From: Planctomycetota bacterium
GTDB lineage: Bacteria; Planctomycetota; J058
Assembly (NCBI GenBank): GCA_016765095.1
Contig: JAESQQ010000050.1
Location: forward strand, 1 to 51,960
Reading direction: 5' to 3'
Length of the DNA stretch: 51,960 nucleotides
Part shown: piece by piece, positions 1 to 51,960 of the stretch
How the letters are laid out: each line of letters starts with the position of its first letter
Position numbering within the stretch: the stretch's first letter is position 1
Position numbers and translations under genes: made by a program
The notes under the pieces: model-generated
Told to the model about the DNA's origin: nothing
The model's database searches: none
What the model saw: only the letters and a program-made list of their open reading frames with translations

Positions 1-2
1 CC

Positions 3-233
3 GCGGCCCGCTTGGGTGCTGGGGCGGCGGTCGAGCTGGTCGACGCGGAGCGGGGAACGCGCAGCGCTCGATTGCTGGGGGCAGCGGGCCTCGCGGCGGC
101 CGCGGGGGCTCGTTCGAAGCGCCTGGCTGAACTCAGAACCAAGCTCGAGGGGCAGGGAGTGGGGTGCTTGAGCCTGCCGACCGGGGATCCTTTCGAGCGC
201 TTGGCCGAGGTGCTGCTTCGTTCGCGGGCCTGA
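3..233 (+). CDS. 3' end of a gene that starts upstream of the window (hypothetical protein)
   Basis: Frame is open from the window edge to TGA 231-233 (track ORF 12-233). Ala/Leu/Arg-rich high-GC coding pattern. No motif recognised. Confidence 0.3.
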   Translation, partial: AARLGAGAAVELVDAERGTRSARLLGAAGLAAAAGARSKRLAELRTKLEGQGVGCLSLPTGDPFERLAEVLLRSRA

Positions 234-304
234 GGGCGGTCGGACAGCTTCGAGGGCCCCGCAATGGCGGGTCCGTGGTATCACCGGGCCCCGAGGAGGA
301 GCCC

Positions 305-1354
305 ATGTTCCAAGCCGCACGCCGATTCACCCTGATTCCCGCTTTGCTCTTGTGCTTGGGGGCGTTCGCCGCACCGGCCGAAGCCCAACCGCGGCCTCCG
401 CGGCCTCAGCCCGAGGCGCCCGAGGCCGAATACGACCGCTTGTTCATGGTCGGGCTCCAGGCCTTGACTGCTCGGAACCTCAAGGTCGGTGAGCGGGTCT
501 TCAAGCGCTGTATCAAGCTCTTCCCGGATCGAGCAGTCAGCTACTACAACCTGGCTTGCGCCTACGCGCTCCAAGGGAAAACGAGCGAGGCCGTCGCGCA
601 GATTCGAATCAGCTTTGAGAAGGGATTCCAGGACGTCTCGCACCTCGAGCGCGACATGGACCTCGAGAAGATTCGCCGCGCGCCGGCCTTTCGCAAGGCG
701 ATGAGCGACTTCAAGGAGCAGATCCTGCAGGAGTTCGACCGGCCGCTGACCTACCTTCCCGACAAGGGGAAGAAGGCGCCGATCTTGGTCGTGATCCACG
801 ATCAAGGGGGCAAGCCGACGAGCGACCTGATGGAGCTCCAGGAGGCCTTCCCGAGCTTCGCGATCGTAATGCCGCTCGGCAAGCTTGATCAGGCACGCAA
901 CGTTCACGTCTGGGACGGTCGCGCGGAGTTCGTGATCACTCACGGCCTGCGCCGCTTCCTCCGCGAGGAGGCCAAGAGAGTCGACGCGAATCGCCTGTTC
1001 GTGATCGGCGAGGGGGCTGCGGGTCGGATCGCGCTTCAAGTCTCGGCCCAGAATCCCGAACTCGTGACCGGCGGGGTGTTGGTCGCAGGCCCCGGTCTGG
1101 AAGTGGCCGCGAGCGACACCGACCTCTCGGGTCTGAGGGCCTACTTGGTCGTCAACGAGCAGGATCGCCGCGAGGTGATCGGCGGGATCCTGGCGCGGAA
1201 CGCCTTGGCCGAGGCCGATTGCCCGACCGTCCTCGAGCGCTACCGTCTCCCCAAGCCCTTCACCAAGGACCGGGCGGTGATGCTGCGCGGCCTCTCGTGG
1301 CTGCAGGGGAACCAGACGAGCCTCCCCGGCTCCAAGGGCTCCCGCGAGTTCTAG
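305..1354 (+). CDS. Secreted TPR + alpha/beta-hydrolase-fold (dienelactone hydrolase/carboxylesterase-like) protein
   Basis: Track ORF 164-1354. The internal ATG at 305 gives a signal peptide MFQAARRFTLIPALLLCLGAFAAPAEA. TPR-like YYNLACAYALQGK. Hydrolase-like PILVVIHDQGG and LFVIGEGAAG sit where a GxSxG nucleophile elbow is expected, and the Ser is absent. Confidence 0.7.
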   Translation: MFQAARRFTLIPALLLCLGAFAAPAEAQPRPPRPQPEAPEAEYDRLFMVGLQALTARNLKVGERVFKRCIKLFPDRAVSYYNLACAYALQGKTSEAVAQIRISFEKGFQDVSHLERDMDLEKIRRAPAFRKAMSDFKEQILQEFDRPLTYLPDKGKKAPILVVIHDQGGKPTSDLMELQEAFPSFAIVMPLGKLDQARNVHVWDGRAEFVITHGLRRFLREEAKRVDANRLFVIGEGAAGRIALQVSAQNPELVTGGVLVAGPGLEVAASDTDLSGLRAYLVVNEQDRREVIGGILARNALAEADCPTVLERYRLPKPFTKDRAVMLRGLSWLQGNQTSLPGSKGSREF

Positions 1355-1400
1355 CGGGACGCCTCGTTGCGGGAATCGCGTCGTGTCGCGGAGTGACGCT

Positions 1401-1838
1401 ATGAGTGATCCCGAGCTTGACTACGAGGAGGATCCTGGGGACCTCCCCGACGTGTTCGAGGCGCCCGATCGGGGCCTCCCGCTTGCGCCGCCCCCGGCGG
1501 CAGAAGGGGAACCCTTGCCGGTCGAGGGCTGCATTCGGTGCGGGAACTCCTGCCGCTCGATCTACCTCTGGCAAGGCGACCTGGGCGAGTTCAAGGAGCG
1601 CGACACCAAGAAGTGGGTCGACTACCACGAAGTCGAGACGTTCACGAAGGACATGCCGGACGGGAAGACCTTCTGGGGGATCAAGCTCGACAAGCCCTGC
1701 AAGCACCTGATCGAGACCGGGCCGAGCGAGTTCGGCTGCGCGATCTACGACCGGCGACCTTACGTCTGCCGGATCTACAAGGGGATCAACCCCGACGGGC
1801 CGCAGCCGGGGTGTGGGTTCAATCGGGAGGTACCGTGA
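1401..1838 (+). CDS. YkgJ/UPF0153-type cysteine-cluster protein
   Basis: CIRCGNSCRS ... CKHL ... CAIYDRRPYVCRIY cysteine pattern typical of the YkgJ zinc/iron-chelating family. GGAG lies ~9 nt before ATG 1401 (GTG 1383 is an alternative start). Confidence 0.75.
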   Translation: MSDPELDYEEDPGDLPDVFEAPDRGLPLAPPPAAEGEPLPVEGCIRCGNSCRSIYLWQGDLGEFKERDTKKWVDYHEVETFTKDMPDGKTFWGIKLDKPCKHLIETGPSEFGCAIYDRRPYVCRIYKGINPDGPQPGCGFNREVP

Positions 1839-2296
1839 AGTTCAAGGACCGACCAGTCGAGCCGGCACGCGAGGTCCCAGAGCGCGACGACGTTCACGTC
1901 GCCTCGAACCGCTGCCCGTTCTGCCATGAAGACGTCACGCCCGACGAGAGCGTGGCCTGTCAGGGGTGCTTGGCGCGGCACCACCGCGAGTGCTGGACGG
2001 AGTCGGGCGCGGCGTGCTCCTCGTGTGGGTCTGAGGTCTGCCTCGAGCCGGCCCAGAGGTCGGCGTCGGCTGCTGAGGTGGAGTCGACCAAGGACAGACC
2101 GATCTGGGTGCGCGGCTTGGGTTTCCTGGGCCTCTTTGCTTCGGTAGCAGTCGCCTTTAGGGTCCCGACCGACTCGCTCGCTCAGGTGGTGGTGGTGGTC
2201 TGCCTGGGGTTCGCGGGCTTGGCGTGGACGCAGTCACCGATTGGGACGACGCGTGCTTGGCTGAAGTTTCGCTCCAGAGGTGAGGAAGGCGAATGA
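1835..2296 (+). CDS. Zinc-ribbon membrane protein (hypothetical)
   Basis: GTG 1835 overlaps the upstream stop (GTGA). CPFCH...CQGC...HRECW...CSSCG knuckles are followed by two hydrophobic helices (LGFLGLFASVAVAF, VVVVVCLGFAGLAW). The 5' part of track ORF 1538-2296 is an out-of-frame overlap with the YkgJ gene. Confidence 0.55.
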   Translation: MKFKDRPVEPAREVPERDDVHVASNRCPFCHEDVTPDESVACQGCLARHHRECWTESGAACSSCGSEVCLEPAQRSASAAEVESTKDRPIWVRGLGFLGLFASVAVAFRVPTDSLAQVVVVVCLGFAGLAWTQSPIGTTRAWLKFRSRGEEGE

Positions 2297-2339
2297 TCGC
2301 AAGGCTGGAGCGGTCCACAGATCGAGCCGGTGATCGAGG

Positions 2340-2823
2340 CTACCTAGGGAACAAGTCGTCGTCGCCCTCTTGGCCGAGCAGCTGCCACCACAGGCCACCT
2401 CGAATCACCGCTCCATTCTCCGGCAGTCGACAGGGTCCGTAGGCCTGCGCCGTCGCTTCTTGGGAGCATGAAGGGGCTCGTCGGGCTGGGCACCGACGTA
2501 GGCTGCTACGGCGACAGCCTGCCCCAGGCTCTCCGCGCCTCAGTGATACAGAGCAGCGCATTGCCCGCGCTCGGGTCGGCCAGCCACTCTCGCGCCACGA
2601 TTCGGCAACGGCGGAGGGGTTCCAAGTCTTCGTCGAGCCTGGTCGCTCCGTTCCTGCGAGCCACGCGGGTCCACCAGTTCAGGAGAACCCCTCCCGCAGC
2701 AAGCATGATCCGGAGTCCGTCTTCCCGGTGGACCAGGCCTAGCGAGGCTTGTCGAGCCGGGTGCGGAGATACGAGGCGTCCTGTGCCCTCCGCAGTTAGG
2801 CTGGACGGGTGCCCCCTCGCCAT
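2340..2823 (-). pseudogene. Decayed paralogue of the 8394-9176 gene (multiple frameshifts, N-terminus missing)
   Basis: Track ORF 2506-2823 (RIMLAAGGVLLNWW...RRCRIVAREWLADPSAGNALLCITEARRAW) aligns with RIMRAAQRRVLDWW...RRCQVVSGEWFADPSAANALCCLSAARAAW of the 8394-9176 protein. After its stop, homology continues in a second frame (SLGQAVAVAAYVGAQPDEPLHAPKKRRR vs ALGK..SAVVAFLGARHDEPLRAPEKRRR) and then weakly in a third (track ORF 2340-2561). Confidence 0.7.
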
Positions 2824-4392
2824 GTCGTCCTAATCCGACCCCCTGTGGTCGCTGCCCCCAACTCCTATAGCTCTCCCGTGACGCCACCGCTCGCGCTGGC
2901 CTATCTGGCGGGATCCCTCCGTGCGGCGGGTCTCCGGGTGACGGCCGTCGACGGGCTGGGCGAAGCGATCGACGACGTTTGGCCTCATCACGAGCCCGAG
3001 TGTCGAGTGCGCGGACTGACGATCCCCGAGATCGTGGCTCGGATTCCGGCCGACCCCGATCTGATCGGACTCTCGTGCATGTTCAGCCAGGCCTGGCTCT
3101 TTGTGCGCCAACTCGTCGAGGCCGTCGCGGTGCGTTTCCCAAACGTCCCGCTCGTGATTGGTGGCGAGCACGCGACCGCAGTCCCTGAGTTGATCTTGAA
3201 CACCTGCCCAGGGGTTGGTGCCTGCGCGCTCGGCGAGGGCGAGGGCACGATCGTCGACCTCGCGCATCACTTCCCTCAAGAGCCCGAGCGGGTCGCTGGA
3301 ATCGTCTACCGAAACAGCGAGGGGACCCCCGTCCGATCCCAGGGGCGCGCGCGGATTCAGGACGTGTCGGGGATCGCTCGTCCGGCGTGGGACTTGCTCC
3401 CGCTCGAGAATTACCTCAGCCGGCCCTTCGCGTCCGGCACCAACGCTGGGCGGACGATGCCGATCCTGGCGACCCGCGGTTGCCCCTACAAGTGCTCGTT
3501 CTGCTCGAGCCCGCAAATGTGGACTCAGCGCTACTACCCGCGCCCGCCGATTGAAGTCGTTGAGGAGATCGAGGACTACGTTCGCGAATACCAAGTCGAC
3601 TGCGTCGAGTTCTACGACTTGACCGCGATCGTGAAGAAGGAGTGGGTGATCGAGTTCGGAACGCTCCTCAAGGAGCGAGGCCTGAACATCTCGTGGTCCC
3701 TTCCCTCGGGGACCCGCTCCGAGGCGCTCGACGGTGAGGTGACCAAGCTCCTCGCCGAGACCGGCTGCCGCTACCTGGTCTACGCGGCGGAGTCGGGCTC
3801 TCCGCGTGTCCTCAAGGCGATCCACAAGAAGGTCAAGTTGCCTCGGATGGTGGAGTCGATTCGCGAAGCGAGGCGCAACGGGCTGCGTCTTCGCTGCAAC
3901 CTCATGATCGGCTTGCCGAAGGAGGAGCGGAGCGACGCCTGGCAGACGATGCGCTTTCAGGCTCGCTTGGCGCTGCTGGGTGTCGACGACGTTCCGCTCT
4001 ACATGTTCTCTCCCTATCCCGGCAGCGAGCTCTTCGAAGACCTGCGGAAGAAGGGTGTGATCGGGGAACTCAACGACGACTACTTCCGCAGCCTCCTCTG
4101 CCAAATGGACTTGACCACCAGCAGCAGCTACTGCGAGAGCATGTCGCCGACGGAGTTGGCCATGTATCGGGTGATCGGAATGTCGACGTTCTACGGGCTC
4201 AGCTACGCCACTCGCCCTTGGCGCGCCCTGCGGACTCTGCGGAACCTGTTCGTCACCGGGCGCAGCGACACGGTCTTCGAGCAGCGAATCGCCGAGGGGC
4301 TTCGCCGTCGGAAGCGGAGCCTTAGCGCGCGGATCGGATTCGCGACCTACGAGCCCTCCGCTGTTGCCGAGCCCGCCCCGGTTGCCGGGTAG
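2809..4392 (+). CDS. B12-binding-domain radical SAM protein
   Basis: The N-terminal Rossmann-like region (VVLIRPP..., IGLSCMF, VIGGEHAT) resembles a cobalamin-binding domain. A CPYKCSFCSS radical-SAM CxxxCxxC motif follows. 527 aa, uninterrupted. Confidence 0.85.
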   Translation: MPPRHVVLIRPPVVAAPNSYSSPVTPPLALAYLAGSLRAAGLRVTAVDGLGEAIDDVWPHHEPECRVRGLTIPEIVARIPADPDLIGLSCMFSQAWLFVRQLVEAVAVRFPNVPLVIGGEHATAVPELILNTCPGVGACALGEGEGTIVDLAHHFPQEPERVAGIVYRNSEGTPVRSQGRARIQDVSGIARPAWDLLPLENYLSRPFASGTNAGRTMPILATRGCPYKCSFCSSPQMWTQRYYPRPPIEVVEEIEDYVREYQVDCVEFYDLTAIVKKEWVIEFGTLLKERGLNISWSLPSGTRSEALDGEVTKLLAETGCRYLVYAAESGSPRVLKAIHKKVKLPRMVESIREARRNGLRLRCNLMIGLPKEERSDAWQTMRFQARLALLGVDDVPLYMFSPYPGSELFEDLRKKGVIGELNDDYFRSLLCQMDLTTSSSYCESMSPTELAMYRVIGMSTFYGLSYATRPWRALRTLRNLFVTGRSDTVFEQRIAEGLRRRKRSLSARIGFATYEPSAVAEPAPVAG

Positions 4393-4448
4393 CTGAATTG
4401 ACAGATTCGATTCGATAGGCTCTGCCCCAACGATTGAGGGAGGACTCT

Positions 4449-4877
4449 ATGAAGTCTGTGAAACGTCGCGTGGTCCCGTTTGTCTTGCTAGTTGGTGTCG
4501 CTCTGGCCGGAGCCTTCGGGGTGGGCGTGAGCCAGGCCCAGGAAAAGCGGAAGAGCATTGTTGGCACCTGGAAGATCAAGGGCTGGAACGCCGGGCGAGA
4601 AAAAGTCGGCAAGCCCAACTATGTCGGAACGGTCGAGGTCGAGAAGAAGAACGCCAAGGGCTGCTACAAGCTGACCTGGAGGATCGGCAAGAGCGTGCAG
4701 TCTGGGGTCGCGGTCTACGACCGCAAGAGCGGCGTGCTCGGTGCGGCCTACGTTCTCAATGGCAAGCCAGGCGTCGTCCTCTACCGACCGGATGACACGG
4801 GCGACAAGCTCGAAGGCCTCTGGACCCTCAAGGGCGCGCTGGATCGGCCCCCCGGGTTCGAGCAGTGGCGTCGATAG
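4449..4877 (+). CDS. Small secreted protein (hypothetical)
   Basis: GAGGGAGG precedes ATG 4449. Signal peptide MKSVKRRVVPFVLLVGVALAGAFGVGVSQA. Beta-rich Lys/Gly-rich mature part with no known motif. Confidence 0.65.
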   Translation: MKSVKRRVVPFVLLVGVALAGAFGVGVSQAQEKRKSIVGTWKIKGWNAGREKVGKPNYVGTVEVEKKNAKGCYKLTWRIGKSVQSGVAVYDRKSGVLGAAYVLNGKPGVVLYRPDDTGDKLEGLWTLKGALDRPPGFEQWRR

Positions 4878-4910
4878 CGCCTGCGGTTCACTGGACGGCC
4901 TGCCTTTGAC

Positions 4911-6458
4911 TCAGCGCAGCGCAACGCCTGTGTTTGGGTCGACTCGGATCCCGAGGGCTTCGGTCTCCTTCACGTAGAAGGCGAAGCAATACATCATCTC
5001 TTCGTTGGTCTGGAGGCCGTAGCGGACGGTCTTGCTCGGGTCGGGGTTGAAGGGGTTGAACTTCGAATTGTCGAAGTGAGCCACACAATCGATTCGGGTC
5101 CCCTTCGGGAACCGTTTGGGGGTCTTAAAGGCGTAGGCGGTCTGCCAGTCGAAGCTGTAGTTGGGGACCCGGAGCAGAGTCTCCGCGCGCCCGTCGGGGT
5201 AGGTGGCTCGGAACGTGACGTCCTTGCCCCGGACGTGCATGTGCGCGAACAGGCCGCCTGAGATCACGGTCTCGGCGAAGGTGTAGCTCGCCGTGACCCG
5301 GTGGTGGGGGGCGCCTGGAGGAATCGCGAACGTGCGGTTCTCAATGGTCGCGGCCCGGAATCGCTTCTGGACCGGCGCCTTGGGGAAAACGAGACCGATC
5401 GAGATCCGGTCTTCGACGGCGGTTCCGTTGGGTTGGTAGTGGATCTGGAGCCCGAGCAGCGCGCCTTTGGGGATCAGCGTCGCGACCCCTGGACCGAGGT
5501 CGAGCGGGCTGCCGCCAGGGACCTTGCCAGCGACGATCTGGGAGCTGTCGAAGGCCTTCCCCGGGCGGAGGAAGAACACGTTGCAGTGGTGCAGAACCTC
5601 GGGGTTGTCCCCGACGATCTCGAGCTTCTCGACCCAGGTGTCCTGGTCGAAGCGGTGCTTGAGCATCACGTATTGATAGGGCATGTACCCGTCGGCGCGG
5701 ACCTTGATCGGCCGGCGCATCCGGATCTCCAAGTCTGGCTTGCCGATCGACCACTTGCTCTTGGGGAAGGCTTGGAGGGGGGGATCTTCGTCGCGTCGCC
5801 TTTGCGCATGCCCGAGCGAACCCAGTCCACGATCCGGCGCCGCTCGTCGGCCGAGAGGCCGCGGTGGTTGCTGAACTCCTTGGCGCCTTGCTCCGCGAAC
5901 CAGGGAGGCATCCGACGCTCGGCGACGACCTCCGCGATCATGGCCCCGACCCGAGCCACGTTCTCGTAGCCGACCAGGGCGGAGACCGCCGAACTTGACC
6001 TGGTCGTCGATTCGCCCGCGATAGCGCAACACGAGCTTGGCGTCGAGGAGCGCGACCTCAGGAGTCCGCGTGACTCCCAGCGCGCGGGCGGCCCGGCCGC
6101 CTGTGTCCTTGACGATCGGCATTGGCAGGTCGTGGCTGAGGGCGAACGCAGCCATTCGGCCAATGTCGCGGTCTGGGTCTGCCGAGACGACGAGGAACTG
6201 CACTCCTCGCTTGGAGTAGAGCGCGTGGAGTCGCTTGATCTCGGGCAGGTAGCGCTTGGCGATCGGGCAGGAGTCGGTCACGAACAGGAGCACGAACGCG
6301 CGCTTGGGTCCGAACTCAGCGAGTGTCCGGGGAGAGTAGCGCGTGTCCTTGAACACGAGGCCCTGGACCGGCGCGCCCGCCTTGGGGCGCTCGGTGTCTT
6401 GAGCCAGGGCGAGCGAGAGCAGGCAGAGCGTCGCGAGCAGGAGGCGGGAGGCGTGCAT
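4911..6458 (-). pseudogene. Redoxin (thioredoxin-fold) / PHM-like (copper monooxygenase C-terminal-like) secreted protein, disrupted by two frame changes
   Basis: The N-terminal 157 aa (signal peptide, FVTDSCPIAKRYLPE, RGRIDDQ) and the C-terminal ~285 aa (WSIGKPDLEIRM...HHCNVFF...HMHVRGKD...) are in one frame. The conserved middle (LVGYENVARVGAMIAEVVAERRMPPWFAEQGAKEFSNHRGLSADERRRIVDWVRSGMRKGD) is only readable in track ORF 5666-6163. Frame changes lie at ~5975-5995 and in the G7/C7 run at 5777-5783. Confidence 0.75.
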
Positions 6459-6461
6459 GGC

Positions 6462-7520
6462 TTACTCCTCTTCGCCGCGAGGCACAGGCTTGACCGAAGC
6501 GGCGATCTGGAGCAGCTCGGGATAGGGAAGGTTCCCGATCAGGGTCAGGGCGGTGTTCTCGACGGACCAGCTCACGATCGTGAACCCGAGCGCGAAGTTC
6601 AGGACGCCTTCCTCCCCGCCGATCGGGACCGGGATCCCGATCTCGGGGACGAGGATTGGACCCATGTTCGGCAGTTCGCTCAGGGAGAGCCATGCGGCGC
6701 CCTTGTTCATGAGGAGCGCCGCCATTTGGGTCTCCTGGTTGTTGCTCAGGACGATCTTTCGAATCCGGTGCCCTGCAGGCAGCTTGCTGGGCACGAGGAG
6801 CGGGAACTTTGTCCGCTCCTGGGCCTCTTCGAGCGTGACCCCGGGAGCGTCTAGGTCCCATTCGTGCACGACCGCGTCGCTTGGGAACTCGAACGCGAAG
6901 GTCTCCTCGGGGACCTCGACGCCGAACGCGATCGGGCCCAAGGCCATGCCATACCACTCGTGATCGGGCTCGTTCTCGATCCGGATCTTGAGAGGCACGC
7001 CGAACTGGTCGTCTAGCCAAGCCCGATAGGGATAGCGGAAGAGACGGGGCTCGCTGGGGACGCCGAGCCACTGACGGACCTTGCGTCCTCTCTCGACGCT
7101 GGAGCCCTTGTTGGAGTAGTCGTAGTTCTCGACGGCCCAATAGCAGCTGTCCAAGATCGCCTGGTCGATGGCCTGTTTACTGGGGATCTTGACTCCACGG
7201 ATCCGGAGCCCGAAGTAGTAGCGAGGCCACCACATGGAGATCGTTGAGCCGTCGAAGACGAAGAGCTCCCCGGCGTGATCGTCGGGCGCTGTGACCTCGA
7301 CTCGCACCTTCCAGAGGCGCGAGTAGGCGATGGTCTTGACCACGTCCGTCCCCGGCTCGTCGCGGAGGAGTCCGCGCTCGGTGAGGGTCCCTCGGTAGCT
7401 GTGAAGGGTATGGAGCCCGACCGAGGCCTGGTGGGCCATGATGTGGGCTTGCATTGTCGTGCAGGAGGTAGCGAGCAGGGCGCCTGTGACCAGAGCGCCC
7501 GCGAGGATCGTGCTCCTCAT
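6462..7520 (-). CDS. Lipoprotein (hypothetical, possibly LolA/RseB-like fold)
   Basis: Lipobox MRSTILAGALVTGALLATSC. The start overlaps the TetR stop (ATGA at 7517-7520) and the stop is 4 nt before the redoxin gene. The fold guess is weak. Confidence 0.7.
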   Translation of the reverse strand: MRSTILAGALVTGALLATSCTTMQAHIMAHQASVGLHTLHSYRGTLTERGLLRDEPGTDVVKTIAYSRLWKVRVEVTAPDDHAGELFVFDGSTISMWWPRYYFGLRIRGVKIPSKQAIDQAILDSCYWAVENYDYSNKGSSVERGRKVRQWLGVPSEPRLFRYPYRAWLDDQFGVPLKIRIENEPDHEWYGMALGPIAFGVEVPEETFAFEFPSDAVVHEWDLDAPGVTLEEAQERTKFPLLVPSKLPAGHRIRKIVLSNNQETQMAALLMNKGAAWLSLSELPNMGPILVPEIGIPVPIGGEEGVLNFALGFTIVSWSVENTALTLIGNLPYPELLQIAASVKPVPRGEEE

Positions 7521-8131
7521 GAGCTCTCCTTGCTCAGGCCTCGCTGGAAGATCGCGGCCATGGCCTTGAGGGCTTCGCCCTCTCCGAGGCCCAAGTGTCC
7601 CTCGGCCCCGATCATTCTCTCGACGATGAAGAAGTTGAAGAACTGCATGTAGACCATTGTGAAGGCCATGACCGGGTCGACCCCGCTCGCCAACTGGTCG
7701 GTTTCGACTCGACCCTCGAGCGCTTCTCCAAAGCGGGCCGCGAGGCCGCGGTAGTAGGGTCGCACATGACGTCCACCGAACTCGGCGAGGTCTACGTAGA
7801 TCAGCGTCAGGTAGTCGGTGTGTTGCTCGGCCATTTCCCCGACGGCTCGGGCCAGTCCTTCCAAGTCGCTCGGGAATCGGCAGGTCAGCAGGAACCGGCC
7901 CAAGGGGGAGCCGGGAGCAGTGAACTCAGCGTGCAGCCGCTGGAGGATCGAGTCGAAGAGCTGCTCCTTAGCCTTGTAGTAGTTGTAGATATTGCCGAGG
8001 GAGACCCCCGCCTCCGCAGCGATCTGGCGGAGGCCCACGCCGTGAAAGCCCCTTGCCTTGAACAGCCGGACGGCGGCCTCTTCGACCCGCCGCATTCGCT
8101 TCTCGATTTGATCCTGAGCCAGCTTGGGCAT
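7517..8131 (-). CDS. TetR/AcrR family transcriptional regulator
   Basis: N-terminal HTH RVEEAAVRLFKARGFHGVGLRQIAAEAGVSLGNIYNYYKAKEQLF. GGAGG lies 5-6 nt before ATG 8131, so the longer track start at 8197 is unlikely. Confidence 0.9.
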   Translation of the reverse strand: MPKLAQDQIEKRMRRVEEAAVRLFKARGFHGVGLRQIAAEAGVSLGNIYNYYKAKEQLFDSILQRLHAEFTAPGSPLGRFLLTCRFPSDLEGLARAVGEMAEQHTDYLTLIYVDLAEFGGRHVRPYYRGLAARFGEALEGRVETDQLASGVDPVMAFTMVYMQFFNFFIVERMIGAEGHLGLGEGEALKAMAAIFQRGLSKESS

Positions 8132-8162
8132 TCGGCCTCCAATAAAAGACGAACGTCCGTTT

Positions 8163-8168
8163 TTTATA
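8163..8168 (-). promoter_or_regulatory. Candidate -10 box (TATAAA) for the TetR operon
   Basis: An AT-rich patch unusual for this GC content (minus strand CACTATAAAAAACGGACGTTCGTC) lies ~32 nt upstream of ATG 8131 and is followed by a short GACG-TT-CGTC dyad. Confidence 0.3.
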
Positions 8169-8236
8169 GTGTTGAGCGAGGAGCGCGTCAACTCCATTGT
8201 GAGTCTGGCTTGCTGGGGCTAGACTTAAGTCCTCCG

Positions 8237-8340
8237 TCGAGGCTACACGTGTAGCCTCGACGACCGGTGGAAGGCTAAACGTGTAGCCCTGGCCGACCCG
8301 TGGAAGGCTACACGTGTAGCCTTGGCCGACCGGTGGAGGC
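8237..8340. repeat. About 3.5 tandem copies of a ~32-bp unit, each containing the palindrome GGCTACACGTGTAGCC
   Basis: TCGAGGCTACACGTGTAGCCTCGA at 8237-8260 (24-bp perfect palindrome), GGCTAAACGTGTAGCC at 8273-8288 (1 mismatch), GGCTACACGTGTAGCC at 8306-8321. The linker CGACCGGTGGAA recurs between copies and once more at 8327-8338. Confidence 0.9.
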
Positions 8341-8393
8341 TGATCAGAGGGGGGCCCCGCAGACCGCCACTCACTTCTGGACTTGTAGCGACC

Positions 8394-9176
8394 TCAGCGA
8401 GAGTGATCTCCCACGTCATTGGGAGCGAACAGCTCTCGGAGGAGGCCAGTTCGAATCTCTGTGTCCAGGTCCCGACAGGTTTGCAGAAGGGCTGACGGGT
8501 CGAGGCGATCACCGCTGGAGGCCATCCAATGGATCGCAGCGGTGACTTCTCCCCAGTGCTCGGAGATTCGCTCGGTTCGAATGGTGTCGGGAGCACCCGG
8601 GAGCTGAGGAATGCGACGGCGCTTCTCGGGGGCCCGGAGGGGTTCGTCATGCCGAGCGCCGAGGAAGGCCACGACCGCCGAGGTCCTAGCCAGGTGGCGC
8701 ACGGGCCGTCGGTTCTCGTAAGGCTTGCCCAGCGCCCAGGCGGCGCGGGCCGCAGAGAGGCAGCAGAGTGCGTTGGCCGCGCTGGGGTCGGCAAACCACT
8801 CCCCCGACACGACTTGGCAGCGCCGATAGACCTCCAGTTCCTCCCCGTGCAGCTGCTCGGGCTCCATTTCGCGAGCTACCTCAGCCCACCAGTCCAGGAC
8901 CCGCCTCTGCGCTGCGCGCATGATCCTAAACCCGTCCCTCCAGGGAGTTGCCCAGCGACCAGGCTGGTGAGGGCCGGCGAACAGGTCTGGCTCGGGACCG
9001 GGCTTGCGTCCGGTCGCGATCGTCGCTGCAGTGTGTCCCAATCGGGCGGCGAAGTAGAGATCCGACTTGAGGAGGTCGCCGCTCCGCGCCCGCTCGCGCA
9101 GCCAGGCTGCTTCGTCGTCAAGAGACGCGGTGTCTCTCCAGCGTCGCTCGAGCTCTCTGAGGCGTGAATCACCCAC
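8394..9176 (-). CDS. Hypothetical protein (founding copy of a local paralogue family)
   Basis: 260-aa uninterrupted ORF. The N-terminal module LRELERRWRDT..AAWLRERARSGDLLKSDLYFAARLGHTAATIATG resembles the N-terminus of the 42735-44099 protein. The central and C-terminal part is homologous to the 2340-2823 pseudogene. Confidence 0.65.
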   Translation of the reverse strand: MGDSRLRELERRWRDTASLDDEAAWLRERARSGDLLKSDLYFAARLGHTAATIATGRKPGPEPDLFAGPHQPGRWATPWRDGFRIMRAAQRRVLDWWAEVAREMEPEQLHGEELEVYRRCQVVSGEWFADPSAANALCCLSAARAAWALGKPYENRRPVRHLARTSAVVAFLGARHDEPLRAPEKRRRIPQLPGAPDTIRTERISEHWGEVTAAIHWMASSGDRLDPSALLQTCRDLDTEIRTGLLRELFAPNDVGDHSR

Positions 9177-9295
9177 GCGGGTCTCCTGAGGCCTCGATCC
9201 GATCCGGTTCCAGCCCCAGGAGAGAGAACCGCCTGGGGCGACGAAGTTCGCCGACTTGGATCACGTGCCCGAGCTCGCAGCGGCTAGGTTCGTCG

Positions 9296-9973
9296 CTAGC
9301 CCTTCGCCGCTGCGGGGTCGCGCCAGGTTCGACAGTAGTGGTGGAGATCGACGCCGCTCACACGCACTGACTCGGGCTCGAACCCCGCTCGCTCCTCTGC
9401 GCTCAGCGCTTGGTGGAAGCCCTCGGTGATTCGGACCTCGTTCGCGCTCGCGGTGTCTTCCCCGAGCTTGGACGCGAAGTTCATTTCGTCGCCGAACATG
9501 CCCTCGTGTCCGGCGTCGAGGAGATCGCCGTAGCCGAGGCCAATGCTCACGCTGAGGTGCTCCTCTGGGTCGGCCAGGGTCCTGACTTGGATCGCGGCAG
9601 CGGCCGCCAAGGCTTCGGCTGCCGTGGCGAACACCGCGTAGCAGTTGTCTGCTTCACAGCGGAACTGCGACCCGCCGCCCTCGTCGACAGCCGCGCGCAC
9701 GAGCCGGCGCATTCGGACCACGAGCCTGAGGAAATGGAGAATGCCCTTCGCCTTGCAGATTCGCGTGAACCCCGACGAGTCGACGACCATTACAGCCTTG
9801 CGGACCCCGAATTCGCGCTCGATCTCTTCGTCGCTTGCAGATTCGATCTGCTTGAACAAGTCGCTCAAGAGACCCTCTCTTTGGGTGATCGACGGGGACC
9901 GTCTGGGGGAGGCACGAAACTCACGCCCCCAAGGGTAGCCGACGAGCGGGGTCAGCGACCCTGAGCGGCTCAT
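9296..9973 (-). CDS. Adenylate/guanylate cyclase (class III) catalytic-domain protein
   Basis: KAVMVVDSSGFTRI (metal-binding D..GFT), RCEADNCYAVFATAAEALAAAAAI, GLGYGDLL, GDEMNFASKLGE are typical class III cyclase blocks. The exact start is uncertain. Confidence 0.7.
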   Translation of the reverse strand: MSRSGSLTPLVGYPWGREFRASPRRSPSITQREGLLSDLFKQIESASDEEIEREFGVRKAVMVVDSSGFTRICKAKGILHFLRLVVRMRRLVRAAVDEGGGSQFRCEADNCYAVFATAAEALAAAAAIQVRTLADPEEHLSVSIGLGYGDLLDAGHEGMFGDEMNFASKLGEDTASANEVRITEGFHQALSAEERAGFEPESVRVSGVDLHHYCRTWRDPAAAKG

Positions 9974-10001
9974 CCGCTATCCTGAGCCCCCTACAGGAGA
10001 A

Positions 10002-10427
10002 GTGGCCATGGGCTGTTTGAATTCGATCGTGGTCCCCGCCGACGTCTCTGCGGTGTGGGCCAAGCTGAGTGACTTCCACGACCTCTCGTGGGCGCTCGGA
10101 GTCGCCGAGTCGTGCGAGAAAGTCGGCGACACGCCCGGCAGCGAGCGCGGCGCGAAGCGGATCGTGAACGGCGCGATGCACGAGACGCTCCTTGGCATAG
10201 ACAACGAGAAGCGCGCCTTCCGCTACAGCATTGACAGCGCGCCCGGGACGCCCATTGACTCGACGACTGGCTACGTGGGCGTGGTCCGCGTGTTCCCCGT
10301 CACGACGACGGGCGAGACCTTCGTGATCTGGACCTCGAGTTGGGCCAGCGGCGGGGAGGGTGTGGAGGAGTTTTGCACGCCGATCTATCAGGGCCTCCTC
10401 GAAGCCCTCGTCAAGAGCTTCGCCTAG
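10002..10427 (+). CDS. SRPBCC (Bet v1/polyketide cyclase-like) family protein
   Basis: 141 aa. VPADVSAVWAKLSDFHDLSWA ... RAFRYSI ... GYVGVVRVFPV pattern is typical of SRPBCC ligand-binding proteins. Confidence 0.7.
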   Translation: MAMGCLNSIVVPADVSAVWAKLSDFHDLSWALGVAESCEKVGDTPGSERGAKRIVNGAMHETLLGIDNEKRAFRYSIDSAPGTPIDSTTGYVGVVRVFPVTTTGETFVIWTSSWASGGEGVEEFCTPIYQGLLEALVKSFA

Positions 10428-10466
10428 CCGTCCTTGAGGCCGTCTTGGGCCGAGGAGGGCCAAGAA

Positions 10467-11099
10467 ATGCTTGTCGTGCATGTGGAGCAGGGAGACGTTC
10501 TAGACGCCGAGGTCGAGCTCCTCGTCAGTACCGGGAACGTCCACCTCAACCTCTCCGGCGGTGTCAACGGTGGGATCCTCGAGCGCGGAGGAGCCTCTGT
10601 TCAGGCGGAGCTCCGGTCCTACCTTTCCGAGGCGGGGCTGACTTTCGTTGAGCCTGGGACAGTGGTCGAGACGGGGCCCGGGCCCTTGAGCGTCCGAGTG
10701 ATCCTGCATGCGGTCGCAATCAATGGCTTCTATGAGTCTTCCCGAGAGCTCGTCGCGACCACGATTCGGCGCGCCCTCGAGCGAGCCGAGGAGCTCGAGG
10801 TGCAAACTGTCGCCCTGCCGGCTCTGGCGACGGGATACGGACCGCTGAGCGTCGAGACCTTCGCGCTGGCCCTAGGAGACGCCCTGGAAAGGCCTCTCAC
10901 TCGCCTCGAGGTGCTGCGCATCGTCTTGCGGACTTCGAAGCAGGTCGCCGAAGTCCGCGAGGTGCTCGCGGGCAGGGTCGGGGGTTTCGGCTCGCTGAGC
11001 GAACGGACTAGTCCGTCTTGGGACGCGTCAGGCGGCGGAACTGAAGTTCACTCAGGATCGCGATCTTGCGCCCTTCCTTGCGCAGCGCCTCGACCTTGA
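10467..11099 (+). CDS. Macro-domain (ADP-ribose-binding/hydrolase-like) protein
   Basis: MLVVHVEQGDVLDAEVELLVSTGN...SGGVNGGILERGG...HAVA...VALPALATGYG match macro-domain blocks. Start taken at ATG 10467. The 3' tail overlaps a convergent BRCT-like remnant. Confidence 0.75.
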   Translation: MLVVHVEQGDVLDAEVELLVSTGNVHLNLSGGVNGGILERGGASVQAELRSYLSEAGLTFVEPGTVVETGPGPLSVRVILHAVAINGFYESSRELVATTIRRALERAEELEVQTVALPALATGYGPLSVETFALALGDALERPLTRLEVLRIVLRTSKQVAEVREVLAGRVGGFGSLSERTSPSWDASGGGTEVHSGSRSCALPCAAPRP

Positions 11100-11251
11100 G
11101 CCGCTTCGTCCCCTTGTGACAACTCTTGCAGCGTGGGCTGCGAGCCCCTTGGACGACGACGTCAACGTCTTTCGTGACGCTGGCCGCCCGATTGACGGAC
11201 GAGGACCTCGGCGTCGAAGCGACGGATCGAGAGCGGCCCGGTGAAGAGCAC
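11008..11251 (-). pseudogene. BRCT-domain-like small ORF split by a frameshift
   Basis: Minus-strand translation gives (V)LFTGPLSIRRFDAEVLVRQSGG in one frame and ASVTKDVDVVVQGARSP..GTKRLKVEALRKEGRKIAILSELQF in the next. Together this is the BRCT pattern fTG.l...R.e....i...GG.v..sVtk.vd.vv.G...g.K..kA......i..e.ef. The frame change is near 11176-11190. No ATG start found. Confidence 0.3.
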
Positions 11252-11329
11252 TGTCCGCTCGCGGCGATCGCGAGTTCGAGGGCTCAGTATGCCAGGCGCG
11301 CTCGGAACTTCTGGCGAGGGCTCCCGACC

Positions 11330-11887
11330 TCAGGAGGCGAAGCCGGCCTCGATCTCGGCCTGCGTGAAGCGCGGCGTAATGTGTTGGGGGCAGTTCCAGT
11401 CGAAGCCCTTGATCGTCATGACCACGGCCCGTTGGACCCGGGCTCGGTAGGTCGGGTCCTCAAGCGCCTCGATCAAGTCGGGCCGCTCTTCGGCCGAGTA
11501 GATCTTGGCCTCGGCCAGGATCTTGAGTCGCTGGCGACGCGGGTAGTCGAGCAGGATCAGCGAGACCCTCCCGTCGTGGCTCAGGTTTCCCGTGCTGATC
11601 AGTTGCTGGTTTCCGCGGAAGTCGGCGTAGCCGATCGTCTGCGAGTCGAGCACGCGCAGGAACCCGGCCGGACCGCCTCGGAACTGCACGTAGGGCCAGC
11701 CCTGGTCGTTGACGGTCGCCATGTAAAACGAGTCGCGGGCGGCGATGAAGGCGCGCTCGCTCTCGCCCAGGTGCAAGTCGTCGAACTCGAAGGACTCCAA
11801 CTTGGCGGCCTTGGCGCGGGTTCCGTAGGCCTCTTGAGCTGCCTTGACCGAGTCGGTGTAGGTCAGCCGGGTGAATTCGCGGGGCAT
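11330..11887 (-). CDS. Pyridoxamine 5'-phosphate oxidase-family (FMN-binding split-barrel) protein
   Basis: FIAARDSFYMATVNDQGWPYVQFRGGPAGFLRVLD...ADFRGNQQLISTGNL...RVSLILLDY is typical of PNPOx-like proteins. Confidence 0.8.
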   Translation of the reverse strand: MPREFTRLTYTDSVKAAQEAYGTRAKAAKLESFEFDDLHLGESERAFIAARDSFYMATVNDQGWPYVQFRGGPAGFLRVLDSQTIGYADFRGNQQLISTGNLSHDGRVSLILLDYPRRQRLKILAEAKIYSAEERPDLIEALEDPTYRARVQRAVVMTIKGFDWNCPQHITPRFTQAEIEAGFAS

Positions 11888-11964
11888 GATTGACTCCAGT
11901 CAAGGGAGGCCCGGCGCCGACCCCGGGGGGGGGAGGTCGACGCCAGTCCTCAAGGGGGTGGGTG

Positions 11965-12516
11965 CTAGGCGGCGCTCTTGGTCAGGAGCGCGACTCGCGG
12001 AAAGTCGATGTCGATCTGGCCGACTTTGCCGAGGAAGTTGGTCAGGCTGTTGAGCGCGACGTGGGAGATGATCTCGACGATTTCTCCGTCGTCGTAGCCG
12101 GCGGCCCGAACTGCGTTCAGCTCAGCGGTCGAAACGTCACCGCTCCGCTCGAGGACGGTCTGGGCGAACTCGAGCGCCGCGCGCGCTTTCGCGTCCTCAG
12201 ACGACGCAAGACGCGCAGCAGAGATCTCATGAGCGCTCAGGCCAGCCTTCTTGCCGAGGGCTGTGTGCGCCGAGACGCAGTACTCGCAGCCGTTCGCCTC
12301 GGCCGTGCTCAGCGCGATTCGCTCGCGGGTCTTTGGATCGAGGCTCCCCCGGGAGAGGTTCGCGTTTAGGCCGAGGAAGGCCGCCAAGGCGGGCGGAGAG
12401 TTGGCGAGGACTCGCATGAAGTTGGGGACGCTCCCGACTTGGCGTTGGACCTGCGCGAGCAGGGCCTCGGCTTCGCCTTGCGCTCTGGTGGGGTCGACTT
12501 GATTGAGGCGGGACAT
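11965..12516 (-). CDS. Carboxymuconolactone decarboxylase/AhpD-like alkylhydroperoxidase family protein
   Basis: AhpD-core motif EANGCEYCVSAHTALG. 183 aa. AAGGAG lies upstream of ATG 12516. Confidence 0.85.
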   Translation of the reverse strand: MSRLNQVDPTRAQGEAEALLAQVQRQVGSVPNFMRVLANSPPALAAFLGLNANLSRGSLDPKTRERIALSTAEANGCEYCVSAHTALGKKAGLSAHEISAARLASSEDAKARAALEFAQTVLERSGDVSTAELNAVRAAGYDDGEIVEIISHVALNSLTNFLGKVGQIDIDFPRVALLTKSAA

Positions 12517-12550
12517 GGCAATCTCCTTTGTTGGTGAGGTGCTTAGCCCT

Positions 12551-12567
12551 ATGCAGCCCGCGTGCCC
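12551..12567 (-). promoter_or_regulatory. Candidate sigma-54 (-24/-12) promoter of the AhpD-like/PNPOx operon
   Basis: The minus strand reads GGGCACGCGGGCTGCAT, i.e. GGCAC-N5-cTGCa with canonical GG/GC spacing (consensus TGGCAC-N5-TTGCW). It lies ~37 nt upstream of ATG 12516. A sigma-54 activator is encoded divergently. Confidence 0.55.
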
Positions 12568-12640
12568 GTGCTTGAGGCACGACGTAAGCCAATGCGCAGC
12601 AGTGCCTTAGCCTAACGACGCTGCTCGTTGGATCGCACGA

Positions 12641-12655
12641 GTTGTTGGAAACAAC
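12641..12655. promoter_or_regulatory. Inverted repeat GTTGTT-GGA-AACAAC, candidate activator binding site
   Basis: 6-bp arms with a 3-bp spacer, ~85 bp upstream of the putative -12 element in the divergent intergenic region. No second copy seen. Confidence 0.25.
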
Positions 12656-12682
12656 GAACAAATTGTCTAGAGTCACGAATCC

Positions 12683-14260
12683 ATGGACCTGACTACCCTT
12701 CATCAGATCGCGCTCGCGGTCGCGCAAGTTCACCCCACCAAGGAGGTCCTCGACACCATCGTCTCGCGCTTGGCTGATCAGCCGGGGGTGGCGCTGGCGC
12801 GGATCTGGCTCATGGGGCCAGGCGATCTCTGCGCGACGTGTCCTCTGAGATCGAGTTGCCCGGACCAAACGCGTTGCCTGCACCTTGAGTCGAGCGCCGG
12901 CAGCTCGCAGGTCGACGGCGCCGACTACTCGGGGATCGAGGGGCGCTTCTCACGGATTCCGATCGGGTGGCGGAAAGTCGGACGGATCGGATCCACAGGC
13001 CAGGCGGAGCGACTCTGCCTAAACGAGGGGCGCGAGTGGGTGGCGGACCCCGAGTGGGCCGACGCCGAGGGGATCCAGACTTTCGCGGGTCAGCCGCTGA
13101 TGTTTCGGGGCGAGATCCTCGGCGTGCTTGGGCTCTTTTATCGAGCCGTGATCGACGTCGAGCAAGTCGGCTGGCTGCGAACGTTCGCGGACCAGGCCGC
13201 AGTCTCGCTCGCCAACGCGTGGGCGTTTGAGGAAGTCGATTGCCTCCGCAAGCAGCTCGAACTCGAGCGCGACTACCTCCGCGAAGAAGTCACCGCGCGC
13301 TCGCTGGGCGGGATCGTGGGCGAGAGCCTGGCGATCAAGAAAGTCCTTCGCCAGATTGAGGTCGTGTCACCGAGTGACGCGTCGGTCCTCGTCCAAGGCG
13401 AGAGCGGGACGGGCAAGGAGCTCGTCGCCCAGGCGATTCACGAGAACAGCACACGTCGGAAGGGCTCGCTGGTCCGGGTCAACTGCGCTTCGATCCCGCG
13501 CGAGCTCTTCGAGAGCGAGTTCTTTGGTCACGCTCAGGGCTCGTTCACGGGCGCCTCTCGCGACCGGGCGGGCCGGTTCCAAGTCGCCGACGGCGGGACG
13601 CTGTTCCTCGACGAGGTCGGCGAGATCCCGCTCGAGCTGCAAGGGAAACTGCTCCGCGTGCTCCAAGAGGGCGAGTACTCACGTGTCGGCGAGGACACCA
13701 CGCACCGCGTCGACGTGCGGATCGTGGCCGCGACCAACCGCGATCTCGAGGCCGACGCGCGGGCGGGGAGGTTTCGAGAAGACCTCTACTACAGGCTCTC
13801 GGTTTTTCCGATCCGGGTGCCGCCACTTCGGGAGCGGCGCGAGGACATAGCGGCTCTGGCGGCTCACTTCGTCAAGGTCTCGGGCGAGCGGCTCGGGATC
13901 CCCAACGCGCAGCTTCGCCGCGTAGACGCGCGCGCGCTGAGCGCCTACGACTGGCCCGGCAACGTCCGCGAACTACAGAACGTGATCGAGCGCGCGCTGA
14001 TCCTCTCCCAAGGCGGCAAGCGGCTGCGCTTTGAGTTGCCCGCGCAGACCTCGAGCGCGGGGGCGCCGACGGCGCCGCCTCCGGGCGAGATCCTGACGGA
14101 CGCGGAGATCCAAGCCTTCGCGCGGGCCAACTTGCTGACCGCCTTGGAGCGAGTGAACTGGAAAGTCTCGGGGGAGGGGGGGGCCGCCGAGCTCCTCGAC
14201 TTGAACCCCAACACCCTCGCCTCGCGAATGCGCTCGCTCAAGATCAAGCGCCCCCGCTAG
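12683..14260 (+). CDS. Sigma-54-dependent transcriptional activator (GAF sensor + AAA+ + Fis-type HTH)
   Basis: N-terminal GAF-like region. Walker A GESGTGKE, sigma-54 contact loop GSFTGA, Walker [20 protein letters not shown]-terminal [24 protein letters not shown]. Confidence 0.92.
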
Positions 14261-14359
14261 GGCCGGGTCCTCAGACGAGGACGCGGGCCTGGAGAGCCTC
14301 CCAGAACACGCGGCGGACCTCCGACCCTCCGCGCTCGTTCGGCTCGATTCCGAGCTTGA

Positions 14360-14605
14360 GCCAGGGAGTCGGGTCCTCAGGGGCGTAGCTGCCTGCCCTG
14401 GGTGGTGTTCACGTCCATGACGAACCCGACCGCGGGCCCCGAGGACTGCGTCCCTCGAGTCACCTGGGGGCGGTTTGCTCGCCAGGAGGGCCGCTGGCAG
14501 ATTCCAGTCGCGGTCCAAGTCCACCACGCCCTCGTCGACGGGCGTCACTTGGGCCTCTTTTATCAGGGCGTCGCGACGCGCTTGGCGGAGCTCCCGCTTC
14601 CCTGA
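14360..14605 (+). pseudogene. C-terminal remnant of a chloramphenicol acetyltransferase (CAT, type A)-like gene
   Basis: CLPWVVFTSMTNP...VPRVTWGRFARQEGRWQIPVAVQVHHALVDGRHLG matches the CAT C-terminus (PWVSFTSF...PVFTMGKYY..G....MPLAIQVHHAVCDGFH). Only ~80 codons are present. There is an in-frame stop at 14357-14359 and only ~100 nt separate it from the upstream gene. Confidence 0.7.
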
Positions 14606-14636
14606 GTCCGTTGCCATTTTCAGGTGACTGGGGCGG

Positions 14637-15914
14637 ATGTCTGCGAAACAGGGTCAACTACTCGCTAGGACCGAGTCGGGCTCGAGAGGACGCGCAGTGG
14701 ACGTGCTGGTGATTCAGCCGGGATTCCCGGCCGAGATTCCCTATTTCGTTCAGGGCCTCGCCAAGAGCGGAGTCCGAGTGCTCGGCGTCGGCGATCAGCC
14801 TGCAGGCCTCCTCCCGAGTGCCGCTCGCGAGAGCCTCGCGGCGTATCTCCACGTGCCAAACCTCTGGGACGCCCGCAAGTTGATCCATGCGCTTCGCTCT
14901 TGGGACGTCCCTGTCAAGCTCGATCGCGTCGAGTGCCTCTGGGAGGCGGCTATGGAGCTCGCGGCCGAAGTCCGGGCTGCGTTCCGGCTGCCCGGGCTCT
15001 CTCCGGCCCAGACCCAGCTCTTCCGCGACAAGGACCTCATGCGCTGCGCGCTCGACGAGGCCGGGATTCGGAATCCGCGCCACGCCAAGGCCGAGACTGA
15101 GAGTCAGATCCTCGAGGCGGCCCAGCACACCGGGTTTCCCCTGATCGTGAAGCCGATCGCAGGCGCGGGCTCACTGCACACGTATCGCGTCGACTCCCTC
15201 GAGGAGCTGCGCGAGCTGCTGCCGAGCCTGCGTGGGATCGAGGCGGTCGTCGTCGAGGAGTTCATTCGGGGGACCGAATACACCTTTGACACGGTGTGTG
15301 CGCAGGGTCAGATCCTGTTCCACAACGTCGAACTCTACCGGCCCGACATGTTGACGGCGCGTTCGATCGAGTCGGTTTGCCCCCAGACGATTTCGCTTAG
15401 AGATTTGAGCGCGAGCCACTTCCAGCGCGCCAAGGCCATGAGCCAGGGCGTGATCGAGGCGCTCGGCTACCCGACTGGGTTCACACACATGGAGTGGTTC
15501 CACACGCCCGAGGACGAGGTTGTGTTTGGGGAGATCGCCGCCCGCCCGCCGGGCGGCAACTCGGGCGAGCTCATGAATCGGACCTGCGACTTCGACGTGT
15601 ATCGCGCTTGGGGCGAGGCCCTCCTCCACGGTCGAATCCGGCAGCCGATCGAGCGGAAGTACAACGTGGCCATGATCTTCAAGCGAGCCCGCGGCCAGGG
15701 CCGGATCCGAGCGATCACAGGCCTCCGCGAGACCGAGGCTCGCCTGGGCGGGGCCCTGGTCCGCCACGAGCTGCTGATGCCCGGCTCGCGCCGCCGGAAT
15801 TGGAGGCAAACCCTTCTGTCAGACGGGTTTGTGATGCTTCGCCATCCCGATCTTGAGACCACCTTGCGCCTAACTGACGTCGTCGTCGAGCGGCTTCAGC
15901 TTCACGCTGGCTAG
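14637..15914 (+). CDS. ATP-grasp domain enzyme
   Basis: FPLIVKPIAGAGSLHTYRV, VVEEFIRGTEYTFD, HMEWF...FGEIAARPPG blocks are typical of the ATP-grasp fold. GTG 14698 is an alternative start. Confidence 0.8.
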   Translation: MSAKQGQLLARTESGSRGRAVDVLVIQPGFPAEIPYFVQGLAKSGVRVLGVGDQPAGLLPSAARESLAAYLHVPNLWDARKLIHALRSWDVPVKLDRVECLWEAAMELAAEVRAAFRLPGLSPAQTQLFRDKDLMRCALDEAGIRNPRHAKAETESQILEAAQHTGFPLIVKPIAGAGSLHTYRVDSLEELRELLPSLRGIEAVVVEEFIRGTEYTFDTVCAQGQILFHNVELYRPDMLTARSIESVCPQTISLRDLSASHFQRAKAMSQGVIEALGYPTGFTHMEWFHTPEDEVVFGEIAARPPGGNSGELMNRTCDFDVYRAWGEALLHGRIRQPIERKYNVAMIFKRARGQGRIRAITGLRETEARLGGALVRHELLMPGSRRRNWRQTLLSDGFVMLRHPDLETTLRLTDVVVERLQLHAG

Positions 15915-16050
15915 CCTCGCCAAACGGCGGCTCCCTGGCCTCCGTAAGGTCCGAGTCAAAGTCTCGGGGGGGTGGGTTTGAAGCTCTCCACCAACGAGCG
16001 TCGACGAAATCCCGCCGCTATCATGCCGCGGAGGACGTAAGGAGGTGTCT

Positions 16051-16302
16051 ATGAAGCTCAGATGCACGGCTGTAGCCCTAGGACTCATGTTGAGTCTGGG
16101 CGGACCAGCCTTCGCGAAAGTCGAGTCCCTAGACGGGGTCAACCTTGGCGAACATTGGTATGGACCCAAGCGCACGGAGGCCGATCTCAAAGGCCGCGTG
16201 GTCATGATCGAAGAATGGGGCTTTAACTGAGGCCCGTGCCGCACTGCGGTCCCGAGCCTGGTCAAGGTTCAAGCGAAATACGAGAAGCAAGGCTTCGTCC
16301 TC
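16051..16302 (+). pseudogene. TlpA/ResA-like periplasmic thioredoxin-fold gene with TGA at the first CxxC position, 3'-truncated by IS66
   Basis: AAGGAGG precedes ATG 16051. Signal peptide MKLRCTAVALGLMLSLGGPAFA. LKGRVVMIEEWGFN-TGA(16228-16230)-GPCRTAVPSLVKVQAKYEKQGFVL fits the ..W.CGPC.. thioredoxin motif. The frame is cut by the IS66 inverted repeat at 16303. Confidence 0.75.
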
Positions 16303-18021
16303 AGTAACCGTTCAGGCCCTAGGACGGCCGTTGCCTGCGAAGAGCGCCCCGACCCTTCGTTCCGGAAGCGCATCACTGGATCCCGAAAGCTGACGCTCGG
16401 CGCGTCACGAGAGGAAGGCTGCCCGACGTTGGCGGACGACATTGATGGCACTTAACGCGTTTCCGCCCTGGAGAGGCTGGCTGGCCTGCGAGATGTATAG
16501 GCCTGATCGTGGGCAAGGCTCGAAAGACAAAGAGGAAGCGAGGGTCCGTCCACCGCGAGTGCGACGCCCGTATCGCCAGGCTTGAAGCACTGGTTGCAGG
16601 TCAGACTGCAGAGCTCAAAGAGCTCAAGCGCCGGCTCGGGCAGGACTCTTCCAACTCGGACAAAGCGCCTTCGACAGATCCGCCGGGGAAGCCGCCTAAG
16701 CAGAAGCGAAAGCGCGGCGAACGAAAGCCCGGTGGCCAACCCGGGCACGAAGGGCGAACGCGAGCCCTTCTTCCGCCCGACGAAGTCGACGAGATCCGCG
16801 AGCACAAGCCCCTGGCCTGCCGAGACTGCGGCCTCAAGCTCGGAGGGAGCGACCTCTGGCCCCAGCGACACCAGGTGACGGAGGTGCCTCCGGTCAAGCC
16901 AACGGTCGTCGAGCACAGGCTGCATTCGCTCAAGTGTCCCTGCGGAGCCGCGACCCGGGCAGACCTTCCGGTGGGTGTGCCGAGGGGGGCCTTTGGGCCC
17001 AGGCTCCAGGCGCTTGTTGGACTCTTGACTGGCGCCTACCGAATCTCGAAGCGAAACACCGTCCAGCTCCTCTCGGATTGCTTCGGGGTGGATATCGCCT
17101 TGGGGTCAATCAAGCGACTCGAAGACGATCTCTCGATCGCACTCGCCGCGCCGGTCGAGGCCGCGAAGGACTACGTGAGGGTTCAACCGGTTGTCGGCAT
17201 GGACGAGACCGGTTGGAGCCAGGCCGGCAAGAAGGCATGGCTTTGGACCGCCGTGACCAACCTCGTGATCGTGTTCACGATTCGCTTCAGTCGCGGGTCG
17301 AAGGTCGCCAAGGGTCTCGTGGGTGAGGACTACGGGGGGGTGGTCGTCTCCGACCGCTGGTCCGGCTACAAGTGGATCCCGGTCAAGCGACGTCAATTCT
17401 GCTGGGCCCACCTGAAGAGAGACTTCCAGAAGATCGCTGAGTCCGGCGGCGAACTAGCTGCGATTGGCGAGGCGCTTCAGGTCCAGCGGAAGCAACTCTT
17501 CAAGTGGTGGCACCGCGTCCGCGACGGAACCCTAGCGCGCTCCTCCTTCCAGACCTACGTCAACCCGCTCCGCAAGGAAGTCTGCAAGCTCCTGCGCCAG
17601 GGAGAGGCATGTACCGAGGAGAACCTCTCGGGCATGTGCAGCGAAATCCTCAAGCTGGAAGCGGCCATGTGGACCTTCGTCCGCGTGGCTGGGGTAGAGC
17701 CGACGAACAACGAATCGGAGCGAGCACTTCGTCACGCCGTGATTTGGCGCAAGACGTCCTTCGGGACACACAGCGAGGGCGGGTCGACCTTCGTCGAGCG
17801 GATCTTGACGGTGGTCGCGAGCCTGCGCCTGCAACGACGCAGCGTCCTCGACTACCTCACCGAGGCGTGCGAGGGCGCCCTCCAGGGCCGCGTGGGCCCG
17901 TCGCTCTTACCTCCGGACGCGCTGGCGGGAGCGCAGAAGGCCGCCTGAGCGGCTTTCGCTCTGTTATGCACTCCTGTCAGCCATTGGCACGATTACGCTG
18001 AGATAGCCCTGAACGGTTACT
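16303..18021 (+). mobile_element. IS66-family insertion sequence (single-ORF type, ~1.72 kb)
   Basis: Terminal inverted repeats AGTAACCGTTCAGG at 16303-16316 and its complement at 18008-18021 (IS66 ends typically begin GTAA). Encloses one IS66-type transposase. No matching direct repeat in the flanks (CGTCCTC vs CCGCCGA). Confidence 0.85.
16509..17948 (+). CDS. IS66 family transposase
   Basis: GGQPGHEG, the zinc-finger-like CRDCG...KCPCG, the DDE region VGMDETGW...VVVSDRWSGY, and QFCWAHLKRDF are all characteristic of IS66 TnpC-type transposases. Confidence 0.9.
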   Translation: MGKARKTKRKRGSVHRECDARIARLEALVAGQTAELKELKRRLGQDSSNSDKAPSTDPPGKPPKQKRKRGERKPGGQPGHEGRTRALLPPDEVDEIREHKPLACRDCGLKLGGSDLWPQRHQVTEVPPVKPTVVEHRLHSLKCPCGAATRADLPVGVPRGAFGPRLQALVGLLTGAYRISKRNTVQLLSDCFGVDIALGSIKRLEDDLSIALAAPVEAAKDYVRVQPVVGMDETGWSQAGKKAWLWTAVTNLVIVFTIRFSRGSKVAKGLVGEDYGGVVVSDRWSGYKWIPVKRRQFCWAHLKRDFQKIAESGGELAAIGEALQVQRKQLFKWWHRVRDGTLARSSFQTYVNPLRKEVCKLLRQGEACTEENLSGMCSEILKLEAAMWTFVRVAGVEPTNNESERALRHAVIWRKTSFGTHSEGGSTFVERILTVVASLRLQRRSVLDYLTEACEGALQGRVGPSLLPPDALAGAQKAA

Positions 18022-18035
18022 CCGCCGACAGCAAG

Positions 18036-21000
18036 TTGGGCGTGATCGAGATCGACATTGAGGATTTGTATGAGTTTGCTGAGGAGCTGGCTCTGCGAGA
18101 TGACGGCATCACGGACGACTGGGCGGCAGCGGTGCTCGAGGACCTGGTTCGCAGGTCTCCCAAGGAATTGAAAGAAGATCTTTGCTTTCTCAAGAAGATC
18201 GAGATCCTGCCGACATCAGACGGAATCCGCAGGCCCTTGGCCCATGGGGATACGGCTGCACTGGTGCTTGACTCGGCCCTGGCTGCCCCCGAAGACTTGC
18301 TGGAAGAGAAACTGTCCGTGCCCATTCTTCGAGGTTCTCCTCGATTGGAGGAAGCGGCCGGTAGAGCTCTGAGGCACTTTCCTCCGCTGATAAGTGCGCT
18401 CACTCCTGAGTTCGTTGCAAAATCCCTTGCTGGTGCTGATTCGTCAGGGCTAGGGGTAGTCCCATGGAAAGAGTCAATCCCATGGGAAGAGAGGCTGAGC
18501 GCATTAGAGTTCGGTGACGTCAAGAGACTCCTCGACTATCTGGGACGGATTCGCTGGGACGGATTCGATGCTGATGAGGATGTCCGGCGTGTCCTTCGCG
18601 AGCGTCTGCCACTGCTGACGACCCGGGGAGGAATCACGCGAGCTAGTGCCAGCAACTTGTACCGGGCGATTGGAGTGCTCCCACCACTCGAACTCAAAGC
18701 TAGGGTGACCCTGCTCGACGTGGGTGGTGACGGGTGGGACTCGTTGGCCGGCGCCTTGGGGGTCAAGGCGCTCGATGCCGCACGCCTGCTCATAGAGCAG
18801 GCCGTGCCCTTCCTCAAAGGGGAGGCGGACGAGGACTCCAAGGAAATGGTCCGGGCCTGGGTCATTCGCGAGGCCCCCGAGGTCATCCGAGAGGCCGAAG
18901 AGAAGCAAGAACTGCTAAAGGCACTTCGGGGGGCGCCACTCCTCCCCCTTCGCGGAGAGGAAGGGGAAGTCGGCGCTGCCGTAGACTCTTATCGGGCCAA
19001 CACTGTCGAGATCTTGGACAAACTCACAAAGGTTCTCGGGCCGAACCCTCGAGTGGTCGTGAAAAAACCGCCACTCGGACTCAGCAGGGGTGAGTGGCGT
19101 GAGATCATGGGTGATCTCAGTGTGCCGAGTAACCCACGCACATCGGACATCCTCTTGTCCATTCTCGAAGCCGCTGACCAGTGGCTCGAGGCTGAGTTGC
19201 GAGAAGTCGCGACCGCACGCCTTCGGGGAACCTACGACTATCTCAACGAGAAGGGGCGATTGGCAGAGCTAGACAAGTTTCCGCTGACCCAAATGGCACT
19301 GGACCGGGCTTTGGTGACCATCAGTGCACAGGGCGGCCCCACGACGCTCAAGCCTGGGAGTCGTATTCTATCTGGCGTCCTCCAACACCTTGCGTGGATC
19401 CCCGCTCAGCCACGTCTCTGGTCGAGCGACCATGACGATTTTACTGGCTGCCTATACAAGCCGAGCCAGGTCTATCGCCCCGGCCTGCGTCTGCTGGTGT
19501 GTGCTGCCCGGCCTATTCTTCGGTTCGCGGAGCCCTTGATCGAAGTTCGAGATCTGCTCGGTTTCGCCTCGGTGGACGTTACAAAGCTACACGAAGAACA
19601 GGACTTCGGAGTGCTCGGTGAGCAGCTCGGCGCACTCTTGGCTGTTGACCCAGCCGAGCTTGAGGACCGCGACTTGTATGAGTTCCAGCGGGCGGTCGGC
19701 TCAGTGTATGGCGAGTTAGCCCAGCTCGCCGATCCAGGGAGAAGTTTGAGGGAGTGGTCTTGGTCGTGTCTAGGGAGCGGCCCGGGGGGGGAGATCGGGG
19801 TTCTCTTGGATGGAAGGTGGCGTTGTGCCGAGAGTGTGTTCTTCGATTCTCAACACATCGAGCCCAACCAGTGGATCGGATCGATTTCAGGGAACAAGCA
19901 GGCTGTCGCCAAACAGCGCCCCTTTCTCGAAGCCGTGGGGGTGCGAGATAAGCCCGGTGTGTGTGACTGGGTGCGGCTTCTACGTGGAATGCACGATAGC
20001 CGTGAGGGACCCCTGACGAATTCCGACCTACACCTGGCGCTCAGGGCGCTTGCCAGGCTCGCCTCGCTGCTACGGGAAGGCTACAAAACAGAGCCCGACG
20101 GGCCCGTCTTTGTCCTGAGCGAGGACGACACCTTGATTGAGGCGAGCAAGTCCTTCGAAGTTGACAGTCCGCGTATTCGAGCGCTCGGGAACGGATTCGA
20201 CCTACCGAGCATCAAGCGGGTTGAGGACAACATACGCGTCGCCGTCTGGGGAGGTGTCCAGCAGATCTCGCATGTGGCGCGATTCGCAAACCCCACGGGT
20301 TTGGTGGTCGAGCACTACCCGAAGTCTGCTTCGGTTAAGTCACTGATTGCTTTGTATAAAGATGACGCCGTGGTTTGGAGTGGTCTGGTAGCGCGGTTGC
20401 GCTACCACTACGCTGTGTGTGGACACAACGCCAGGGACGTGGATCTGGAGACGTTCAGCGAGTGGCGATCAGGAGCAGTCGAACTCGCCAGACAATTGAC
20501 GCTCTATGTCTACGACCAACTAACCGTCGACCTCGTCATTGAGGGGACCGGCCAAGAGAACTTCGCTTTGGAGGAAGACTACTTCGTTAACCATGACGCG
20601 GGCGAGATTCACATCGTTGAGCGTGAACTCGACTTCTGCCTTGACCAGGCACTGTCCTGGCTCTGCTTGGGGAGGGAAGCCAGCGGTCCCGAGGCCGCCG
20701 AGGCCGCAAGGCTGCTGAGTCGGGTGGCTCGGTCCCCGCAGGATGCTCGCGCCATCCTGGATCGGCAGAACGTCTCCAGCCCCCCGGACGAGAATGAGCG
20801 ACTGGCGGACGTGGACTGCGAGGCGATTGACGCCGACTTCCCCGCTTCGGGCGGGGAACCGGACAGCGAAGGCTCTGACGAGGGAGTTGTGAGCTCTAAC
20901 GAGAATGGACACGAGGAGGACGGCGCTCAGCAAGACGGAATTGAGCCTGATGAAGAGGGTGCCGGAACCGAGTCAGCTGATTCCCACCGTCTTGGCGTTG

Positions 21001-22076
21001 GCAACGACCAATTGGCCAACCGCAGCAGGGAGGACATAGGAGAGGAAACCCTCGGTGCGCCGGACTGGATCAGATCTGACGTCATTGGAGCCAGACACGA
21101 AACTGATGGTATGAGCGGGAACCTCCCTCTAGCAGGAGGTGTCTCCAACAGTGAAACTGGGAACCCACCCAGCCCGAAGAGCGGAGCGTTTCCCCAACCC
21201 AGCCCGAAGAGCGGAGCGTCTCCCCGTCGAACTCGTAGCACGGGCACGAGCGGGAGCGACTCGGGCATCGAGGGGAGCGGTTCTAGTCGTGGGGGGACGA
21301 CAGAGTCCAGCCCAGGCGCAACGCGGTCTCCTTCCGACAACACTCGGAGCAGGACCAGCGAGCGCTCTAGTCGTCCACGCGATCGGATGACGAGCTACGT
21401 CGCCCGCGAGGATGCCGAGGAGAACATGCGACACCGCGATCGGCGCGAGTGGGAGAAGGGAGCGGAGGCAGGTAAGTTTGGTGAGGTGGTGGTGGTTGAA
21501 CACGAGCGAAACCAAGGTTGGATCGCACATCAAATGGACATCGAGAACCCCAATAACCCCGGATATGACATCGCTTCGTCGCCCAAGGTGAAGGATGAAC
21601 TCCCAGACATGGATCATCCGGACGCGCGCTACATCGAAGTGAAGAGCACAAGGGGCGCATGGGATGCGTATGGCGTGGGTCTCAGCGAGACACAGTTCAA
21701 GCTGGCTCAAGAGCTGGGGCGGCGCTGGTGGCTCTATGTAGTGGAACACGTCGACTCGAAGCGACCGGTGGTCCACGAGGTTCCCAACCCCCTAGTCGAC
21801 GCAGGACTTCAGTACCGCTTCGATGGCGTTTGGGCAGAGTGGGCGGCTCGGCAGCGAGAGGCCAGATCCACCGCGCCCGACGCTAGTGAACCGGCCTGCG
21901 ACCCTCAGGTCGGCAAGTGGTTCAAACAGATGCGGCGGACCGGCCAGACCTGGACCTTTCGTGTAGAGAAGATCTGGTTTGATCAGGCCAGCGGACGACG
22001 CTTAGCGCAGGTACTGCTCGCCACCGGCCAGACCCAGATCATCCAAAACTTGGACAACTGGGAGTCGAGCGACTGA
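18036..22076 (+). CDS. DUF3883-type giant protein (C-terminal PD-(D/E)xK nuclease-like domain), apparently 5'-truncated
   Basis: C-terminus GEVVVVEHERNQGW...NPGYDIASS...ARYIEVKSTRG...WWLYVVEH matches the DUF3883/NO-VEIN-type nuclease-like domain. The frame is open back through the IS66 right end to a stop at 17946-17948. The TTG start has no RBS. Relatives usually start with a sacsin-like GHKL ATPase, which is missing here. Confidence 0.7.
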   Translation: MGVIEIDIEDLYEFAEELALRDDGITDDWAAAVLEDLVRRSPKELKEDLCFLKKIEILPTSDGIRRPLAHGDTAALVLDSALAAPEDLLEEKLSVPILRGSPRLEEAAGRALRHFPPLISALTPEFVAKSLAGADSSGLGVVPWKESIPWEERLSALEFGDVKRLLDYLGRIRWDGFDADEDVRRVLRERLPLLTTRGGITRASASNLYRAIGVLPPLELKARVTLLDVGGDGWDSLAGALGVKALDAARLLIEQAVPFLKGEADEDSKEMVRAWVIREAPEVIREAEEKQELLKALRGAPLLPLRGEEGEVGAAVDSYRANTVEILDKLTKVLGPNPRVVVKKPPLGLSRGEWREIMGDLSVPSNPRTSDILLSILEAADQWLEAELREVATARLRGTYDYLNEKGRLAELDKFPLTQMALDRALVTISAQGGPTTLKPGSRILSGVLQHLAWIPAQPRLWSSDHDDFTGCLYKPSQVYRPGLRLLVCAARPILRFAEPLIEVRDLLGFASVDVTKLHEEQDFGVLGEQLGALLAVDPAELEDRDLYEFQRAVGSVYGELAQLADPGRSLREWSWSCLGSGPGGEIGVLLDGRWRCAESVFFDSQHIEPNQWIGSISGNKQAVAKQRPFLEAVGVRDKPGVCDWVRLLRGMHDSREGPLTNSDLHLALRALARLASLLREGYKTEPDGPVFVLSEDDTLIEASKSFEVDSPRIRALGNGFDLPSIKRVEDNIRVAVWGGVQQISHVARFANPTGLVVEHYPKSASVKSLIALYKDDAVVWSGLVARLRYHYAVCGHNARDVDLETFSEWRSGAVELARQLTLYVYDQLTVDLVIEGTGQENFALEEDYFVNHDAGEIHIVERELDFCLDQALSWLCLGREASGPEAAEAARLLSRVARSPQDARAILDRQNVSSPPDENERLADVDCEAIDADFPASGGEPDSEGSDEGVVSSNENGHEEDGAQQDGIEPDEEGAGTESADSHRLGVGNDQLANRSREDIGEETLGAPDWIRSDVIGARHETDGMSGNLPLAGGVSNSETGNPPSPKSGAFPQPSPKSGASPRRTRSTGTSGSDSGIEGSGSSRGGTTESSPGATRSPSDNTRSRTSERSSRPRDRMTSYVAREDAEENMRHRDRREWEKGAEAGKFGEVVVVEHERNQGWIAHQMDIENPNNPGYDIASSPKVKDELPDMDHPDARYIEVKSTRGAWDAYGVGLSETQFKLAQELGRRWWLYVVEHVDSKRPVVHEVPNPLVDAGLQYRFDGVWAEWAARQREARSTAPDASEPACDPQVGKWFKQMRRTGQTWTFRVEKIWFDQASGRRLAQVLLATGQTQIIQNLDNWESSD

Positions 22077-22077
22077 T

Positions 22078-23793
22078 ATGGCCCGCATGATTCCCACCCT
22101 GGACGCTCAAACTCTCGCTGCGGTTTCTTCTGCTGCTGAGCGCGAAGTCTATCGAGCCATGCGTGACAATCTCCCAAGCTCGGTCTGGGTTCTGCACGGC
22201 CTCTCTTTGCTCGCCAAAACCCGTGACGGCGCCCTTCGCGATCTCGAGGCCGATTTCGTGGTCTTCGACCGCGATCAGGGGCTCCTAGTGGTTGAGGTCA
22301 AGGGTGGTGGGGTGTCCTTCGACCCCCGTACATCCGAGTGGCACTCAATCGACCGACACAGAAATCGCCACGAGATCAAGGATCCCTTCGCCCAGGCCCG
22401 GCGGGCCATGTACGCCGTCCTCTACACCCTCAAAGAAGAGGGCCGGTGGCCCTCAGGTCGTGCGCCACGTCTGGTTGCCGCCCACGGTGCCCTGTTCCCC
22501 GACCTGGTTGACGTGGGGTCTCTTGTTCGACCAGGAATCGACGTGAGGCAGATCGGGGGCGCTGGGGCGCTGGAAGACCTGTCCAAGTGGTGTGCAACGC
22601 TGTTCGCTGCCTTTCGGGGTGAACAGGCAGGGGCGGGTGGACTTGGCTCCGCCGGCATGCAGGTCATTGATCAACTATTCTGTCGTCCTGTGGTGGTCCA
22701 GGCTCCGCTGGCCCTCGCGATAAGGCGCGAAGCCCGTCGGCAGGTGGAGTTGACGGTGCGACAGGCACTGGTGCTTCGCAGCCTTAGCCGGCAGCGCCAT
22801 GCCTTGGTGGCTGGCGGAGCAGGCACGGGGAAGACCCTGCTGGCGTTGGAGCAGGCTAGGGACTTCGCTCGCAAGGGGTTGCGCACAGCCCTGCTTTGCT
22901 TCAGCCGCCCCCTTGGCAAGTTCTTGGAGCGCCAGAACTCGGAGGACTTCGCATGTCTCACGACGTGTTCCTTCCACAAACTAGCCTACGACTGGATCGA
23001 GCGGGCCAAGCGCGAGCACAACTGGGACCCACTGACGCACGCACGGGAAGAGCACCCCAACGCCGATCACTACGACACCCACATGCCCATGGGTCTGGCG
23101 TACGCCTCGGAAGTTATTGAGGACCGTTTCGACGCCCTCGTTGTCGACGAAGGCCAAGACTTGCCGCCTGACGCATGGTTTGCGCTGCAATTGTTGCTGA
23201 CAGACGCTGAGGAGTCGCGTTTTCTCATCTTCTACGACCCCAATCAGGCCGTCTACGGAGACCGCAGTCACCTGCCCATCACCAAGGCGCCGTTCCTGCT
23301 TGTCGAGAACTGTCGGAACACACGTCCCATCCACGAGGCGGCCTATCGACACTACAAAGGTGACGCGATTGACCCTCCCGACATCGAGGGCGCAGGCATT
23401 GAGTTGATCAAGGAGCCCACACCTGTGCATCAGGCGCGCGTCATCCGGCGTCTAGTTGGGCGGCTGGTCACCACCGAGAAGGTCGCGCCCGAGCAGATCG
23501 CCGTGCTGCTCTGCGGTCGACACTCGCGCGGTCGCGTTGCGGCGTTGCAGCAAGCAGGCAGGCCCTCTGGTGCGTGCTGGAGCCATGAGCAACTCTGGGT
23601 GCCTGGCGCGGTTCTCGTTGACACTGCCCATCGCTTCAAGGGGCTTGAAGCCGCCGCGGTGATCCTCTGGCTTCACGACACGGTGGACGCCAATAGAGAC
23701 GTCGCCGACCTGTACGTGGGCTTGTCCCGAGCCCGCTCCCGGCTATGGGTGGTAGGCGCGCCTCATGCCCTCAAGAGGATTGGCTTGAACTGA
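22078..23793 (+). CDS. NERD-domain + SF1 (UvrD/AAA_19-like) helicase
   Basis: The N-terminal NERD pattern EREVYRAMRDNLP..VLHGL..LEADFVVFDRDQGLLVVEVKGG is followed by Walker A GGAGTGKT, VVDEGQDL, NCRNT and YVGLSRARSRLWVVG. ATG is 1 nt after the upstream stop. Confidence 0.85.
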   Translation: MARMIPTLDAQTLAAVSSAAEREVYRAMRDNLPSSVWVLHGLSLLAKTRDGALRDLEADFVVFDRDQGLLVVEVKGGGVSFDPRTSEWHSIDRHRNRHEIKDPFAQARRAMYAVLYTLKEEGRWPSGRAPRLVAAHGALFPDLVDVGSLVRPGIDVRQIGGAGALEDLSKWCATLFAAFRGEQAGAGGLGSAGMQVIDQLFCRPVVVQAPLALAIRREARRQVELTVRQALVLRSLSRQRHALVAGGAGTGKTLLALEQARDFARKGLRTALLCFSRPLGKFLERQNSEDFACLTTCSFHKLAYDWIERAKREHNWDPLTHAREEHPNADHYDTHMPMGLAYASEVIEDRFDALVVDEGQDLPPDAWFALQLLLTDAEESRFLIFYDPNQAVYGDRSHLPITKAPFLLVENCRNTRPIHEAAYRHYKGDAIDPPDIEGAGIELIKEPTPVHQARVIRRLVGRLVTTEKVAPEQIAVLLCGRHSRGRVAALQQAGRPSGACWSHEQLWVPGAVLVDTAHRFKGLEAAAVILWLHDTVDANRDVADLYVGLSRARSRLWVVGAPHALKRIGLN

Positions 23794-23880
23794 CCTACCT
23801 CCTTATGGCCGTCACCTTCACGAGTCACAGGTGATCCGGATTGTCTGGGTACACCGCAGTCGCCATGTCCCCTGCTCTAG

Positions 23881-23920
23881 CCCCCTTCCATCACCATTAG
23901 CCCCCTTCCATCACCATTAG
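23881..23920. repeat. Perfect 20-bp tandem duplication (CCCCCTTCCATCACCATTAG x2) within the IS1380 left end
   Basis: Positions 23881-23900 and 23901-23920 are identical. The unit contains most of the left terminal inverted repeat. Confidence 0.95.
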
Positions 23921-23995
23921 TGAAACAAGGACGTCGTACCTCGATGCCATAACACTGTTGCGAAACGACGAAACAGCAAAACGAGGGCGACGACC

Positions 23996-25387
23996 TTGAA
24001 GACAGAGTGTATTCCCACGGGCCTCGACTGCGGACGCCTGGGACGGCGCAAGATCACCCTCGGATTCGACGGCGGCAAGCTCTCCAGCGACGGTGGCGCG
24101 ATCCTGCTCCGAATGACGGAGCAGCGAACGGGAATCCTCTCGGGGTTCGCCACCGACTGCTTCCGAGACCACCGACTCCAAACTCGCGTGGAGCACTCCG
24201 TTGAGGACCTGCTCGCCCAGCGAGTCCTCGGCTACGAAGACCTCAACGACCACGACCAGATCCGCCACGATCCCCTCTTCGCGGTCGCTGTCGGCAAGCA
24301 AGCACCGGAAGGAAGAACGCGCCGAGCCGAGCAGGGCCCTGCCTTGGCGAGTAGCGCCACGCTCAACCGTCTCGAGCTCGCCACGCAAGATCACGAGCGG
24401 GATCGCTACAAGAAGATCGAGCTCGACTTCGAGGCGGCGGACCGCTTCTTCGTTCGGCAATTCCTCAAGCGATCAGGCGAGACGCCACCTCCCGAGATCG
24501 TGTTCGATCTCGACAACTCGGACATTCGCCTCCACGGCAACCAAGAGGGCCGCTTCTTCCACGCCTACTACCGGAGCTACTGCTATCTCCCGCTCTACGT
24601 GTTCTGCGGGGATCACCTGCTCGCCGCCCACCTCCAAACCGCCGACAAGGACGGAGCCAAAGACGCGATCCAAGTCTGCAAGGTGCTCGTCGCGGAGATC
24701 CGGGCCAAGTGGCCGGCGACGCGGATCGTCTTGCGCGGAGACTCGGGCTTCTGTCGAGACGCGCTCCTCTCGTGGTGCGAGTCCGAAGGGCTCGACTACG
24801 TCGTCGGCTTGGCCCGCAACTCACGCCTTCAGGAGGTGATCGCGGACGAACTCGCGTTGGCCGAAGACCTCTTCGAGTCGGGACTCCTGCCCGCACGGGT
24901 CTACGCCGACTTCGACTACGAGACCCTCGACTCGTGGAGCCGACCCAGGCGCGTGGTGGGCAAGGCTGAGCACCTCGAGAAGGGCTCAAACCCTCGCTTC
25001 ATAGTGACCTCCATGTCGAGAGACGAGGTTGAGGCTGACGTGCTTTACGAGCACGGTTACTGCCCACGCGGCGAAATGGAGAACCGGATCAAGGAGCTCT
25101 TCGGCACACGCACCAGCGGCGCGACGCTCCATGCGAACCAGATTCGGCTCTACTTCTCGGGCTTGGCCTACGTCCTCGTCCAGGCGCTTCGGGATCTCGG
25201 CCTGGCTGGGACCAGCCTCGCCAAGGCCCGCGCCGACACGATCCGGGTGAAGCTCCTCAAGATCGCCGCACGGGTGGAGATCACAGTCCGGAGGGTCTGG
25301 ATCAGGCTCTCCTCGACTTGCCCCTTCGCGAGGGCATTCCAAGAAGTCCACGAGAGACTCTTAGCCAGTCCCCAGATCGTTATGTAG
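23996..25387 (+). CDS. IS1380 family transposase
   Basis: ITLGFDGGKLSSDGGAILLRMTEQRTGI, HSVEDLLAQRVLGYEDLNDHDQIRHDPLF, YYRSYCYLPLYVF, LRGDSGF and NRIKEL are hallmark IS1380 (DDE_Tnp_1-associated) blocks. Confidence 0.9.
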   Translation: MKTECIPTGLDCGRLGRRKITLGFDGGKLSSDGGAILLRMTEQRTGILSGFATDCFRDHRLQTRVEHSVEDLLAQRVLGYEDLNDHDQIRHDPLFAVAVGKQAPEGRTRRAEQGPALASSATLNRLELATQDHERDRYKKIELDFEAADRFFVRQFLKRSGETPPPEIVFDLDNSDIRLHGNQEGRFFHAYYRSYCYLPLYVFCGDHLLAAHLQTADKDGAKDAIQVCKVLVAEIRAKWPATRIVLRGDSGFCRDALLSWCESEGLDYVVGLARNSRLQEVIADELALAEDLFESGLLPARVYADFDYETLDSWSRPRRVVGKAEHLEKGSNPRFIVTSMSRDEVEADVLYEHGYCPRGEMENRIKELFGTRTSGATLHANQIRLYFSGLAYVLVQALRDLGLAGTSLAKARADTIRVKLLKIAARVEITVRRVWIRLSSTCPFARAFQEVHERLLASPQIVM

Positions 25388-25550
25388 TGCACGCTCCGCA
25401 ACCGGGACGAATGGCGCCCTCCGCGCTTCACGGCCAAAGGACTGTCCGCGCTCTCCGGCTTCTGTCTCGTATGCGCGTCACCGACCACAATCGCCTCGCC
25501 CCCTTCCCTTCTGGACTTCGGGGCGGCGATCACAACTTCGATCAGCCCGA

Positions 25551-25742
25551 TCACCACTCATGGTGATCCTTCCGGGCTAGGAGCTGGCACCTCCGCTGCC
25601 ACGACTCCAGCAGTGCGGCCTGCCCAGCCAGTTGTTCCCGCAGCGCAAGGACTCCCTCCTCTCCGACGATCCTGCCGTCCTTGAGGTCCAGCCTGGCCAG
25701 AGCGCTGCTTCCTGCGAGAAACTCGAAACCGCAGTGCTCCAA
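25551..25742 (-). CDS. Small hypothetical ORF, 3' end interrupted by the IS1380 right end
   Basis: TTG start with GAGGGAG overlapping the stop of the upstream 240-aa gene. Reads into the IS at ~25581. A plausible original C-terminus (..AGDMATAVYPDNPDHL*) can be read on the other side of the IS at 23830-23876. Confidence 0.35.
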   Translation of the reverse strand: MEHCGFEFLAGSSALARLDLKDGRIVGEEGVLALREQLAGQAALLESWQRRCQLLARKDHHEW

Positions 25743-25753
25743 TACGAGCTCCC

Positions 25754-26476
25754 TCAGAATGCGTTGAGAACCTGCTGAACGAAGGGATCCTCAGGCCGGG
25801 TTTGAGGGTGCTCGGCAATCACCCATCGCCGCCCAGGCTCACTGGCCGCTCCCACGACGTAGCCTCCGCGCCAGCGCACTTTGAGGTTCAGCGCACTCGC
25901 GAAGGGCTCAAACCAGTCCCGACCAGAAAGGACGAGCACCCGCTTCGGCGACAGTTCGTCTAGCTCGCGCCGAATCACGCCGGGCAACCCATTGTTCATT
26001 TGAGCACGGCAGAGGATTGCGCCAGGGTTGCCGCTTCCCCCGCGGGAGAGCTTGTAGAGGTTGCTCCACGCCATGTGGCTGGGCCAGTGGTCGGTGCAGT
26101 CGGGGTCGACGCCAAGTCCTGCTTGGACTCGACGGATGACCCGCCAAAACGCTGACGTGTTGGTGTTGTAGCGCCCCCGCTGTCCTCGAAGACTCGTGAC
26201 CCACAACATGGGGCAGGCATCGGCGCGATTCGCCTCCGAAGCGTCACGGGCCCGACGAACGATCCGCTCTCGGCTACTTAGGCGAGCTAGGTCAGCTTGG
26301 CAGAAAGTCGTGTCCCATCCGTTCACCGCTCTACCCAGGACGAGCAGCTCCCCCTGGTAGCGGTGCCCCTTCATGGGCCAGAAAGCGTCGATCTCCGGAT
26401 GGCGAATTCGCCGTCCCCTGCCAACCGCCCCCAACATTGTCCTAAAGCTTGTCTCGTAGCCCTTCGACATCGCCAT
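25754..26476 (-). CDS. Hypothetical protein with weak uracil-DNA-glycosylase-superfamily-like block order
   Basis: 240 aa. LLVLGRAVNGWD (motif-A position), AWSNLYKLSRGGSGNPG (cf. UDG ..TN.vKcRP..NR.P), VLVLSGRDWF and VIAEHPQTRP (motif-B-like HP) occur in the order seen in family-4 UDGs. Similarity judged by eye only. Confidence 0.6.
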   Translation of the reverse strand: MAMSKGYETSFRTMLGAVGRGRRIRHPEIDAFWPMKGHRYQGELLVLGRAVNGWDTTFCQADLARLSSRERIVRRARDASEANRADACPMLWVTSLRGQRGRYNTNTSAFWRVIRRVQAGLGVDPDCTDHWPSHMAWSNLYKLSRGGSGNPGAILCRAQMNNGLPGVIRRELDELSPKRVLVLSGRDWFEPFASALNLKVRWRGGYVVGAASEPGRRWVIAEHPQTRPEDPFVQQVLNAF

Positions 26477-26634
26477 CTAACGCTCTCCTCAGCCATGACC
26501 AGCGGGCCGGGCCACGGGATGGTCCCACGCGCCAGCTAGCCGACCTCGTGGGCATGAGCTCTGCTGGGAAGGGTGAGCGGGTTCGCTTGAGTGACGTCTG
26601 CACGTAGGGCAACTGTCCAGCCAAGCGCTCCGGG

Positions 26635-26784
26635 CTAGCGCACGTCGACGGAGAGCACCCAGCCAACGTCCTTCTTGGTGTTGAGAGCCTGCTTGAAATC
26701 GAGCTTCTCGTTGTCTCTCTTCGCCAGCAGTAGGTGAGTTCGTAGGGGCTCATGCTCACCGCCGAATGTGACAGGTTCGGTCAT
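26635..26784 (-). CDS. Small hypothetical ORF (49 aa)
   Basis: MTEPVTFGGEHEPLRTHLLLAKRDNEKLDFKQALNTKKDVGWVLSVDVR. Balanced composition with GC-rich third positions. Lies in the divergent region upstream of the nuclease gene. No motif. Confidence 0.3.
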   Translation of the reverse strand: MTEPVTFGGEHEPLRTHLLLAKRDNEKLDFKQALNTKKDVGWVLSVDVR

Positions 26785-26855
26785 GCCGCGCAATCGAGGA
26801 GGCTGAGGTGGGCGTGAGCCGTCCACAGGGGCTACCATCGTCGACTGGAGGGGCG

Positions 26856-27998
26856 ATGGCGAGGAAGACTACGACCGGAGATCCGAGGCTCGACGCCCTC
26901 GCAGGGGGAGGGCCTAAGCGGTCCCCGAATGTCCGCGCGCTGGCGCGGTTCGCTGCCAACTCAGACTGCCAGCTCGCGACGGTCGGCTTCGCGGCTCGCA
27001 TCGACTTCGACAAGCTGTTGGTGGGAACTGAGTTCGAGGTCCCGTTCGGACAGTCCCCGTTCGCCTTTCGCCGGGGCGATCGCTTCGAGGATCTCCTCCG
27101 CAAGAACGACTACGATCCGCTGCTAGGACTGTTCCGGGATCACCTCGGGTTCAAGGTGTCGGACGCGCGCGTCAAGAACCTCAGGGGGGGCGCGCGGAAC
27201 CGACGGGGAATGGAGAAGCGCGCCAAGCAGACGGAGGACGAGATCCGCGCCATTATCCAAGGCTCGAAGTCCGCCCCAAACCTGCTGGACGGGGCGGTTC
27301 TCACGCGCGAGATCGCTGGCGTTCGCTCCTACTTCGAAGCTGACGCCATCGCTGCCCAGTTCGACGGCCCGATTCGCGCAGGCGAGGTCAAGTCCTTCCC
27401 CACCGTCGACGGCCAGGCCGACCCCGATAAGGTGGGGGCCGCGGTCGCCCAGGTGTCGATATACATTCTGTTGCTGCGGGAGCTCGTCGCGCGGCTGGGC
27501 GGCGATCCGGAGCAGGCCGTTTCGGACGAGGCCCTGATCATCACGCCGAAGAACACCGGACTGCAACCAACCATGTGCGTACGCCCGGTTCGCGCGCACG
27601 TCGAGCGTGCTCGCCGAATCCTCGACTCGACACCCAGCGCCACGGAGATCGCAGACAGCCTACCGAGGAAGCTCCCGACTTTCGGCTCTATCGCGGACGT
27701 GTCTGCCAGGGAGTCCAAGCGGGTCGACGGTGCTCGCAAGCTAATCGAGGTCATTGGGAACAATTACAGGCCTTCTTGCCTGGCAGCCTGCGGGCTGTCC
27801 CGAATGTGCCGCCACCGTGCGCACGAGCGGGGTGATCCCCAGGTGGTGGGAGGCTCCCTGGAGCGACTGGTCCCGGGGATCAGCTCGCTGGATCGGGTAC
27901 ACAAGCTCGCGGCGGGAGGACGGCCGAAGAAGGAGGAGGCAGCCGTCGCCGAGCAGCTGAAGCGCGCTGCCACCCTCCGCGAGCGGTACGCCAAGTGA
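26856..27998 (+). CDS. Cas4/RecB-family PD-(D/E)xK nuclease with a putative 4-Cys (Fe-S) cluster
   Basis: GGAGGGG precedes ATG 26856. In track-ORF numbering: D179 (FEADAI), E193-V-K195 (GEVKSF), Q215-VSI-Y219 (RecB-family QxxxY), and Cys54 plus C324-x3-C328-x5-C334 (SCLAACGLSRMC), reminiscent of Cas4/AddB C..CxxCx5C. Confidence 0.75.
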   Translation: MARKTTTGDPRLDALAGGGPKRSPNVRALARFAANSDCQLATVGFAARIDFDKLLVGTEFEVPFGQSPFAFRRGDRFEDLLRKNDYDPLLGLFRDHLGFKVSDARVKNLRGGARNRRGMEKRAKQTEDEIRAIIQGSKSAPNLLDGAVLTREIAGVRSYFEADAIAAQFDGPIRAGEVKSFPTVDGQADPDKVGAAVAQVSIYILLLRELVARLGGDPEQAVSDEALIITPKNTGLQPTMCVRPVRAHVERARRILDSTPSATEIADSLPRKLPTFGSIADVSARESKRVDGARKLIEVIGNNYRPSCLAACGLSRMCRHRAHERGDPQVVGGSLERLVPGISSLDRVHKLAAGGRPKKEEAAVAEQLKRAATLRERYAK

Positions 27999-29443
27999 AC
28001 TACCTCGATGTGGTCCTGATCGCCGAGGCGCGAGCGAAGAAGCGGGCGATTCGCTCTGCCCTCAGGCGCCACATTCACCTCACCCGCGATCCCCTGGGCA
28101 TTGTCCTCTGGCAGCTTGGGGCAGAGCCCTTTACAGCAGCCGCCACGGCGTGGGGCTTCGGACCCAAGGAGCCACAGGTCTCCGTTCCGGGGGAGCCCAG
28201 GAACCGAACCCTCTCCTTTCGAGCACTGCTTCGGCTCGCGAAGGACTTCAACCCTTGGTTCGAGTCAGGCCAGCGCCCCGACGGGAAGACACGATCGGAC
28301 CTTCCCCAGATCGTAGTACCAAACCGTGGAACTCTGACCCTGCTCCGCCGCCTCGGACGGCGCCTGGCGTTTCTTCCCACGACCGGCGAGTGGGCCGCGG
28401 ATCCCGAGTTGGTGCGTATGGGCAAGCACCTTGCGTTTCTCTCGGAGCACGCCCGCACCCCGGGCCAGTCGCTGGTAGTGGTCCTCACGGATCTCCTGTC
28501 CACACACTGGGCGACTGAGCTCTCAAGTATGGAGGCGCAGAGCCTCCCTGCCTTGGAGGCCTGGATCGAGCCGCCGAAGGGCATGAGCGGCTACGACGCC
28601 GCGCGCGCAGCTGAGAGGCTCGAGATCGGCCCGGTCCCAGGCTTGTCTGAGGACGAGGTCATGGACGGGCTCCTGGACCGGTTCAACGAGGAACGAGATC
28701 GCGAGACCGACGAGTCGATTGTGGGTCCGCTCCGCAAGCCCATCGAGAAGCACTACCGAAAGCTCGTGCAGCGAGGTTGGCCGTTCATTTGGCGAGTGCT
28801 GAAGAGGGAACGAGGCCTGTCCGAGGCCGCCTCGGTGAGTCGCCGGTGGACCGAGGATAAGAGGGCCATCGACTGGCACCTCGAGTGGGTCGTGTTGAAG
28901 GGCGGGCACCTGAGCACGCGCTACACCCACAAGCGGGCGGCGATTACCCTGAGACGCTGGGAGGACGCCCAGTCGCAACTCGGGGCCGAACGCGCCCTCG
29001 ACGATCCGCTTCGCATGATCGCCTCCATGCTGAAGAACGAGGCCGTGGTCGGGGTCGTCGTGAACGTGGACGAGGAGAACAGGGAGCAAGGGCCGGTCAA
29101 GCTAGTTAGGCGGCCCGTTGTCACGCTCGAAACCGAGCGGCCCTGCACAATGCCCATTGGGAAGAAACTGTGGTGGTCGGGGCACCCGAAAGGCAAACAC
29201 TACGTCCTGCGCTCCGCTGTGGACACTCCCAGAGGCGGCTCACGGCTGGAGCTCTGCCTGCAGACGAGTCATCGCTCGGTCGTTCGCCCTGCAGAGGGTA
29301 AGGAGGCGATCTTCTCCAGCCACCACGTCAAGAGTCCCTTTTTCGCCCAATGGCCCGACGAACTCCCCTGGACCCATGTCGACTCAGCGACCGCAACGAC
29401 TCGGTCCGTGGAAGACGCCACCGAGGCGTGGGGGGGAGCGTGA
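27995..29443 (+). CDS. Orphan 482-aa protein, no recognisable domain
   Basis: GTG 27995 overlaps the nuclease stop (GTGA) and its own stop overlaps the helicase ATG (TGATG at 29441-29445). Uninterrupted, normal composition. I could not assign any motif. Confidence 0.7.
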   Translation: MNYLDVVLIAEARAKKRAIRSALRRHIHLTRDPLGIVLWQLGAEPFTAAATAWGFGPKEPQVSVPGEPRNRTLSFRALLRLAKDFNPWFESGQRPDGKTRSDLPQIVVPNRGTLTLLRRLGRRLAFLPTTGEWAADPELVRMGKHLAFLSEHARTPGQSLVVVLTDLLSTHWATELSSMEAQSLPALEAWIEPPKGMSGYDAARAAERLEIGPVPGLSEDEVMDGLLDRFNEERDRETDESIVGPLRKPIEKHYRKLVQRGWPFIWRVLKRERGLSEAASVSRRWTEDKRAIDWHLEWVVLKGGHLSTRYTHKRAAITLRRWEDAQSQLGAERALDDPLRMIASMLKNEAVVGVVVNVDEENREQGPVKLVRRPVVTLETERPCTMPIGKKLWWSGHPKGKHYVLRSAVDTPRGGSRLELCLQTSHRSVVRPAEGKEAIFSSHHVKSPFFAQWPDELPWTHVDSATATTRSVEDATEAWGGA

Positions 29444-30798
29444 TGAAGCTCTACAACGAAGCTGTGGTGAAGGCGGCAGATGCTGCCGTCCGCCGTGCGA
29501 TCAAGGGCGCGCTGTCTTCGCTGTCCACCAGGGGAGCTGTCGTGGGGATTGCCCCGGCAGGCGCTGGGAAGTCGTACGCGATTGGCACTGCAGTCCTCGC
29601 AGCGCGGGAAAAGGGACTCCGGGTCGTGGTGGCAACGCCCACGAACGAGCAGGCGTACGCGTTGGTGCACGACTTGGCGGTGCGTCTCGGAAAGCGCAAA
29701 GACAAGGTCACGTTCCTGCCGGCAGTCGGTCGGAGCCTCCCCGCAGTTCACCGTCACCCCAAGGTAGTGGAGAGCAAGGCTCGCGACGCTGGGGCTGCGA
29801 CGATCCGAGTAGGCACCCTCGACAAGCTGGGGGACGCATTCGCCCGGGGCGACCTGAGGGGGGCAGACCTGCTCCTGATCGACGAGGCCTACCAGGCCAA
29901 CGCGGTGCATTACTACAAGGTGGCGGGGATCGCGAAGCGCCACCTTCTCATGGGCGACAGCGGGCAGCTTGCGCCCTTCTCGACGGCACCCGAAGCCGAC
30001 CGGTGGCGTGGACTGGCCGAGGATCCCCTCCTTCGTGCCGTCGAGGTCCTGGACCGCAACCACCCGGGGACCCAGAAGGAGCGGCTCCCGATCACGCGTC
30101 GGCTTGACCCGCGGGCGGTCCCAGTCGTCAGCTCTTTCTATCCGGGGCACCCCTTTCAGGCCGCCGTCCTCCCCGGGGTGCGAGACCTCACATTCCGCGC
30201 GCGCCGGTCTCGCTCGTGGAAGGTGGAGGACAAGCTCCTCGAGCACGCCGCCCTCTCGGGGTGGGCGCACGCCGAGCTCCCGGAGAGCGCGGTCCTCGTG
30301 GACGATCCCGCGGTGGCCAACCTCCTCACTCGCCTAGCCAAGCGGCTGCTGGCCCGCGGGCCGGTGACGGTCTGCGAACGCAGCCGCAAGAAGCGTAAGC
30401 TGACACAGAGCGACATAGTGGTCGTCGTCAGCCACAACGACCAGAAGGACCGACTCAGGATCCTCCTCGACGAAATCGGCCTCCCCGACGTCGTCGTCAG
30501 CACGGCGAACAAGGTCCAGGGCCTCACCTTCGAGGTCGTCCTCGCCTGGCACCCGCTGGCGGGTCTGCAGGAGGCTGACGAGTTCCACTTGGATCCCGGA
30601 CGCATGTGCGTGATCCTGACGCGCCACCGCCACGCCTGCATTGTCGTAGGGCGCGAGGGAGACCGAAAGCTCGTGGAGGGCATTCCTCCTCCGACTCCGG
30701 CCTATCCGGGCTGGGACCTCGATCCCGCCCTTGATGGCTGGTACGCCCACGAGGGCGTATTCAACACGTTGAGTCCACACCGAATCGCGGTTTCATGA
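29443..30798 (+). CDS. SF1 helicase (Upf1/RecD-like, AAA_11/12/30-type)
   Basis: Walker A APAGAGKS, Ia ATPTNEQA, II LLLIDEAYQ, III LMGDSGQLAPF, V STANKVQGLTFEVVL, VI CVILTRHRHACIVVG. Start taken at ATG 29443, not the upstream track start 29350. Confidence 0.85.
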   Translation: MKLYNEAVVKAADAAVRRAIKGALSSLSTRGAVVGIAPAGAGKSYAIGTAVLAAREKGLRVVVATPTNEQAYALVHDLAVRLGKRKDKVTFLPAVGRSLPAVHRHPKVVESKARDAGAATIRVGTLDKLGDAFARGDLRGADLLLIDEAYQANAVHYYKVAGIAKRHLLMGDSGQLAPFSTAPEADRWRGLAEDPLLRAVEVLDRNHPGTQKERLPITRRLDPRAVPVVSSFYPGHPFQAAVLPGVRDLTFRARRSRSWKVEDKLLEHAALSGWAHAELPESAVLVDDPAVANLLTRLAKRLLARGPVTVCERSRKKRKLTQSDIVVVVSHNDQKDRLRILLDEIGLPDVVVSTANKVQGLTFEVVLAWHPLAGLQEADEFHLDPGRMCVILTRHRHACIVVGREGDRKLVEGIPPPTPAYPGWDLDPALDGWYAHEGVFNTLSPHRIAVS

Positions 30799-31137
30799 CC
30801 CCGCGAACAGTGCTGCTTGAGACAGCGGAGCAATCCGCAAGCCCACGCGGAAGAGAGCGCTGGCCCAACTCAAACCCCGACGAGGACTGGTCCGCGCAAA
30901 GCCCCGGGTCGGGCTCGCCCGAGACGATCGCGCCTCACGAATCTTGGCGTAGGCTACTGCCATGCGTTCGATGGCGTCACACTTGCTGGTAAGCCGACTT
31001 ATCATCCCGGCTCAGATCTCCCCTTGGAGAGGCATGGCTCAGGTACCGTTTTTCACCCACAGGCTGAACAATGACAGCCTCGCCTCGGCGCCACAGGAGG
31101 CGAACCGTGAGAACTCCGAATTGGGGTCCACGGGGTG

Positions 31138-33894
31138 ATGGCTGAACCTCCACTGCGCCTGTCCCCCGAACAGAAAAAGGTAGTCGACCACCGCGGCGGC
31201 CCGCTTCAGGTCATTGCCTGCGCAGGTTCGGGAAAGACTGAATCGCTCTCTCGCAGAGTAGCGGCCCTGATCACTGAAGGTACAGACCCGTCGTCGATCG
31301 TCGCCTTCACCTTCACTGAGCGAGCTGCCTCTGAACTGAAAGCGCGGATCGTTCGGCGAGTAGCAGAGAGCCTGGGCGAGCAGTTCCTCGACCGTCTCGG
31401 CCCGATGTTCGTAGGCACGATCCACGGGTATTGCTTTCGGCTGCTCCAGGACCATGTCCCTCGATTCGGAAATTACGACGTGCTCGACGAGCATAGACAC
31501 GCGGGTCTCCTTAGCAGGGAATACAAGCGCCTGGGACTCTCGGCACTGGGACCGAGGCATTGGAGTCCAATTCGCGAATTCACGCACAACGTGGACGTGA
31601 TTGGGAACGAACTGATCGATACAGCTGCCCTTGCAGGAACGCCACTCGGTGTCTGCTACGCGGCATATCGGTCCATGCTGGACCGATACCACTTCATCAC
31701 GTTCGGCCAGATCATCTCCCACGCCGTAGATGCCCTCGAAGATCCCTCGGTGTTTGCGCACGTGCACGCGCCTTTGCGGCACCTATTGGTCGACGAATAC
31801 CAGGACGTCAACCCGGCTCAAGAGCGCTTGATCGAATTGTTGGCACGAGACCCCGTGGAGCTTTGCGTGGTTGGCGATGACGACCAGGCGATTTACCAGT
31901 GGCGAGGCTCGGACCTCCGAAACATCCTGGAGTTCGCGAATCGTCGGGCGGGCACTACGACGGTGAATCTGGCCACCAACCGGCGAAGCCGGCCCGGCAT
32001 AGTGGCGAAGGCCAATTCGTTTGCGGCGACGATTCCTCACCGCTTGGCCAAGTCTATGCAGCATGCCCGAGAGGAGGCACCACACGAAATCGTGCCATGG
32101 TCCTCCGCGACCGAGGAAGAAGAGACGACCACTATCGCCGCCACTATTGCGCGGCTGCATAGTGCTGGGCATCGCTATGCCGACATCGCCGTCCTCTACC
32201 GCTCAGTGCGCACGTCAGCGCCTCCGCTCATCGAAGCGCTCCGCGAACGCAGGATTCCCTTTCAGTGTGGCGGAAGGACTGGTCTTTTCCTACAGAGTGA
32301 GATCGCTCTGTTCGGTGAGACCTTCGCCTGGCTCGTCGATGGTGACTGGAAGGACGAGAGATACGGGAAGCCTCGAAAGGCTGATCTTGGCCAACTGGTG
32401 GCGGGGTATCAGGCTGCCTTCGGAGACGTGCAATTCACCGTAGGGATCGAGCGCTACCTGGAGGACTGGAAGCGCTTTACGCTTCGTGGGAATCGCACAG
32501 TGAGTCTCGTGGGCGATTTCTATCGGTTGTTGGCCGCTCTTGGAGTCGATTCCGTGGACTCAGACACTGCCGAAGGGGCGGCGCGACTGGGCAGCTATGC
32601 CCGCTTCGCCCACGTCCTTGGCGACTTCGAAGCGGTCACACGCCGAGGGCGGTTTGTCGAGACGGACAGCGGCCGGGCATTCAAGGGCGGGCGGGATCGT
32701 GGGAAACACTACCTGCGAGGCCTAGCAAACTACCTTGTGCATTACGCGCGTGACGCCTACGAGGAGTTTGAGGGGGAGGAGGTGGCCTCCCTCGACGCAG
32801 TTAGTATTCTCACGGTCCATCAGGCCAAGGGCCTCGAGTGGTCCATTGTCTTCATACCGGCTCTGGTGGTCGGGCGCTTCCCCGCACGGGCTGCTGGGCG
32901 CACCCAAGACTGGCTTCTTCCCCAGGAGGTTTTCCCAGCTCACAAGCGTGTGCGATATGAGGGAGGAGACAGCGAAGAACGGCGCTTGTTTTACGTTGCC
33001 CTTACACGGGCTCGTGACCTTGTCTACCTCTCTTGCTTTGAGCGGAAGAAGAACAGATTCCAGCCTTCGCCGTACCTACTCGAGGTGGCGGGCTCGATAG
33101 TTCGGCTTGAGGCGGATCTTCCACTACCAGTCGCGACTTTGGCTGGAAGCGAAGAACCACCGCCGCTGGAGGTCTCTTTCTCGAATCTCGCCTTGTTCCA
33201 GGACTGTGGCTACCGCTACCGCCTGCGAGAGGTCTTCGGCTTCGCCTCGGAGATCGCCCTCGAACTCGGATACGGACGAGCGGTGCATCACGTTCTCCGG
33301 CAGCTCGCTGAAGTGGCACGAGAGCGGGGAGCAGTTCCCGAGCCAGAAGAAGTAGACGCGATCATCGAATCCGAGTTCTACCTGCCGTTCGCAAACGCTC
33401 CCGCCTTCGCCCGGATGCGCGCTGCAGCCGCTCGAGTCGTGCGGACCTATAGCACTGAATACGCTGAGGACCTCCAACGCGTCTTCGCGACCGAGCGTCC
33501 CTTTGAACTCCATGTTGCAGACGGGCTGGTGATTGGGCGTGCGGACGTGATCCTCGACAAGGAGGGCGGCGAGGTAGGGGACCTCGCGATCGTCGATTAC
33601 AAGACCACCAATGATGGGACTCACGACGAGCGCTATCGGATGCAGCTCGCAGTTTACGCAGCCGCGGGGAGAGGCGAGGGTCTGATCGTTAGAGCCGCCT
33701 ACCTTCATGAACTGCGCGGCGGCACTCGCAGCGATGTGGATGTCAGCGAGGAGACCACAGCGACGGCCATCCGATCAGCGTCCGAGGCGATCTCCTCCAT
33801 TCGAAGAGGAGAGTTCCGCGCTCGCCCTGACTCCCAGAAATGCAAGGTCTGCGATCTTGCTCAGATCTGCTCCCACAGGGCTGGACCGGCCTGA
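31138..33894 (+). CDS. UvrD/Rep-type SF1A helicase fused to a C-terminal Cas4/AddB-like Fe-S PD-(D/E)xK nuclease
   Basis: LSPEQKKVV..ACAGSGKT, LLVDEYQDVNPAQ, VGDDDQAIYQWRG, NRRS, TVHQAKGLEW, YVALTRAR. Then the nuclease: FQDCGYRY, GRADVIL, LAIVDYKT, QLAVY, and the terminal CKVCDLAQIC (CxxCx5C). Confidence 0.9.
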   Translation: MAEPPLRLSPEQKKVVDHRGGPLQVIACAGSGKTESLSRRVAALITEGTDPSSIVAFTFTERAASELKARIVRRVAESLGEQFLDRLGPMFVGTIHGYCFRLLQDHVPRFGNYDVLDEHRHAGLLSREYKRLGLSALGPRHWSPIREFTHNVDVIGNELIDTAALAGTPLGVCYAAYRSMLDRYHFITFGQIISHAVDALEDPSVFAHVHAPLRHLLVDEYQDVNPAQERLIELLARDPVELCVVGDDDQAIYQWRGSDLRNILEFANRRAGTTTVNLATNRRSRPGIVAKANSFAATIPHRLAKSMQHAREEAPHEIVPWSSATEEEETTTIAATIARLHSAGHRYADIAVLYRSVRTSAPPLIEALRERRIPFQCGGRTGLFLQSEIALFGETFAWLVDGDWKDERYGKPRKADLGQLVAGYQAAFGDVQFTVGIERYLEDWKRFTLRGNRTVSLVGDFYRLLAALGVDSVDSDTAEGAARLGSYARFAHVLGDFEAVTRRGRFVETDSGRAFKGGRDRGKHYLRGLANYLVHYARDAYEEFEGEEVASLDAVSILTVHQAKGLEWSIVFIPALVVGRFPARAAGRTQDWLLPQEVFPAHKRVRYEGGDSEERRLFYVALTRARDLVYLSCFERKKNRFQPSPYLLEVAGSIVRLEADLPLPVATLAGSEEPPPLEVSFSNLALFQDCGYRYRLREVFGFASEIALELGYGRAVHHVLRQLAEVARERGAVPEPEEVDAIIESEFYLPFANAPAFARMRAAAARVVRTYSTEYAEDLQRVFATERPFELHVADGLVIGRADVILDKEGGEVGDLAIVDYKTTNDGTHDERYRMQLAVYAAAGRGEGLIVRAAYLHELRGGTRSDVDVSEETTATAIRSASEAISSIRRGEFRARPDSQKCKVCDLAQICSHRAGPA

Positions 33895-33908
33895 ATAGGA
33901 AAGACAAT

Positions 33909-36900
33909 ATGGCCCGAAAAAAACGAAAGAAGACGGTTTCCTCCCCGGTTGAAACGGCCGACTACCGCCACCTTGAGAAGAAGCGCAAGAACATCCCGCC
34001 GGCGGCGATCGCTGCCGAAGGGCACGTTCCCGAGGTCCCAAAGGCGGAATACCTGTATTGTCCACACCTTCCTCCGGTCTTGCGTCACGACCCCGACGGC
34101 GGTGCCGACGCGCTCCCCGACCTCATCGCTGAGGCTGGACGTCGTGTCTTGTCACCGACAGAACAGCGCACGCTAGCGGATGCTCTCAGCAGCCAAGAGC
34201 CTTGGCTCGAATGGTCGGAGAAGCGGGAACAGCAACGACGCCGGCTGTTCGAGGTCGACCCTGTCGCACTACATATTCACGAACGCGTCAGCACACGAGC
34301 GGTCCTTCGTGCTGCATACCGAGAGGACGTGCAGCGCGAGCTGTTCGCGGATCCGCAGCTGCCATACCAGCAAGAGGTGAAGTTTTATCAGCACGATATT
34401 GACTGGACGAATCGACTTATCTTGGGCGACAGCCTTCAGGTGATGTCGTCCTTGGCTCGCCGAGAGAACCTCGCGGGCAAGGTCCAAATGATCTACCTCG
34501 ATCCTCCATACGGAATCAAATACAAGAGCAACTTCCAGCCTTTGGTAGGGCGAGTTGATGTCAAGGACAAGGACAGCGACCTCACGCGGCAACCCGAGAT
34601 GGTCAAAGCCTTCCGAGACACCTGGGAACTTGGGGTCCACTCCTATCTGTCGTACCTCCGCGACCGTCTAATCGTTGCAAAGGAGCTCTTGGCGGATACA
34701 GGAAGCCTCTTCGTGCAGATGGGCCTCGATAATGTGCATCGCGTGCGCGCCCTGCTCGACGAGGTGTTTGGCCCGCAGAATTTTGTCTCCCAAATCGCCT
34801 TCGTGAAGACGACGAGTTCAACGAGCAAGCAGCTGTCTTCGGTCTACGACCAGATCCTCTGGTACCGGAAGACCGATCAAATGAAGTATCGGCCGATCTT
34901 CCTGGAGAAGAGGCCAGGGGAGACGGGTGCGACGGGGTACAAGACAGTGCTCCTGCGCAGCGGGGAGACGCTCCCAAGCAGCAGGTTCATCGTCGACGGC
35001 GCCCTCCAGTTGCCTGAGGGTGCTGACCTGATCTTCGCCGACAACTACACGTCCCAAAGCCCTGGATCCCGATACGATGTGCTTCTTGACGGGCGCACGT
35101 ACCGTCCGGAGCCCGGTTACTGGAAGACCGACGAAGGTGGAATGGCCCGCATTCTCAAGGCGGGCCGACTGGGCGGCAGCGCGAAGCGAAAGTACCCAGG
35201 GTATCTCCGACGAATCTCAGATTTTTCTGCCTATCCGTTAGGAAACGTATGGACAGACACCCTCGGGCAAAACCAGTTCGGCGGCAAGAAGTGCTATGCG
35301 ACACAGACTGCCTTGAAGGTCATCCAGCGCTGCATGCACATGACAACCGACCCTGGCGACCTGGTACTTGACCCTACATGCGGCAGCGGCACGACCGCTC
35401 TCCTCGCCGAATAGTGGGGGCGGCGTTGGATCACGATCGACACGGGCCGGGTCGCTCTGACGACTGCACGGCAGCGACTCCTGACGGCACGGTATCACTA
35501 TTACCGCCTACGGCGCGTCAGTGCTCAGGACCTGAAGCGCAACCCGCAGGGAGCCTGGTTGCGGGATACTCGCTCGGAGATTTCGGGACCTTGTACGATC
35601 GCTTGCAAGACCGTCCCTCACATCCAGCCGGCAAGCGGGGTCGCCCAAAATGCGAATCTAGATCCGATCTTCGACAAGCACGAATCGTTGCTGGAGGAGG
35701 CCCTTGCTCTTTGCAATACCGCTCTCAGCAAGGTATCTGCTGCGACTCGGAAGCAACTCAGCGAGAAGCTAGCTTCGAAGCAGCAGGAGGAGGGAAAGGG
35801 ATCAGTCACCGAGGGTGACCGGCGGCGCTGGAGCCTCCCTGCGACGGGGAAGAGCTTCGAACACTGGACGGTCCCCTTTGAGGCGGACAACGCCTGGCCA
35901 GCTGCCTTGCGACGGGCTGTTGTCGCCTACCGCACCACCTGGCGCAAGAAGCAGGATGAGATCGACGCTTGTATTGCAGCAAACGGAGACCAGGAAGATC
36001 TGCTTGACGAACCAGAAATTGTGAAAGGCGTCCTCCGGGTCACCGGACCGTTCACGGTTGAGGGCGTACGGCCAGCCGAACTCTCGCTCGGCTCCGAGAC
36101 CTCACTCGAGGTGGAAGGGACCAGCAGCGCAGGCAAGAACTTGCACGCCTATCTAACGCGAATGGTGCACTTGTTGCGAGACGATGGACTCACGTTTCTT
36201 GACAACAAGGTGCGCCGTTTTCACCGCCTAGAGGCGGTTTTTGAAGCTTCCACTGGATCCGCCATTCATGCCGAAGGCAGTTTCGATGAGAGCGATCCCG
36301 AAGGATCCAATGCCGTTGCGGTCGGCTTCGGGCCTCAATACGGACCAGTGACTGCGGAGCAGGTCGAGGGACTCATTCGCGCGAGCAAGCGTTACGACGA
36401 GCTAGTCATTGCCGGTTTTAGTTTCGACGCAGAGGCATCTGCGGCTTTGCAAGACGTGACTCACCCGGCCTTGCGCGTCCACCAAGCCTACATTCGGCCC
36501 GATGAGAATGCGGCGATGGACGGGCTGCTCAAGCCCGACCGAGGGAGCCAGCTTTTCTCGGTGTTCGGCCAGCCCGAGGTGATCCTCACCCAGGCTGGAG
36601 ACGGATGTTGGACCTGCGACCTGGCAGGAGTCGACATCTATGACCCAGTCAACAACATCGTGAGATCGACTGGGGCAGAGAAGGTGGCGGCATGGTTCCT
36701 TGACACTGACTACGATGGGCGGTGCTTCTGTATCTCGCAGGCGTTTTTCCCCGACAAGACTGCCTGGGAGAAGATCGCCAAGGCGCTAGGCTTGGACACC
36801 GACGCTGAGCCGTTTAGTTCCTACAGCTCCACCACGTCGCTTCCGTTCCGAGGTGGCGAGAGCAGGAAGATCGCAGTCAAAGTGATCGACCCTCGAGGCA

Positions 36901-36935
36901 ATGAGGTAATGACCGTGCGAAAGCTCGAGGACTAG
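33909..36935 (+). pseudogene. ~1008-codon beta-class N6/N4 DNA methyltransferase (type III Mod-like) interrupted by one in-frame TAG
   Basis: AGGAAAG precedes ATG 33909, 14 nt after the UvrD stop. Motif IV IYLDPPYG, motif I [9 protein letters not shown]. ..ALLAE-TAG(35412-35414)[15 protein letters not shown] continues in the same frame into track ORF 35559-36935. Homologues usually read AEQWGRRWI. Confidence 0.8.
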
Positions 36936-36938
36936 CCA

Positions 36939-37304
36939 GTGGCCAAGAAGGCGAAGCGCCGGAAGGCATCTAGTCCAAACAGCAAGGGCGAGCGACTCCC
37001 TACCCAAGCAGTCGCGAATCCCGTCGTCAATAGCCCATATGAACAGCCGAAGAGACACTGGGTCTATCAGGTAGGTGAGGGGGAGCCCTACTTGATGGAC
37101 GGGCGGCGTTCCGCCAGCTATTTCTACAAGACGAAGAAGACCGGCACGACCCAGGATGGGCTGTTTCGGGACGAGCAGAGTGACGAGCTTCCGCTCGTCA
37201 ATCGGCTGAGGCACGACGTCGAGCGCTGGCGCGGGTCCAACTACCGAGGAGCCACGCCAGCAACACGTGACCTCCTTATCTATTGGGTGCCCATCTCTTA
37301 CTGA
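36939..37304 (+). pseudogene. N-terminal ~115 codons of a type III Res-like (DEAD/DEAH helicase) restriction subunit, truncated by ISKra4
   Basis: NPVVNSPYEQPKRHWVY...DGRRSASYF...LVNRLRHDVERWRGSNYRGATPATRDLLIYW matches the N-terminus of Res-type partners of long Mod methylases. The IS inverted repeat begins at 37285 and no helicase motifs follow. Confidence 0.65.
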
Positions 37305-37484
37305 CGGAGTCTGCAAGGGTTTACGACGCGCCAGGGCACCGTCCGGAGCAAATTGGTCATGAGGCAATGAGGCAACGCTGAGGGGCCTGTTCATGGACGA
37401 CGTAACGCTGGGGGCGAGACGTCAAGGAAGTGGCCATTGCTAAGGTTGAGAAGGCCAACCAACGAACACAGCCGGAGGGCACCA

Positions 37485-37630
37485 ATGGAATCGGACCCCA
37501 CGACCGACCTGACGCAATTGGGGAGCTTCGCTGAACTCCGAGATTTCCTCGACCGACGGCGAGAGGAGCCGGGCTCGTTCGAGGACTTCGAACTCGAACT
37601 CGGGAAACGGATGCGTGCCATTGAGAAGGG
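37485..37630 (+). pseudogene. Duplicated N-terminal fragment of the ISKra4 transposase
   Basis: MESDPTTDLTQLGSFAELRDFLDRRREEPGSFEDFELELGKRMRAIEK parallels MGSHTTTDLTEFESHAELRDFLDRRREEPGSFEDFERGLAKRFRTLEN of the full gene. 63 bp are identical (37529-37591 = 37743-37805). Confidence 0.75.
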
Positions 37631-37698
37631 CAAGGGAGTGGCCTCTGCTAGTGTTCGGAAAGGGTCGGTAGCCAACCGACACCAACTGGAGGCCAGCG

Positions 37699-39162
37699 AT
37701 GGGATCGCACACCACGACCGACCTGACGGAGTTTGAGAGCCACGCTGAACTCCGAGATTTCCTCGACCGACGGCGAGAGGAGCCGGGCTCGTTCGAGGAC
37801 TTCGAGCGGGGGCTCGCGAAGCGATTTCGGACCCTAGAGAACGACCTCAAGGCGCAGCAGCTAGCGCTCTACGACATTGACGCTCAGGTCATTCAGGTGG
37901 GAGGGCAAGAGCTTCGGCGGTGCCTGAAGAAGGAGCCGAAGACCTACCTGAGTTCGTCTGGGCCGGTGACGGTGGCACGAAACCTGTTCCGGCCGTCGAG
38001 TGGAGGCAAGAGCGTCTGCCCGCTTGATCTGCGCGCGGGACTTGTTGGAGGCTTGTGCACGCCAGTCCTCGCACGGCAGGTGAGCTACACAATGGGGCAC
38101 ATGACCTCCGCAGGGACGGCGGCCTTGTTCGCCGAGTTCGGGGTCGAGGGGCCGTCGAGTAGCACCTGTGATCGGATTCCGAAAATCGTCGGGGAAGTGT
38201 GGGAGCGCAGCCGGGAGCGGTGGGAAACAGCGCTTCGAGAGCAGGAAGAGATCCCCGCTGAGGCCAAGGTCATGGCCGTGTCGCTGGACGGCGTCATGGT
38301 GCCCGACAAGGAAGCGCAGCGGGAGGCCAAGGCCAAGCGGGAGGAGAAGAAGAAGAGCCTCAGCAAGCCCTCGGGTGGGCCCGCCGGCTACCGGGAGGTG
38401 GGCTGCGGAACAGTGTCGCTGTTCGACGAGGAAGGCAGGCGCCTAGAGACCGTGCGCTACGGTCGAGCACCGGAGCACAAGAAGAAGACGCTGACAGAGC
38501 AACTCGACGCCGAGGTGGCCTCGATCCTCGCCGTGAGAAGCGACCTCGATTTGGTCGCGCTGGCTGACGGCGCCGAGGAGAACTGGCGCTACTTCGCTGG
38601 CCCCACGTGGGAGCATGCGACCAAGATCGTGGACCACGGTCACGCCTGCCAGCACCTCAAGGCTGGGCTCACCGCGTATTTCGGCGCGGCAGAGGTAAAA
38701 GGCAGAGCAGAGTACGAGCGGCTCAAGATCATTCTCAAGGACCAACCTGGTGGTGTGGACGAGGTGATCGCCGAGTTGCGTAAGCGCGAGCGCAAGCTTC
38801 GCAAGAAGAAGCGGAAGAAGCGGAAGAAGCGTAGCGAGCAACTACGGAAGGAGCGCCAGTATTTCGAGAACCAGCGCGAGCGAATGGACTACGCGCGCTA
38901 CCAAGAACTCGGCCTTCCCATTGGAAGCGGGGTCGTCGAGGCGGCTTGCAAGACCCTCGCGACTCAGCGCCTAAAGCGCTCTGGCATGAGTTGGAGCGCC
39001 GGCAAGCAACCGATACTGACAATCCGAAGCCTGCAGCAGAGTAGCCGCTGGGGCAGAGCATGGCCGCTCATTGCGGCAGAATTCCGGAAGCGCCCGCTAG
39101 TCGTGGTTGTTCAAGACGGCCTGAAGACCTTCCGCCAGCCAGGCTACGCCGTGGCCGCATAG
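37699..39162 (+). CDS. ISKra4 family transposase
   Basis: VMAVSLDGVMVP, GYREVGCGTVSLFD, ALADGAEENW, HACQHL and the signature C-terminus PIGSGVVEAACKTLATQRLKRSGMSWS are typical of ISKra4-group transposases. Confidence 0.85.
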   Translation: MGSHTTTDLTEFESHAELRDFLDRRREEPGSFEDFERGLAKRFRTLENDLKAQQLALYDIDAQVIQVGGQELRRCLKKEPKTYLSSSGPVTVARNLFRPSSGGKSVCPLDLRAGLVGGLCTPVLARQVSYTMGHMTSAGTAALFAEFGVEGPSSSTCDRIPKIVGEVWERSRERWETALREQEEIPAEAKVMAVSLDGVMVPDKEAQREAKAKREEKKKSLSKPSGGPAGYREVGCGTVSLFDEEGRRLETVRYGRAPEHKKKTLTEQLDAEVASILAVRSDLDLVALADGAEENWRYFAGPTWEHATKIVDHGHACQHLKAGLTAYFGAAEVKGRAEYERLKIILKDQPGGVDEVIAELRKRERKLRKKKRKKRKKRSEQLRKERQYFENQRERMDYARYQELGLPIGSGVVEAACKTLATQRLKRSGMSWSAGKQPILTIRSLQQSSRWGRAWPLIAAEFRKRPLVVVVQDGLKTFRQPGYAVAA

Positions 39163-39301
39163 TCGCGACTGGACACTTTTCCTCTGCGTCAGTTCCAGGG
39201 CGGCACCCCCTCTCGATCCCCTGGAAGCTACGGTCGAGAGGGGCACCCCCCTTGGCGAGGGTGGCCGCTAGGACAGAGCGTGCGCCGAAGGCGCGCTCAG
39301 C

Positions 39302-42181
39302 TCACTTGAGGAGTTCGGAGATCCGCTGGAGGAGTGTATCCAGCTCGGCCTCCTCCGCGCGGTGGAAGGCGAGCGACGCCTTGAGGTGCCGCCCGCGCCG
39401 CACCTCCTCCCGAAGGTGCACGCCGAACTCATGGTTGGTGAGCCGCTCGAGTGCAAGCTCGCCAGGGACCTTGGTTGCCGCTTCGAGCTTGCTCTTGATC
39501 TGTGCGATCTTGAGCTTGAGCTGGCCTTGTTTTGCCATTTCGCCAGCCTTCTTGGCGGCGCCCTTGAGCATCCCGAACAGCCCGCCGCCGCCGCCACCCT
39601 CGCTCCCCTTGCCCGCCTCTTCCAGCTCCGCCTCGGCGGCCGCGAGCTCCGCGCGCAAGGACTCAATCGGCTCGAAGGGGTCGTCAAGGCCGGCCTCGAT
39701 CGCGCCAGTCTGGATCTCCTGACGCGCGTCGTTGAGCTCGTCCGCGTTCTTGCTGATGCGTTCCTTGAGCTCGACGATTTCCTCCTCGTTCTCCGAGCAG
39801 CACTTTCTGACGGACTTGCGCCGGCCCTCCATGCGGGCCTTGAGAAGTCGCGTCGCAGTGCAGGGGTAGGCGCCCGCTTGCGGGCGGACGGCAGCGTTCC
39901 TAGAGCCCAGGTAGCGCTGGATTCGGCCCTTCTCTTGGTCGAGGAGCGTCTGTTCGCGGACTGCGTTGGGGGGAAACTTGCCGACGCTTCCGAGCATGGC
40001 GCGGGCCGCATCGAAGTACTGCAAGCCCGTCAGGGCGCGTGCGATCGAGAGCCGGAGCTGCTTGGTCTCGAGCGGCGTGACCTCCTGACTGAGTCGCGCA
40101 TGGCAGAGGCCGATCGCCATCTTCAGCGAGCCAGCGAAGAGGTTGGTCTTCTCGTCGGTCCCCTGAACCGTATGGGCCATGAGGGTTGGGTTGTTGGAGA
40201 GGAGCGCGCCGCGGCCGTAGTCGACCAGGAGCTCCACGCAGGCCACGTCCATTCCATGGCCTAGGCGCAGGTCGGGGTTCTTGCTCGAAGGGTAGAGGGC
40301 CCAGGCGAGCTGGACCAAGCGCAGGTGCGCCGTGCCGTCCTTGGAGAGCTGGTGCGCGAGCACCGCCATGATCAGGTGGTGGTAGGGCTCCTTGGGGTGC
40401 TCACGCGCAATGTATGCGTGCACGGCGGTGGCTGCCTTGGCCCTGTCCTCGCTCACGAGGCCGCTCATGCGGTTGAGCGAAACCCGGTACAGGACGCCTT
40501 GTCCGTAGCGTTCGGCGTCGGCGATCACCTCCAGCGCCGGCCGGCAGCTGGGGTCGTCCTGGAACGCGTAGCGCGAAAGCTTTTCGGCGCGTTCGACCTC
40601 GCCCTGGAGCAAGAACACTCGACCTTGCCCCGCCTTGCCCGTCGCGGAGAGCGCAGGCACGCTGCTCGCTTCGACCTGGCGGTAGAGGCGAAGTGCTTCC
40701 TCGAGGTACTTCTGGTTGCCGGACTGCTCGTAGCGCCACACCGCCTGGCCAGGCTCGTCCAGAGAGGGAGGCGCCTCCTCGGCCTCGACCGCCTCGAGGC
40801 CGGCGAAAGAGGCGCGGACCTGGATCGAGCCGGCCTGGTTCCCTTGCTGCGCCTGGGAGTGCGCCTCCTTTGGACCCAGCGGGGGCTTGGCGTTGAGGAC
40901 GCGCCGGAGGTCGAGCGCGGCCGCCTTCGCGCTGGGGTAGCGGTCGTCCCGCTCGCGAGCGCAGAGCCCACGCATGACCTGGGCCGTGCCGGCCCCCACC
41001 TTGGGGTTGATCGTGCGCGGGTCGGGCACGTCGTTGGTCATTTGGAGGGTGAGGATCCCGATCACCGAGTCGGACTCGTAGGGGAAGCGCCCCGTGACGA
41101 GCCGGAAGATCGTGATCCCCAGCGAGAAAAGGTCCGCGCGGACGTCGCACTCCTCGACGCCCAGGGCCTGCTCGGGTGACATGAACTGCGGCGTCCCAAT
41201 GATCATGCCCTCGGGGTCCTGGCTCTCGTCTTCCCGCTCGCGCCGCGCCTTGGCCAGGCCGAGGTCTGCGAGCTTGGGGATCCCGTCGCGCCCGATCAGA
41301 ATGTTCTCGGGCTTCACGTCGCGGTGGACCATGCCGTGTGACTCGGCGCACACCAGGGCGTCGGCCACCGCCAACGCCAGCGCCAGGGCCTCGCCCTGAG
41401 GCATGACCCCTCCCGGACGCTGCGCCAGGAGTTCCTTGGCCGTCACGCCGTCGACGAACTCGAAGGCCACGTACTGGATCCCCGTGCGCGGGCACTTGCC
41501 CTGGTCGATCACCCCGACCACGTTCTGGTGCGCGAGCTTCGCCCCGGCCTTGGCCTCCGCCTGGAGCCGATCAACGAAGGTCGGGTCCTCCATGGCGAGC
41601 GAGGGGTTGAGCACCTTCAGGGCGACCAGGCGGTCGAGGCTGGCCTGGCGCGCCTTGAACACGCGGCCCATGGCGCCTTCGCCGATCTGCTCCAGGATCT
41701 CGTAGCCGGCGATCGTAGAGCCAGGCCCGAGCGACTCGACCGCAGCGGCGTCTGAGTCTCCAGGGAGGCCAGGGGGGAGCTCCTGCAGGACGCCCGAGGC
41801 CGAAAGGTCGAGAGACTCGTGCGAGCCGGCGAGAGCCTGCGCTTGCGCCTGATGGCGAGCGCTCGAAGCCTGAGCGTAGAGCGTGGCCAACACGCGAATC
41901 ACTCCCACGTACTTCGAGTCGTCGGCCATGCCGCGGCGGAGGTGACATAGGAAGGTTGTGCCCCCCTTGCGCGACTGGCTGACCTGAGCAGCGCTGTCCA
42001 CCAGGGCTTCGTGGATCGGAGCGGGCACTTGGATACCCCGGGCGAGAAGGCCGTCGACGCCCGCCTTCCAAACCGAAGCGGTGTAGAGCCCCATGCTCTC
42101 GACTCGGCCGGCCCCCTCAGGCCCGCTGAGGCTAGGGAAGGACTTTCCAAGCTGTGTTAGGAGGTCTGCCTCGGCGCTCAC
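39302..42181 (-). CDS. Ser/Thr protein kinase with long TPR-like and coiled-coil C-terminal regions
   Basis: IAGYEILEQIGEGAMGRVFKA..VALKVL, HRDVKPENILI, ADLGLAK, GTPQFMSPEQ. 959 aa. The helical repeat region and the Gly-run plus coiled coil at the C-terminus were judged by eye. Confidence 0.92.
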   Translation of the reverse strand: MSAEADLLTQLGKSFPSLSGPEGAGRVESMGLYTASVWKAGVDGLLARGIQVPAPIHEALVDSAAQVSQSRKGGTTFLCHLRRGMADDSKYVGVIRVLATLYAQASSARHQAQAQALAGSHESLDLSASGVLQELPPGLPGDSDAAAVESLGPGSTIAGYEILEQIGEGAMGRVFKARQASLDRLVALKVLNPSLAMEDPTFVDRLQAEAKAGAKLAHQNVVGVIDQGKCPRTGIQYVAFEFVDGVTAKELLAQRPGGVMPQGEALALALAVADALVCAESHGMVHRDVKPENILIGRDGIPKLADLGLAKARREREDESQDPEGMIIGTPQFMSPEQALGVEECDVRADLFSLGITIFRLVTGRFPYESDSVIGILTLQMTNDVPDPRTINPKVGAGTAQVMRGLCARERDDRYPSAKAAALDLRRVLNAKPPLGPKEAHSQAQQGNQAGSIQVRASFAGLEAVEAEEAPPSLDEPGQAVWRYEQSGNQKYLEEALRLYRQVEASSVPALSATGKAGQGRVFLLQGEVERAEKLSRYAFQDDPSCRPALEVIADAERYGQGVLYRVSLNRMSGLVSEDRAKAATAVHAYIAREHPKEPYHHLIMAVLAHQLSKDGTAHLRLVQLAWALYPSSKNPDLRLGHGMDVACVELLVDYGRGALLSNNPTLMAHTVQGTDEKTNLFAGSLKMAIGLCHARLSQEVTPLETKQLRLSIARALTGLQYFDAARAMLGSVGKFPPNAVREQTLLDQEKGRIQRYLGSRNAAVRPQAGAYPCTATRLLKARMEGRRKSVRKCCSENEEEIVELKERISKNADELNDARQEIQTGAIEAGLDDPFEPIESLRAELAAAEAELEEAGKGSEGGGGGGLFGMLKGAAKKAGEMAKQGQLKLKIAQIKSKLEAATKVPGELALERLTNHEFGVHLREEVRRGRHLKASLAFHRAEEAELDTLLQRISELLK

Positions 42182-42527
42182 CCAGGGGAGCGTACCACGA
42201 CGAGCGGCGTCCGGTGTCGGGACTGCGAGGAGAGGAAAGCGGCATCGCGGCTAGGTTCAATCTGTCGGAGAAGCGGCTTCCCGGCTGTCCTGGGGGTGGA
42301 GGGAATCGGCTTCCCGCCTGGCGGATTCGGGCTCTATTGTGAGGTCCCGGACGAAAGAGCAGGGGCCGCTTGGACGTCGCCGTCAGTTCGCGGCGCTTCT
42401 CCTTGGCCGTCGCCTTCAAGTCCCGAATCTGAATCTCCTGGTCCGGCGGCGAGGCCGAGATGGATAGCGCGATCGCGACGAGGGTCAAGGGGGCGAGGAA
42501 CCAAAGAATCGAGCGAAGTCGGGACAT
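42132..42527 (-). CDS. Small membrane-anchored protein (hypothetical); 3' extent uncertain
   Basis: AGGAG precedes ATG 42527. MSRLRSILWFLAPLTLVAIALSISA is a TM anchor. The distal half is Pro/Arg-rich and may be non-coding read-through overlapping the kinase start. Confidence 0.35.
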   Translation of the reverse strand: MSRLRSILWFLAPLTLVAIALSISASPPDQEIQIRDLKATAKEKRRELTATSKRPLLFRPGPHNRARIRQAGSRFPPPPGQPGSRFSDRLNLAAMPLSSPRSPDTGRRSSWYAPLGERRGRPPNTAWKVLP

Positions 42528-42734
42528 GTGATCTCCTGTCGCCAGAGTGCTAAGCCCTGGTGCTCCTCCACGCCCTTTCGGATCGGCGACCCGGCGTTGG
42601 CTAGGTGAAGGAGCGGTGCGAGAGGCGCAACGGGCGTGCGGGTCCGCGGGGCTGACCGCCTCCGCAGCCTCACCGCGCTTGAGGGGTTTGCTGCGCGGGG
42701 ACGCTAGCCTTGCCACTCTCTTAGCGGAGGTGCA

Positions 42735-44099
42735 GTGAGGGACGAGTCACTACGAAGGCTCAAGCGTGGGCTCGAGGCGGGCGGAGAGGTGCAGATCCTG
42801 CTAGCTCAGGTTCGATCCGGGACGCTCCAGGAGGACAACCTCCAGTTGGCTGCGTACCTCGGGCATGAACCTGCGGAGTCGGCGACCGGACTTCGTCTCG
42901 AGCGCTTCTTGAGCATCTCTGATTGGCTTTGGGGGCTATGGGACTGGGGTGGAGCGCTCCAAGGCCAGGTCTTGCGTTTGATCTTGCAAGGGCTACTTCC
43001 CCTGTGGGAAGGGGAGTCAGCGTCAGCGATACCGCGCGCCGCCTTCGAGCGAATCGAACTCGCTCTCTCGAAGGGAGTTCGGCTGGGCCAAGACCAGACC
43101 GAGAATCTCCGGCTGCAGCTCTTGGAACTTGAGGCCGAGACCACCGAATCAGGTCAGTCCGAGCTGGTGAAGGCCTTCCGGATTGCGGTGGGTGTTGTTG
43201 AAGGACGCTGGGAGTCTTCCTGGGACGAGGATTACCCGGTCTCTGTTGGAGAGTTGGCAGCGAGAGAAGCGTGTGGAACGGCGCGTTCGTCACTCAGGGT
43301 CACTCAGATAGGCGTCGACTTGCTTGGCTGGGGCTTGGAGGATCTCCGCCTAGCCATTCGGCAATCCTTGTTGAGCTCCGTACTCGACGGGGCGAGTTAC
43401 GCGAAGCCCGACGGGGTCAGCGCCAGAGCCAGGTCCCGGATCGTTACCTTCGAGCAGCGGCGGGGCGGGCGAGAGACACAGCACATCGAGGAGCGTGGCT
43501 GGGCCTACCTGCCCAATTTGCCGTTCGCGGAGGAGGTGGAGCAGTTGGGGCGCGACTCCGAAGAAGCCAGTTCGGTGTGCGCCGATTGGCGTTCTGACGA
43601 CGACGCCGTGTTCTTGCAGGTCTTTGTTCAGTTCGCCTCGTCTTCGGGTCAGCCCTCAGGGTTCACCTACGGAGTGAGGGGGGAACACCCCGAGCATCTC
43701 GAGGTCGTCGTGCGAATCGCTGCTCCCTGCGTCACCAGGGTCTGGTTCGAGGCCAGCATGCTGGCATGGGCGGCGCTGAGTCCAGTGGTGACACTCAGCA
43801 GCGCATTCAAGGAGATCGGAAGAGAACCGCTTCGGATCTACTTCGACGCAGGATCAGGCAAGCCGGCAGGTTGGCTGGGAGTGAGTGAGCCAGAACTGGT
43901 GGTCGCGATCCTCATGACCTGTCGCGTGTCGGAGTTGAGCCTCGGTAGCGAGGCTGGCTTGAGCGTCCTCGAGTGGATCGCGCACCGAGTCCGCGGAGAC
44001 GGGTTCGAGCCGCCGCGGCTCGCGGTTCACTCGCAGAGCGATACCAGCGCTGAGCAGGAGCTCCTCGTCGAGCAGATCCACCGCAGCTCAGCTTGCTAG
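42735..44099 (+). CDS. Hypothetical protein sharing the N-terminal module of the 8394-9176 protein
   Basis: 454-aa uninterrupted ORF, divergent from the kinase operon. LRRLKRGLEAG..ILLAQVRSGTLQEDNLQLAAYLGHEPAESATG aligns with LRELERRW..AAWLRERARSGDLLKSDLYFAARLGHTAATIATG. Confidence 0.65.
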   Translation: MRDESLRRLKRGLEAGGEVQILLAQVRSGTLQEDNLQLAAYLGHEPAESATGLRLERFLSISDWLWGLWDWGGALQGQVLRLILQGLLPLWEGESASAIPRAAFERIELALSKGVRLGQDQTENLRLQLLELEAETTESGQSELVKAFRIAVGVVEGRWESSWDEDYPVSVGELAAREACGTARSSLRVTQIGVDLLGWGLEDLRLAIRQSLLSSVLDGASYAKPDGVSARARSRIVTFEQRRGGRETQHIEERGWAYLPNLPFAEEVEQLGRDSEEASSVCADWRSDDDAVFLQVFVQFASSSGQPSGFTYGVRGEHPEHLEVVVRIAAPCVTRVWFEASMLAWAALSPVVTLSSAFKEIGREPLRIYFDAGSGKPAGWLGVSEPELVVAILMTCRVSELSLGSEAGLSVLEWIAHRVRGDGFEPPRLAVHSQSDTSAEQELLVEQIHRSSAC

Positions 44100-44281
44100 C
44101 GGGACCCGTCGAGAAGAAGGCCTTCCGGACGGATGCTGACTACTGACCTCGCCCCGATTCGTGGACACGCCGGTTGTGCGGCGGCGCCGCTTTGCGTCGA
44201 AATGTCCGTCTTTCCTACGTTCGATTCGAAGGGTCGTAGCGGGCTTCGGCTCGGGTCTTCCAGTGGGTGTAGACTCCTCCG

Positions 44282-45238
44282 GTGCCACCCCCCACCCTCT
44301 CCGTCGTCGTGCCCGCTTACAACGAGGCGGGCGTGATCGGCCACACCCTCAAACGCGTTCACTCCGTCTTGGAGCCGCGCGGAGACACCTGGGAGGTCGT
44401 CGTCGTTGACGACGGCTCGATAGACGCGACGGCCGCCGAGGTCGAAGCCTTCTTGGCAGACCACCCCCAAGTCCGACTTGTTCAGTTCTCTCGGAACTTC
44501 GGCCACCAGTGCGCTGTGACCGCTGGTCTTTGCGAGGCCCGAGGAAACTACGTGGCCGTGTTGGATGCAGATCTCCAAGATCCCCCTGAGCTCCTCTGCG
44601 AAATGTTGGACAAAGCTGAGGAGGGATACGACGTCGTGTATGGCGTGAGGGGGACTCGAAAGGGTGGCCTGCTCAAGCGCTTTGCCTACTGGCTCTACTA
44701 CCGCCTCTTCGAGCTCGCGAGTGAGCACCAGGTGCCTCTCGACGCGGGCGACTTTTCGCTCATGAGCCGGCGCGCGGTGAACGCGATCAACGCGCTTCCT
44801 GAGCGGAACCGCTACGTGCGGGGCCTGAGGAGCTGGGTCGGCTTCCGACAGATCGGAGTTCCCTACGAACGGCCCGATCGGGAGCACGGCCAGCCAAAAT
44901 ACGGCTGGATTCAACTCGTCAGGCTCGCCCTCTCTGGCCTCCTCTCCTTCAGTCGCGTCCCGCTCAAAGCCTCGAGTTGGCTTGGGGTCGTGACGGCTGG
45001 TTTGGGCTTCGCATGGGCGCTCAAAGTGACCTACATGAAGCTCCGCTACGGAACGTCGCCGGCGGGGTTCTCTGCGGTCATGGTCGCGGTGCTCTCTCTG
45101 GGAGGCTGCAACCTGATCGCGATCGGAGTCATGGGGCACTACCTCGGACGGGTCCTTGATCAGGTAGAGGGACGGCCTCACTACGTGATCGCTCGGAGGG
45201 TCGAGGCCGAGCCAGCAGTCTCGGAGGACTCGGAGTGA
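44282..45238 (+). CDS. Family 2 glycosyltransferase (polyprenyl-phosphate sugar synthase-like)
   Basis: LSVVVPAYNEA, VVVVDDGSIDAT, RNFGHQ, VLDADLQDPPE, plus C-terminal TM helices. Typical of DPM1/ArnC-type GT2 enzymes. Confidence 0.88.
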   Translation: MPPPTLSVVVPAYNEAGVIGHTLKRVHSVLEPRGDTWEVVVVDDGSIDATAAEVEAFLADHPQVRLVQFSRNFGHQCAVTAGLCEARGNYVAVLDADLQDPPELLCEMLDKAEEGYDVVYGVRGTRKGGLLKRFAYWLYYRLFELASEHQVPLDAGDFSLMSRRAVNAINALPERNRYVRGLRSWVGFRQIGVPYERPDREHGQPKYGWIQLVRLALSGLLSFSRVPLKASSWLGVVTAGLGFAWALKVTYMKLRYGTSPAGFSAVMVAVLSLGGCNLIAIGVMGHYLGRVLDQVEGRPHYVIARRVEAEPAVSEDSE

Positions 45239-46014
45239 TCGTCGTCACGGGAATGCACCGCTCTGGGACGTCTTTCCTCTGTCAGTTACTCGCAGCCGTC
45301 GGGGTCGAGTTCGGCGCGAGCAGGTCGTGGCTCCCAGCCGACGAGTGGAACGAGCGGGGCTACTACGAGGCTACGGACGTGCTCGATCTCAACAGCGTCC
45401 TCCTGACCGGATTTCCTCGTTCCAAAGGGAGGCTCAAGGCGGCAGCGAGCCAAGTGGCCTACCTCGCTCTTCCAGGCCCGAAGACTGCGGTTCGACGCGC
45501 TCGAAGGCGCCGATTGGAGCTCGAGCGTGTCGCCGCGGGGCATGCCGGGGAGGCCGTCAAGGATCCGCGCTTCTGCCTCACGCTCGGGTGCTGGCTTGAG
45601 GTCGCAGAGATCGAGAGCGTCGTGGTGTGCCTGCGTCATCCTCAGTCCGTGGCTCACTCCCTCTGGCGCCGGCAACGAGTTCCGCGCTGGGTAGCGCTCC
45701 GCTTTTGGAGTCACCACATGAACGCGCTCTTGAGCCAGCTCCCGCTGGACCGCAGCGTTCCGATTCGGTTCGAGCACCTCCAAGACCCCGAGCTAGCCCC
45801 CGAGCAGTTGGAGTTGCTTCGTCGCGGGCTGTCCCTGACGGCCAGTCCCGAGGACATGGTTCAGGCGCGCGCGCAGACCTTCAGCGCACGACTCGTGCAC
45901 GCAGTCGACTGGGACCCCCTGCCTGCCTACGCGGCCAAGACATGGGCGCGGCTAGAGGAGTGGGCTGAAGAGTATCGAGGACGCTGCGAGACGGACCGGC
46001 CGGCACGGGTCTGA
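45235..46014 (+). CDS. Sulfotransferase-family protein
   Basis: GTG 45235 overlaps the GT2 stop (GTGA). The N-terminal VVTGMHRSGTSF resembles the 5'-PSB loop of sulfotransferases. Confidence 0.6.
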   Translation: MIVVTGMHRSGTSFLCQLLAAVGVEFGASRSWLPADEWNERGYYEATDVLDLNSVLLTGFPRSKGRLKAAASQVAYLALPGPKTAVRRARRRRLELERVAAGHAGEAVKDPRFCLTLGCWLEVAEIESVVVCLRHPQSVAHSLWRRQRVPRWVALRFWSHHMNALLSQLPLDRSVPIRFEHLQDPELAPEQLELLRRGLSLTASPEDMVQARAQTFSARLVHAVDWDPLPAYAAKTWARLEEWAEEYRGRCETDRPARV

Positions 46015-46051
46015 CCGTCGTTGGGCTCAGCACACCGCTCGCCCTCCCGGC

Positions 46052-47980
46052 CTAACGAAAACGGCGCCACCAATTCCACCTCAGCTCGACCTCGCTCCGA
46101 TCGCCCGGATCGACTCGGATGAAGCCCGAGGGGTCGCCCGGAATCGGAACCCTTTCGATCCTGACGCCGGGCTCCAGCGCCTCCAGCCCAGGCGCGTGGT
46201 GAAAGCGGAGGACCACAGGTCCGCTCAGGTCCTTGAGTAAGAGGCGACCTGAACGCGCCTCAACCTTGCCTTGGCCCGAAGCGATCCACCCCGTGGGTCG
46301 AGCCACTCGATACAGGCGGTAGTGTCCGGCGTCGAGGACCTCCGCAAAGTAGCCGCTCGCGACGTGGTCGAGGAGGGCATGCCCGTGTTTACTCGTAGCC
46401 ACGACCCACTCGACGGCGTAGCGATCGAGGAGCCCGGGGATCTCTTCTGGCCGAACCTCCGCAAGGGGGCGGCCGAGAAAGAAGGGAGGGTGGACGCTCC
46501 AGATCGCCGCTAGATTTGGCTGTGCCGCGTCCTTGAAGGTCAGCGTTTGCCTTGACAACACTGACGGCAAGACCTGCGCCAGTTTGTCGCTTGGGATCAA
46601 CTCTGCGAGGACGCGGCCTTGGCCTGGGCGAGCCTGGAGCAACTCGATCGCACGCCAGCCGTCTGGGCCAAGGCGATTGCTCCTCAAGGGGGCGTCCACC
46701 ATGCGCTTTCCCTCGATTGCGAGCGAGACGCAGATCAAGGTCATGCCAATGATTCCGACCAAGCGTCGCGATTGCGCCGAGCGGGTCCAAGCCCAAGCTT
46801 TACGGACGCCCTCAGGGGCGACGACAAGCGCCGCGAAGATTGCCAGGACCACCAGTCGGTAGGGTTGGAGTCGGCGAAGAGCGTCGAGCGGCAAGTAGGT
46901 CAAGACGAGCGCTACGGCGATTGCGGCCAAGAGCCCGACCTCGAGGCGGCGCAGCGGAGCCGGGCGTCCGTTACGAGGGCGCGCGCCAAGACAAGCGACC
47001 ACGCCGAGGAGCCACAGACCCCAGCGGAGGCCCAGCATGCTGCCTTGGTAGCCACGTCCCGGAACGACAAGAGAGAGGAGGTCTGGGACGAGTTGATTCC
47101 GCGGGGCCAAAGCCCCGACCGGAAGTCCGGCTTGGTCGACGTGGAGCGCGAGCGGGATTAGCCACGGAGCGTTGAGCAGGAGTCCGATCCCAGCCGTCGT
47201 GGCAGCGAAGCGGAGGGAGCGGGCCAGCCCGGGTCCGCCCGCGGAGATTCGCCTCGCGGTCAGGGCCAGGAAGAGGAGCGCCACCACCGGGGGGGCGAGG
47301 ACATGTGCCCCATAGCCGAGGGCGAGCACAGTCAGCGCGGCTTGGGTTCGAGGGCGCGGGCGCTCTAGCCCTGAGGCAAAAAGTCCTGCGAAGACGACCA
47401 AGACGAGGCTGCCTAAGAGCCAAGCGTAGGTTCCTCCTCGCACCATGTGGCGCAAGAGCGGGTCGAGTTGGAGGGCCACCACGCTCAGCGCTACGACTGC
47501 GAGCCCTTGGGCAGGGCTCCCACGCGCGCGAGCCAATCCACCAAGTGCGAGGGGGATCAAGAGCGTGACCCCCAGCCCCCACAAGGCGTAAGCCCGGATC
47601 GGGCCCAGGACCGGGGTCAGGAACCTGCCGAGGCTGGCCGCGAGGGGAGAGTCGAGGTCGACGGCTCCGTGCGGATAGCCGGCGACGACTTTGGGGTCGT
47701 AGCCCCGGGTTGTGCCGATCTCCTCAACCAGTCGCGCGTCCGCGCTAAATCGAAAGCAGTGGACCGGGTGATCGAGCCAATCTCCAGGCTTGCCCTCGAC
47801 GAGCATCGGCCAGAGCAGCACCACAGCAAGGATCCCGTGGAGGAGGAACAGGAGCGCGACGCAGAGAGTTGGGAGCCGCGAGGGGGCGGCGCTGGGACTC
47901 GAGGTCGAGGGGGGGAGCATCGCGAAGATAATACTCGACTGGCCTGAGGGGTTACCGCGCCACGACGGAGCGGTGGCCAA
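46052..47980 (-). CDS. Polytopic membrane protein, possibly GT-C-type glycosyltransferase
   Basis: About 12 hydrophobic helices in the first ~400 aa, then a soluble C-terminal domain. Convergent with the GT2/sulfotransferase pair. The start may be the internal MLPPSTS. Confidence 0.6.
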   Translation of the reverse strand: MATAPSWRGNPSGQSSIIFAMLPPSTSSPSAAPSRLPTLCVALLFLLHGILAVVLLWPMLVEGKPGDWLDHPVHCFRFSADARLVEEIGTTRGYDPKVVAGYPHGAVDLDSPLAASLGRFLTPVLGPIRAYALWGLGVTLLIPLALGGLARARGSPAQGLAVVALSVVALQLDPLLRHMVRGGTYAWLLGSLVLVVFAGLFASGLERPRPRTQAALTVLALGYGAHVLAPPVVALLFLALTARRISAGGPGLARSLRFAATTAGIGLLLNAPWLIPLALHVDQAGLPVGALAPRNQLVPDLLSLVVPGRGYQGSMLGLRWGLWLLGVVACLGARPRNGRPAPLRRLEVGLLAAIAVALVLTYLPLDALRRLQPYRLVVLAIFAALVVAPEGVRKAWAWTRSAQSRRLVGIIGMTLICVSLAIEGKRMVDAPLRSNRLGPDGWRAIELLQARPGQGRVLAELIPSDKLAQVLPSVLSRQTLTFKDAAQPNLAAIWSVHPPFFLGRPLAEVRPEEIPGLLDRYAVEWVVATSKHGHALLDHVASGYFAEVLDAGHYRLYRVARPTGWIASGQGKVEARSGRLLLKDLSGPVVLRFHHAPGLEALEPGVRIERVPIPGDPSGFIRVDPGDRSEVELRWNWWRRFR

Positions 47981-48145
47981 CGGCCAACGGCCTGCTCTCG
48001 GACCGGGCGTCGGCCTGGGCCTAGCCGGGTTTGCCCCCTTGAGGGTGTCGGACTAGAGGGAGTTCACGATCATGAGCGGTCACGTGGAGCGTTGTTGCCG
48101 GCATAAGAGCTGGTCGACAGTGACCCCCGATCGTGCGCTCCCGTC

Positions 48146-50374
48146 TTGGATCCGCGCGCGGTCGAGGCCTTGGGGAGTATCGGGCCTCGAGCCGAAACCG
48201 CGGTCCCTGCACTTATCGAGGCCTATCGAAGGGGTGAAGACACTTTGGCTTTGCGCGCCTTTCAGGCGCTGGGGAAGATCGGTCAGCCCGCGGTTCCAGG
48301 GTTCGTGAAGCTCCTCCAGGACAAGGGACCAGAGGCTCGCCTAGCCGGCGTCAAAGGCCTTCGCTTGATCAAGGGACAGGCGACGGTCGCTCCCTTGCTT
48401 TCAGTCCTCGCTGACCGAGAGCTATCGGTCCGCCGAGCCGCGGCAGGGGCTCTGACCACGCTCGACGAGGCTTCCTCTCCCCTCGACCCCCGCCTGGTAG
48501 CAGCGCTCGGAGACTTGGACGCCAGGGTCCGCGCTGGTGCCGCCCTCGCGATCGGGAACCTGGTCGGCACCAAGGCAGGCCCAGCCTCCAAGTCTCTCGC
48601 GGCCATGCTGCGCGACCGCAACGACTACGTGCGCGGCTGCGCGACCTATGCCCCTGGGAACATTGGAACCGAAGCAGGCTTCGCCTCCGCGGAGATCGGC
48701 GAGCTCCTCGAGTGCGAGGACACTTTCCCGCGCGAGCGAGCGCTCGAGGCGCTGCAAGCCTTCGGCCCCAAAGCGGCCCCGGCAGTCCCAGCGTTGATCA
48801 GGGCACTCCGGCGGGAGAGGTCTCGCGCTGAGGTCGAGGACGTGCTCTGGGTCTTGAAGAGGATTGGGCCTGGAGCGGGGGAGGCCGCACCCCTTGTTTT
48901 TGAGGTCTGGGAGAAGGCACAGCGCGAGCTGAAGGGGAAGGCCCTCACCAGGCACAGCGACTTCGCATTGGGAGCGCTCGCCGGGATTGGTGCCAAGGCG
49001 GTCCCCCACCTCAGTCGGGCCTGCCGAACCTCCAACGAGGAGCTGCGCTCGAGCGCCATATATGCCCTCGGGAAGGTCGGCCTGCCCGCACTCCCCGTGT
49101 TTCGAAGCCTCCTCAAGGACGAGGACCCTCACGTTCGCCGTGAGGCCCTCAGAGTTCTCTGGACGTGTGGCCGCGTCGGCGACCTGCGATTCGCCCTGCT
49201 TCCCGATCTGCTGGAGGCACTCGACGACATCGACTCGCGCGCTCGCTTCTTTGCCTGTTGGGCGATCAGGCGACTCAGGGCTCCTGCCCTCCCGGCCCTT
49301 GTCCAGACCCTGACGACGGGCAGCCCGACCGCGTCTGCGGGGGCGGCTTCGTCGATCTCGCGCATAGCGACTGGGGTCTTGCTAACAGTCCCAAGCCTGA
49401 TTCGCGCTGCCAACCCCTCGTCGGATTGGAGACTGGCGAGCCCAGTCAGATACGCCGTCTCGGAGGCCCGCAAGGCGCCGCCTGAGGCCTGGCCTAGAGC
49501 CTGGGTCGCGGCCCTTGAGTTGGAGCTCGCCGATCGCGCTCCTCCCCGAGAGCTGTTGCCCGCCTACGAGGTCGTGGTCGGGAAGGGCTCCTTGCTTGCG
49601 GCCGACGCTTGCTGGCGACAGGTCGAGATCCTGGCGGGGGAGGCACGGGTGACTTCACTCCGAGCCGAGCTAGAGCGCCACGCGAAACTGTTCCCGAATC
49701 GGTATCGCGAGGCGCGCAAGAGCGCACTCAAGGACCCTGGCGCGTTCATACGCCAGATCCGAGGGACCTCCCCGCGCGATCCCAAGCTCGAGAAGCGACT
49801 CGCGGCGGGGAAGTTCGAAGCCGCGATCTCACTCATGGAAGGCTCTGGGACGGACTTTCTTGTCCTCGACCGCCAGAAGGGTGAGCCGCTCCAGTGGAAG
49901 CGGGTCCGAGGCGTGGTCGTGATCGCGAGCAATAGGCGCGACCTGAGTCGCCTCGAGCCCCGAGAGTGGACCCGGGCGGAGGTGCGCGAGAATCCAGATC
50001 TGGCCTGGCTCAGCCTGACGACTCTCCGTGTCGAGGTCGAAGATCCGCAGGAGAAGCACGCTCTGAGTCGCTCTCTCGAGAATTGGCTCAGCTTCGCGGT
50101 GGCCTTCACCGGCGCTGGGAAGGCACGCCGTCCGGCCCCTTTCGAATACCGATCCCAGAACGTGTCGGTCGGGACCGCGCTGGGCCTGATCCTGGGCAGT
50201 CACGGCCTGACCTGGACTCAGGGGCTAAAGGGGATCTACCTCGACATTCAGGAAGTGGCTCCCTCCAAAGTCGACCGGCAACCAGCGAAGCGCCCCAAGA
50301 AGGCTCTGGTGGACCCGTGGGTCGGACGGACGGTGCGCAGTCAAGTGCCGCAGGGGATCGTCAAGCCTCGCTAG
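48146..50374 (+). CDS. HEAT-repeat (PBS-lyase-type) protein
   Basis: Many repeats of the form D..VR..AA.ALG.IG..A..AVPALI.AL. TTG start without a clear RBS. The frame opens only at 48107, so the true start is uncertain. Confidence 0.75.
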   Translation: MDPRAVEALGSIGPRAETAVPALIEAYRRGEDTLALRAFQALGKIGQPAVPGFVKLLQDKGPEARLAGVKGLRLIKGQATVAPLLSVLADRELSVRRAAAGALTTLDEASSPLDPRLVAALGDLDARVRAGAALAIGNLVGTKAGPASKSLAAMLRDRNDYVRGCATYAPGNIGTEAGFASAEIGELLECEDTFPRERALEALQAFGPKAAPAVPALIRALRRERSRAEVEDVLWVLKRIGPGAGEAAPLVFEVWEKAQRELKGKALTRHSDFALGALAGIGAKAVPHLSRACRTSNEELRSSAIYALGKVGLPALPVFRSLLKDEDPHVRREALRVLWTCGRVGDLRFALLPDLLEALDDIDSRARFFACWAIRRLRAPALPALVQTLTTGSPTASAGAASSISRIATGVLLTVPSLIRAANPSSDWRLASPVRYAVSEARKAPPEAWPRAWVAALELELADRAPPRELLPAYEVVVGKGSLLAADACWRQVEILAGEARVTSLRAELERHAKLFPNRYREARKSALKDPGAFIRQIRGTSPRDPKLEKRLAAGKFEAAISLMEGSGTDFLVLDRQKGEPLQWKRVRGVVVIASNRRDLSRLEPREWTRAEVRENPDLAWLSLTTLRVEVEDPQEKHALSRSLENWLSFAVAFTGAGKARRPAPFEYRSQNVSVGTALGLILGSHGLTWTQGLKGIYLDIQEVAPSKVDRQPAKRPKKALVDPWVGRTVRSQVPQGIVKPR

Positions 50375-50614
50375 ACCGCACTCGTCAGCTGCCGACGCGG
50401 AATCGCTTGGCCCAAGAGTCTGGGTGAGGACAGGGCTGACAGCTCATCCTAGGCCCGTCCCCGCGGTAATGCAGTGCGGTGTCGCGGTTTGGACTCCCGC
50501 TGGACCCTGGGATCGAGCGGGGACGACGGCGTTGAACTGCCTCACATTAGAGATCCAGCGTCGACTCGAACGGACCAGGCGCGCGGTATCTTCCCCTGCA
50601 GCCGGGGGGGCACG

Positions 50615-50866
50615 ATGACCGAGGAACCTGAGGAGAACGCCTACAACCAGATCGCCGACAAAGTCGGGTTGGTCCCCAACGTGCGCGGCAAGGACAACCT
50701 GATTCAGGGTGCGGTCGTGGGCGTGTTCGTCCTCGTCGGCGCCGGAGTCGGTTTCGCCATGGGAGGAGACATGACCGGGGCCGGCCTGGGAGTCCTGGCC
50801 GGCCTCGTGTCGGGGGGCCTGATCAGCGGCTTGGTCCTGATGGTCATAGGCCTACTCCGCAAGTGA
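50615..50866 (+). CDS. Small Gly-rich membrane protein
   Basis: ATG 50615. Two Gly/Val/Leu-rich helices (GAVVGVFVLVGAGVGFAMGG, LAGLVSGGLISGLVLMVIGLL). Confidence 0.5.
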   Translation: MTEEPEENAYNQIADKVGLVPNVRGKDNLIQGAVVGVFVLVGAGVGFAMGGDMTGAGLGVLAGLVSGGLISGLVLMVIGLLRK

Positions 50867-50942
50867 GCGTGTCCCCGAGAGACGCATGAGCCTGGCTGCC
50901 GGAGGGGGTTGTTAGAACAGTGGATCGGAGCCTGCGGGTGTA

Positions 50943-50964
50943 GCAGTTCTCACGTGAGAACTGC
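50943..50964. repeat. 22-bp perfect palindrome GCAGTTCTCACGTGAGAACTGC
   Basis: Self-complementary over all 22 nt, with a CACGTG core. Located in the convergent intergenic region. Confidence 0.9.
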
Positions 50965-50991
50965 CCCAGTGAGAATCCGCGCGATCAACGT

Positions 50992-51066
50992 CCAGCATTT
51001 CTGCCGCGGCGGAATCCCAGCATTTCTGCCGCGGCAGAATCCCAGCATTTCTGCCGCGGCAGAATC
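50992..51066. repeat. 3 x 25-bp tandem repeat CCAGCATTTCTGCCGCGGC(G/A)GAATC
   Basis: Copies at 50992-51016, 51017-51041 and 51042-51066 (one G/A difference in copy 1). Each unit contains the 12-bp palindrome CTGCCGCGGCAG. The array ends 22 nt from the stop of the 51088-51960 gene. Confidence 0.95.
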
Positions 51067-51087
51067 GGGGGCTTGCGCGGAGATCGA

Positions 51088-51960
51088 TCACTTCCACCCG
51101 ACTCTTGGAACGAGCTCCTTCAATCGCTTCTTAGTCCCACGGGGCCATGGGTGTCGCGAGTCCTCCCTGACCCTGAGTTCTGTGAGCGAGTGACCCTTGA
51201 GAAGTTCAAACAGGGCTTCGACTCCCGATCCTGTCAGGGCGCCCACGAGCTCGAGGGAATCGAGCCGACTCAGCCACGGCGCACCGCTCAGCCAGCGGGC
51301 GAGATCGTCCGCTGTCTCGGCACCTGACCTTAGGCCGATGTGACTCAGCCGAGGAAAACTAGCGGACAACGCGCACTTCAAGCGTCGGGCCGTCTCAGGG
51401 TCCTTGGCGTCCCCGAGGTCGAGCTGGAGCAGCTCGAGGGCTGTGCCGGGGCGAGGCGCTCGTGAAGGGCGAGGCGTCGTCGGTGGGACCCCGTCGGGGG
51501 AGTTCGGGCCGGGCGCCTCGAGCCTTGAGTTGCTCGTGGGCCGGACCCGGCCAGGCGTGGTCGAGGCGGCGCTCCTTCGCGAGGCGTTCCCGCTGGGCGT
51601 CGCGTGGGCTGTGACGCCGCTAGGAGGCGGAGCGCCGGACTGAGTGGCGGCCAGCGCGACGATTCCAGTCGCGACGAGCACGACGAGGAGCGGCCCGAGG
51701 ATTCGGGCCACGCCCGAAGCGGCGCCTTCGGTCGCGGCGGCCACGACGGCCGCTGCCGCCGGGGCAGCCGGTGCTTTCGTCAGCCCTTGGCGGAGGAGCG
51801 CGATCACCAGCGGTCCGGCGAGGCTGGCGTTGAGCGAGAGCTCCTGGCGGAGTTCTTCCAGTCCGCGGTTCAGGCGGGAGTCCACGGTGCCCTTCCTGGT
51901 TCCCGTGGCGTCGGCGACTTCCCGCAAGGTCAGGCCACCAAAGTAGTGGAGCGCGATCAC
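51088..51960 (-). CDS. 3' part of an ECF-type sigma-70 gene fused to a TM segment and a C-terminal LRR-like domain (5' end outside the window)
   Basis: Region 4.2 HTH LTLREVADATGTRKGTVDSRLNRGLEELR, then the hydrophobic helix ILGPLLVVLVATGIVALAAT, a Pro/Ser-rich linker, and LSRLDSLELVGALTGSGVEALFELLKGHSLTELRV. The frame is open to the window edge. Confidence 0.75.
   Translation of the reverse strand: MIALHYFGGLTLREVADATGTRKGTVDSRLNRGLEELRQELSLNASLAGPLVIALLRQGLTKAPAAPAAAAVVAAATEGAASGVARILGPLLVVLVATGIVALAATQSGAPPPSGVTAHATPSGNASRRSAASTTPGRVRPTSNSRLEAPGPNSPDGVPPTTPRPSRAPRPGTALELLQLDLGDAKDPETARRLKCALSASFPRLSHIGLRSGAETADDLARWLSGAPWLSRLDSLELVGALTGSGVEALFELLKGHSLTELRVREDSRHPWPRGTKKRLKELVPRVGWK

What the first reader, a model, noticed from the sequence alone, without database searches (positions are those of the whole stretch)
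26856..30798. Translationally coupled Cas4/RecB-type Fe-S nuclease, 482-aa orphan protein and SF1 helicase: candidate uncharacterised defence system
The three ORFs overlap at both junctions (GTGA at 27995-27998, TGATG at 29441-29445), so they are almost certainly made as a unit. Gene 1 has a full RecB-family catalytic set (D179, E193-x-K195, Q215xxxY219) plus a Cys54 / C324x3C328x5C334 arrangement like the Cas4/AddB iron-sulfur cluster. Gene 3 has all SF1 helicase motifs. Gene 2 shows no motif I recognise. The trio sits in an IS-riddled, apparently lower-GC island between a NERD helicase/DUF3883 pair and an R-M-like operon, the classic neighbourhood of defence genes. From memory the gene content does not match named systems: Hachiman is DUF1837 + SF2 helicase, Gabija is OLD nuclease + UvrD, Nhi is a single nuclease-SF1 helicase polypeptide, and Shango, Mokosh and Zorya differ. 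It could be described as a split, three-component Nhi-like arrangement with an extra subunit.
Basis: partly seen in the sequence, partly recalled or inferred. Interest (0 to 1): 0.85.

Follow-up and report, generated by a model that had tools for sequence, protein, structure and literature searches.

The report
Unnamed nuclease–adaptor–helicase defence-island cassette
Three tightly coupled genes (an iron-sulfur Cas4-type nuclease, a protein of unknown fold, and a stripped-down Upf1/Dna2-type helicase) form a mobile cassette found next to known anti-phage genes in several bacterial phyla, so it is a credible but untested new defence system built like a split Dna2 enzyme.

Summary
Three + strand genes (26856-27998, 27995-29443, 29443-30798) overlap at both junctions.

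- **Gene 1:** no Pfam, NCBIfam or PADLOC match. Its family conserves D163, E177-x-K179, Q199xxxY203 and C38/C308x3C312x5C318. Its AlphaFold model matches MGME1, EXO5 and Cas4.
- **Gene 3:** an SF1B helicase core of the Upf1/IGHMBP2/Dna2 branch. It lacks the roughly 175 N-terminal stalk and barrel residues of that branch.
- **Gene 2:** not an orphan, with 753 representative clusters. It has no family or significant fold match. Its C-terminal helices and beta-barrel give weak partial hits to Upf1, Sen1 and SETX.

The gene order is kept in all 25 distinct loci whose contig covers all three genes. Fusions of genes 1+2 and 2+3 exist. Two Sorangium strains share only the roughly 4.2 kb cassette. Neighbours are often type I R-M, GmrSD, Wadjet or TIR genes, and here Tiamat-like, NERD-UvrD and a type III-like R-M. 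PADLOC v2 and the literature searches gave no named system.

Best reading: a mobile, Dna2-like split nuclease-helicase complex, probably acting against phages or plasmids. The defence function is inferred, not shown.

The parts
26856..27998 (+). g1: 380-aa Cas4/RecB-like PD-(D/E)XK nuclease with a predicted 4-Cys (4Fe-4S-type) site. A GGAGGGG Shine-Dalgarno-like sequence lies just upstream of the ATG.
   Evidence: The family alignment conserves E78, D163, E177xK179, Q199xxxY203 and C38/C308x3C312x5C318. AlphaFold2 model pLDDT is 89. Foldseek against the PDB finds MGME1 at 1.7e-4, EXO5 at 2.2e-4, Cas4 SSO0001 at 1.6e-3, and also ACE1, RecE and lambda exonuclease. There is no Pfam, NCBIfam, PADLOC or PHROG hit.
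27995..29443 (+). g2: 482-aa adaptor or sensor subunit from an unannotated family. It has an N-terminal alpha/beta domain (about 1-175), a long-helix middle region (about 215-346), a C-terminal small beta-barrel (about 350-441), and a disordered tail carrying a conserved P-W-T-H motif (458-461).
   Evidence: Homologues were found. AlphaFold2 model pLDDT is 89 and pTM 0.85. No significant fold match was found in the PDB or BFVD. There are only partial hits of about 145 columns to Upf1, Sen1 and SETX, with probability 0.69-0.97 and E 0.065-0.14. There are no family hits. W459, P432, D337, G353 and Q105 are invariant even at 24-31% identity.
29443..30798 (+). g3: 451-aa minimal SF1B helicase core (RecA1 + RecA2) of the Upf1/IGHMBP2/Dna2 branch. 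Walker A is APAGAGKS (37-44). An alternative start is the GTG at 29440.
   Evidence: Pfam AAA_30 at 1.9e-9 and AAA_12 at 6.7e-8 are both above their cut-offs. All SF1 motifs are conserved. The family profile against PDB sequences finds IGHMBP2 at 6.3e-9 (g3 22-81 aligned to IGHMBP2 197-256), Upf1 at 1.9e-6, DNA2 at 8e-4 and RecD2 at only 0.078.
27995..27998 (+). The g1/g2 overlap 'GTGA' (translational coupling).
   Evidence: The same 4-nt overlap is present in 23 of 32 loci.
29440..29445 (+). The g2/g3 overlap 'GTGATG' (the stop TGA shares bases with the GTG or ATG start).
   Evidence: There is a 4-nt overlap in 15 of 32 loci and a gap of 7 nt or less in 10 more.
26600..26855 (+). Upstream non-coding stretch that probably carries the cassette's own promoter (inferred, not mapped).
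   Evidence: In two Sorangium strains the shared DNA starts about 240 nt upstream of g1 and ends at the g3 stop. The sigma-70 consensus scan found nothing here.

Best explanation
The three genes encode one machine, a heterotrimeric nuclease-adaptor-helicase complex carried on a self-contained, horizontally mobile cassette of about 4.2 kb. g3 is an ATP-driven Upf1/Dna2-type SF1B motor, expected to move 5'->3' on single-stranded nucleic acid, most likely ssDNA. g1 is a metal-dependent Cas4/EXO5-type nuclease, stapled by an Fe-S cluster, that cuts the strand the motor feeds to it. g2 sits between them. Its C-terminal helices and beta-barrel probably supply the stalk and 1B barrel that g3 lacks, and its conserved N-terminal and middle domains probably act as sensor or gate. 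The gene order nuclease, then barrel/stalk-containing adaptor, then helicase core matches the domain order of Dna2. The most likely biological role is defence against phages or plasmids, by degrading invading DNA from free ends, flaps or ssDNA replication intermediates. Shown here: gene structure, conservation, catalytic motifs, fold assignments for g1 and g3, synteny, fusions, cassette mobility and neighbourhoods. Inferred: complex formation, polarity, substrate, the stalk/barrel assignment and the defence role.
Against: There is no phenotype, biochemistry or complex model. Some loci have purely housekeeping neighbours (Chondromyces L001, Nonomuraea L003, Acrocarpospora L032). The defence association was counted by hand, without a background control. 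The stalk/barrel assignment rests on non-significant Foldseek E-values (0.065-0.14, TM about 0.15), and small beta-barrels match many things. g1 matches no Cas4 or PDDEXK Pfam model, and a profile comparison to the neighbouring PDDEXK domain found nothing. Upf1-branch helicases can act on RNA, so the substrate is open.
Confidence: 0.55

Rival explanations
1. It is an accessory DNA repair or recombination end-resection machine, a small analogue of Dna2, AddAB or AdnAB, that large-genome soil bacteria acquire sporadically. It would have no role in immunity.
For: The closest folds for g1 are repair nucleases: MGME1, EXO5, RecE, lambda exonuclease and AdnAB. g3's relatives include DNA2. Several loci have housekeeping flanks. 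On Streptomyces plasmids the cassette lies head-to-head with an SbcD and SMC-ATPase (SbcC-like) pair.
Against: The distribution is very patchy, with 22 loci found in one-genome-per-species scans of 185,579 species (a pattern-limited lower bound). Strains of one genus carry it at unrelated sites. It frequently lies next to R-M, Wadjet, TIR and GmrSD genes and to IS elements or integrases.
Confidence: 0.2
2. It serves the mobile element that carries it, for example in plasmid or ICE maintenance, linear-replicon end processing, or competition with other elements, rather than serving the host.
For: On the two linear Streptomyces plasmids (L034, L035) it lies within about 15 kb of a replicon end. 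Integrase, excisionase or resolvase genes lie nearby in L002, L033 and the ZVAs_TEB contig. IS elements flank it in the window and in L004 and L027.
Against: Most copies are chromosomal with no recognisable element backbone. None is in 50,697 phage records, and no PHROG family matches g1 or g2. Defence cassettes are themselves commonly carried by such elements, so this context does not separate the two ideas.
Confidence: 0.15
3. In this window the trio is one half of a larger restriction-type system, together with the adjacent UvrD-PDDEXK helicase-nuclease and type III-like methyltransferase (31135-36935).
For: The closest relative (L005) also carries homologues of both modules next to each other. 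MTase or R-M genes are the commonest neighbours overall.
Against: In L005 the UvrD-MTase block is inverted and on the opposite side of the trio. Most loci have the trio without it. Here the methyltransferase is split into two ORFs, yet the trio is intact.
Confidence: 0.1

Closest known systems
Dna2 (eukaryotic nuclease-helicase; mouse Dna2 structure, PMC4716839)
   Same: It has a Cas4/RecB-type nuclease with an Fe-S cluster. Between the nuclease and the helicase lies a beta-barrel and helical stalk. The helicase is an Upf1-branch SF1B with 1A and 2A domains. The trio's gene order equals Dna2's domain order. The g3 profile hits DNA2 at 8e-4.
   Different: The trio is three polypeptides, not one. 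g2 carries about 300 extra residues of unknown fold. No OB domain was seen. The Cys spacing is CX3CX5C. The barrel/stalk equivalence is only weakly supported. It is bacterial, mobile and located in defence islands.
Nhi (staphylococcal nuclease-helicase immunity; bioRxiv 10.1101/776245)
   Same: It couples a PD-(D/E)XK nuclease to an SF1B helicase in an anti-phage setting, with structural relatives Upf1, DNA2 and Dda.
   Different: Nhi is a single polypeptide with an HsdR-like nuclease and a DUF2075 (PF09848) helicase. g3 does not hit PF09848 or the PADLOC Nhi model. g1 is Cas4-like with four Cys. An extra 482-aa subunit is present.
Hachiman (HamA nuclease + HamB helicase; PMC12278908)
   Same: It is a nuclease-helicase complex encoded by adjacent genes, in which the helicase is thought to gate the nuclease.
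   Different: HamB is an SF2 helicase and HamA is DUF1837. No PADLOC HamA or HamB hit was found for g1-g3. The trio has three components, not two.
Cas4 / EXO5 / MGME1 / AddB-type nucleases
   Same: g1 shares the fold, the D...ExK...QxxxY catalytic set, and the one-plus-three Cys arrangement of Cas4 and EXO5.
   Different: g1 is nearly twice the size of Cas4 (380 aa). It has no detectable sequence match to PF01930 or PF12705. It is not associated with CRISPR or Argonaute.
Mokosh (MkoA/MkoC Upf1-like helicases)
   Same: The weak PADLOC hits of g3-family helicases are to MkoA and MkoC, which are Upf1-branch helicases.
   Different: The hits cover only the generic helicase motifs (E 1e-4 to 1e-10). 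The trio has no PLD nuclease, and g1 and g2 have no counterpart in Mokosh.

Membership tests
Cas4/RecB-like PD-(D/E)XK nucleases with Fe-S cluster (g1) | Catalytic motifs: acidic residue in motif II, (D/E)xK in motif III, QxxxY in motif IV | tested here: met
   D163, E177-x-K179 and Q199xxxY203 are invariant or at least 90% conserved in 34 sequences. They lie on the predicted strands and helix expected for this fold.
Cas4/RecB-like PD-(D/E)XK nucleases with Fe-S cluster (g1) | Four cysteines, one N-terminal plus a C-terminal cluster of three | tested here: met
   C38, C308, C312 and C318 are invariant. The spacing is CX3CX5C rather than the usual CX2CX5C. Actual cluster binding cannot be tested here.
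Cas4/RecB-like PD-(D/E)XK nucleases with Fe-S cluster (g1) | Fold similarity to solved members | tested here: met
   Foldseek finds MGME1 at 1.7e-4, EXO5 at 2.2e-4, SSO0001 Cas4 at 1.6e-3 and ACE1 at 1.7e-3.
Cas4/RecB-like PD-(D/E)XK nucleases with Fe-S cluster (g1) | Match to Pfam PF01930 (Cas_Cas4) or PF12705 (PDDEXK_1) | tested here: not met
   No hit at E<=1 for g1, and none at E<=0.1 for any of 34 family members. g1 therefore belongs to the superfamily by fold and motifs, not to those sequence families.
SF1B helicases, Upf1-like branch (g3) | SF1 motifs I-VI and Pfam AAA_30/AAA_12 above their cut-offs | tested here: met
SF1B helicases, Upf1-like branch (g3) | Closer to Upf1, IGHMBP2 and Dna2 than to RecD2 | tested here: met
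   The profile against the PDB finds IGHMBP2 at 6.3e-9, Upf1 at 1.9e-6, DNA2 at 8e-4 and RecD2 at 0.078.
SF1B helicases, Upf1-like branch (g3) | Stalk and 1B beta-barrel N-terminal to motif I | tested here: not met
   g3 residue 22 aligns to IGHMBP2 residue 197. Walker A is at 37-44, so there is no room for a barrel in g3. Whether g2 supplies it in trans is inconclusive.
SF1B helicases, Upf1-like branch (g3) | 5'->3' translocation | not testable with these tools
   Needs biochemistry.
Nhi | Single polypeptide with a DUF2075/PF09848 helicase, and a match to the PADLOC Nhi model | tested here: not met
   The trio is three genes. There is no PF09848 hit and no Nhi model hit for g3.
Hachiman | HamA (DUF1837) plus HamB (SF2 helicase) | tested here: not met
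   No HamA or HamB hit, and g3 is SF1.
Gabija | GajA OLD/TOPRIM ATPase-nuclease plus GajB UvrD-like helicase | tested here: not met
   No GajA hit. g3 is not UvrD-like.
Any PADLOC v2 system or candidate (including the PDC and HEC sets) | HMM match of the non-helicase components | tested here: not met
   No hits for g1 or g2 from the window (E<=1), nor for Streptomyces, Cyanothece or Gemmata homologues or the two fusion proteins (E<=0.01). Newer DefenseFinder models could not be run.
Anti-phage defence system (generic operational definition) | Conserved gene set that moves as a unit | tested here: met
Anti-phage defence system (generic operational definition) | Enrichment next to known defence genes | tested here: inconclusive
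   Roughly 13-15 of 21 annotated loci have known defence genes within 10 kb. This was a hand count with no background control.
Anti-phage defence system (generic operational definition) | Protection phenotype | not testable with these tools
   Needs cloning and phage or plasmid challenge.

The most novel reading that the evidence does not exclude
The cassette is a bacterial 'split Dna2': the g2/g3 gene boundary cuts an Upf1-type helicase between its 1B barrel and its RecA1 domain. g2 adds a new sensor domain that decides when the Fe-S nuclease is let loose on foreign DNA. That would define a new, phylogenetically wide family of anti-phage or anti-plasmid systems. It would also provide a prokaryotic relative of the Dna2 architecture, with the accessory domains on a separate and exchangeable subunit.
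Probability: 0.3. Interest if true: 0.75.

Novelty: new variant of a known kind. Interest (0 to 1): 0.6.

Why it matters
Helicase-nuclease pairs such as Hachiman, Gabija, Nhi and DdmD are a main class of bacterial immunity, yet how they tell self from foreign DNA is mostly unknown. This cassette offers a new example in which nuclease, regulatory or adaptor part, and motor sit on three separate proteins. Each can therefore be removed or swapped. Two of the three proteins belong to families that no public profile library describes. It occurs in phyla that defence studies rarely cover (Myxococcota, Planctomycetota, Actinomycetota). If the Dna2-like layout is confirmed, it would also bear on how the Dna2 and Upf1 accessory domains arose. 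If the cassette turns out to be a repair module, it would be a new kind of end-resection enzyme.

Tried and rejected
- **Profile libraries:** Pfam, NCBIfam, PADLOC and PHROGs gave nothing for g1 or g2, including every member of both family alignments.
- **PDB sequence searches:** single sequences and family profiles of g1 and g2 gave only noise. Single-sequence g3 also found nothing; only its family profile did.
- **Profile-profile comparisons:** g1 family against the neighbouring gene's PDDEXK/Cas4 domain, and g2 against g1, showed no relationship.
- **g2 N-terminal domain as a second PD-(D/E)XK nuclease:** I considered this because of its alpha-beta-beta-beta-alpha-beta order and the residues E44, E67 and R69. 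I rejected it because those residues are not kept in distant homologues and there are no nuclease fold hits.
- **Foldseek of g2 against viral structures:** only generic small barrels.
- **Named systems:** Nhi, Hachiman, Gabija, Mokosh and Dpd membership were all rejected on defining features. The six Streptomyces systems of bioRxiv 10.1101/2025.01.08.631966 are not this one, since that study's manual review excluded communities resembling mobile elements, using integrases, recombinases or helicases as markers.
- **Literature searches:** no description of this trio was found.
- **Fourth-gene homologue in the window:** the upstream gene seen in some other loci has no homologue in the window or any locus held beyond the eight listed under noticed in passing.
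- **Other scans:** Rfam, tRNA and repeat scans found nothing linked to the cassette. The sigma-70 scan found no promoter upstream of g1.
- **Aggregated PADLOC scan of 94 flank proteins:** generic Ser/Thr-kinase models dominated it, so it was not useful.


Full report
**Observation.** Three + strand ORFs lie at 26856-27998 (g1, 380 aa), 27995-29443 (g2, 482 aa) and 29443-30798 (g3, 451 aa).
- The sequence reads ...GCCAAGTGAAC... at the first junction and ...GCGTGATGAAG... at the second.
Homologues begin at the ATG at 26856, which has a GGAGGGG sequence in front of it.
- g3 homologues are 447-460 aa long, which fits the start at 29443.

**Gene 1.** None of Pfam, NCBIfam, PADLOC, PHROGs or PDB sequence searches recognises g1.
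- It has 140 homologues in the 5.8-billion-protein set.
- An alignment of 34 of them, down to 30% identity, keeps E78, D163, E177-x-K179, Q199xxxY203, C38, C308x3C312x5C318-R319 and a GQSPFA motif.
- The AlphaFold2 model is confident, with pLDDT 89. It places D163 and E177/K179 on adjacent strands and Q199/Y203 on the following helix.
- Foldseek against the PDB returns MGME1, EXO5, Cas4 SSO0001, the Argonaute-associated Cas4 ACE1, RecE, lambda exonuclease, AdnAB and Cas4-Cas1.
- So g1 is a Cas4/RecB-superfamily nuclease with the cysteine pattern of the Fe-S members. It is too diverged for the sequence models.

**Gene 3.** g3 passes the Pfam cut-offs for AAA_30 and AAA_12, and all SF1 motifs are conserved.
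- A single-sequence search of the PDB found nothing.
- The family profile finds IGHMBP2 (6.3e-9), Upf1 (1.9e-6), NAM7, a SETX-like helicase and DNA2 (8e-4). RecD2 scores only 0.078.
- g3 residue 22 aligns with IGHMBP2 residue 197. g3 is therefore a bare RecA1-RecA2 core that lacks the roughly 175 residues preceding motif I in this branch.
- According to the Dna2 structure paper, that region in the Upf1 branch is the stalk and beta-barrel, which the RecD2 branch does not have (PMC4716839).

**Gene 2.** g2 is not an orphan.
- It has 217 hits in the word-indexed search. It has 753 representative clusters at E<=1e-3 among 1.84 billion representatives, 218 of them at E<=1e-30.
- No profile library matches any of 30 members.
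- The model is confident, with pLDDT 89 and pTM 0.85. It shows an N-terminal alpha/beta domain, a bundle of long helices, a C-terminal small beta-barrel and a disordered tail.
- Nothing in the PDB or BFVD matches at E<=1e-3.
- The only recurring partial matches, about 145 columns with probability 0.69-0.97 and E 0.065-0.14, are to Upf1, Sen1 and SETX. That is the same helicase branch as g3. I take this as a hint, not proof, that the last helices and barrel of g2 are the stalk and 1B barrel that g3 lacks.
- Residues kept even at 24-31% identity include R25-H26, Q105, N110, R122, E180, D288, D337, G353, P432 and W459. W459 lies in a P-W-T-H motif in the disordered tail just before g3, which looks like a docking peptide (inference).

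**The trio is a unit.**
- tblastn finds g1, g2 and g3 in the same order in 25 of the 26 locus records held at that point (24 of 25 distinct loci, since L002 and L013 are the same stretch). The exception, L018, runs off its contig end before g3.
- The taxa include Chondromyces, Sorangium, Polyangiaceae, Zavarzinella, Gemmata, Cyanothece, Nonomuraea, Streptomyces and Acrocarpospora. They also include MAGs labelled Acidobacteriaceae, Verrucomicrobiota and Alcaligenaceae.
- Across 32 loci, the g1/g2 junction is a 4-nt overlap in 23 and a 1-nt overlap in 2. The g2/g3 junction is a 4-nt overlap in 15 and a gap of 7 nt or less in 10.
- Fusion proteins exist. P0471 is a short g1 joined to g2, and P0501 is g2 joined to g3 with an intact Walker A. 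Both are distant from the window proteins, at 24-35% identity. P0361 and P0378 may be frameshift artefacts.
- Sorangium So ce1335 and So ce134 share 90% identical DNA only from about 240 nt upstream of g1 to the g3 stop, and their flanks are unrelated. The window and its closest relative (L005) share exactly 26849-30797 as one block.
- The cassette is therefore a discrete mobile element of about 4.2 kb.
- It is rare. The species-level genome scan, which is pattern-limited and so a lower bound, found 22 loci. There are four hits in 72,556 plasmid records and none in 50,697 phage records.

**Surroundings.** In the window the cassette lies in a defence island.
- Upstream are an IS66-family transposase, a DUF3883 protein that matches the Tiamat TmtA models (2.8e-52), a NERD-UvrD helicase, and a DDE transposase.
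- Downstream are a UvrD-PDDEXK helicase-nuclease and a type III-like methyltransferase.

Elsewhere the neighbours are as follows.
- Type I R-M in Zavarzinella.
- HsdM, GmrSD, HsdR and an MZB-domain helicase in Gemmata.
- A complete Wadjet system and a divergent SbcD/SMC-ATPase pair on Streptomyces plasmids.
- Two TIR proteins in L037.
- Dynamin-like and SNF2 helicase genes in L038 and the ZVAs_TEB contig, with a DNA methyltransferase as well in L038 only.
- HsdR-like genes in three more loci.
- Three loci have only housekeeping neighbours.

By hand count, about 13-15 of 21 annotated loci have known defence genes within 10 kb. I could not compute a background rate.

**Comparison with known systems.**
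- PADLOC v2 has no model for g1, g2 or the accessory fourth gene. I tested the window proteins and also Streptomyces, Cyanothece and Gemmata homologues.
- Nhi is a single protein with an HsdR-like nuclease and a DUF2075 helicase. Hachiman pairs DUF1837 with an SF2 helicase. Gabija pairs an OLD-type nuclease with a UvrD helicase. None of these fits.
- The closest architecture is Dna2, which runs Fe-S Cas4-type nuclease, barrel and stalk, then Upf1-branch helicase, in that order.
- Five literature searches found no description of this trio. Current DefenseFinder models could not be run.

**Mechanism.** I propose a g1-g2-g3 complex.
- The Upf1-type motor moves 5'->3' on ssDNA and feeds it to the Cas4-type nuclease, as in Dna2.
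- g2 acts as the bridge. It supplies the barrel and stalk, and uses its conserved N-terminal half to sense a signal or hold the enzyme in check.
- Free ends, flaps or ssDNA intermediates of phages and plasmids are the likely targets.
- Everything about complex formation, polarity, substrate and immunity is inferred.

**Verdict.** I rate it a new variant of a known kind, namely helicase-nuclease modules from defence islands with a Dna2-like layout. Its middle subunit is truly unrecognised. It is a good candidate for experiment, but its function is unproven.

Noticed in passing
window 33840-35414 and 35559-36935: One type III methyltransferase model (PADLOC PDLC03632, 983 positions) is covered by two separate ORFs, at positions 15-506 and 611-982. 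The homologue in L005 is a single 998-aa protein. The window's methyltransferase is therefore split or disrupted. It may be a pseudogene, while the adjacent UvrD-PDDEXK helicase-nuclease (31135-33894) is intact.
   Followed up: partly
window 18036-22076 and 22078-23793: A 1346-aa DUF3883/NOV_C protein is followed one base later by a NERD-UvrD helicase. The C-terminal part of the first protein matches Tiamat TmtA models (2.8e-52). The helicase matches PADLOC RTasNERD-Hel at 1.9e-50 and the candidate C3a187. Together they look like a two-gene defence module of their own.
   Followed up: partly
L003 9213-10004; L004 9079-9951 and 17848-18645; L034-L036; L016, L018, L024: A fourth conserved gene lies directly upstream of g1 in Actinomycetota and in MAGs labelled Acidobacteriaceae, Gemmataceae and Verrucomicrobiota. 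It encodes about 260-290 aa with an N-terminal coiled coil and has no family hits. It is absent from the window. In L004 a second copy sits next to an SMC-family ATPase gene.
   Followed up: partly
L034, L035, L036 (Streptomyces plasmids): The four-gene variant sits between a divergently transcribed SbcD/SMC-ATPase pair and a complete Wadjet JetABCD system (no Wadjet is seen in L034). On the two linear plasmids (L034, L035) it lies within about 15 kb of a replicon end.
   Followed up: partly
L038 2908-8108 and the ZVAs_TEB contig: A CBS protein, a dynamin-like GTPase (about 816 aa) and an SNF2/DEAD helicase (about 910 aa) recur just upstream of the trio in two metagenomic contigs. An SNF2-type helicase is also upstream in L037.
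   Followed up: no
window 37469-37627 and 37683-37841: A 159-nt direct repeat (82% identity, 214-nt spacing) straddles the start of the unannotated ORF at 37699-39162.
   Followed up: no
window 16509-17948 and 23996-25387: An IS66-family transposase and a DDE_Tnp_1_4 transposase bracket the Tiamat-like/NERD-UvrD pair. The 240-aa ORF at 25754-26476 (minus strand) between the second IS and g1 has no family hit.
   Followed up: partly
window 12683-14260: A sigma-54-type activator matches the PADLOC RtcR_PspF2 (CARF-AAA-HTH) model at 5.8e-103 over its AAA-HTH part.
   Followed up: no
window 18000-24000 and 31000-38000 versus 26000-31000: GC is 0.59-0.62 in the modules on either side of the trio. 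It is 0.64-0.67 in the trio itself, the same as the rest of the window. This suggests separate acquisition histories.
   Followed up: no
L005 and L026 record titles: The two closest relatives of the cassette come from MAGs labelled 'uncultured Enterobacterales', although the contigs have 68-70% GC. The labels are probably wrong. Other relatives point to Myxococcota as the likely source of the window.
   Followed up: no

What the first reader, a model, noticed from the sequence alone, without database searches (positions are those of the whole stretch)
31138..37304. UvrD helicase/Fe-S nuclease fusion as first gene of an operon with a long Mod-like methyltransferase and a Res-like helicase
The 919-aa UvrD protein carries its own Cas4/AddB-like nuclease (GRADVIL, IVDYKT, QLAVY, CKVCDLAQIC). 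It ends 14 nt before the RBS and ATG of a ~1000-aa DPPY methyltransferase, which is followed 3 nt later by a Res-type gene. Classical type III systems are two-component (Mod + Res). A helicase-nuclease in first position suggests a three-component, R-M-like or BREX/DISARM-like modification-dependent system that I cannot place in a named class.
Basis: partly seen in the sequence, partly recalled or inferred. Interest (0 to 1): 0.7.

Follow-up and report, generated by a model that had tools for sequence, protein, structure and literature searches.

The report
Decayed helicase-nuclease plus type III restriction cassette
This is a broken copy of a widespread three-gene bacterial defence cassette (a DNA-unwinding-and-cutting enzyme, a DNA methylase and a restriction enzyme); the gene linkage was noted by computer analysis in 2017 but has never been tested in the laboratory.

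Summary
The sequence features are real, but the local copy is a wreck. The UvrD helicase fused to a 4-Cys RecB/Cas4-type nuclease (31135-33894) is intact. The ~1000-aa DPPY methyltransferase that starts 14 nt later has one in-frame TAG (35412-35414) in place of a conserved Gln. The Res gene that starts 3 nt after it is a 116-codon stub, cut off by ISKra4 sequence.

In relatives the linkage is strongly conserved. All 14 other loci carrying the window's type of Res have UvrD-nuclease, long Mod and Res in this order; these Res proteins are ~1200 aa, NCBIfam "BPTD_3080 family". The three proteins co-vary (Mantel r = 0.88 for helicase-nuclease against Res). No plain-UvrD control locus (0 of 36) carries this restriction-modification pair.

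It is type III-like restriction-modification plus an AddA/RecB-like accessory, not BREX or DISARM. Hudaiberdiev et al. 2017 (PMC5704561) already described the association in silico. In most other Res clades the Mod-Res pair lacks the helicase-nuclease (77 of 80 loci).

I found one thing not reported in the papers I searched. Res proteins of this clade end in a LexA/lambda-repressor-like self-cleaving S24 domain, and I only ever saw that domain next to the helicase-nuclease. Its function is untested.

The parts
30976..31005 (+). Sigma-70-like promoter match upstream of the helicase-nuclease gene (GTCACA, 18 nt, TATCAT)
   Evidence: It is a consensus match only: 1 site found against 1.2 expected in shuffles, so it is weak evidence.
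31135..33894 (+). Intact UvrD-type SF1A helicase fused to a C-terminal RecB/Cas4-type PD-(D/E)XK nuclease with a 4-Cys iron-sulfur 'staple' (919 aa). Walker A is at 31219-31239 and DEYQD at 31789-31812. The nuclease domain spans about 33172-33870.
   Evidence: Pfam hits. Catalytic residues are invariant in 26 homologues. The AlphaFold model has pLDDT 79.8 and pTM 0.85. Its best PDB matches are AddA (4cej_A, E 8.8e-26), UvrD, AdnA/B and RecB.
33909..36935 (+). Long (1008-codon) beta-class N6/N4 DNA methyltransferase, type III Mod-like, now a pseudogene. DPPY is at 34500-34511 and motif I (DPTCGSGTT) at 35370-35396.
   Evidence: PADLOC MTase_III PDLC03632 matches both halves (1e-121 and 1.2e-36). 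Pfam N6_N4_Mtase matches. It is 51-57% identical over about 1000 aa to the intact Mods of 10 relatives. The nearest solved structures are type III Mods 6k0w and EcoP15I 4zcf_A.
35412..35414 (+). Premature TAG inside Mod, just after motif I; a CAG-to-TAG change is inferred
   Evidence: The aligned residue is Gln in 8 of 10 relatives, His in one and Arg in one. The remaining 506 codons have no further stop, so the lesion is recent or is a sequencing error.
36939..37304 (+). Stub of the Res gene. Codons 1-116 (to about 37286) are homologous to the N-terminus of ~1200-aa BPTD_3080-type Res proteins. The last 5 codons and the stop are junction sequence.
   Evidence: The stub is 53-60% identical to the N-termini of S24-bearing Res proteins and 38-53% identical to Res proteins without S24. 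No further Res homology exists in the window.
37469..37627 (+). 5' fragment of a second ISKra4-like element, 82% identical to 37683-37841
37699..39162 (+). ISKra4-family transposase gene (487 aa). This IS sequence replaces the missing ~3.3 kb of Res.
   Evidence: NCBIfam NF033572 gives E 1.3e-46 but 159.5 bits, below the 205-bit cutoff, so this is family-level similarity only. The next gene is a Ser/Thr kinase on the minus strand at 39302-42181.

Best explanation
The region is a decayed copy of a horizontally mobile three-gene cassette, transcribed as one operon. The genes are (1) an AddA/RecB-like helicase-nuclease (the 'UvrD-Cas4' fusion), (2) a long type III-like Mod methyltransferase and (3) a BPTD_3080-family Res.

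Shown for intact relatives: Res is an SF2 ATPase with a PD-ExK nuclease, and in this clade it also carries a C-terminal LexA-like S24 domain.

Inferred mechanism for intact relatives:
- Mod marks host DNA, probably at N6-adenine on one strand of an asymmetric site.
- The Mod-Res complex finds unmethylated sites on incoming DNA, and the Res nuclease makes the double-strand break.
- The helicase-nuclease then loads on the break and unwinds and degrades the invader DNA. RecBCD or AddAB normally do this job after restriction, so this would make restriction irreversible and independent of host end-processing enzymes that phages often inhibit.

In this window an IS-associated deletion has removed all but 116 codons of Res. 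Mod has since picked up a nonsense codon. Only the helicase-nuclease ORF is still intact. The locus therefore cannot restrict and very probably does not methylate.
For: Anatomy and lesions in the window.

Operon structure: gaps are 14 nt and 3 nt here, and 3-66 nt in most relatives. No terminator lies between the genes.

Linkage:
- 14 of 14 other loci with this Res clade have the three genes in this order. L166 and L172 are flanked only by unrelated genes, so the three genes form a self-contained unit.
- 26 contig-length coincidences link the top-120 hit lists of the helicase-nuclease and of Res.
- 0 of 36 plain-UvrD control loci carry the pair.

Co-evolution within the clade: r = 0.88 for helicase-nuclease against Res and 0.83 against Mod, with 0 of 2000 permutations reaching the first value.

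The Res nuclease looks active in relatives: PD and ExK are kept in 119 of 119.

The helicase-nuclease has AddA/RecB/AdnB architecture with intact catalytic residues.

Foreign origin: GC is 0.59-0.61 for the three genes against 0.655-0.66 for the flanks.

Prior in-silico description of the same neighbourhood: PMC5704561.
Against: - No experiment exists for any member. My literature searches found none, and a 2025 restriction-modification review does not mention UvrD or Cas4.
- The end-processing role is inferred only from architecture.
- The Mod-Res pair works without the helicase-nuclease in most clades (77 of 80 loci), so the accessory is not mechanistically required for this enzyme family.
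- The helicase-nuclease also occurs alone or with other partners: an OLD/GajA-like ATPase in L032, DUF6079 plus a methyltransferase in L042, PolA in L026.
- The TAG could be an assembly error. In that case Mod might survive as an orphan methyltransferase.
Confidence: 0.6

Rival explanations
1. RecA-gated restriction. In this clade the helicase-nuclease resects Res-made breaks into single-stranded DNA. RecA filaments form on it and trigger LexA-like self-cleavage of the S24 domain at the C-terminus of Res. This switches restriction off (built-in restriction alleviation when the host chromosome is being cut) or on. The helicase-nuclease would then be a signal generator as much as a degrader.
For: - The Res proteins of this clade carry Pfam Peptidase_S24 (32.9 bits against a 23.3 cutoff in L003).
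- The Ala-Gly cleavage site, the catalytic Ser and the catalytic Lys are all kept in 91 of 119. Most of those that lose Ser or Lys also lack the Ala-Gly site.
- The best PDB match of the Res model is the lambda repressor fragment that contains the cleavage site (2ho0, E 2.1e-4, TM 0.57), followed by LexA.
- Every S24-bearing Res seen has the helicase-nuclease next to it. That includes L004, where S24 is fused to a different Res family carrying PF19778.
- The sister clade without S24 (L083-L101) never has it.
Against: - Purely inferential. S24 domains can also serve as dimerisation modules.
- The helicase-nuclease also partners Res proteins without S24: the actinobacterial group L010-L012, L028, L030, L037 and also L022. 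S24 therefore cannot explain the association in general.
- The window's own Res lacks this part, so nothing can be tested here.
Confidence: 0.25
2. Host-protective repair partner. The helicase-nuclease does not attack invaders. It repairs or processes breaks that the restriction enzyme makes in the host chromosome, acting as an AddAB-like resection enzyme for RecA repair, and so lowers the cost of carrying the system.
For: It shares the AddA/RecB/AdnB architecture of repair resection enzymes. Hudaiberdiev et al. suggested a role analogous to RecB/AddB in promoting recombination. The gene stays intact here after the restriction-modification genes died.
Against: - Most members of the same restriction-modification family do without it.
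- No Chi-recognition partner subunit is encoded.
- The gene travels in defence islands with other defence modules.
- Its intactness here may simply reflect too little time for decay.
Confidence: 0.15
3. A larger system. The real unit includes the three genes just upstream (26808-30798: 396 aa, 482 aa and an SF1B helicase), giving a six-gene system.
For: Homologous trios sit next to the three-gene core in 7 loci from two diverged trio subfamilies: the window, L003, L163, L164, L165, L167 and L170. In L163 and L165 the trio starts 9-10 nt after Res.
Against: - The trio's position and orientation vary: upstream on the same strand, divergent, or downstream.
- It is absent from L001, L002, L166, L168, L169 and L172.
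- It stands alone in Chondromyces crocatus (L171).
- Its GC here (0.66) matches the host, unlike the core (0.60).
Confidence: 0.07
4. Chance neighbours. The helicase-nuclease and the restriction-modification pair are independent defence genes that merely share a defence island.
For: The window is a defence island containing other systems and three IS elements. The helicase-nuclease has several other genomic contexts.
Against: - Order and orientation are fixed in 14 of 14 loci of this clade across several phyla.
- Gaps of 3-15 nt are typical.
- The sequences co-vary as tightly as Mod and Res do.
- L166 and L172 carry only these three genes between housekeeping genes.
Confidence: 0.03

Closest known systems
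UvrD-Cas4 fusion with type III Mod/Res neighbourhood (Hudaiberdiev, Shmakov, Wolf, Terns, Makarova, Koonin 2017, BMC Evol Biol 17:232; PMC5704561)
   Same: Same protein architecture (UvrD SF1 helicase plus PF12705 Cas4-like nuclease) and same neighbourhood (Mod and Res). The paper calls this the most common context of the fusion and predicts an ancillary defence role.
   Different: The paper gives no name, no experiment and no subdivision of the Res partners. It does not mention the S24 domain (0 occurrences of LexA, S24 or peptidase). The copy in this window is non-functional.
Classical type III restriction-modification (EcoP15I, EcoP1I)
   Same: Mod is a beta-class DPPY methyltransferase whose nearest solved relatives are type III Mods. 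Res in relatives is an SF2 ATPase with a C-terminal PD-ExK nuclease, and mod and res lie next to each other. The EcoP15I Res fold is weakly matched (4zcf_C, E 0.011, prob 0.85).
   Different: Mod is about 1000 aa against about 645. Its C-terminal ~450 aa has no recognised family, and relative to type III Mod structures it also has an N-terminal extension of roughly 70 aa. Res belongs to a separate NCBIfam family (BPTD_3080), and sequence search does not detect EcoP15I Res. This clade has a third gene and an S24 domain, which classical systems lack.
AddAB / AdnAB / RecBCD double-strand-break resection helicase-nucleases
   Same: An SF1A UvrD-like motor is followed by a RecB-type nuclease. The 4-Cys iron-staple pattern (Cys, then CX2CX5C) is the one I know from AddB and Cas4. 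AddA is the best structural match.
   Different: It is a single polypeptide of 919 aa with no partner subunit gene. No Chi-recognition element can be identified. It is encoded inside a restriction-modification operon rather than as a housekeeping repair gene.
Gabija (GajA + GajB)
   Same: The helicase part matches GajB profiles (1e-55). One relative (L032) sits beside an OLD/GajA-like ATPase-TOPRIM gene.
   Different: No GajA gene is present here. GajB lacks the nuclease domain. The partner genes here are Mod and Res.
LexA / lambda CI / UmuD self-cleaving S24 domains (relevant to the Res of relatives only)
   Same: The Ala-Gly site, the GxSMxP serine and the lysine are kept in 91 of 119. The fold matches 2ho0 and LexA.
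   Different: The domain is fused to the C-terminus of a restriction endonuclease rather than to a DNA-binding repressor domain. Cleavage has not been shown.

Membership tests
UvrD-Cas4 helicase-nuclease fusion (PMC5704561) | N-terminal UvrD/PcrA-type SF1 helicase with intact ATPase motifs | tested here: met
   Pfam UvrD-helicase 1.8e-56 and UvrD_C 3.2e-34. Walker A and DEYQD are invariant. The fold matches UvrD/PcrA.
UvrD-Cas4 helicase-nuclease fusion (PMC5704561) | C-terminal PF12705/Cas4-like PD-(D/E)XK nuclease with four cysteines | tested here: met
   PDDEXK_1 6.2e-27 and Cas_Cas4 5.7e-05. D, DxK, QxxxY and 4 Cys are invariant in 26 sequences.
UvrD-Cas4 helicase-nuclease fusion (PMC5704561) | Neighbourhood containing type III Mod and Res | tested here: met
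   Mod and the Res stub lie directly downstream. Intact relatives have the same order.
Type III restriction-modification system | Mod: beta-class amino-methyltransferase (motif IV DPPY before motif I, target-recognition region between them) | tested here: met
   DPPY is at aa 198 and FxGxG-type motif I at aa 488. The best PADLOC hit is MTase_III. The nearest PDB entries are type III Mods. The gene is inactivated by a TAG.
Type III restriction-modification system | Res: SF2 helicase-like ATPase plus PD-(D/E)XK endonuclease | tested here: not met
   In the window only 116 N-terminal codons remain and none of these motifs is present. Intact relatives do have them: KMATGSGKT, NDEGHH, QVVGRGLRR, PD and ExK.
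Type III restriction-modification system | Two components suffice (Mod + Res) | tested here: inconclusive
   77 of 80 loci of the wider Res family have no helicase-nuclease. In the window's clade it is always present (14 of 14). Sufficiency needs an experiment.
Type III restriction-modification system | Hemimethylation of an asymmetric site; cleavage needs two inversely oriented unmethylated sites and ATP | not testable with these tools
   Needs methylome sequencing and biochemistry on an intact orthologue.
NCBIfam NF046055 'BPTD_3080 family restriction endonuclease' | Whole-protein score above the curated cutoff (800 bits) | tested here: inconclusive
   The Res of relative L001 scores 879 bits. 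The window stub was scanned only against Pfam and PADLOC, with no hit. It is 47% identical to the N-terminus of L001 Res and 53-60% identical to others of the clade.
BREX | PglZ phosphatase, BrxC/PglY ATPase and PglX methyltransferase | tested here: not met
   No BREX profile appears among the listed PADLOC hits for the five genes of the region or for six upstream genes; for two proteins only the best 25 hits are shown. The Mod is PF01555, with best hit MTase_III.
DISARM | DrmA helicase, DrmB (DUF1998), DrmC or DrmD plus a methyltransferase | tested here: not met
   No Drm profile or DUF1998 appears among the listed Pfam and PADLOC hits of the region and its neighbours.
Gabija | GajA (OLD-family ATPase-TOPRIM) next to a GajB UvrD-like helicase | tested here: not met
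   GajB-like similarity exists, but no GajA-type gene lies among the neighbours scanned.
MANTIS / Gao_RL (bioRxiv 10.64898/2026.09.23.753747) | DUF499 AAA+ ATPase, DUF3870 protein, methyltransferase, PLD-SF2 nuclease | tested here: not met
   None of these domains was found. The nucleases here are PD-(D/E)XK, not PLD (for the definition).
AddAB / AdnAB / RecBCD | Multi-subunit enzyme with a second helicase/nuclease-like subunit | tested here: not met
   The fold matches AddA/AdnB/RecB, but no partner subunit gene is adjacent here or in relatives.

The most novel reading that the evidence does not exclude
The clade to which this relic belonged is a distinct, obligately three-component, DNA-damage-gated restriction system. 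Res carries a LexA-like self-cleaving domain. The co-transferred AddA-like helicase-nuclease turns Res-made breaks into the single-stranded-DNA/RecA signal that cleaves it. This would give type III-like restriction a built-in feedback switch: self-protection, or activation. The link between the S24 domain and the helicase-nuclease was not reported in any paper I could find.
Probability: 0.25. Interest if true: 0.75.

Novelty: new member of a known kind. Interest (0 to 1): 0.42.

Why it matters
The local locus is a fossil. It shows the usual order of decay of a restriction system: the restriction gene goes first, and the methylase follows once it is no longer needed.

The family is worth more. 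It is a widespread, horizontally mobile variant of restriction-modification found in many phyla at 55-66% identity. It recruits its own RecBCD-like enzyme, and in one clade it fuses a LexA-type switch to the restriction subunit. No member has been tested.

If the accessory finishes off cut DNA, that would explain how restriction stays effective against phages that block host RecBCD. If the S24 domain responds to RecA, it would be a new way of coupling restriction to the SOS signal.

Tried and rejected
- **Rest of Res:** I looked for it elsewhere in the window by tblastn with full-length relatives. Nothing lies beyond 37289.
- **Frameshift in Mod:** I checked whether the two Mod ORFs are a frameshift. 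They are in the same frame, separated by a single TAG.
- **BREX, DISARM, Gabija and MANTIS/Gao_RL:** all rejected on missing defining components.
- **Literature:** a search for 'BPTD_3080' found nothing and 'UvrD-Cas4' found only the 2017 paper. Three further searches found no experimental work and none on S24-Res fusions.
- **Solved structures for Res:** a profile search against PDB did not detect EcoP15I Res. Only the fold search gave a weak match, and the full-length Res model is mediocre (pLDDT 66.6, pTM 0.44). I rely only on its better-modelled nuclease and S24 parts (block pLDDT roughly 70-88).
- **Upstream trio:** Pfam, PADLOC, NCBIfam and PHROG searches gave no family for the first two proteins.
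- **Small ORFs between the helicase-nuclease and Mod:** the ~235-aa ORFs in L001 and L164 are not homologous to each other, so they are not a conserved fourth gene.
- **Source organism:** not established. Named relatives of a neighbouring gene are Myxococcota and one planctomycete.


Full report
**1. What is in the window**

The + strand of 31135-37304 holds three consecutive reading frames.

*Gene 1 (31135-33894, 919 codons) is intact.*
- It matches Pfam UvrD-helicase (1.8e-56), UvrD_C, PDDEXK_1 (6.2e-27) and Cas4.
- In an alignment with 25 homologues, several features are invariant. These are the Walker A and DEYQD motifs, the nuclease Asp, DxK and QxxxY residues, and four cysteines (one N-terminal Cys plus CX2CX5C).
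- An AlphaFold model (pLDDT 79.8, pTM 0.85) best matches AddA (4cej_A, E 8.8e-26). UvrD, PcrA, AdnA/B and RecB follow.
- Gene 1 is therefore a single-chain AddA/RecB-like helicase-nuclease.

*Gene 2 starts 14 nt after the stop of gene 1.*
- The spacer is ATAGGAAAGACAAT and contains an AGGA.
- The frame runs for 1008 codons to 36935.
- It has DPPY at aa 198 and motif I at aa 488, which is the beta-class order.
- Both halves match one 983-position PADLOC type III methyltransferase profile (1e-121 and 1.2e-36).
- The nearest solved structures are type III Mods: 6k0w and EcoP15I 4zcf_A.
- The frame contains one in-frame TAG at 35412-35414.
- In ten intact relatives the aligned residue is Gln (8), His (1) or Arg (1), within the conserved AEQWGRRWIT.
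- The other 1007 codons are open and 51-57% identical to relatives. The lesion is therefore a recent nonsense mutation or an assembly error.

*Gene 3 starts 3 nt after Mod (GTG at 36939).*
- Only codons 1-116 are homologous to anything. They match the N-termini of ~1200-aa Res proteins at 53-60% identity.
- Homology stops at about 37286.
- Next come a 159-nt 5' fragment of an ISKra4-like element (37469-37627, 82% identical to 37683-37841) and an ISKra4-family transposase gene (37699-39162).
- A Ser/Thr kinase gene on the other strand follows.
- No other piece of Res is in the window.

*Other local features.* No terminator-like site separates the genes on the + strand. A weak promoter-like match lies at 30976-31005.

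**2. Is the linkage real?**

*Starting from the helicase-nuclease.*
- Its homologues are 59-66% identical and come from many phyla.
- I fetched 80 genome loci with relatives and searched them with the window's and relatives' proteins.
- Of 46 loci with the nuclease-bearing fusion, 16 carry the same long-Mod/Res pair within 10 kb.
- Four more carry a shorter, classical type III pair (L004, L023, L024, L035).
- None of 36 loci with plain UvrD carries either.

*The window's own Res clade.*
- NCBIfam names the Res partner 'BPTD_3080 family restriction endonuclease' (879 bits, cutoff 800).
- The Res stub belongs to the clade of ~1200-aa versions.
- Eight members of that clade were looked up independently. 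Seven were reached through Res and one through the helicase-nuclease.
- All eight show helicase-nuclease, then Mod, then Res (L163-L169, L172).
- L001, L002, L003, L006 and L170 show the same order.
- L166 and L172 carry just these three genes between unrelated genes.

*Co-variation.*
- Within the clade, pairwise identities of helicase-nuclease and Res correlate at r = 0.88. No permutation out of 2000 reached that value. Mod against Res gives 0.82.
- Across all clades the helicase-nuclease tracks Res less well (0.65) than Mod does (0.97). The accessory has therefore been re-assorted between restriction-modification lineages.

*Starting from Res.*
- 80 metagenome loci were found with a Res profile. 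Nearly all that have enough flanking sequence contain Mod, but only 3 contain the helicase-nuclease.
- The Mod-Res pair is therefore a self-sufficient two-gene system in most lineages. The helicase-nuclease is an add-on that has become fixed in some.

*Other contexts of the helicase-nuclease.* It also occurs with an OLD/GajA-like ATPase (L032), with DUF6079 plus a methyltransferase (L042), with a second UvrD (L007), and alone.

**3. What it most likely does**

*Shown for relatives.*
- Res has SF2 motifs and an invariant PD...ExK nuclease motif in 119 of 119 sequences.
- The helicase-nuclease has all catalytic residues.

*Inferred.*
- Mod and Res act as a type III-like restriction-modification enzyme.
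- The AddA-like enzyme processes the resulting DNA ends.
- The simplest version is degradation of the cut invader. This makes restriction independent of host RecBCD/AddAB.

*Here.* Res is gone and Mod is interrupted, so the cassette is dead. The surviving helicase-nuclease ORF may still be active or may simply not have decayed yet.

*Origin.* The three genes have GC 0.59-0.61 against 0.655-0.66 in the flanks. They lie in a 16.5-39.2 kb island bounded by IS elements.

**4. A feature of the family not reported in the papers I searched**

- Res proteins of this clade end in a Pfam Peptidase_S24 domain.
- The LexA-type Ala-Gly site, the GxSMxP serine and the lysine are all kept in 91 of 119. Most sequences that lack Ser or Lys also lack the Ala-Gly site.
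- The best PDB match of the Res model is the lambda repressor fragment containing the cleavage site (2ho0, E 2.1e-4, TM 0.57). LexA is next.
- L004 has a different Res family (PF19778 nuclease) that carries the same domain, and it too sits next to the helicase-nuclease.
- The sister clade without S24 never has the helicase-nuclease.
- This suggests a RecA-responsive switch fed by the helicase-nuclease. It is inference only.
- The helicase-nuclease also partners Res proteins without S24, so S24 cannot explain the association in general.

**5. Comparison with what is known**

- Hudaiberdiev et al. 2017 (PMC5704561) described the UvrD-Cas4 fusion as monophyletic. They stated that its commonest neighbourhood is type III Mod plus Res, and they predicted an ancillary defence role.
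- That paper does not mention S24 or LexA.
- I found no experimental study.
- A 2025 review of restriction-modification biology does not mention UvrD or Cas4.
- BREX, DISARM, Gabija and MANTIS were considered and rejected on missing defining parts.

**6. Verdict**

The helicase-nuclease and the gene spacing are as described. Mod is a pseudogene and Res is a stub.
The three-gene unit is real and conserved. It is a type III-like system with an accessory, it was already noted in silico, and it is not BREX/DISARM-like.
- The local instance is a decayed new member of a known, though uncharacterised, kind.
- Interest is moderate. It rests on the family rather than on this locus.

Noticed in passing
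window 26808-30798 (+): Three genes directly upstream: 396 aa, 482 aa, and an SF1B Upf1/IGHMBP2-like helicase (482-codon ORF that overlaps the previous one by 94 nt). The first two match no Pfam, PADLOC, NCBIfam or PHROG family. Homologous trios from two diverged subfamilies sit beside the helicase-nuclease/Mod/Res core in 7 loci in varying orientation. One stands alone in Chondromyces crocatus (L171). This looks like an uncharacterised candidate defence module.
   Followed up: partly
L003:8575-12186, L002, L021, L163-L169, L172; also L004:10712-14190: The Res proteins of the window's clade end in a LexA/lambda-CI-like S24 self-cleavage domain, with Ala-Gly, Ser and Lys kept in 91 of 119. In L004 the same domain is fused to a different Res family (frameshifted in that assembly). 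Every S24-bearing Res seen lies next to a UvrD-nuclease gene.
   Followed up: partly
window 18036-23793 (+): A 1346-aa protein with a NOV_C domain matches the PADLOC TmtA profile (2.8e-52). It is followed by a NERD-UvrD helicase (PADLOC RTasNERD-Hel, 1.9e-50). Similar NERD-helicase and/or NOV_C/SACS proteins also flank the restriction-modification core in L022, L163, L164 and L001.
   Followed up: partly
window 16509-17948, 23996-25387, 37469-39162: Three IS elements lie in or at the edges of the island: an IS66-family transposase, a DDE_Tnp_1_4 (IS4-like) transposase, and an ISKra4-family transposase with a partial 5' duplicate. The island (16.5-39.2 kb) has lower GC (0.62) than the flanks (0.655-0.66).
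   Followed up: partly
L002:6975-9892, L168:2716-6959, L169:1-3929: A HerA-like DUF87 ATPase plus a 380-470-aa protein sits next to the helicase-nuclease in three relatives. The smaller protein is weakly NurA-like in L002. A small methyltransferase accompanies the pair in L168 and L169. In L168 this module is inserted between the helicase-nuclease and Mod.
   Followed up: no
L032:8017-12787: A UvrD-nuclease relative lies directly downstream of an OLD-family ATPase-TOPRIM (GajA-like) gene. This is a Gabija-like pair whose helicase carries its own nuclease.
   Followed up: no
L002, L039, L045, L170, L004: The cassette is often found damaged. Mod is fragmented in L002. Both Mod and Res are fragmented in L039 and L045. 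Res is frameshifted in L170 and L004. Either decay is common or these assemblies are error-prone.
   Followed up: no
window 33909-36935 and relatives: The C-terminal ~450 aa of the long Mod has no recognised family in Pfam or NCBIfam. Relative to solved type III Mod structures, Mod also has an N-terminal extension of roughly 70 aa. Their roles are unknown; partner binding is one guess.
   Followed up: no
window 25754-26476 (-): A 240-codon ORF on the minus strand between the IS4-like element and the trio has no Pfam or PADLOC match and no hit in the first 82 related loci.
   Followed up: no
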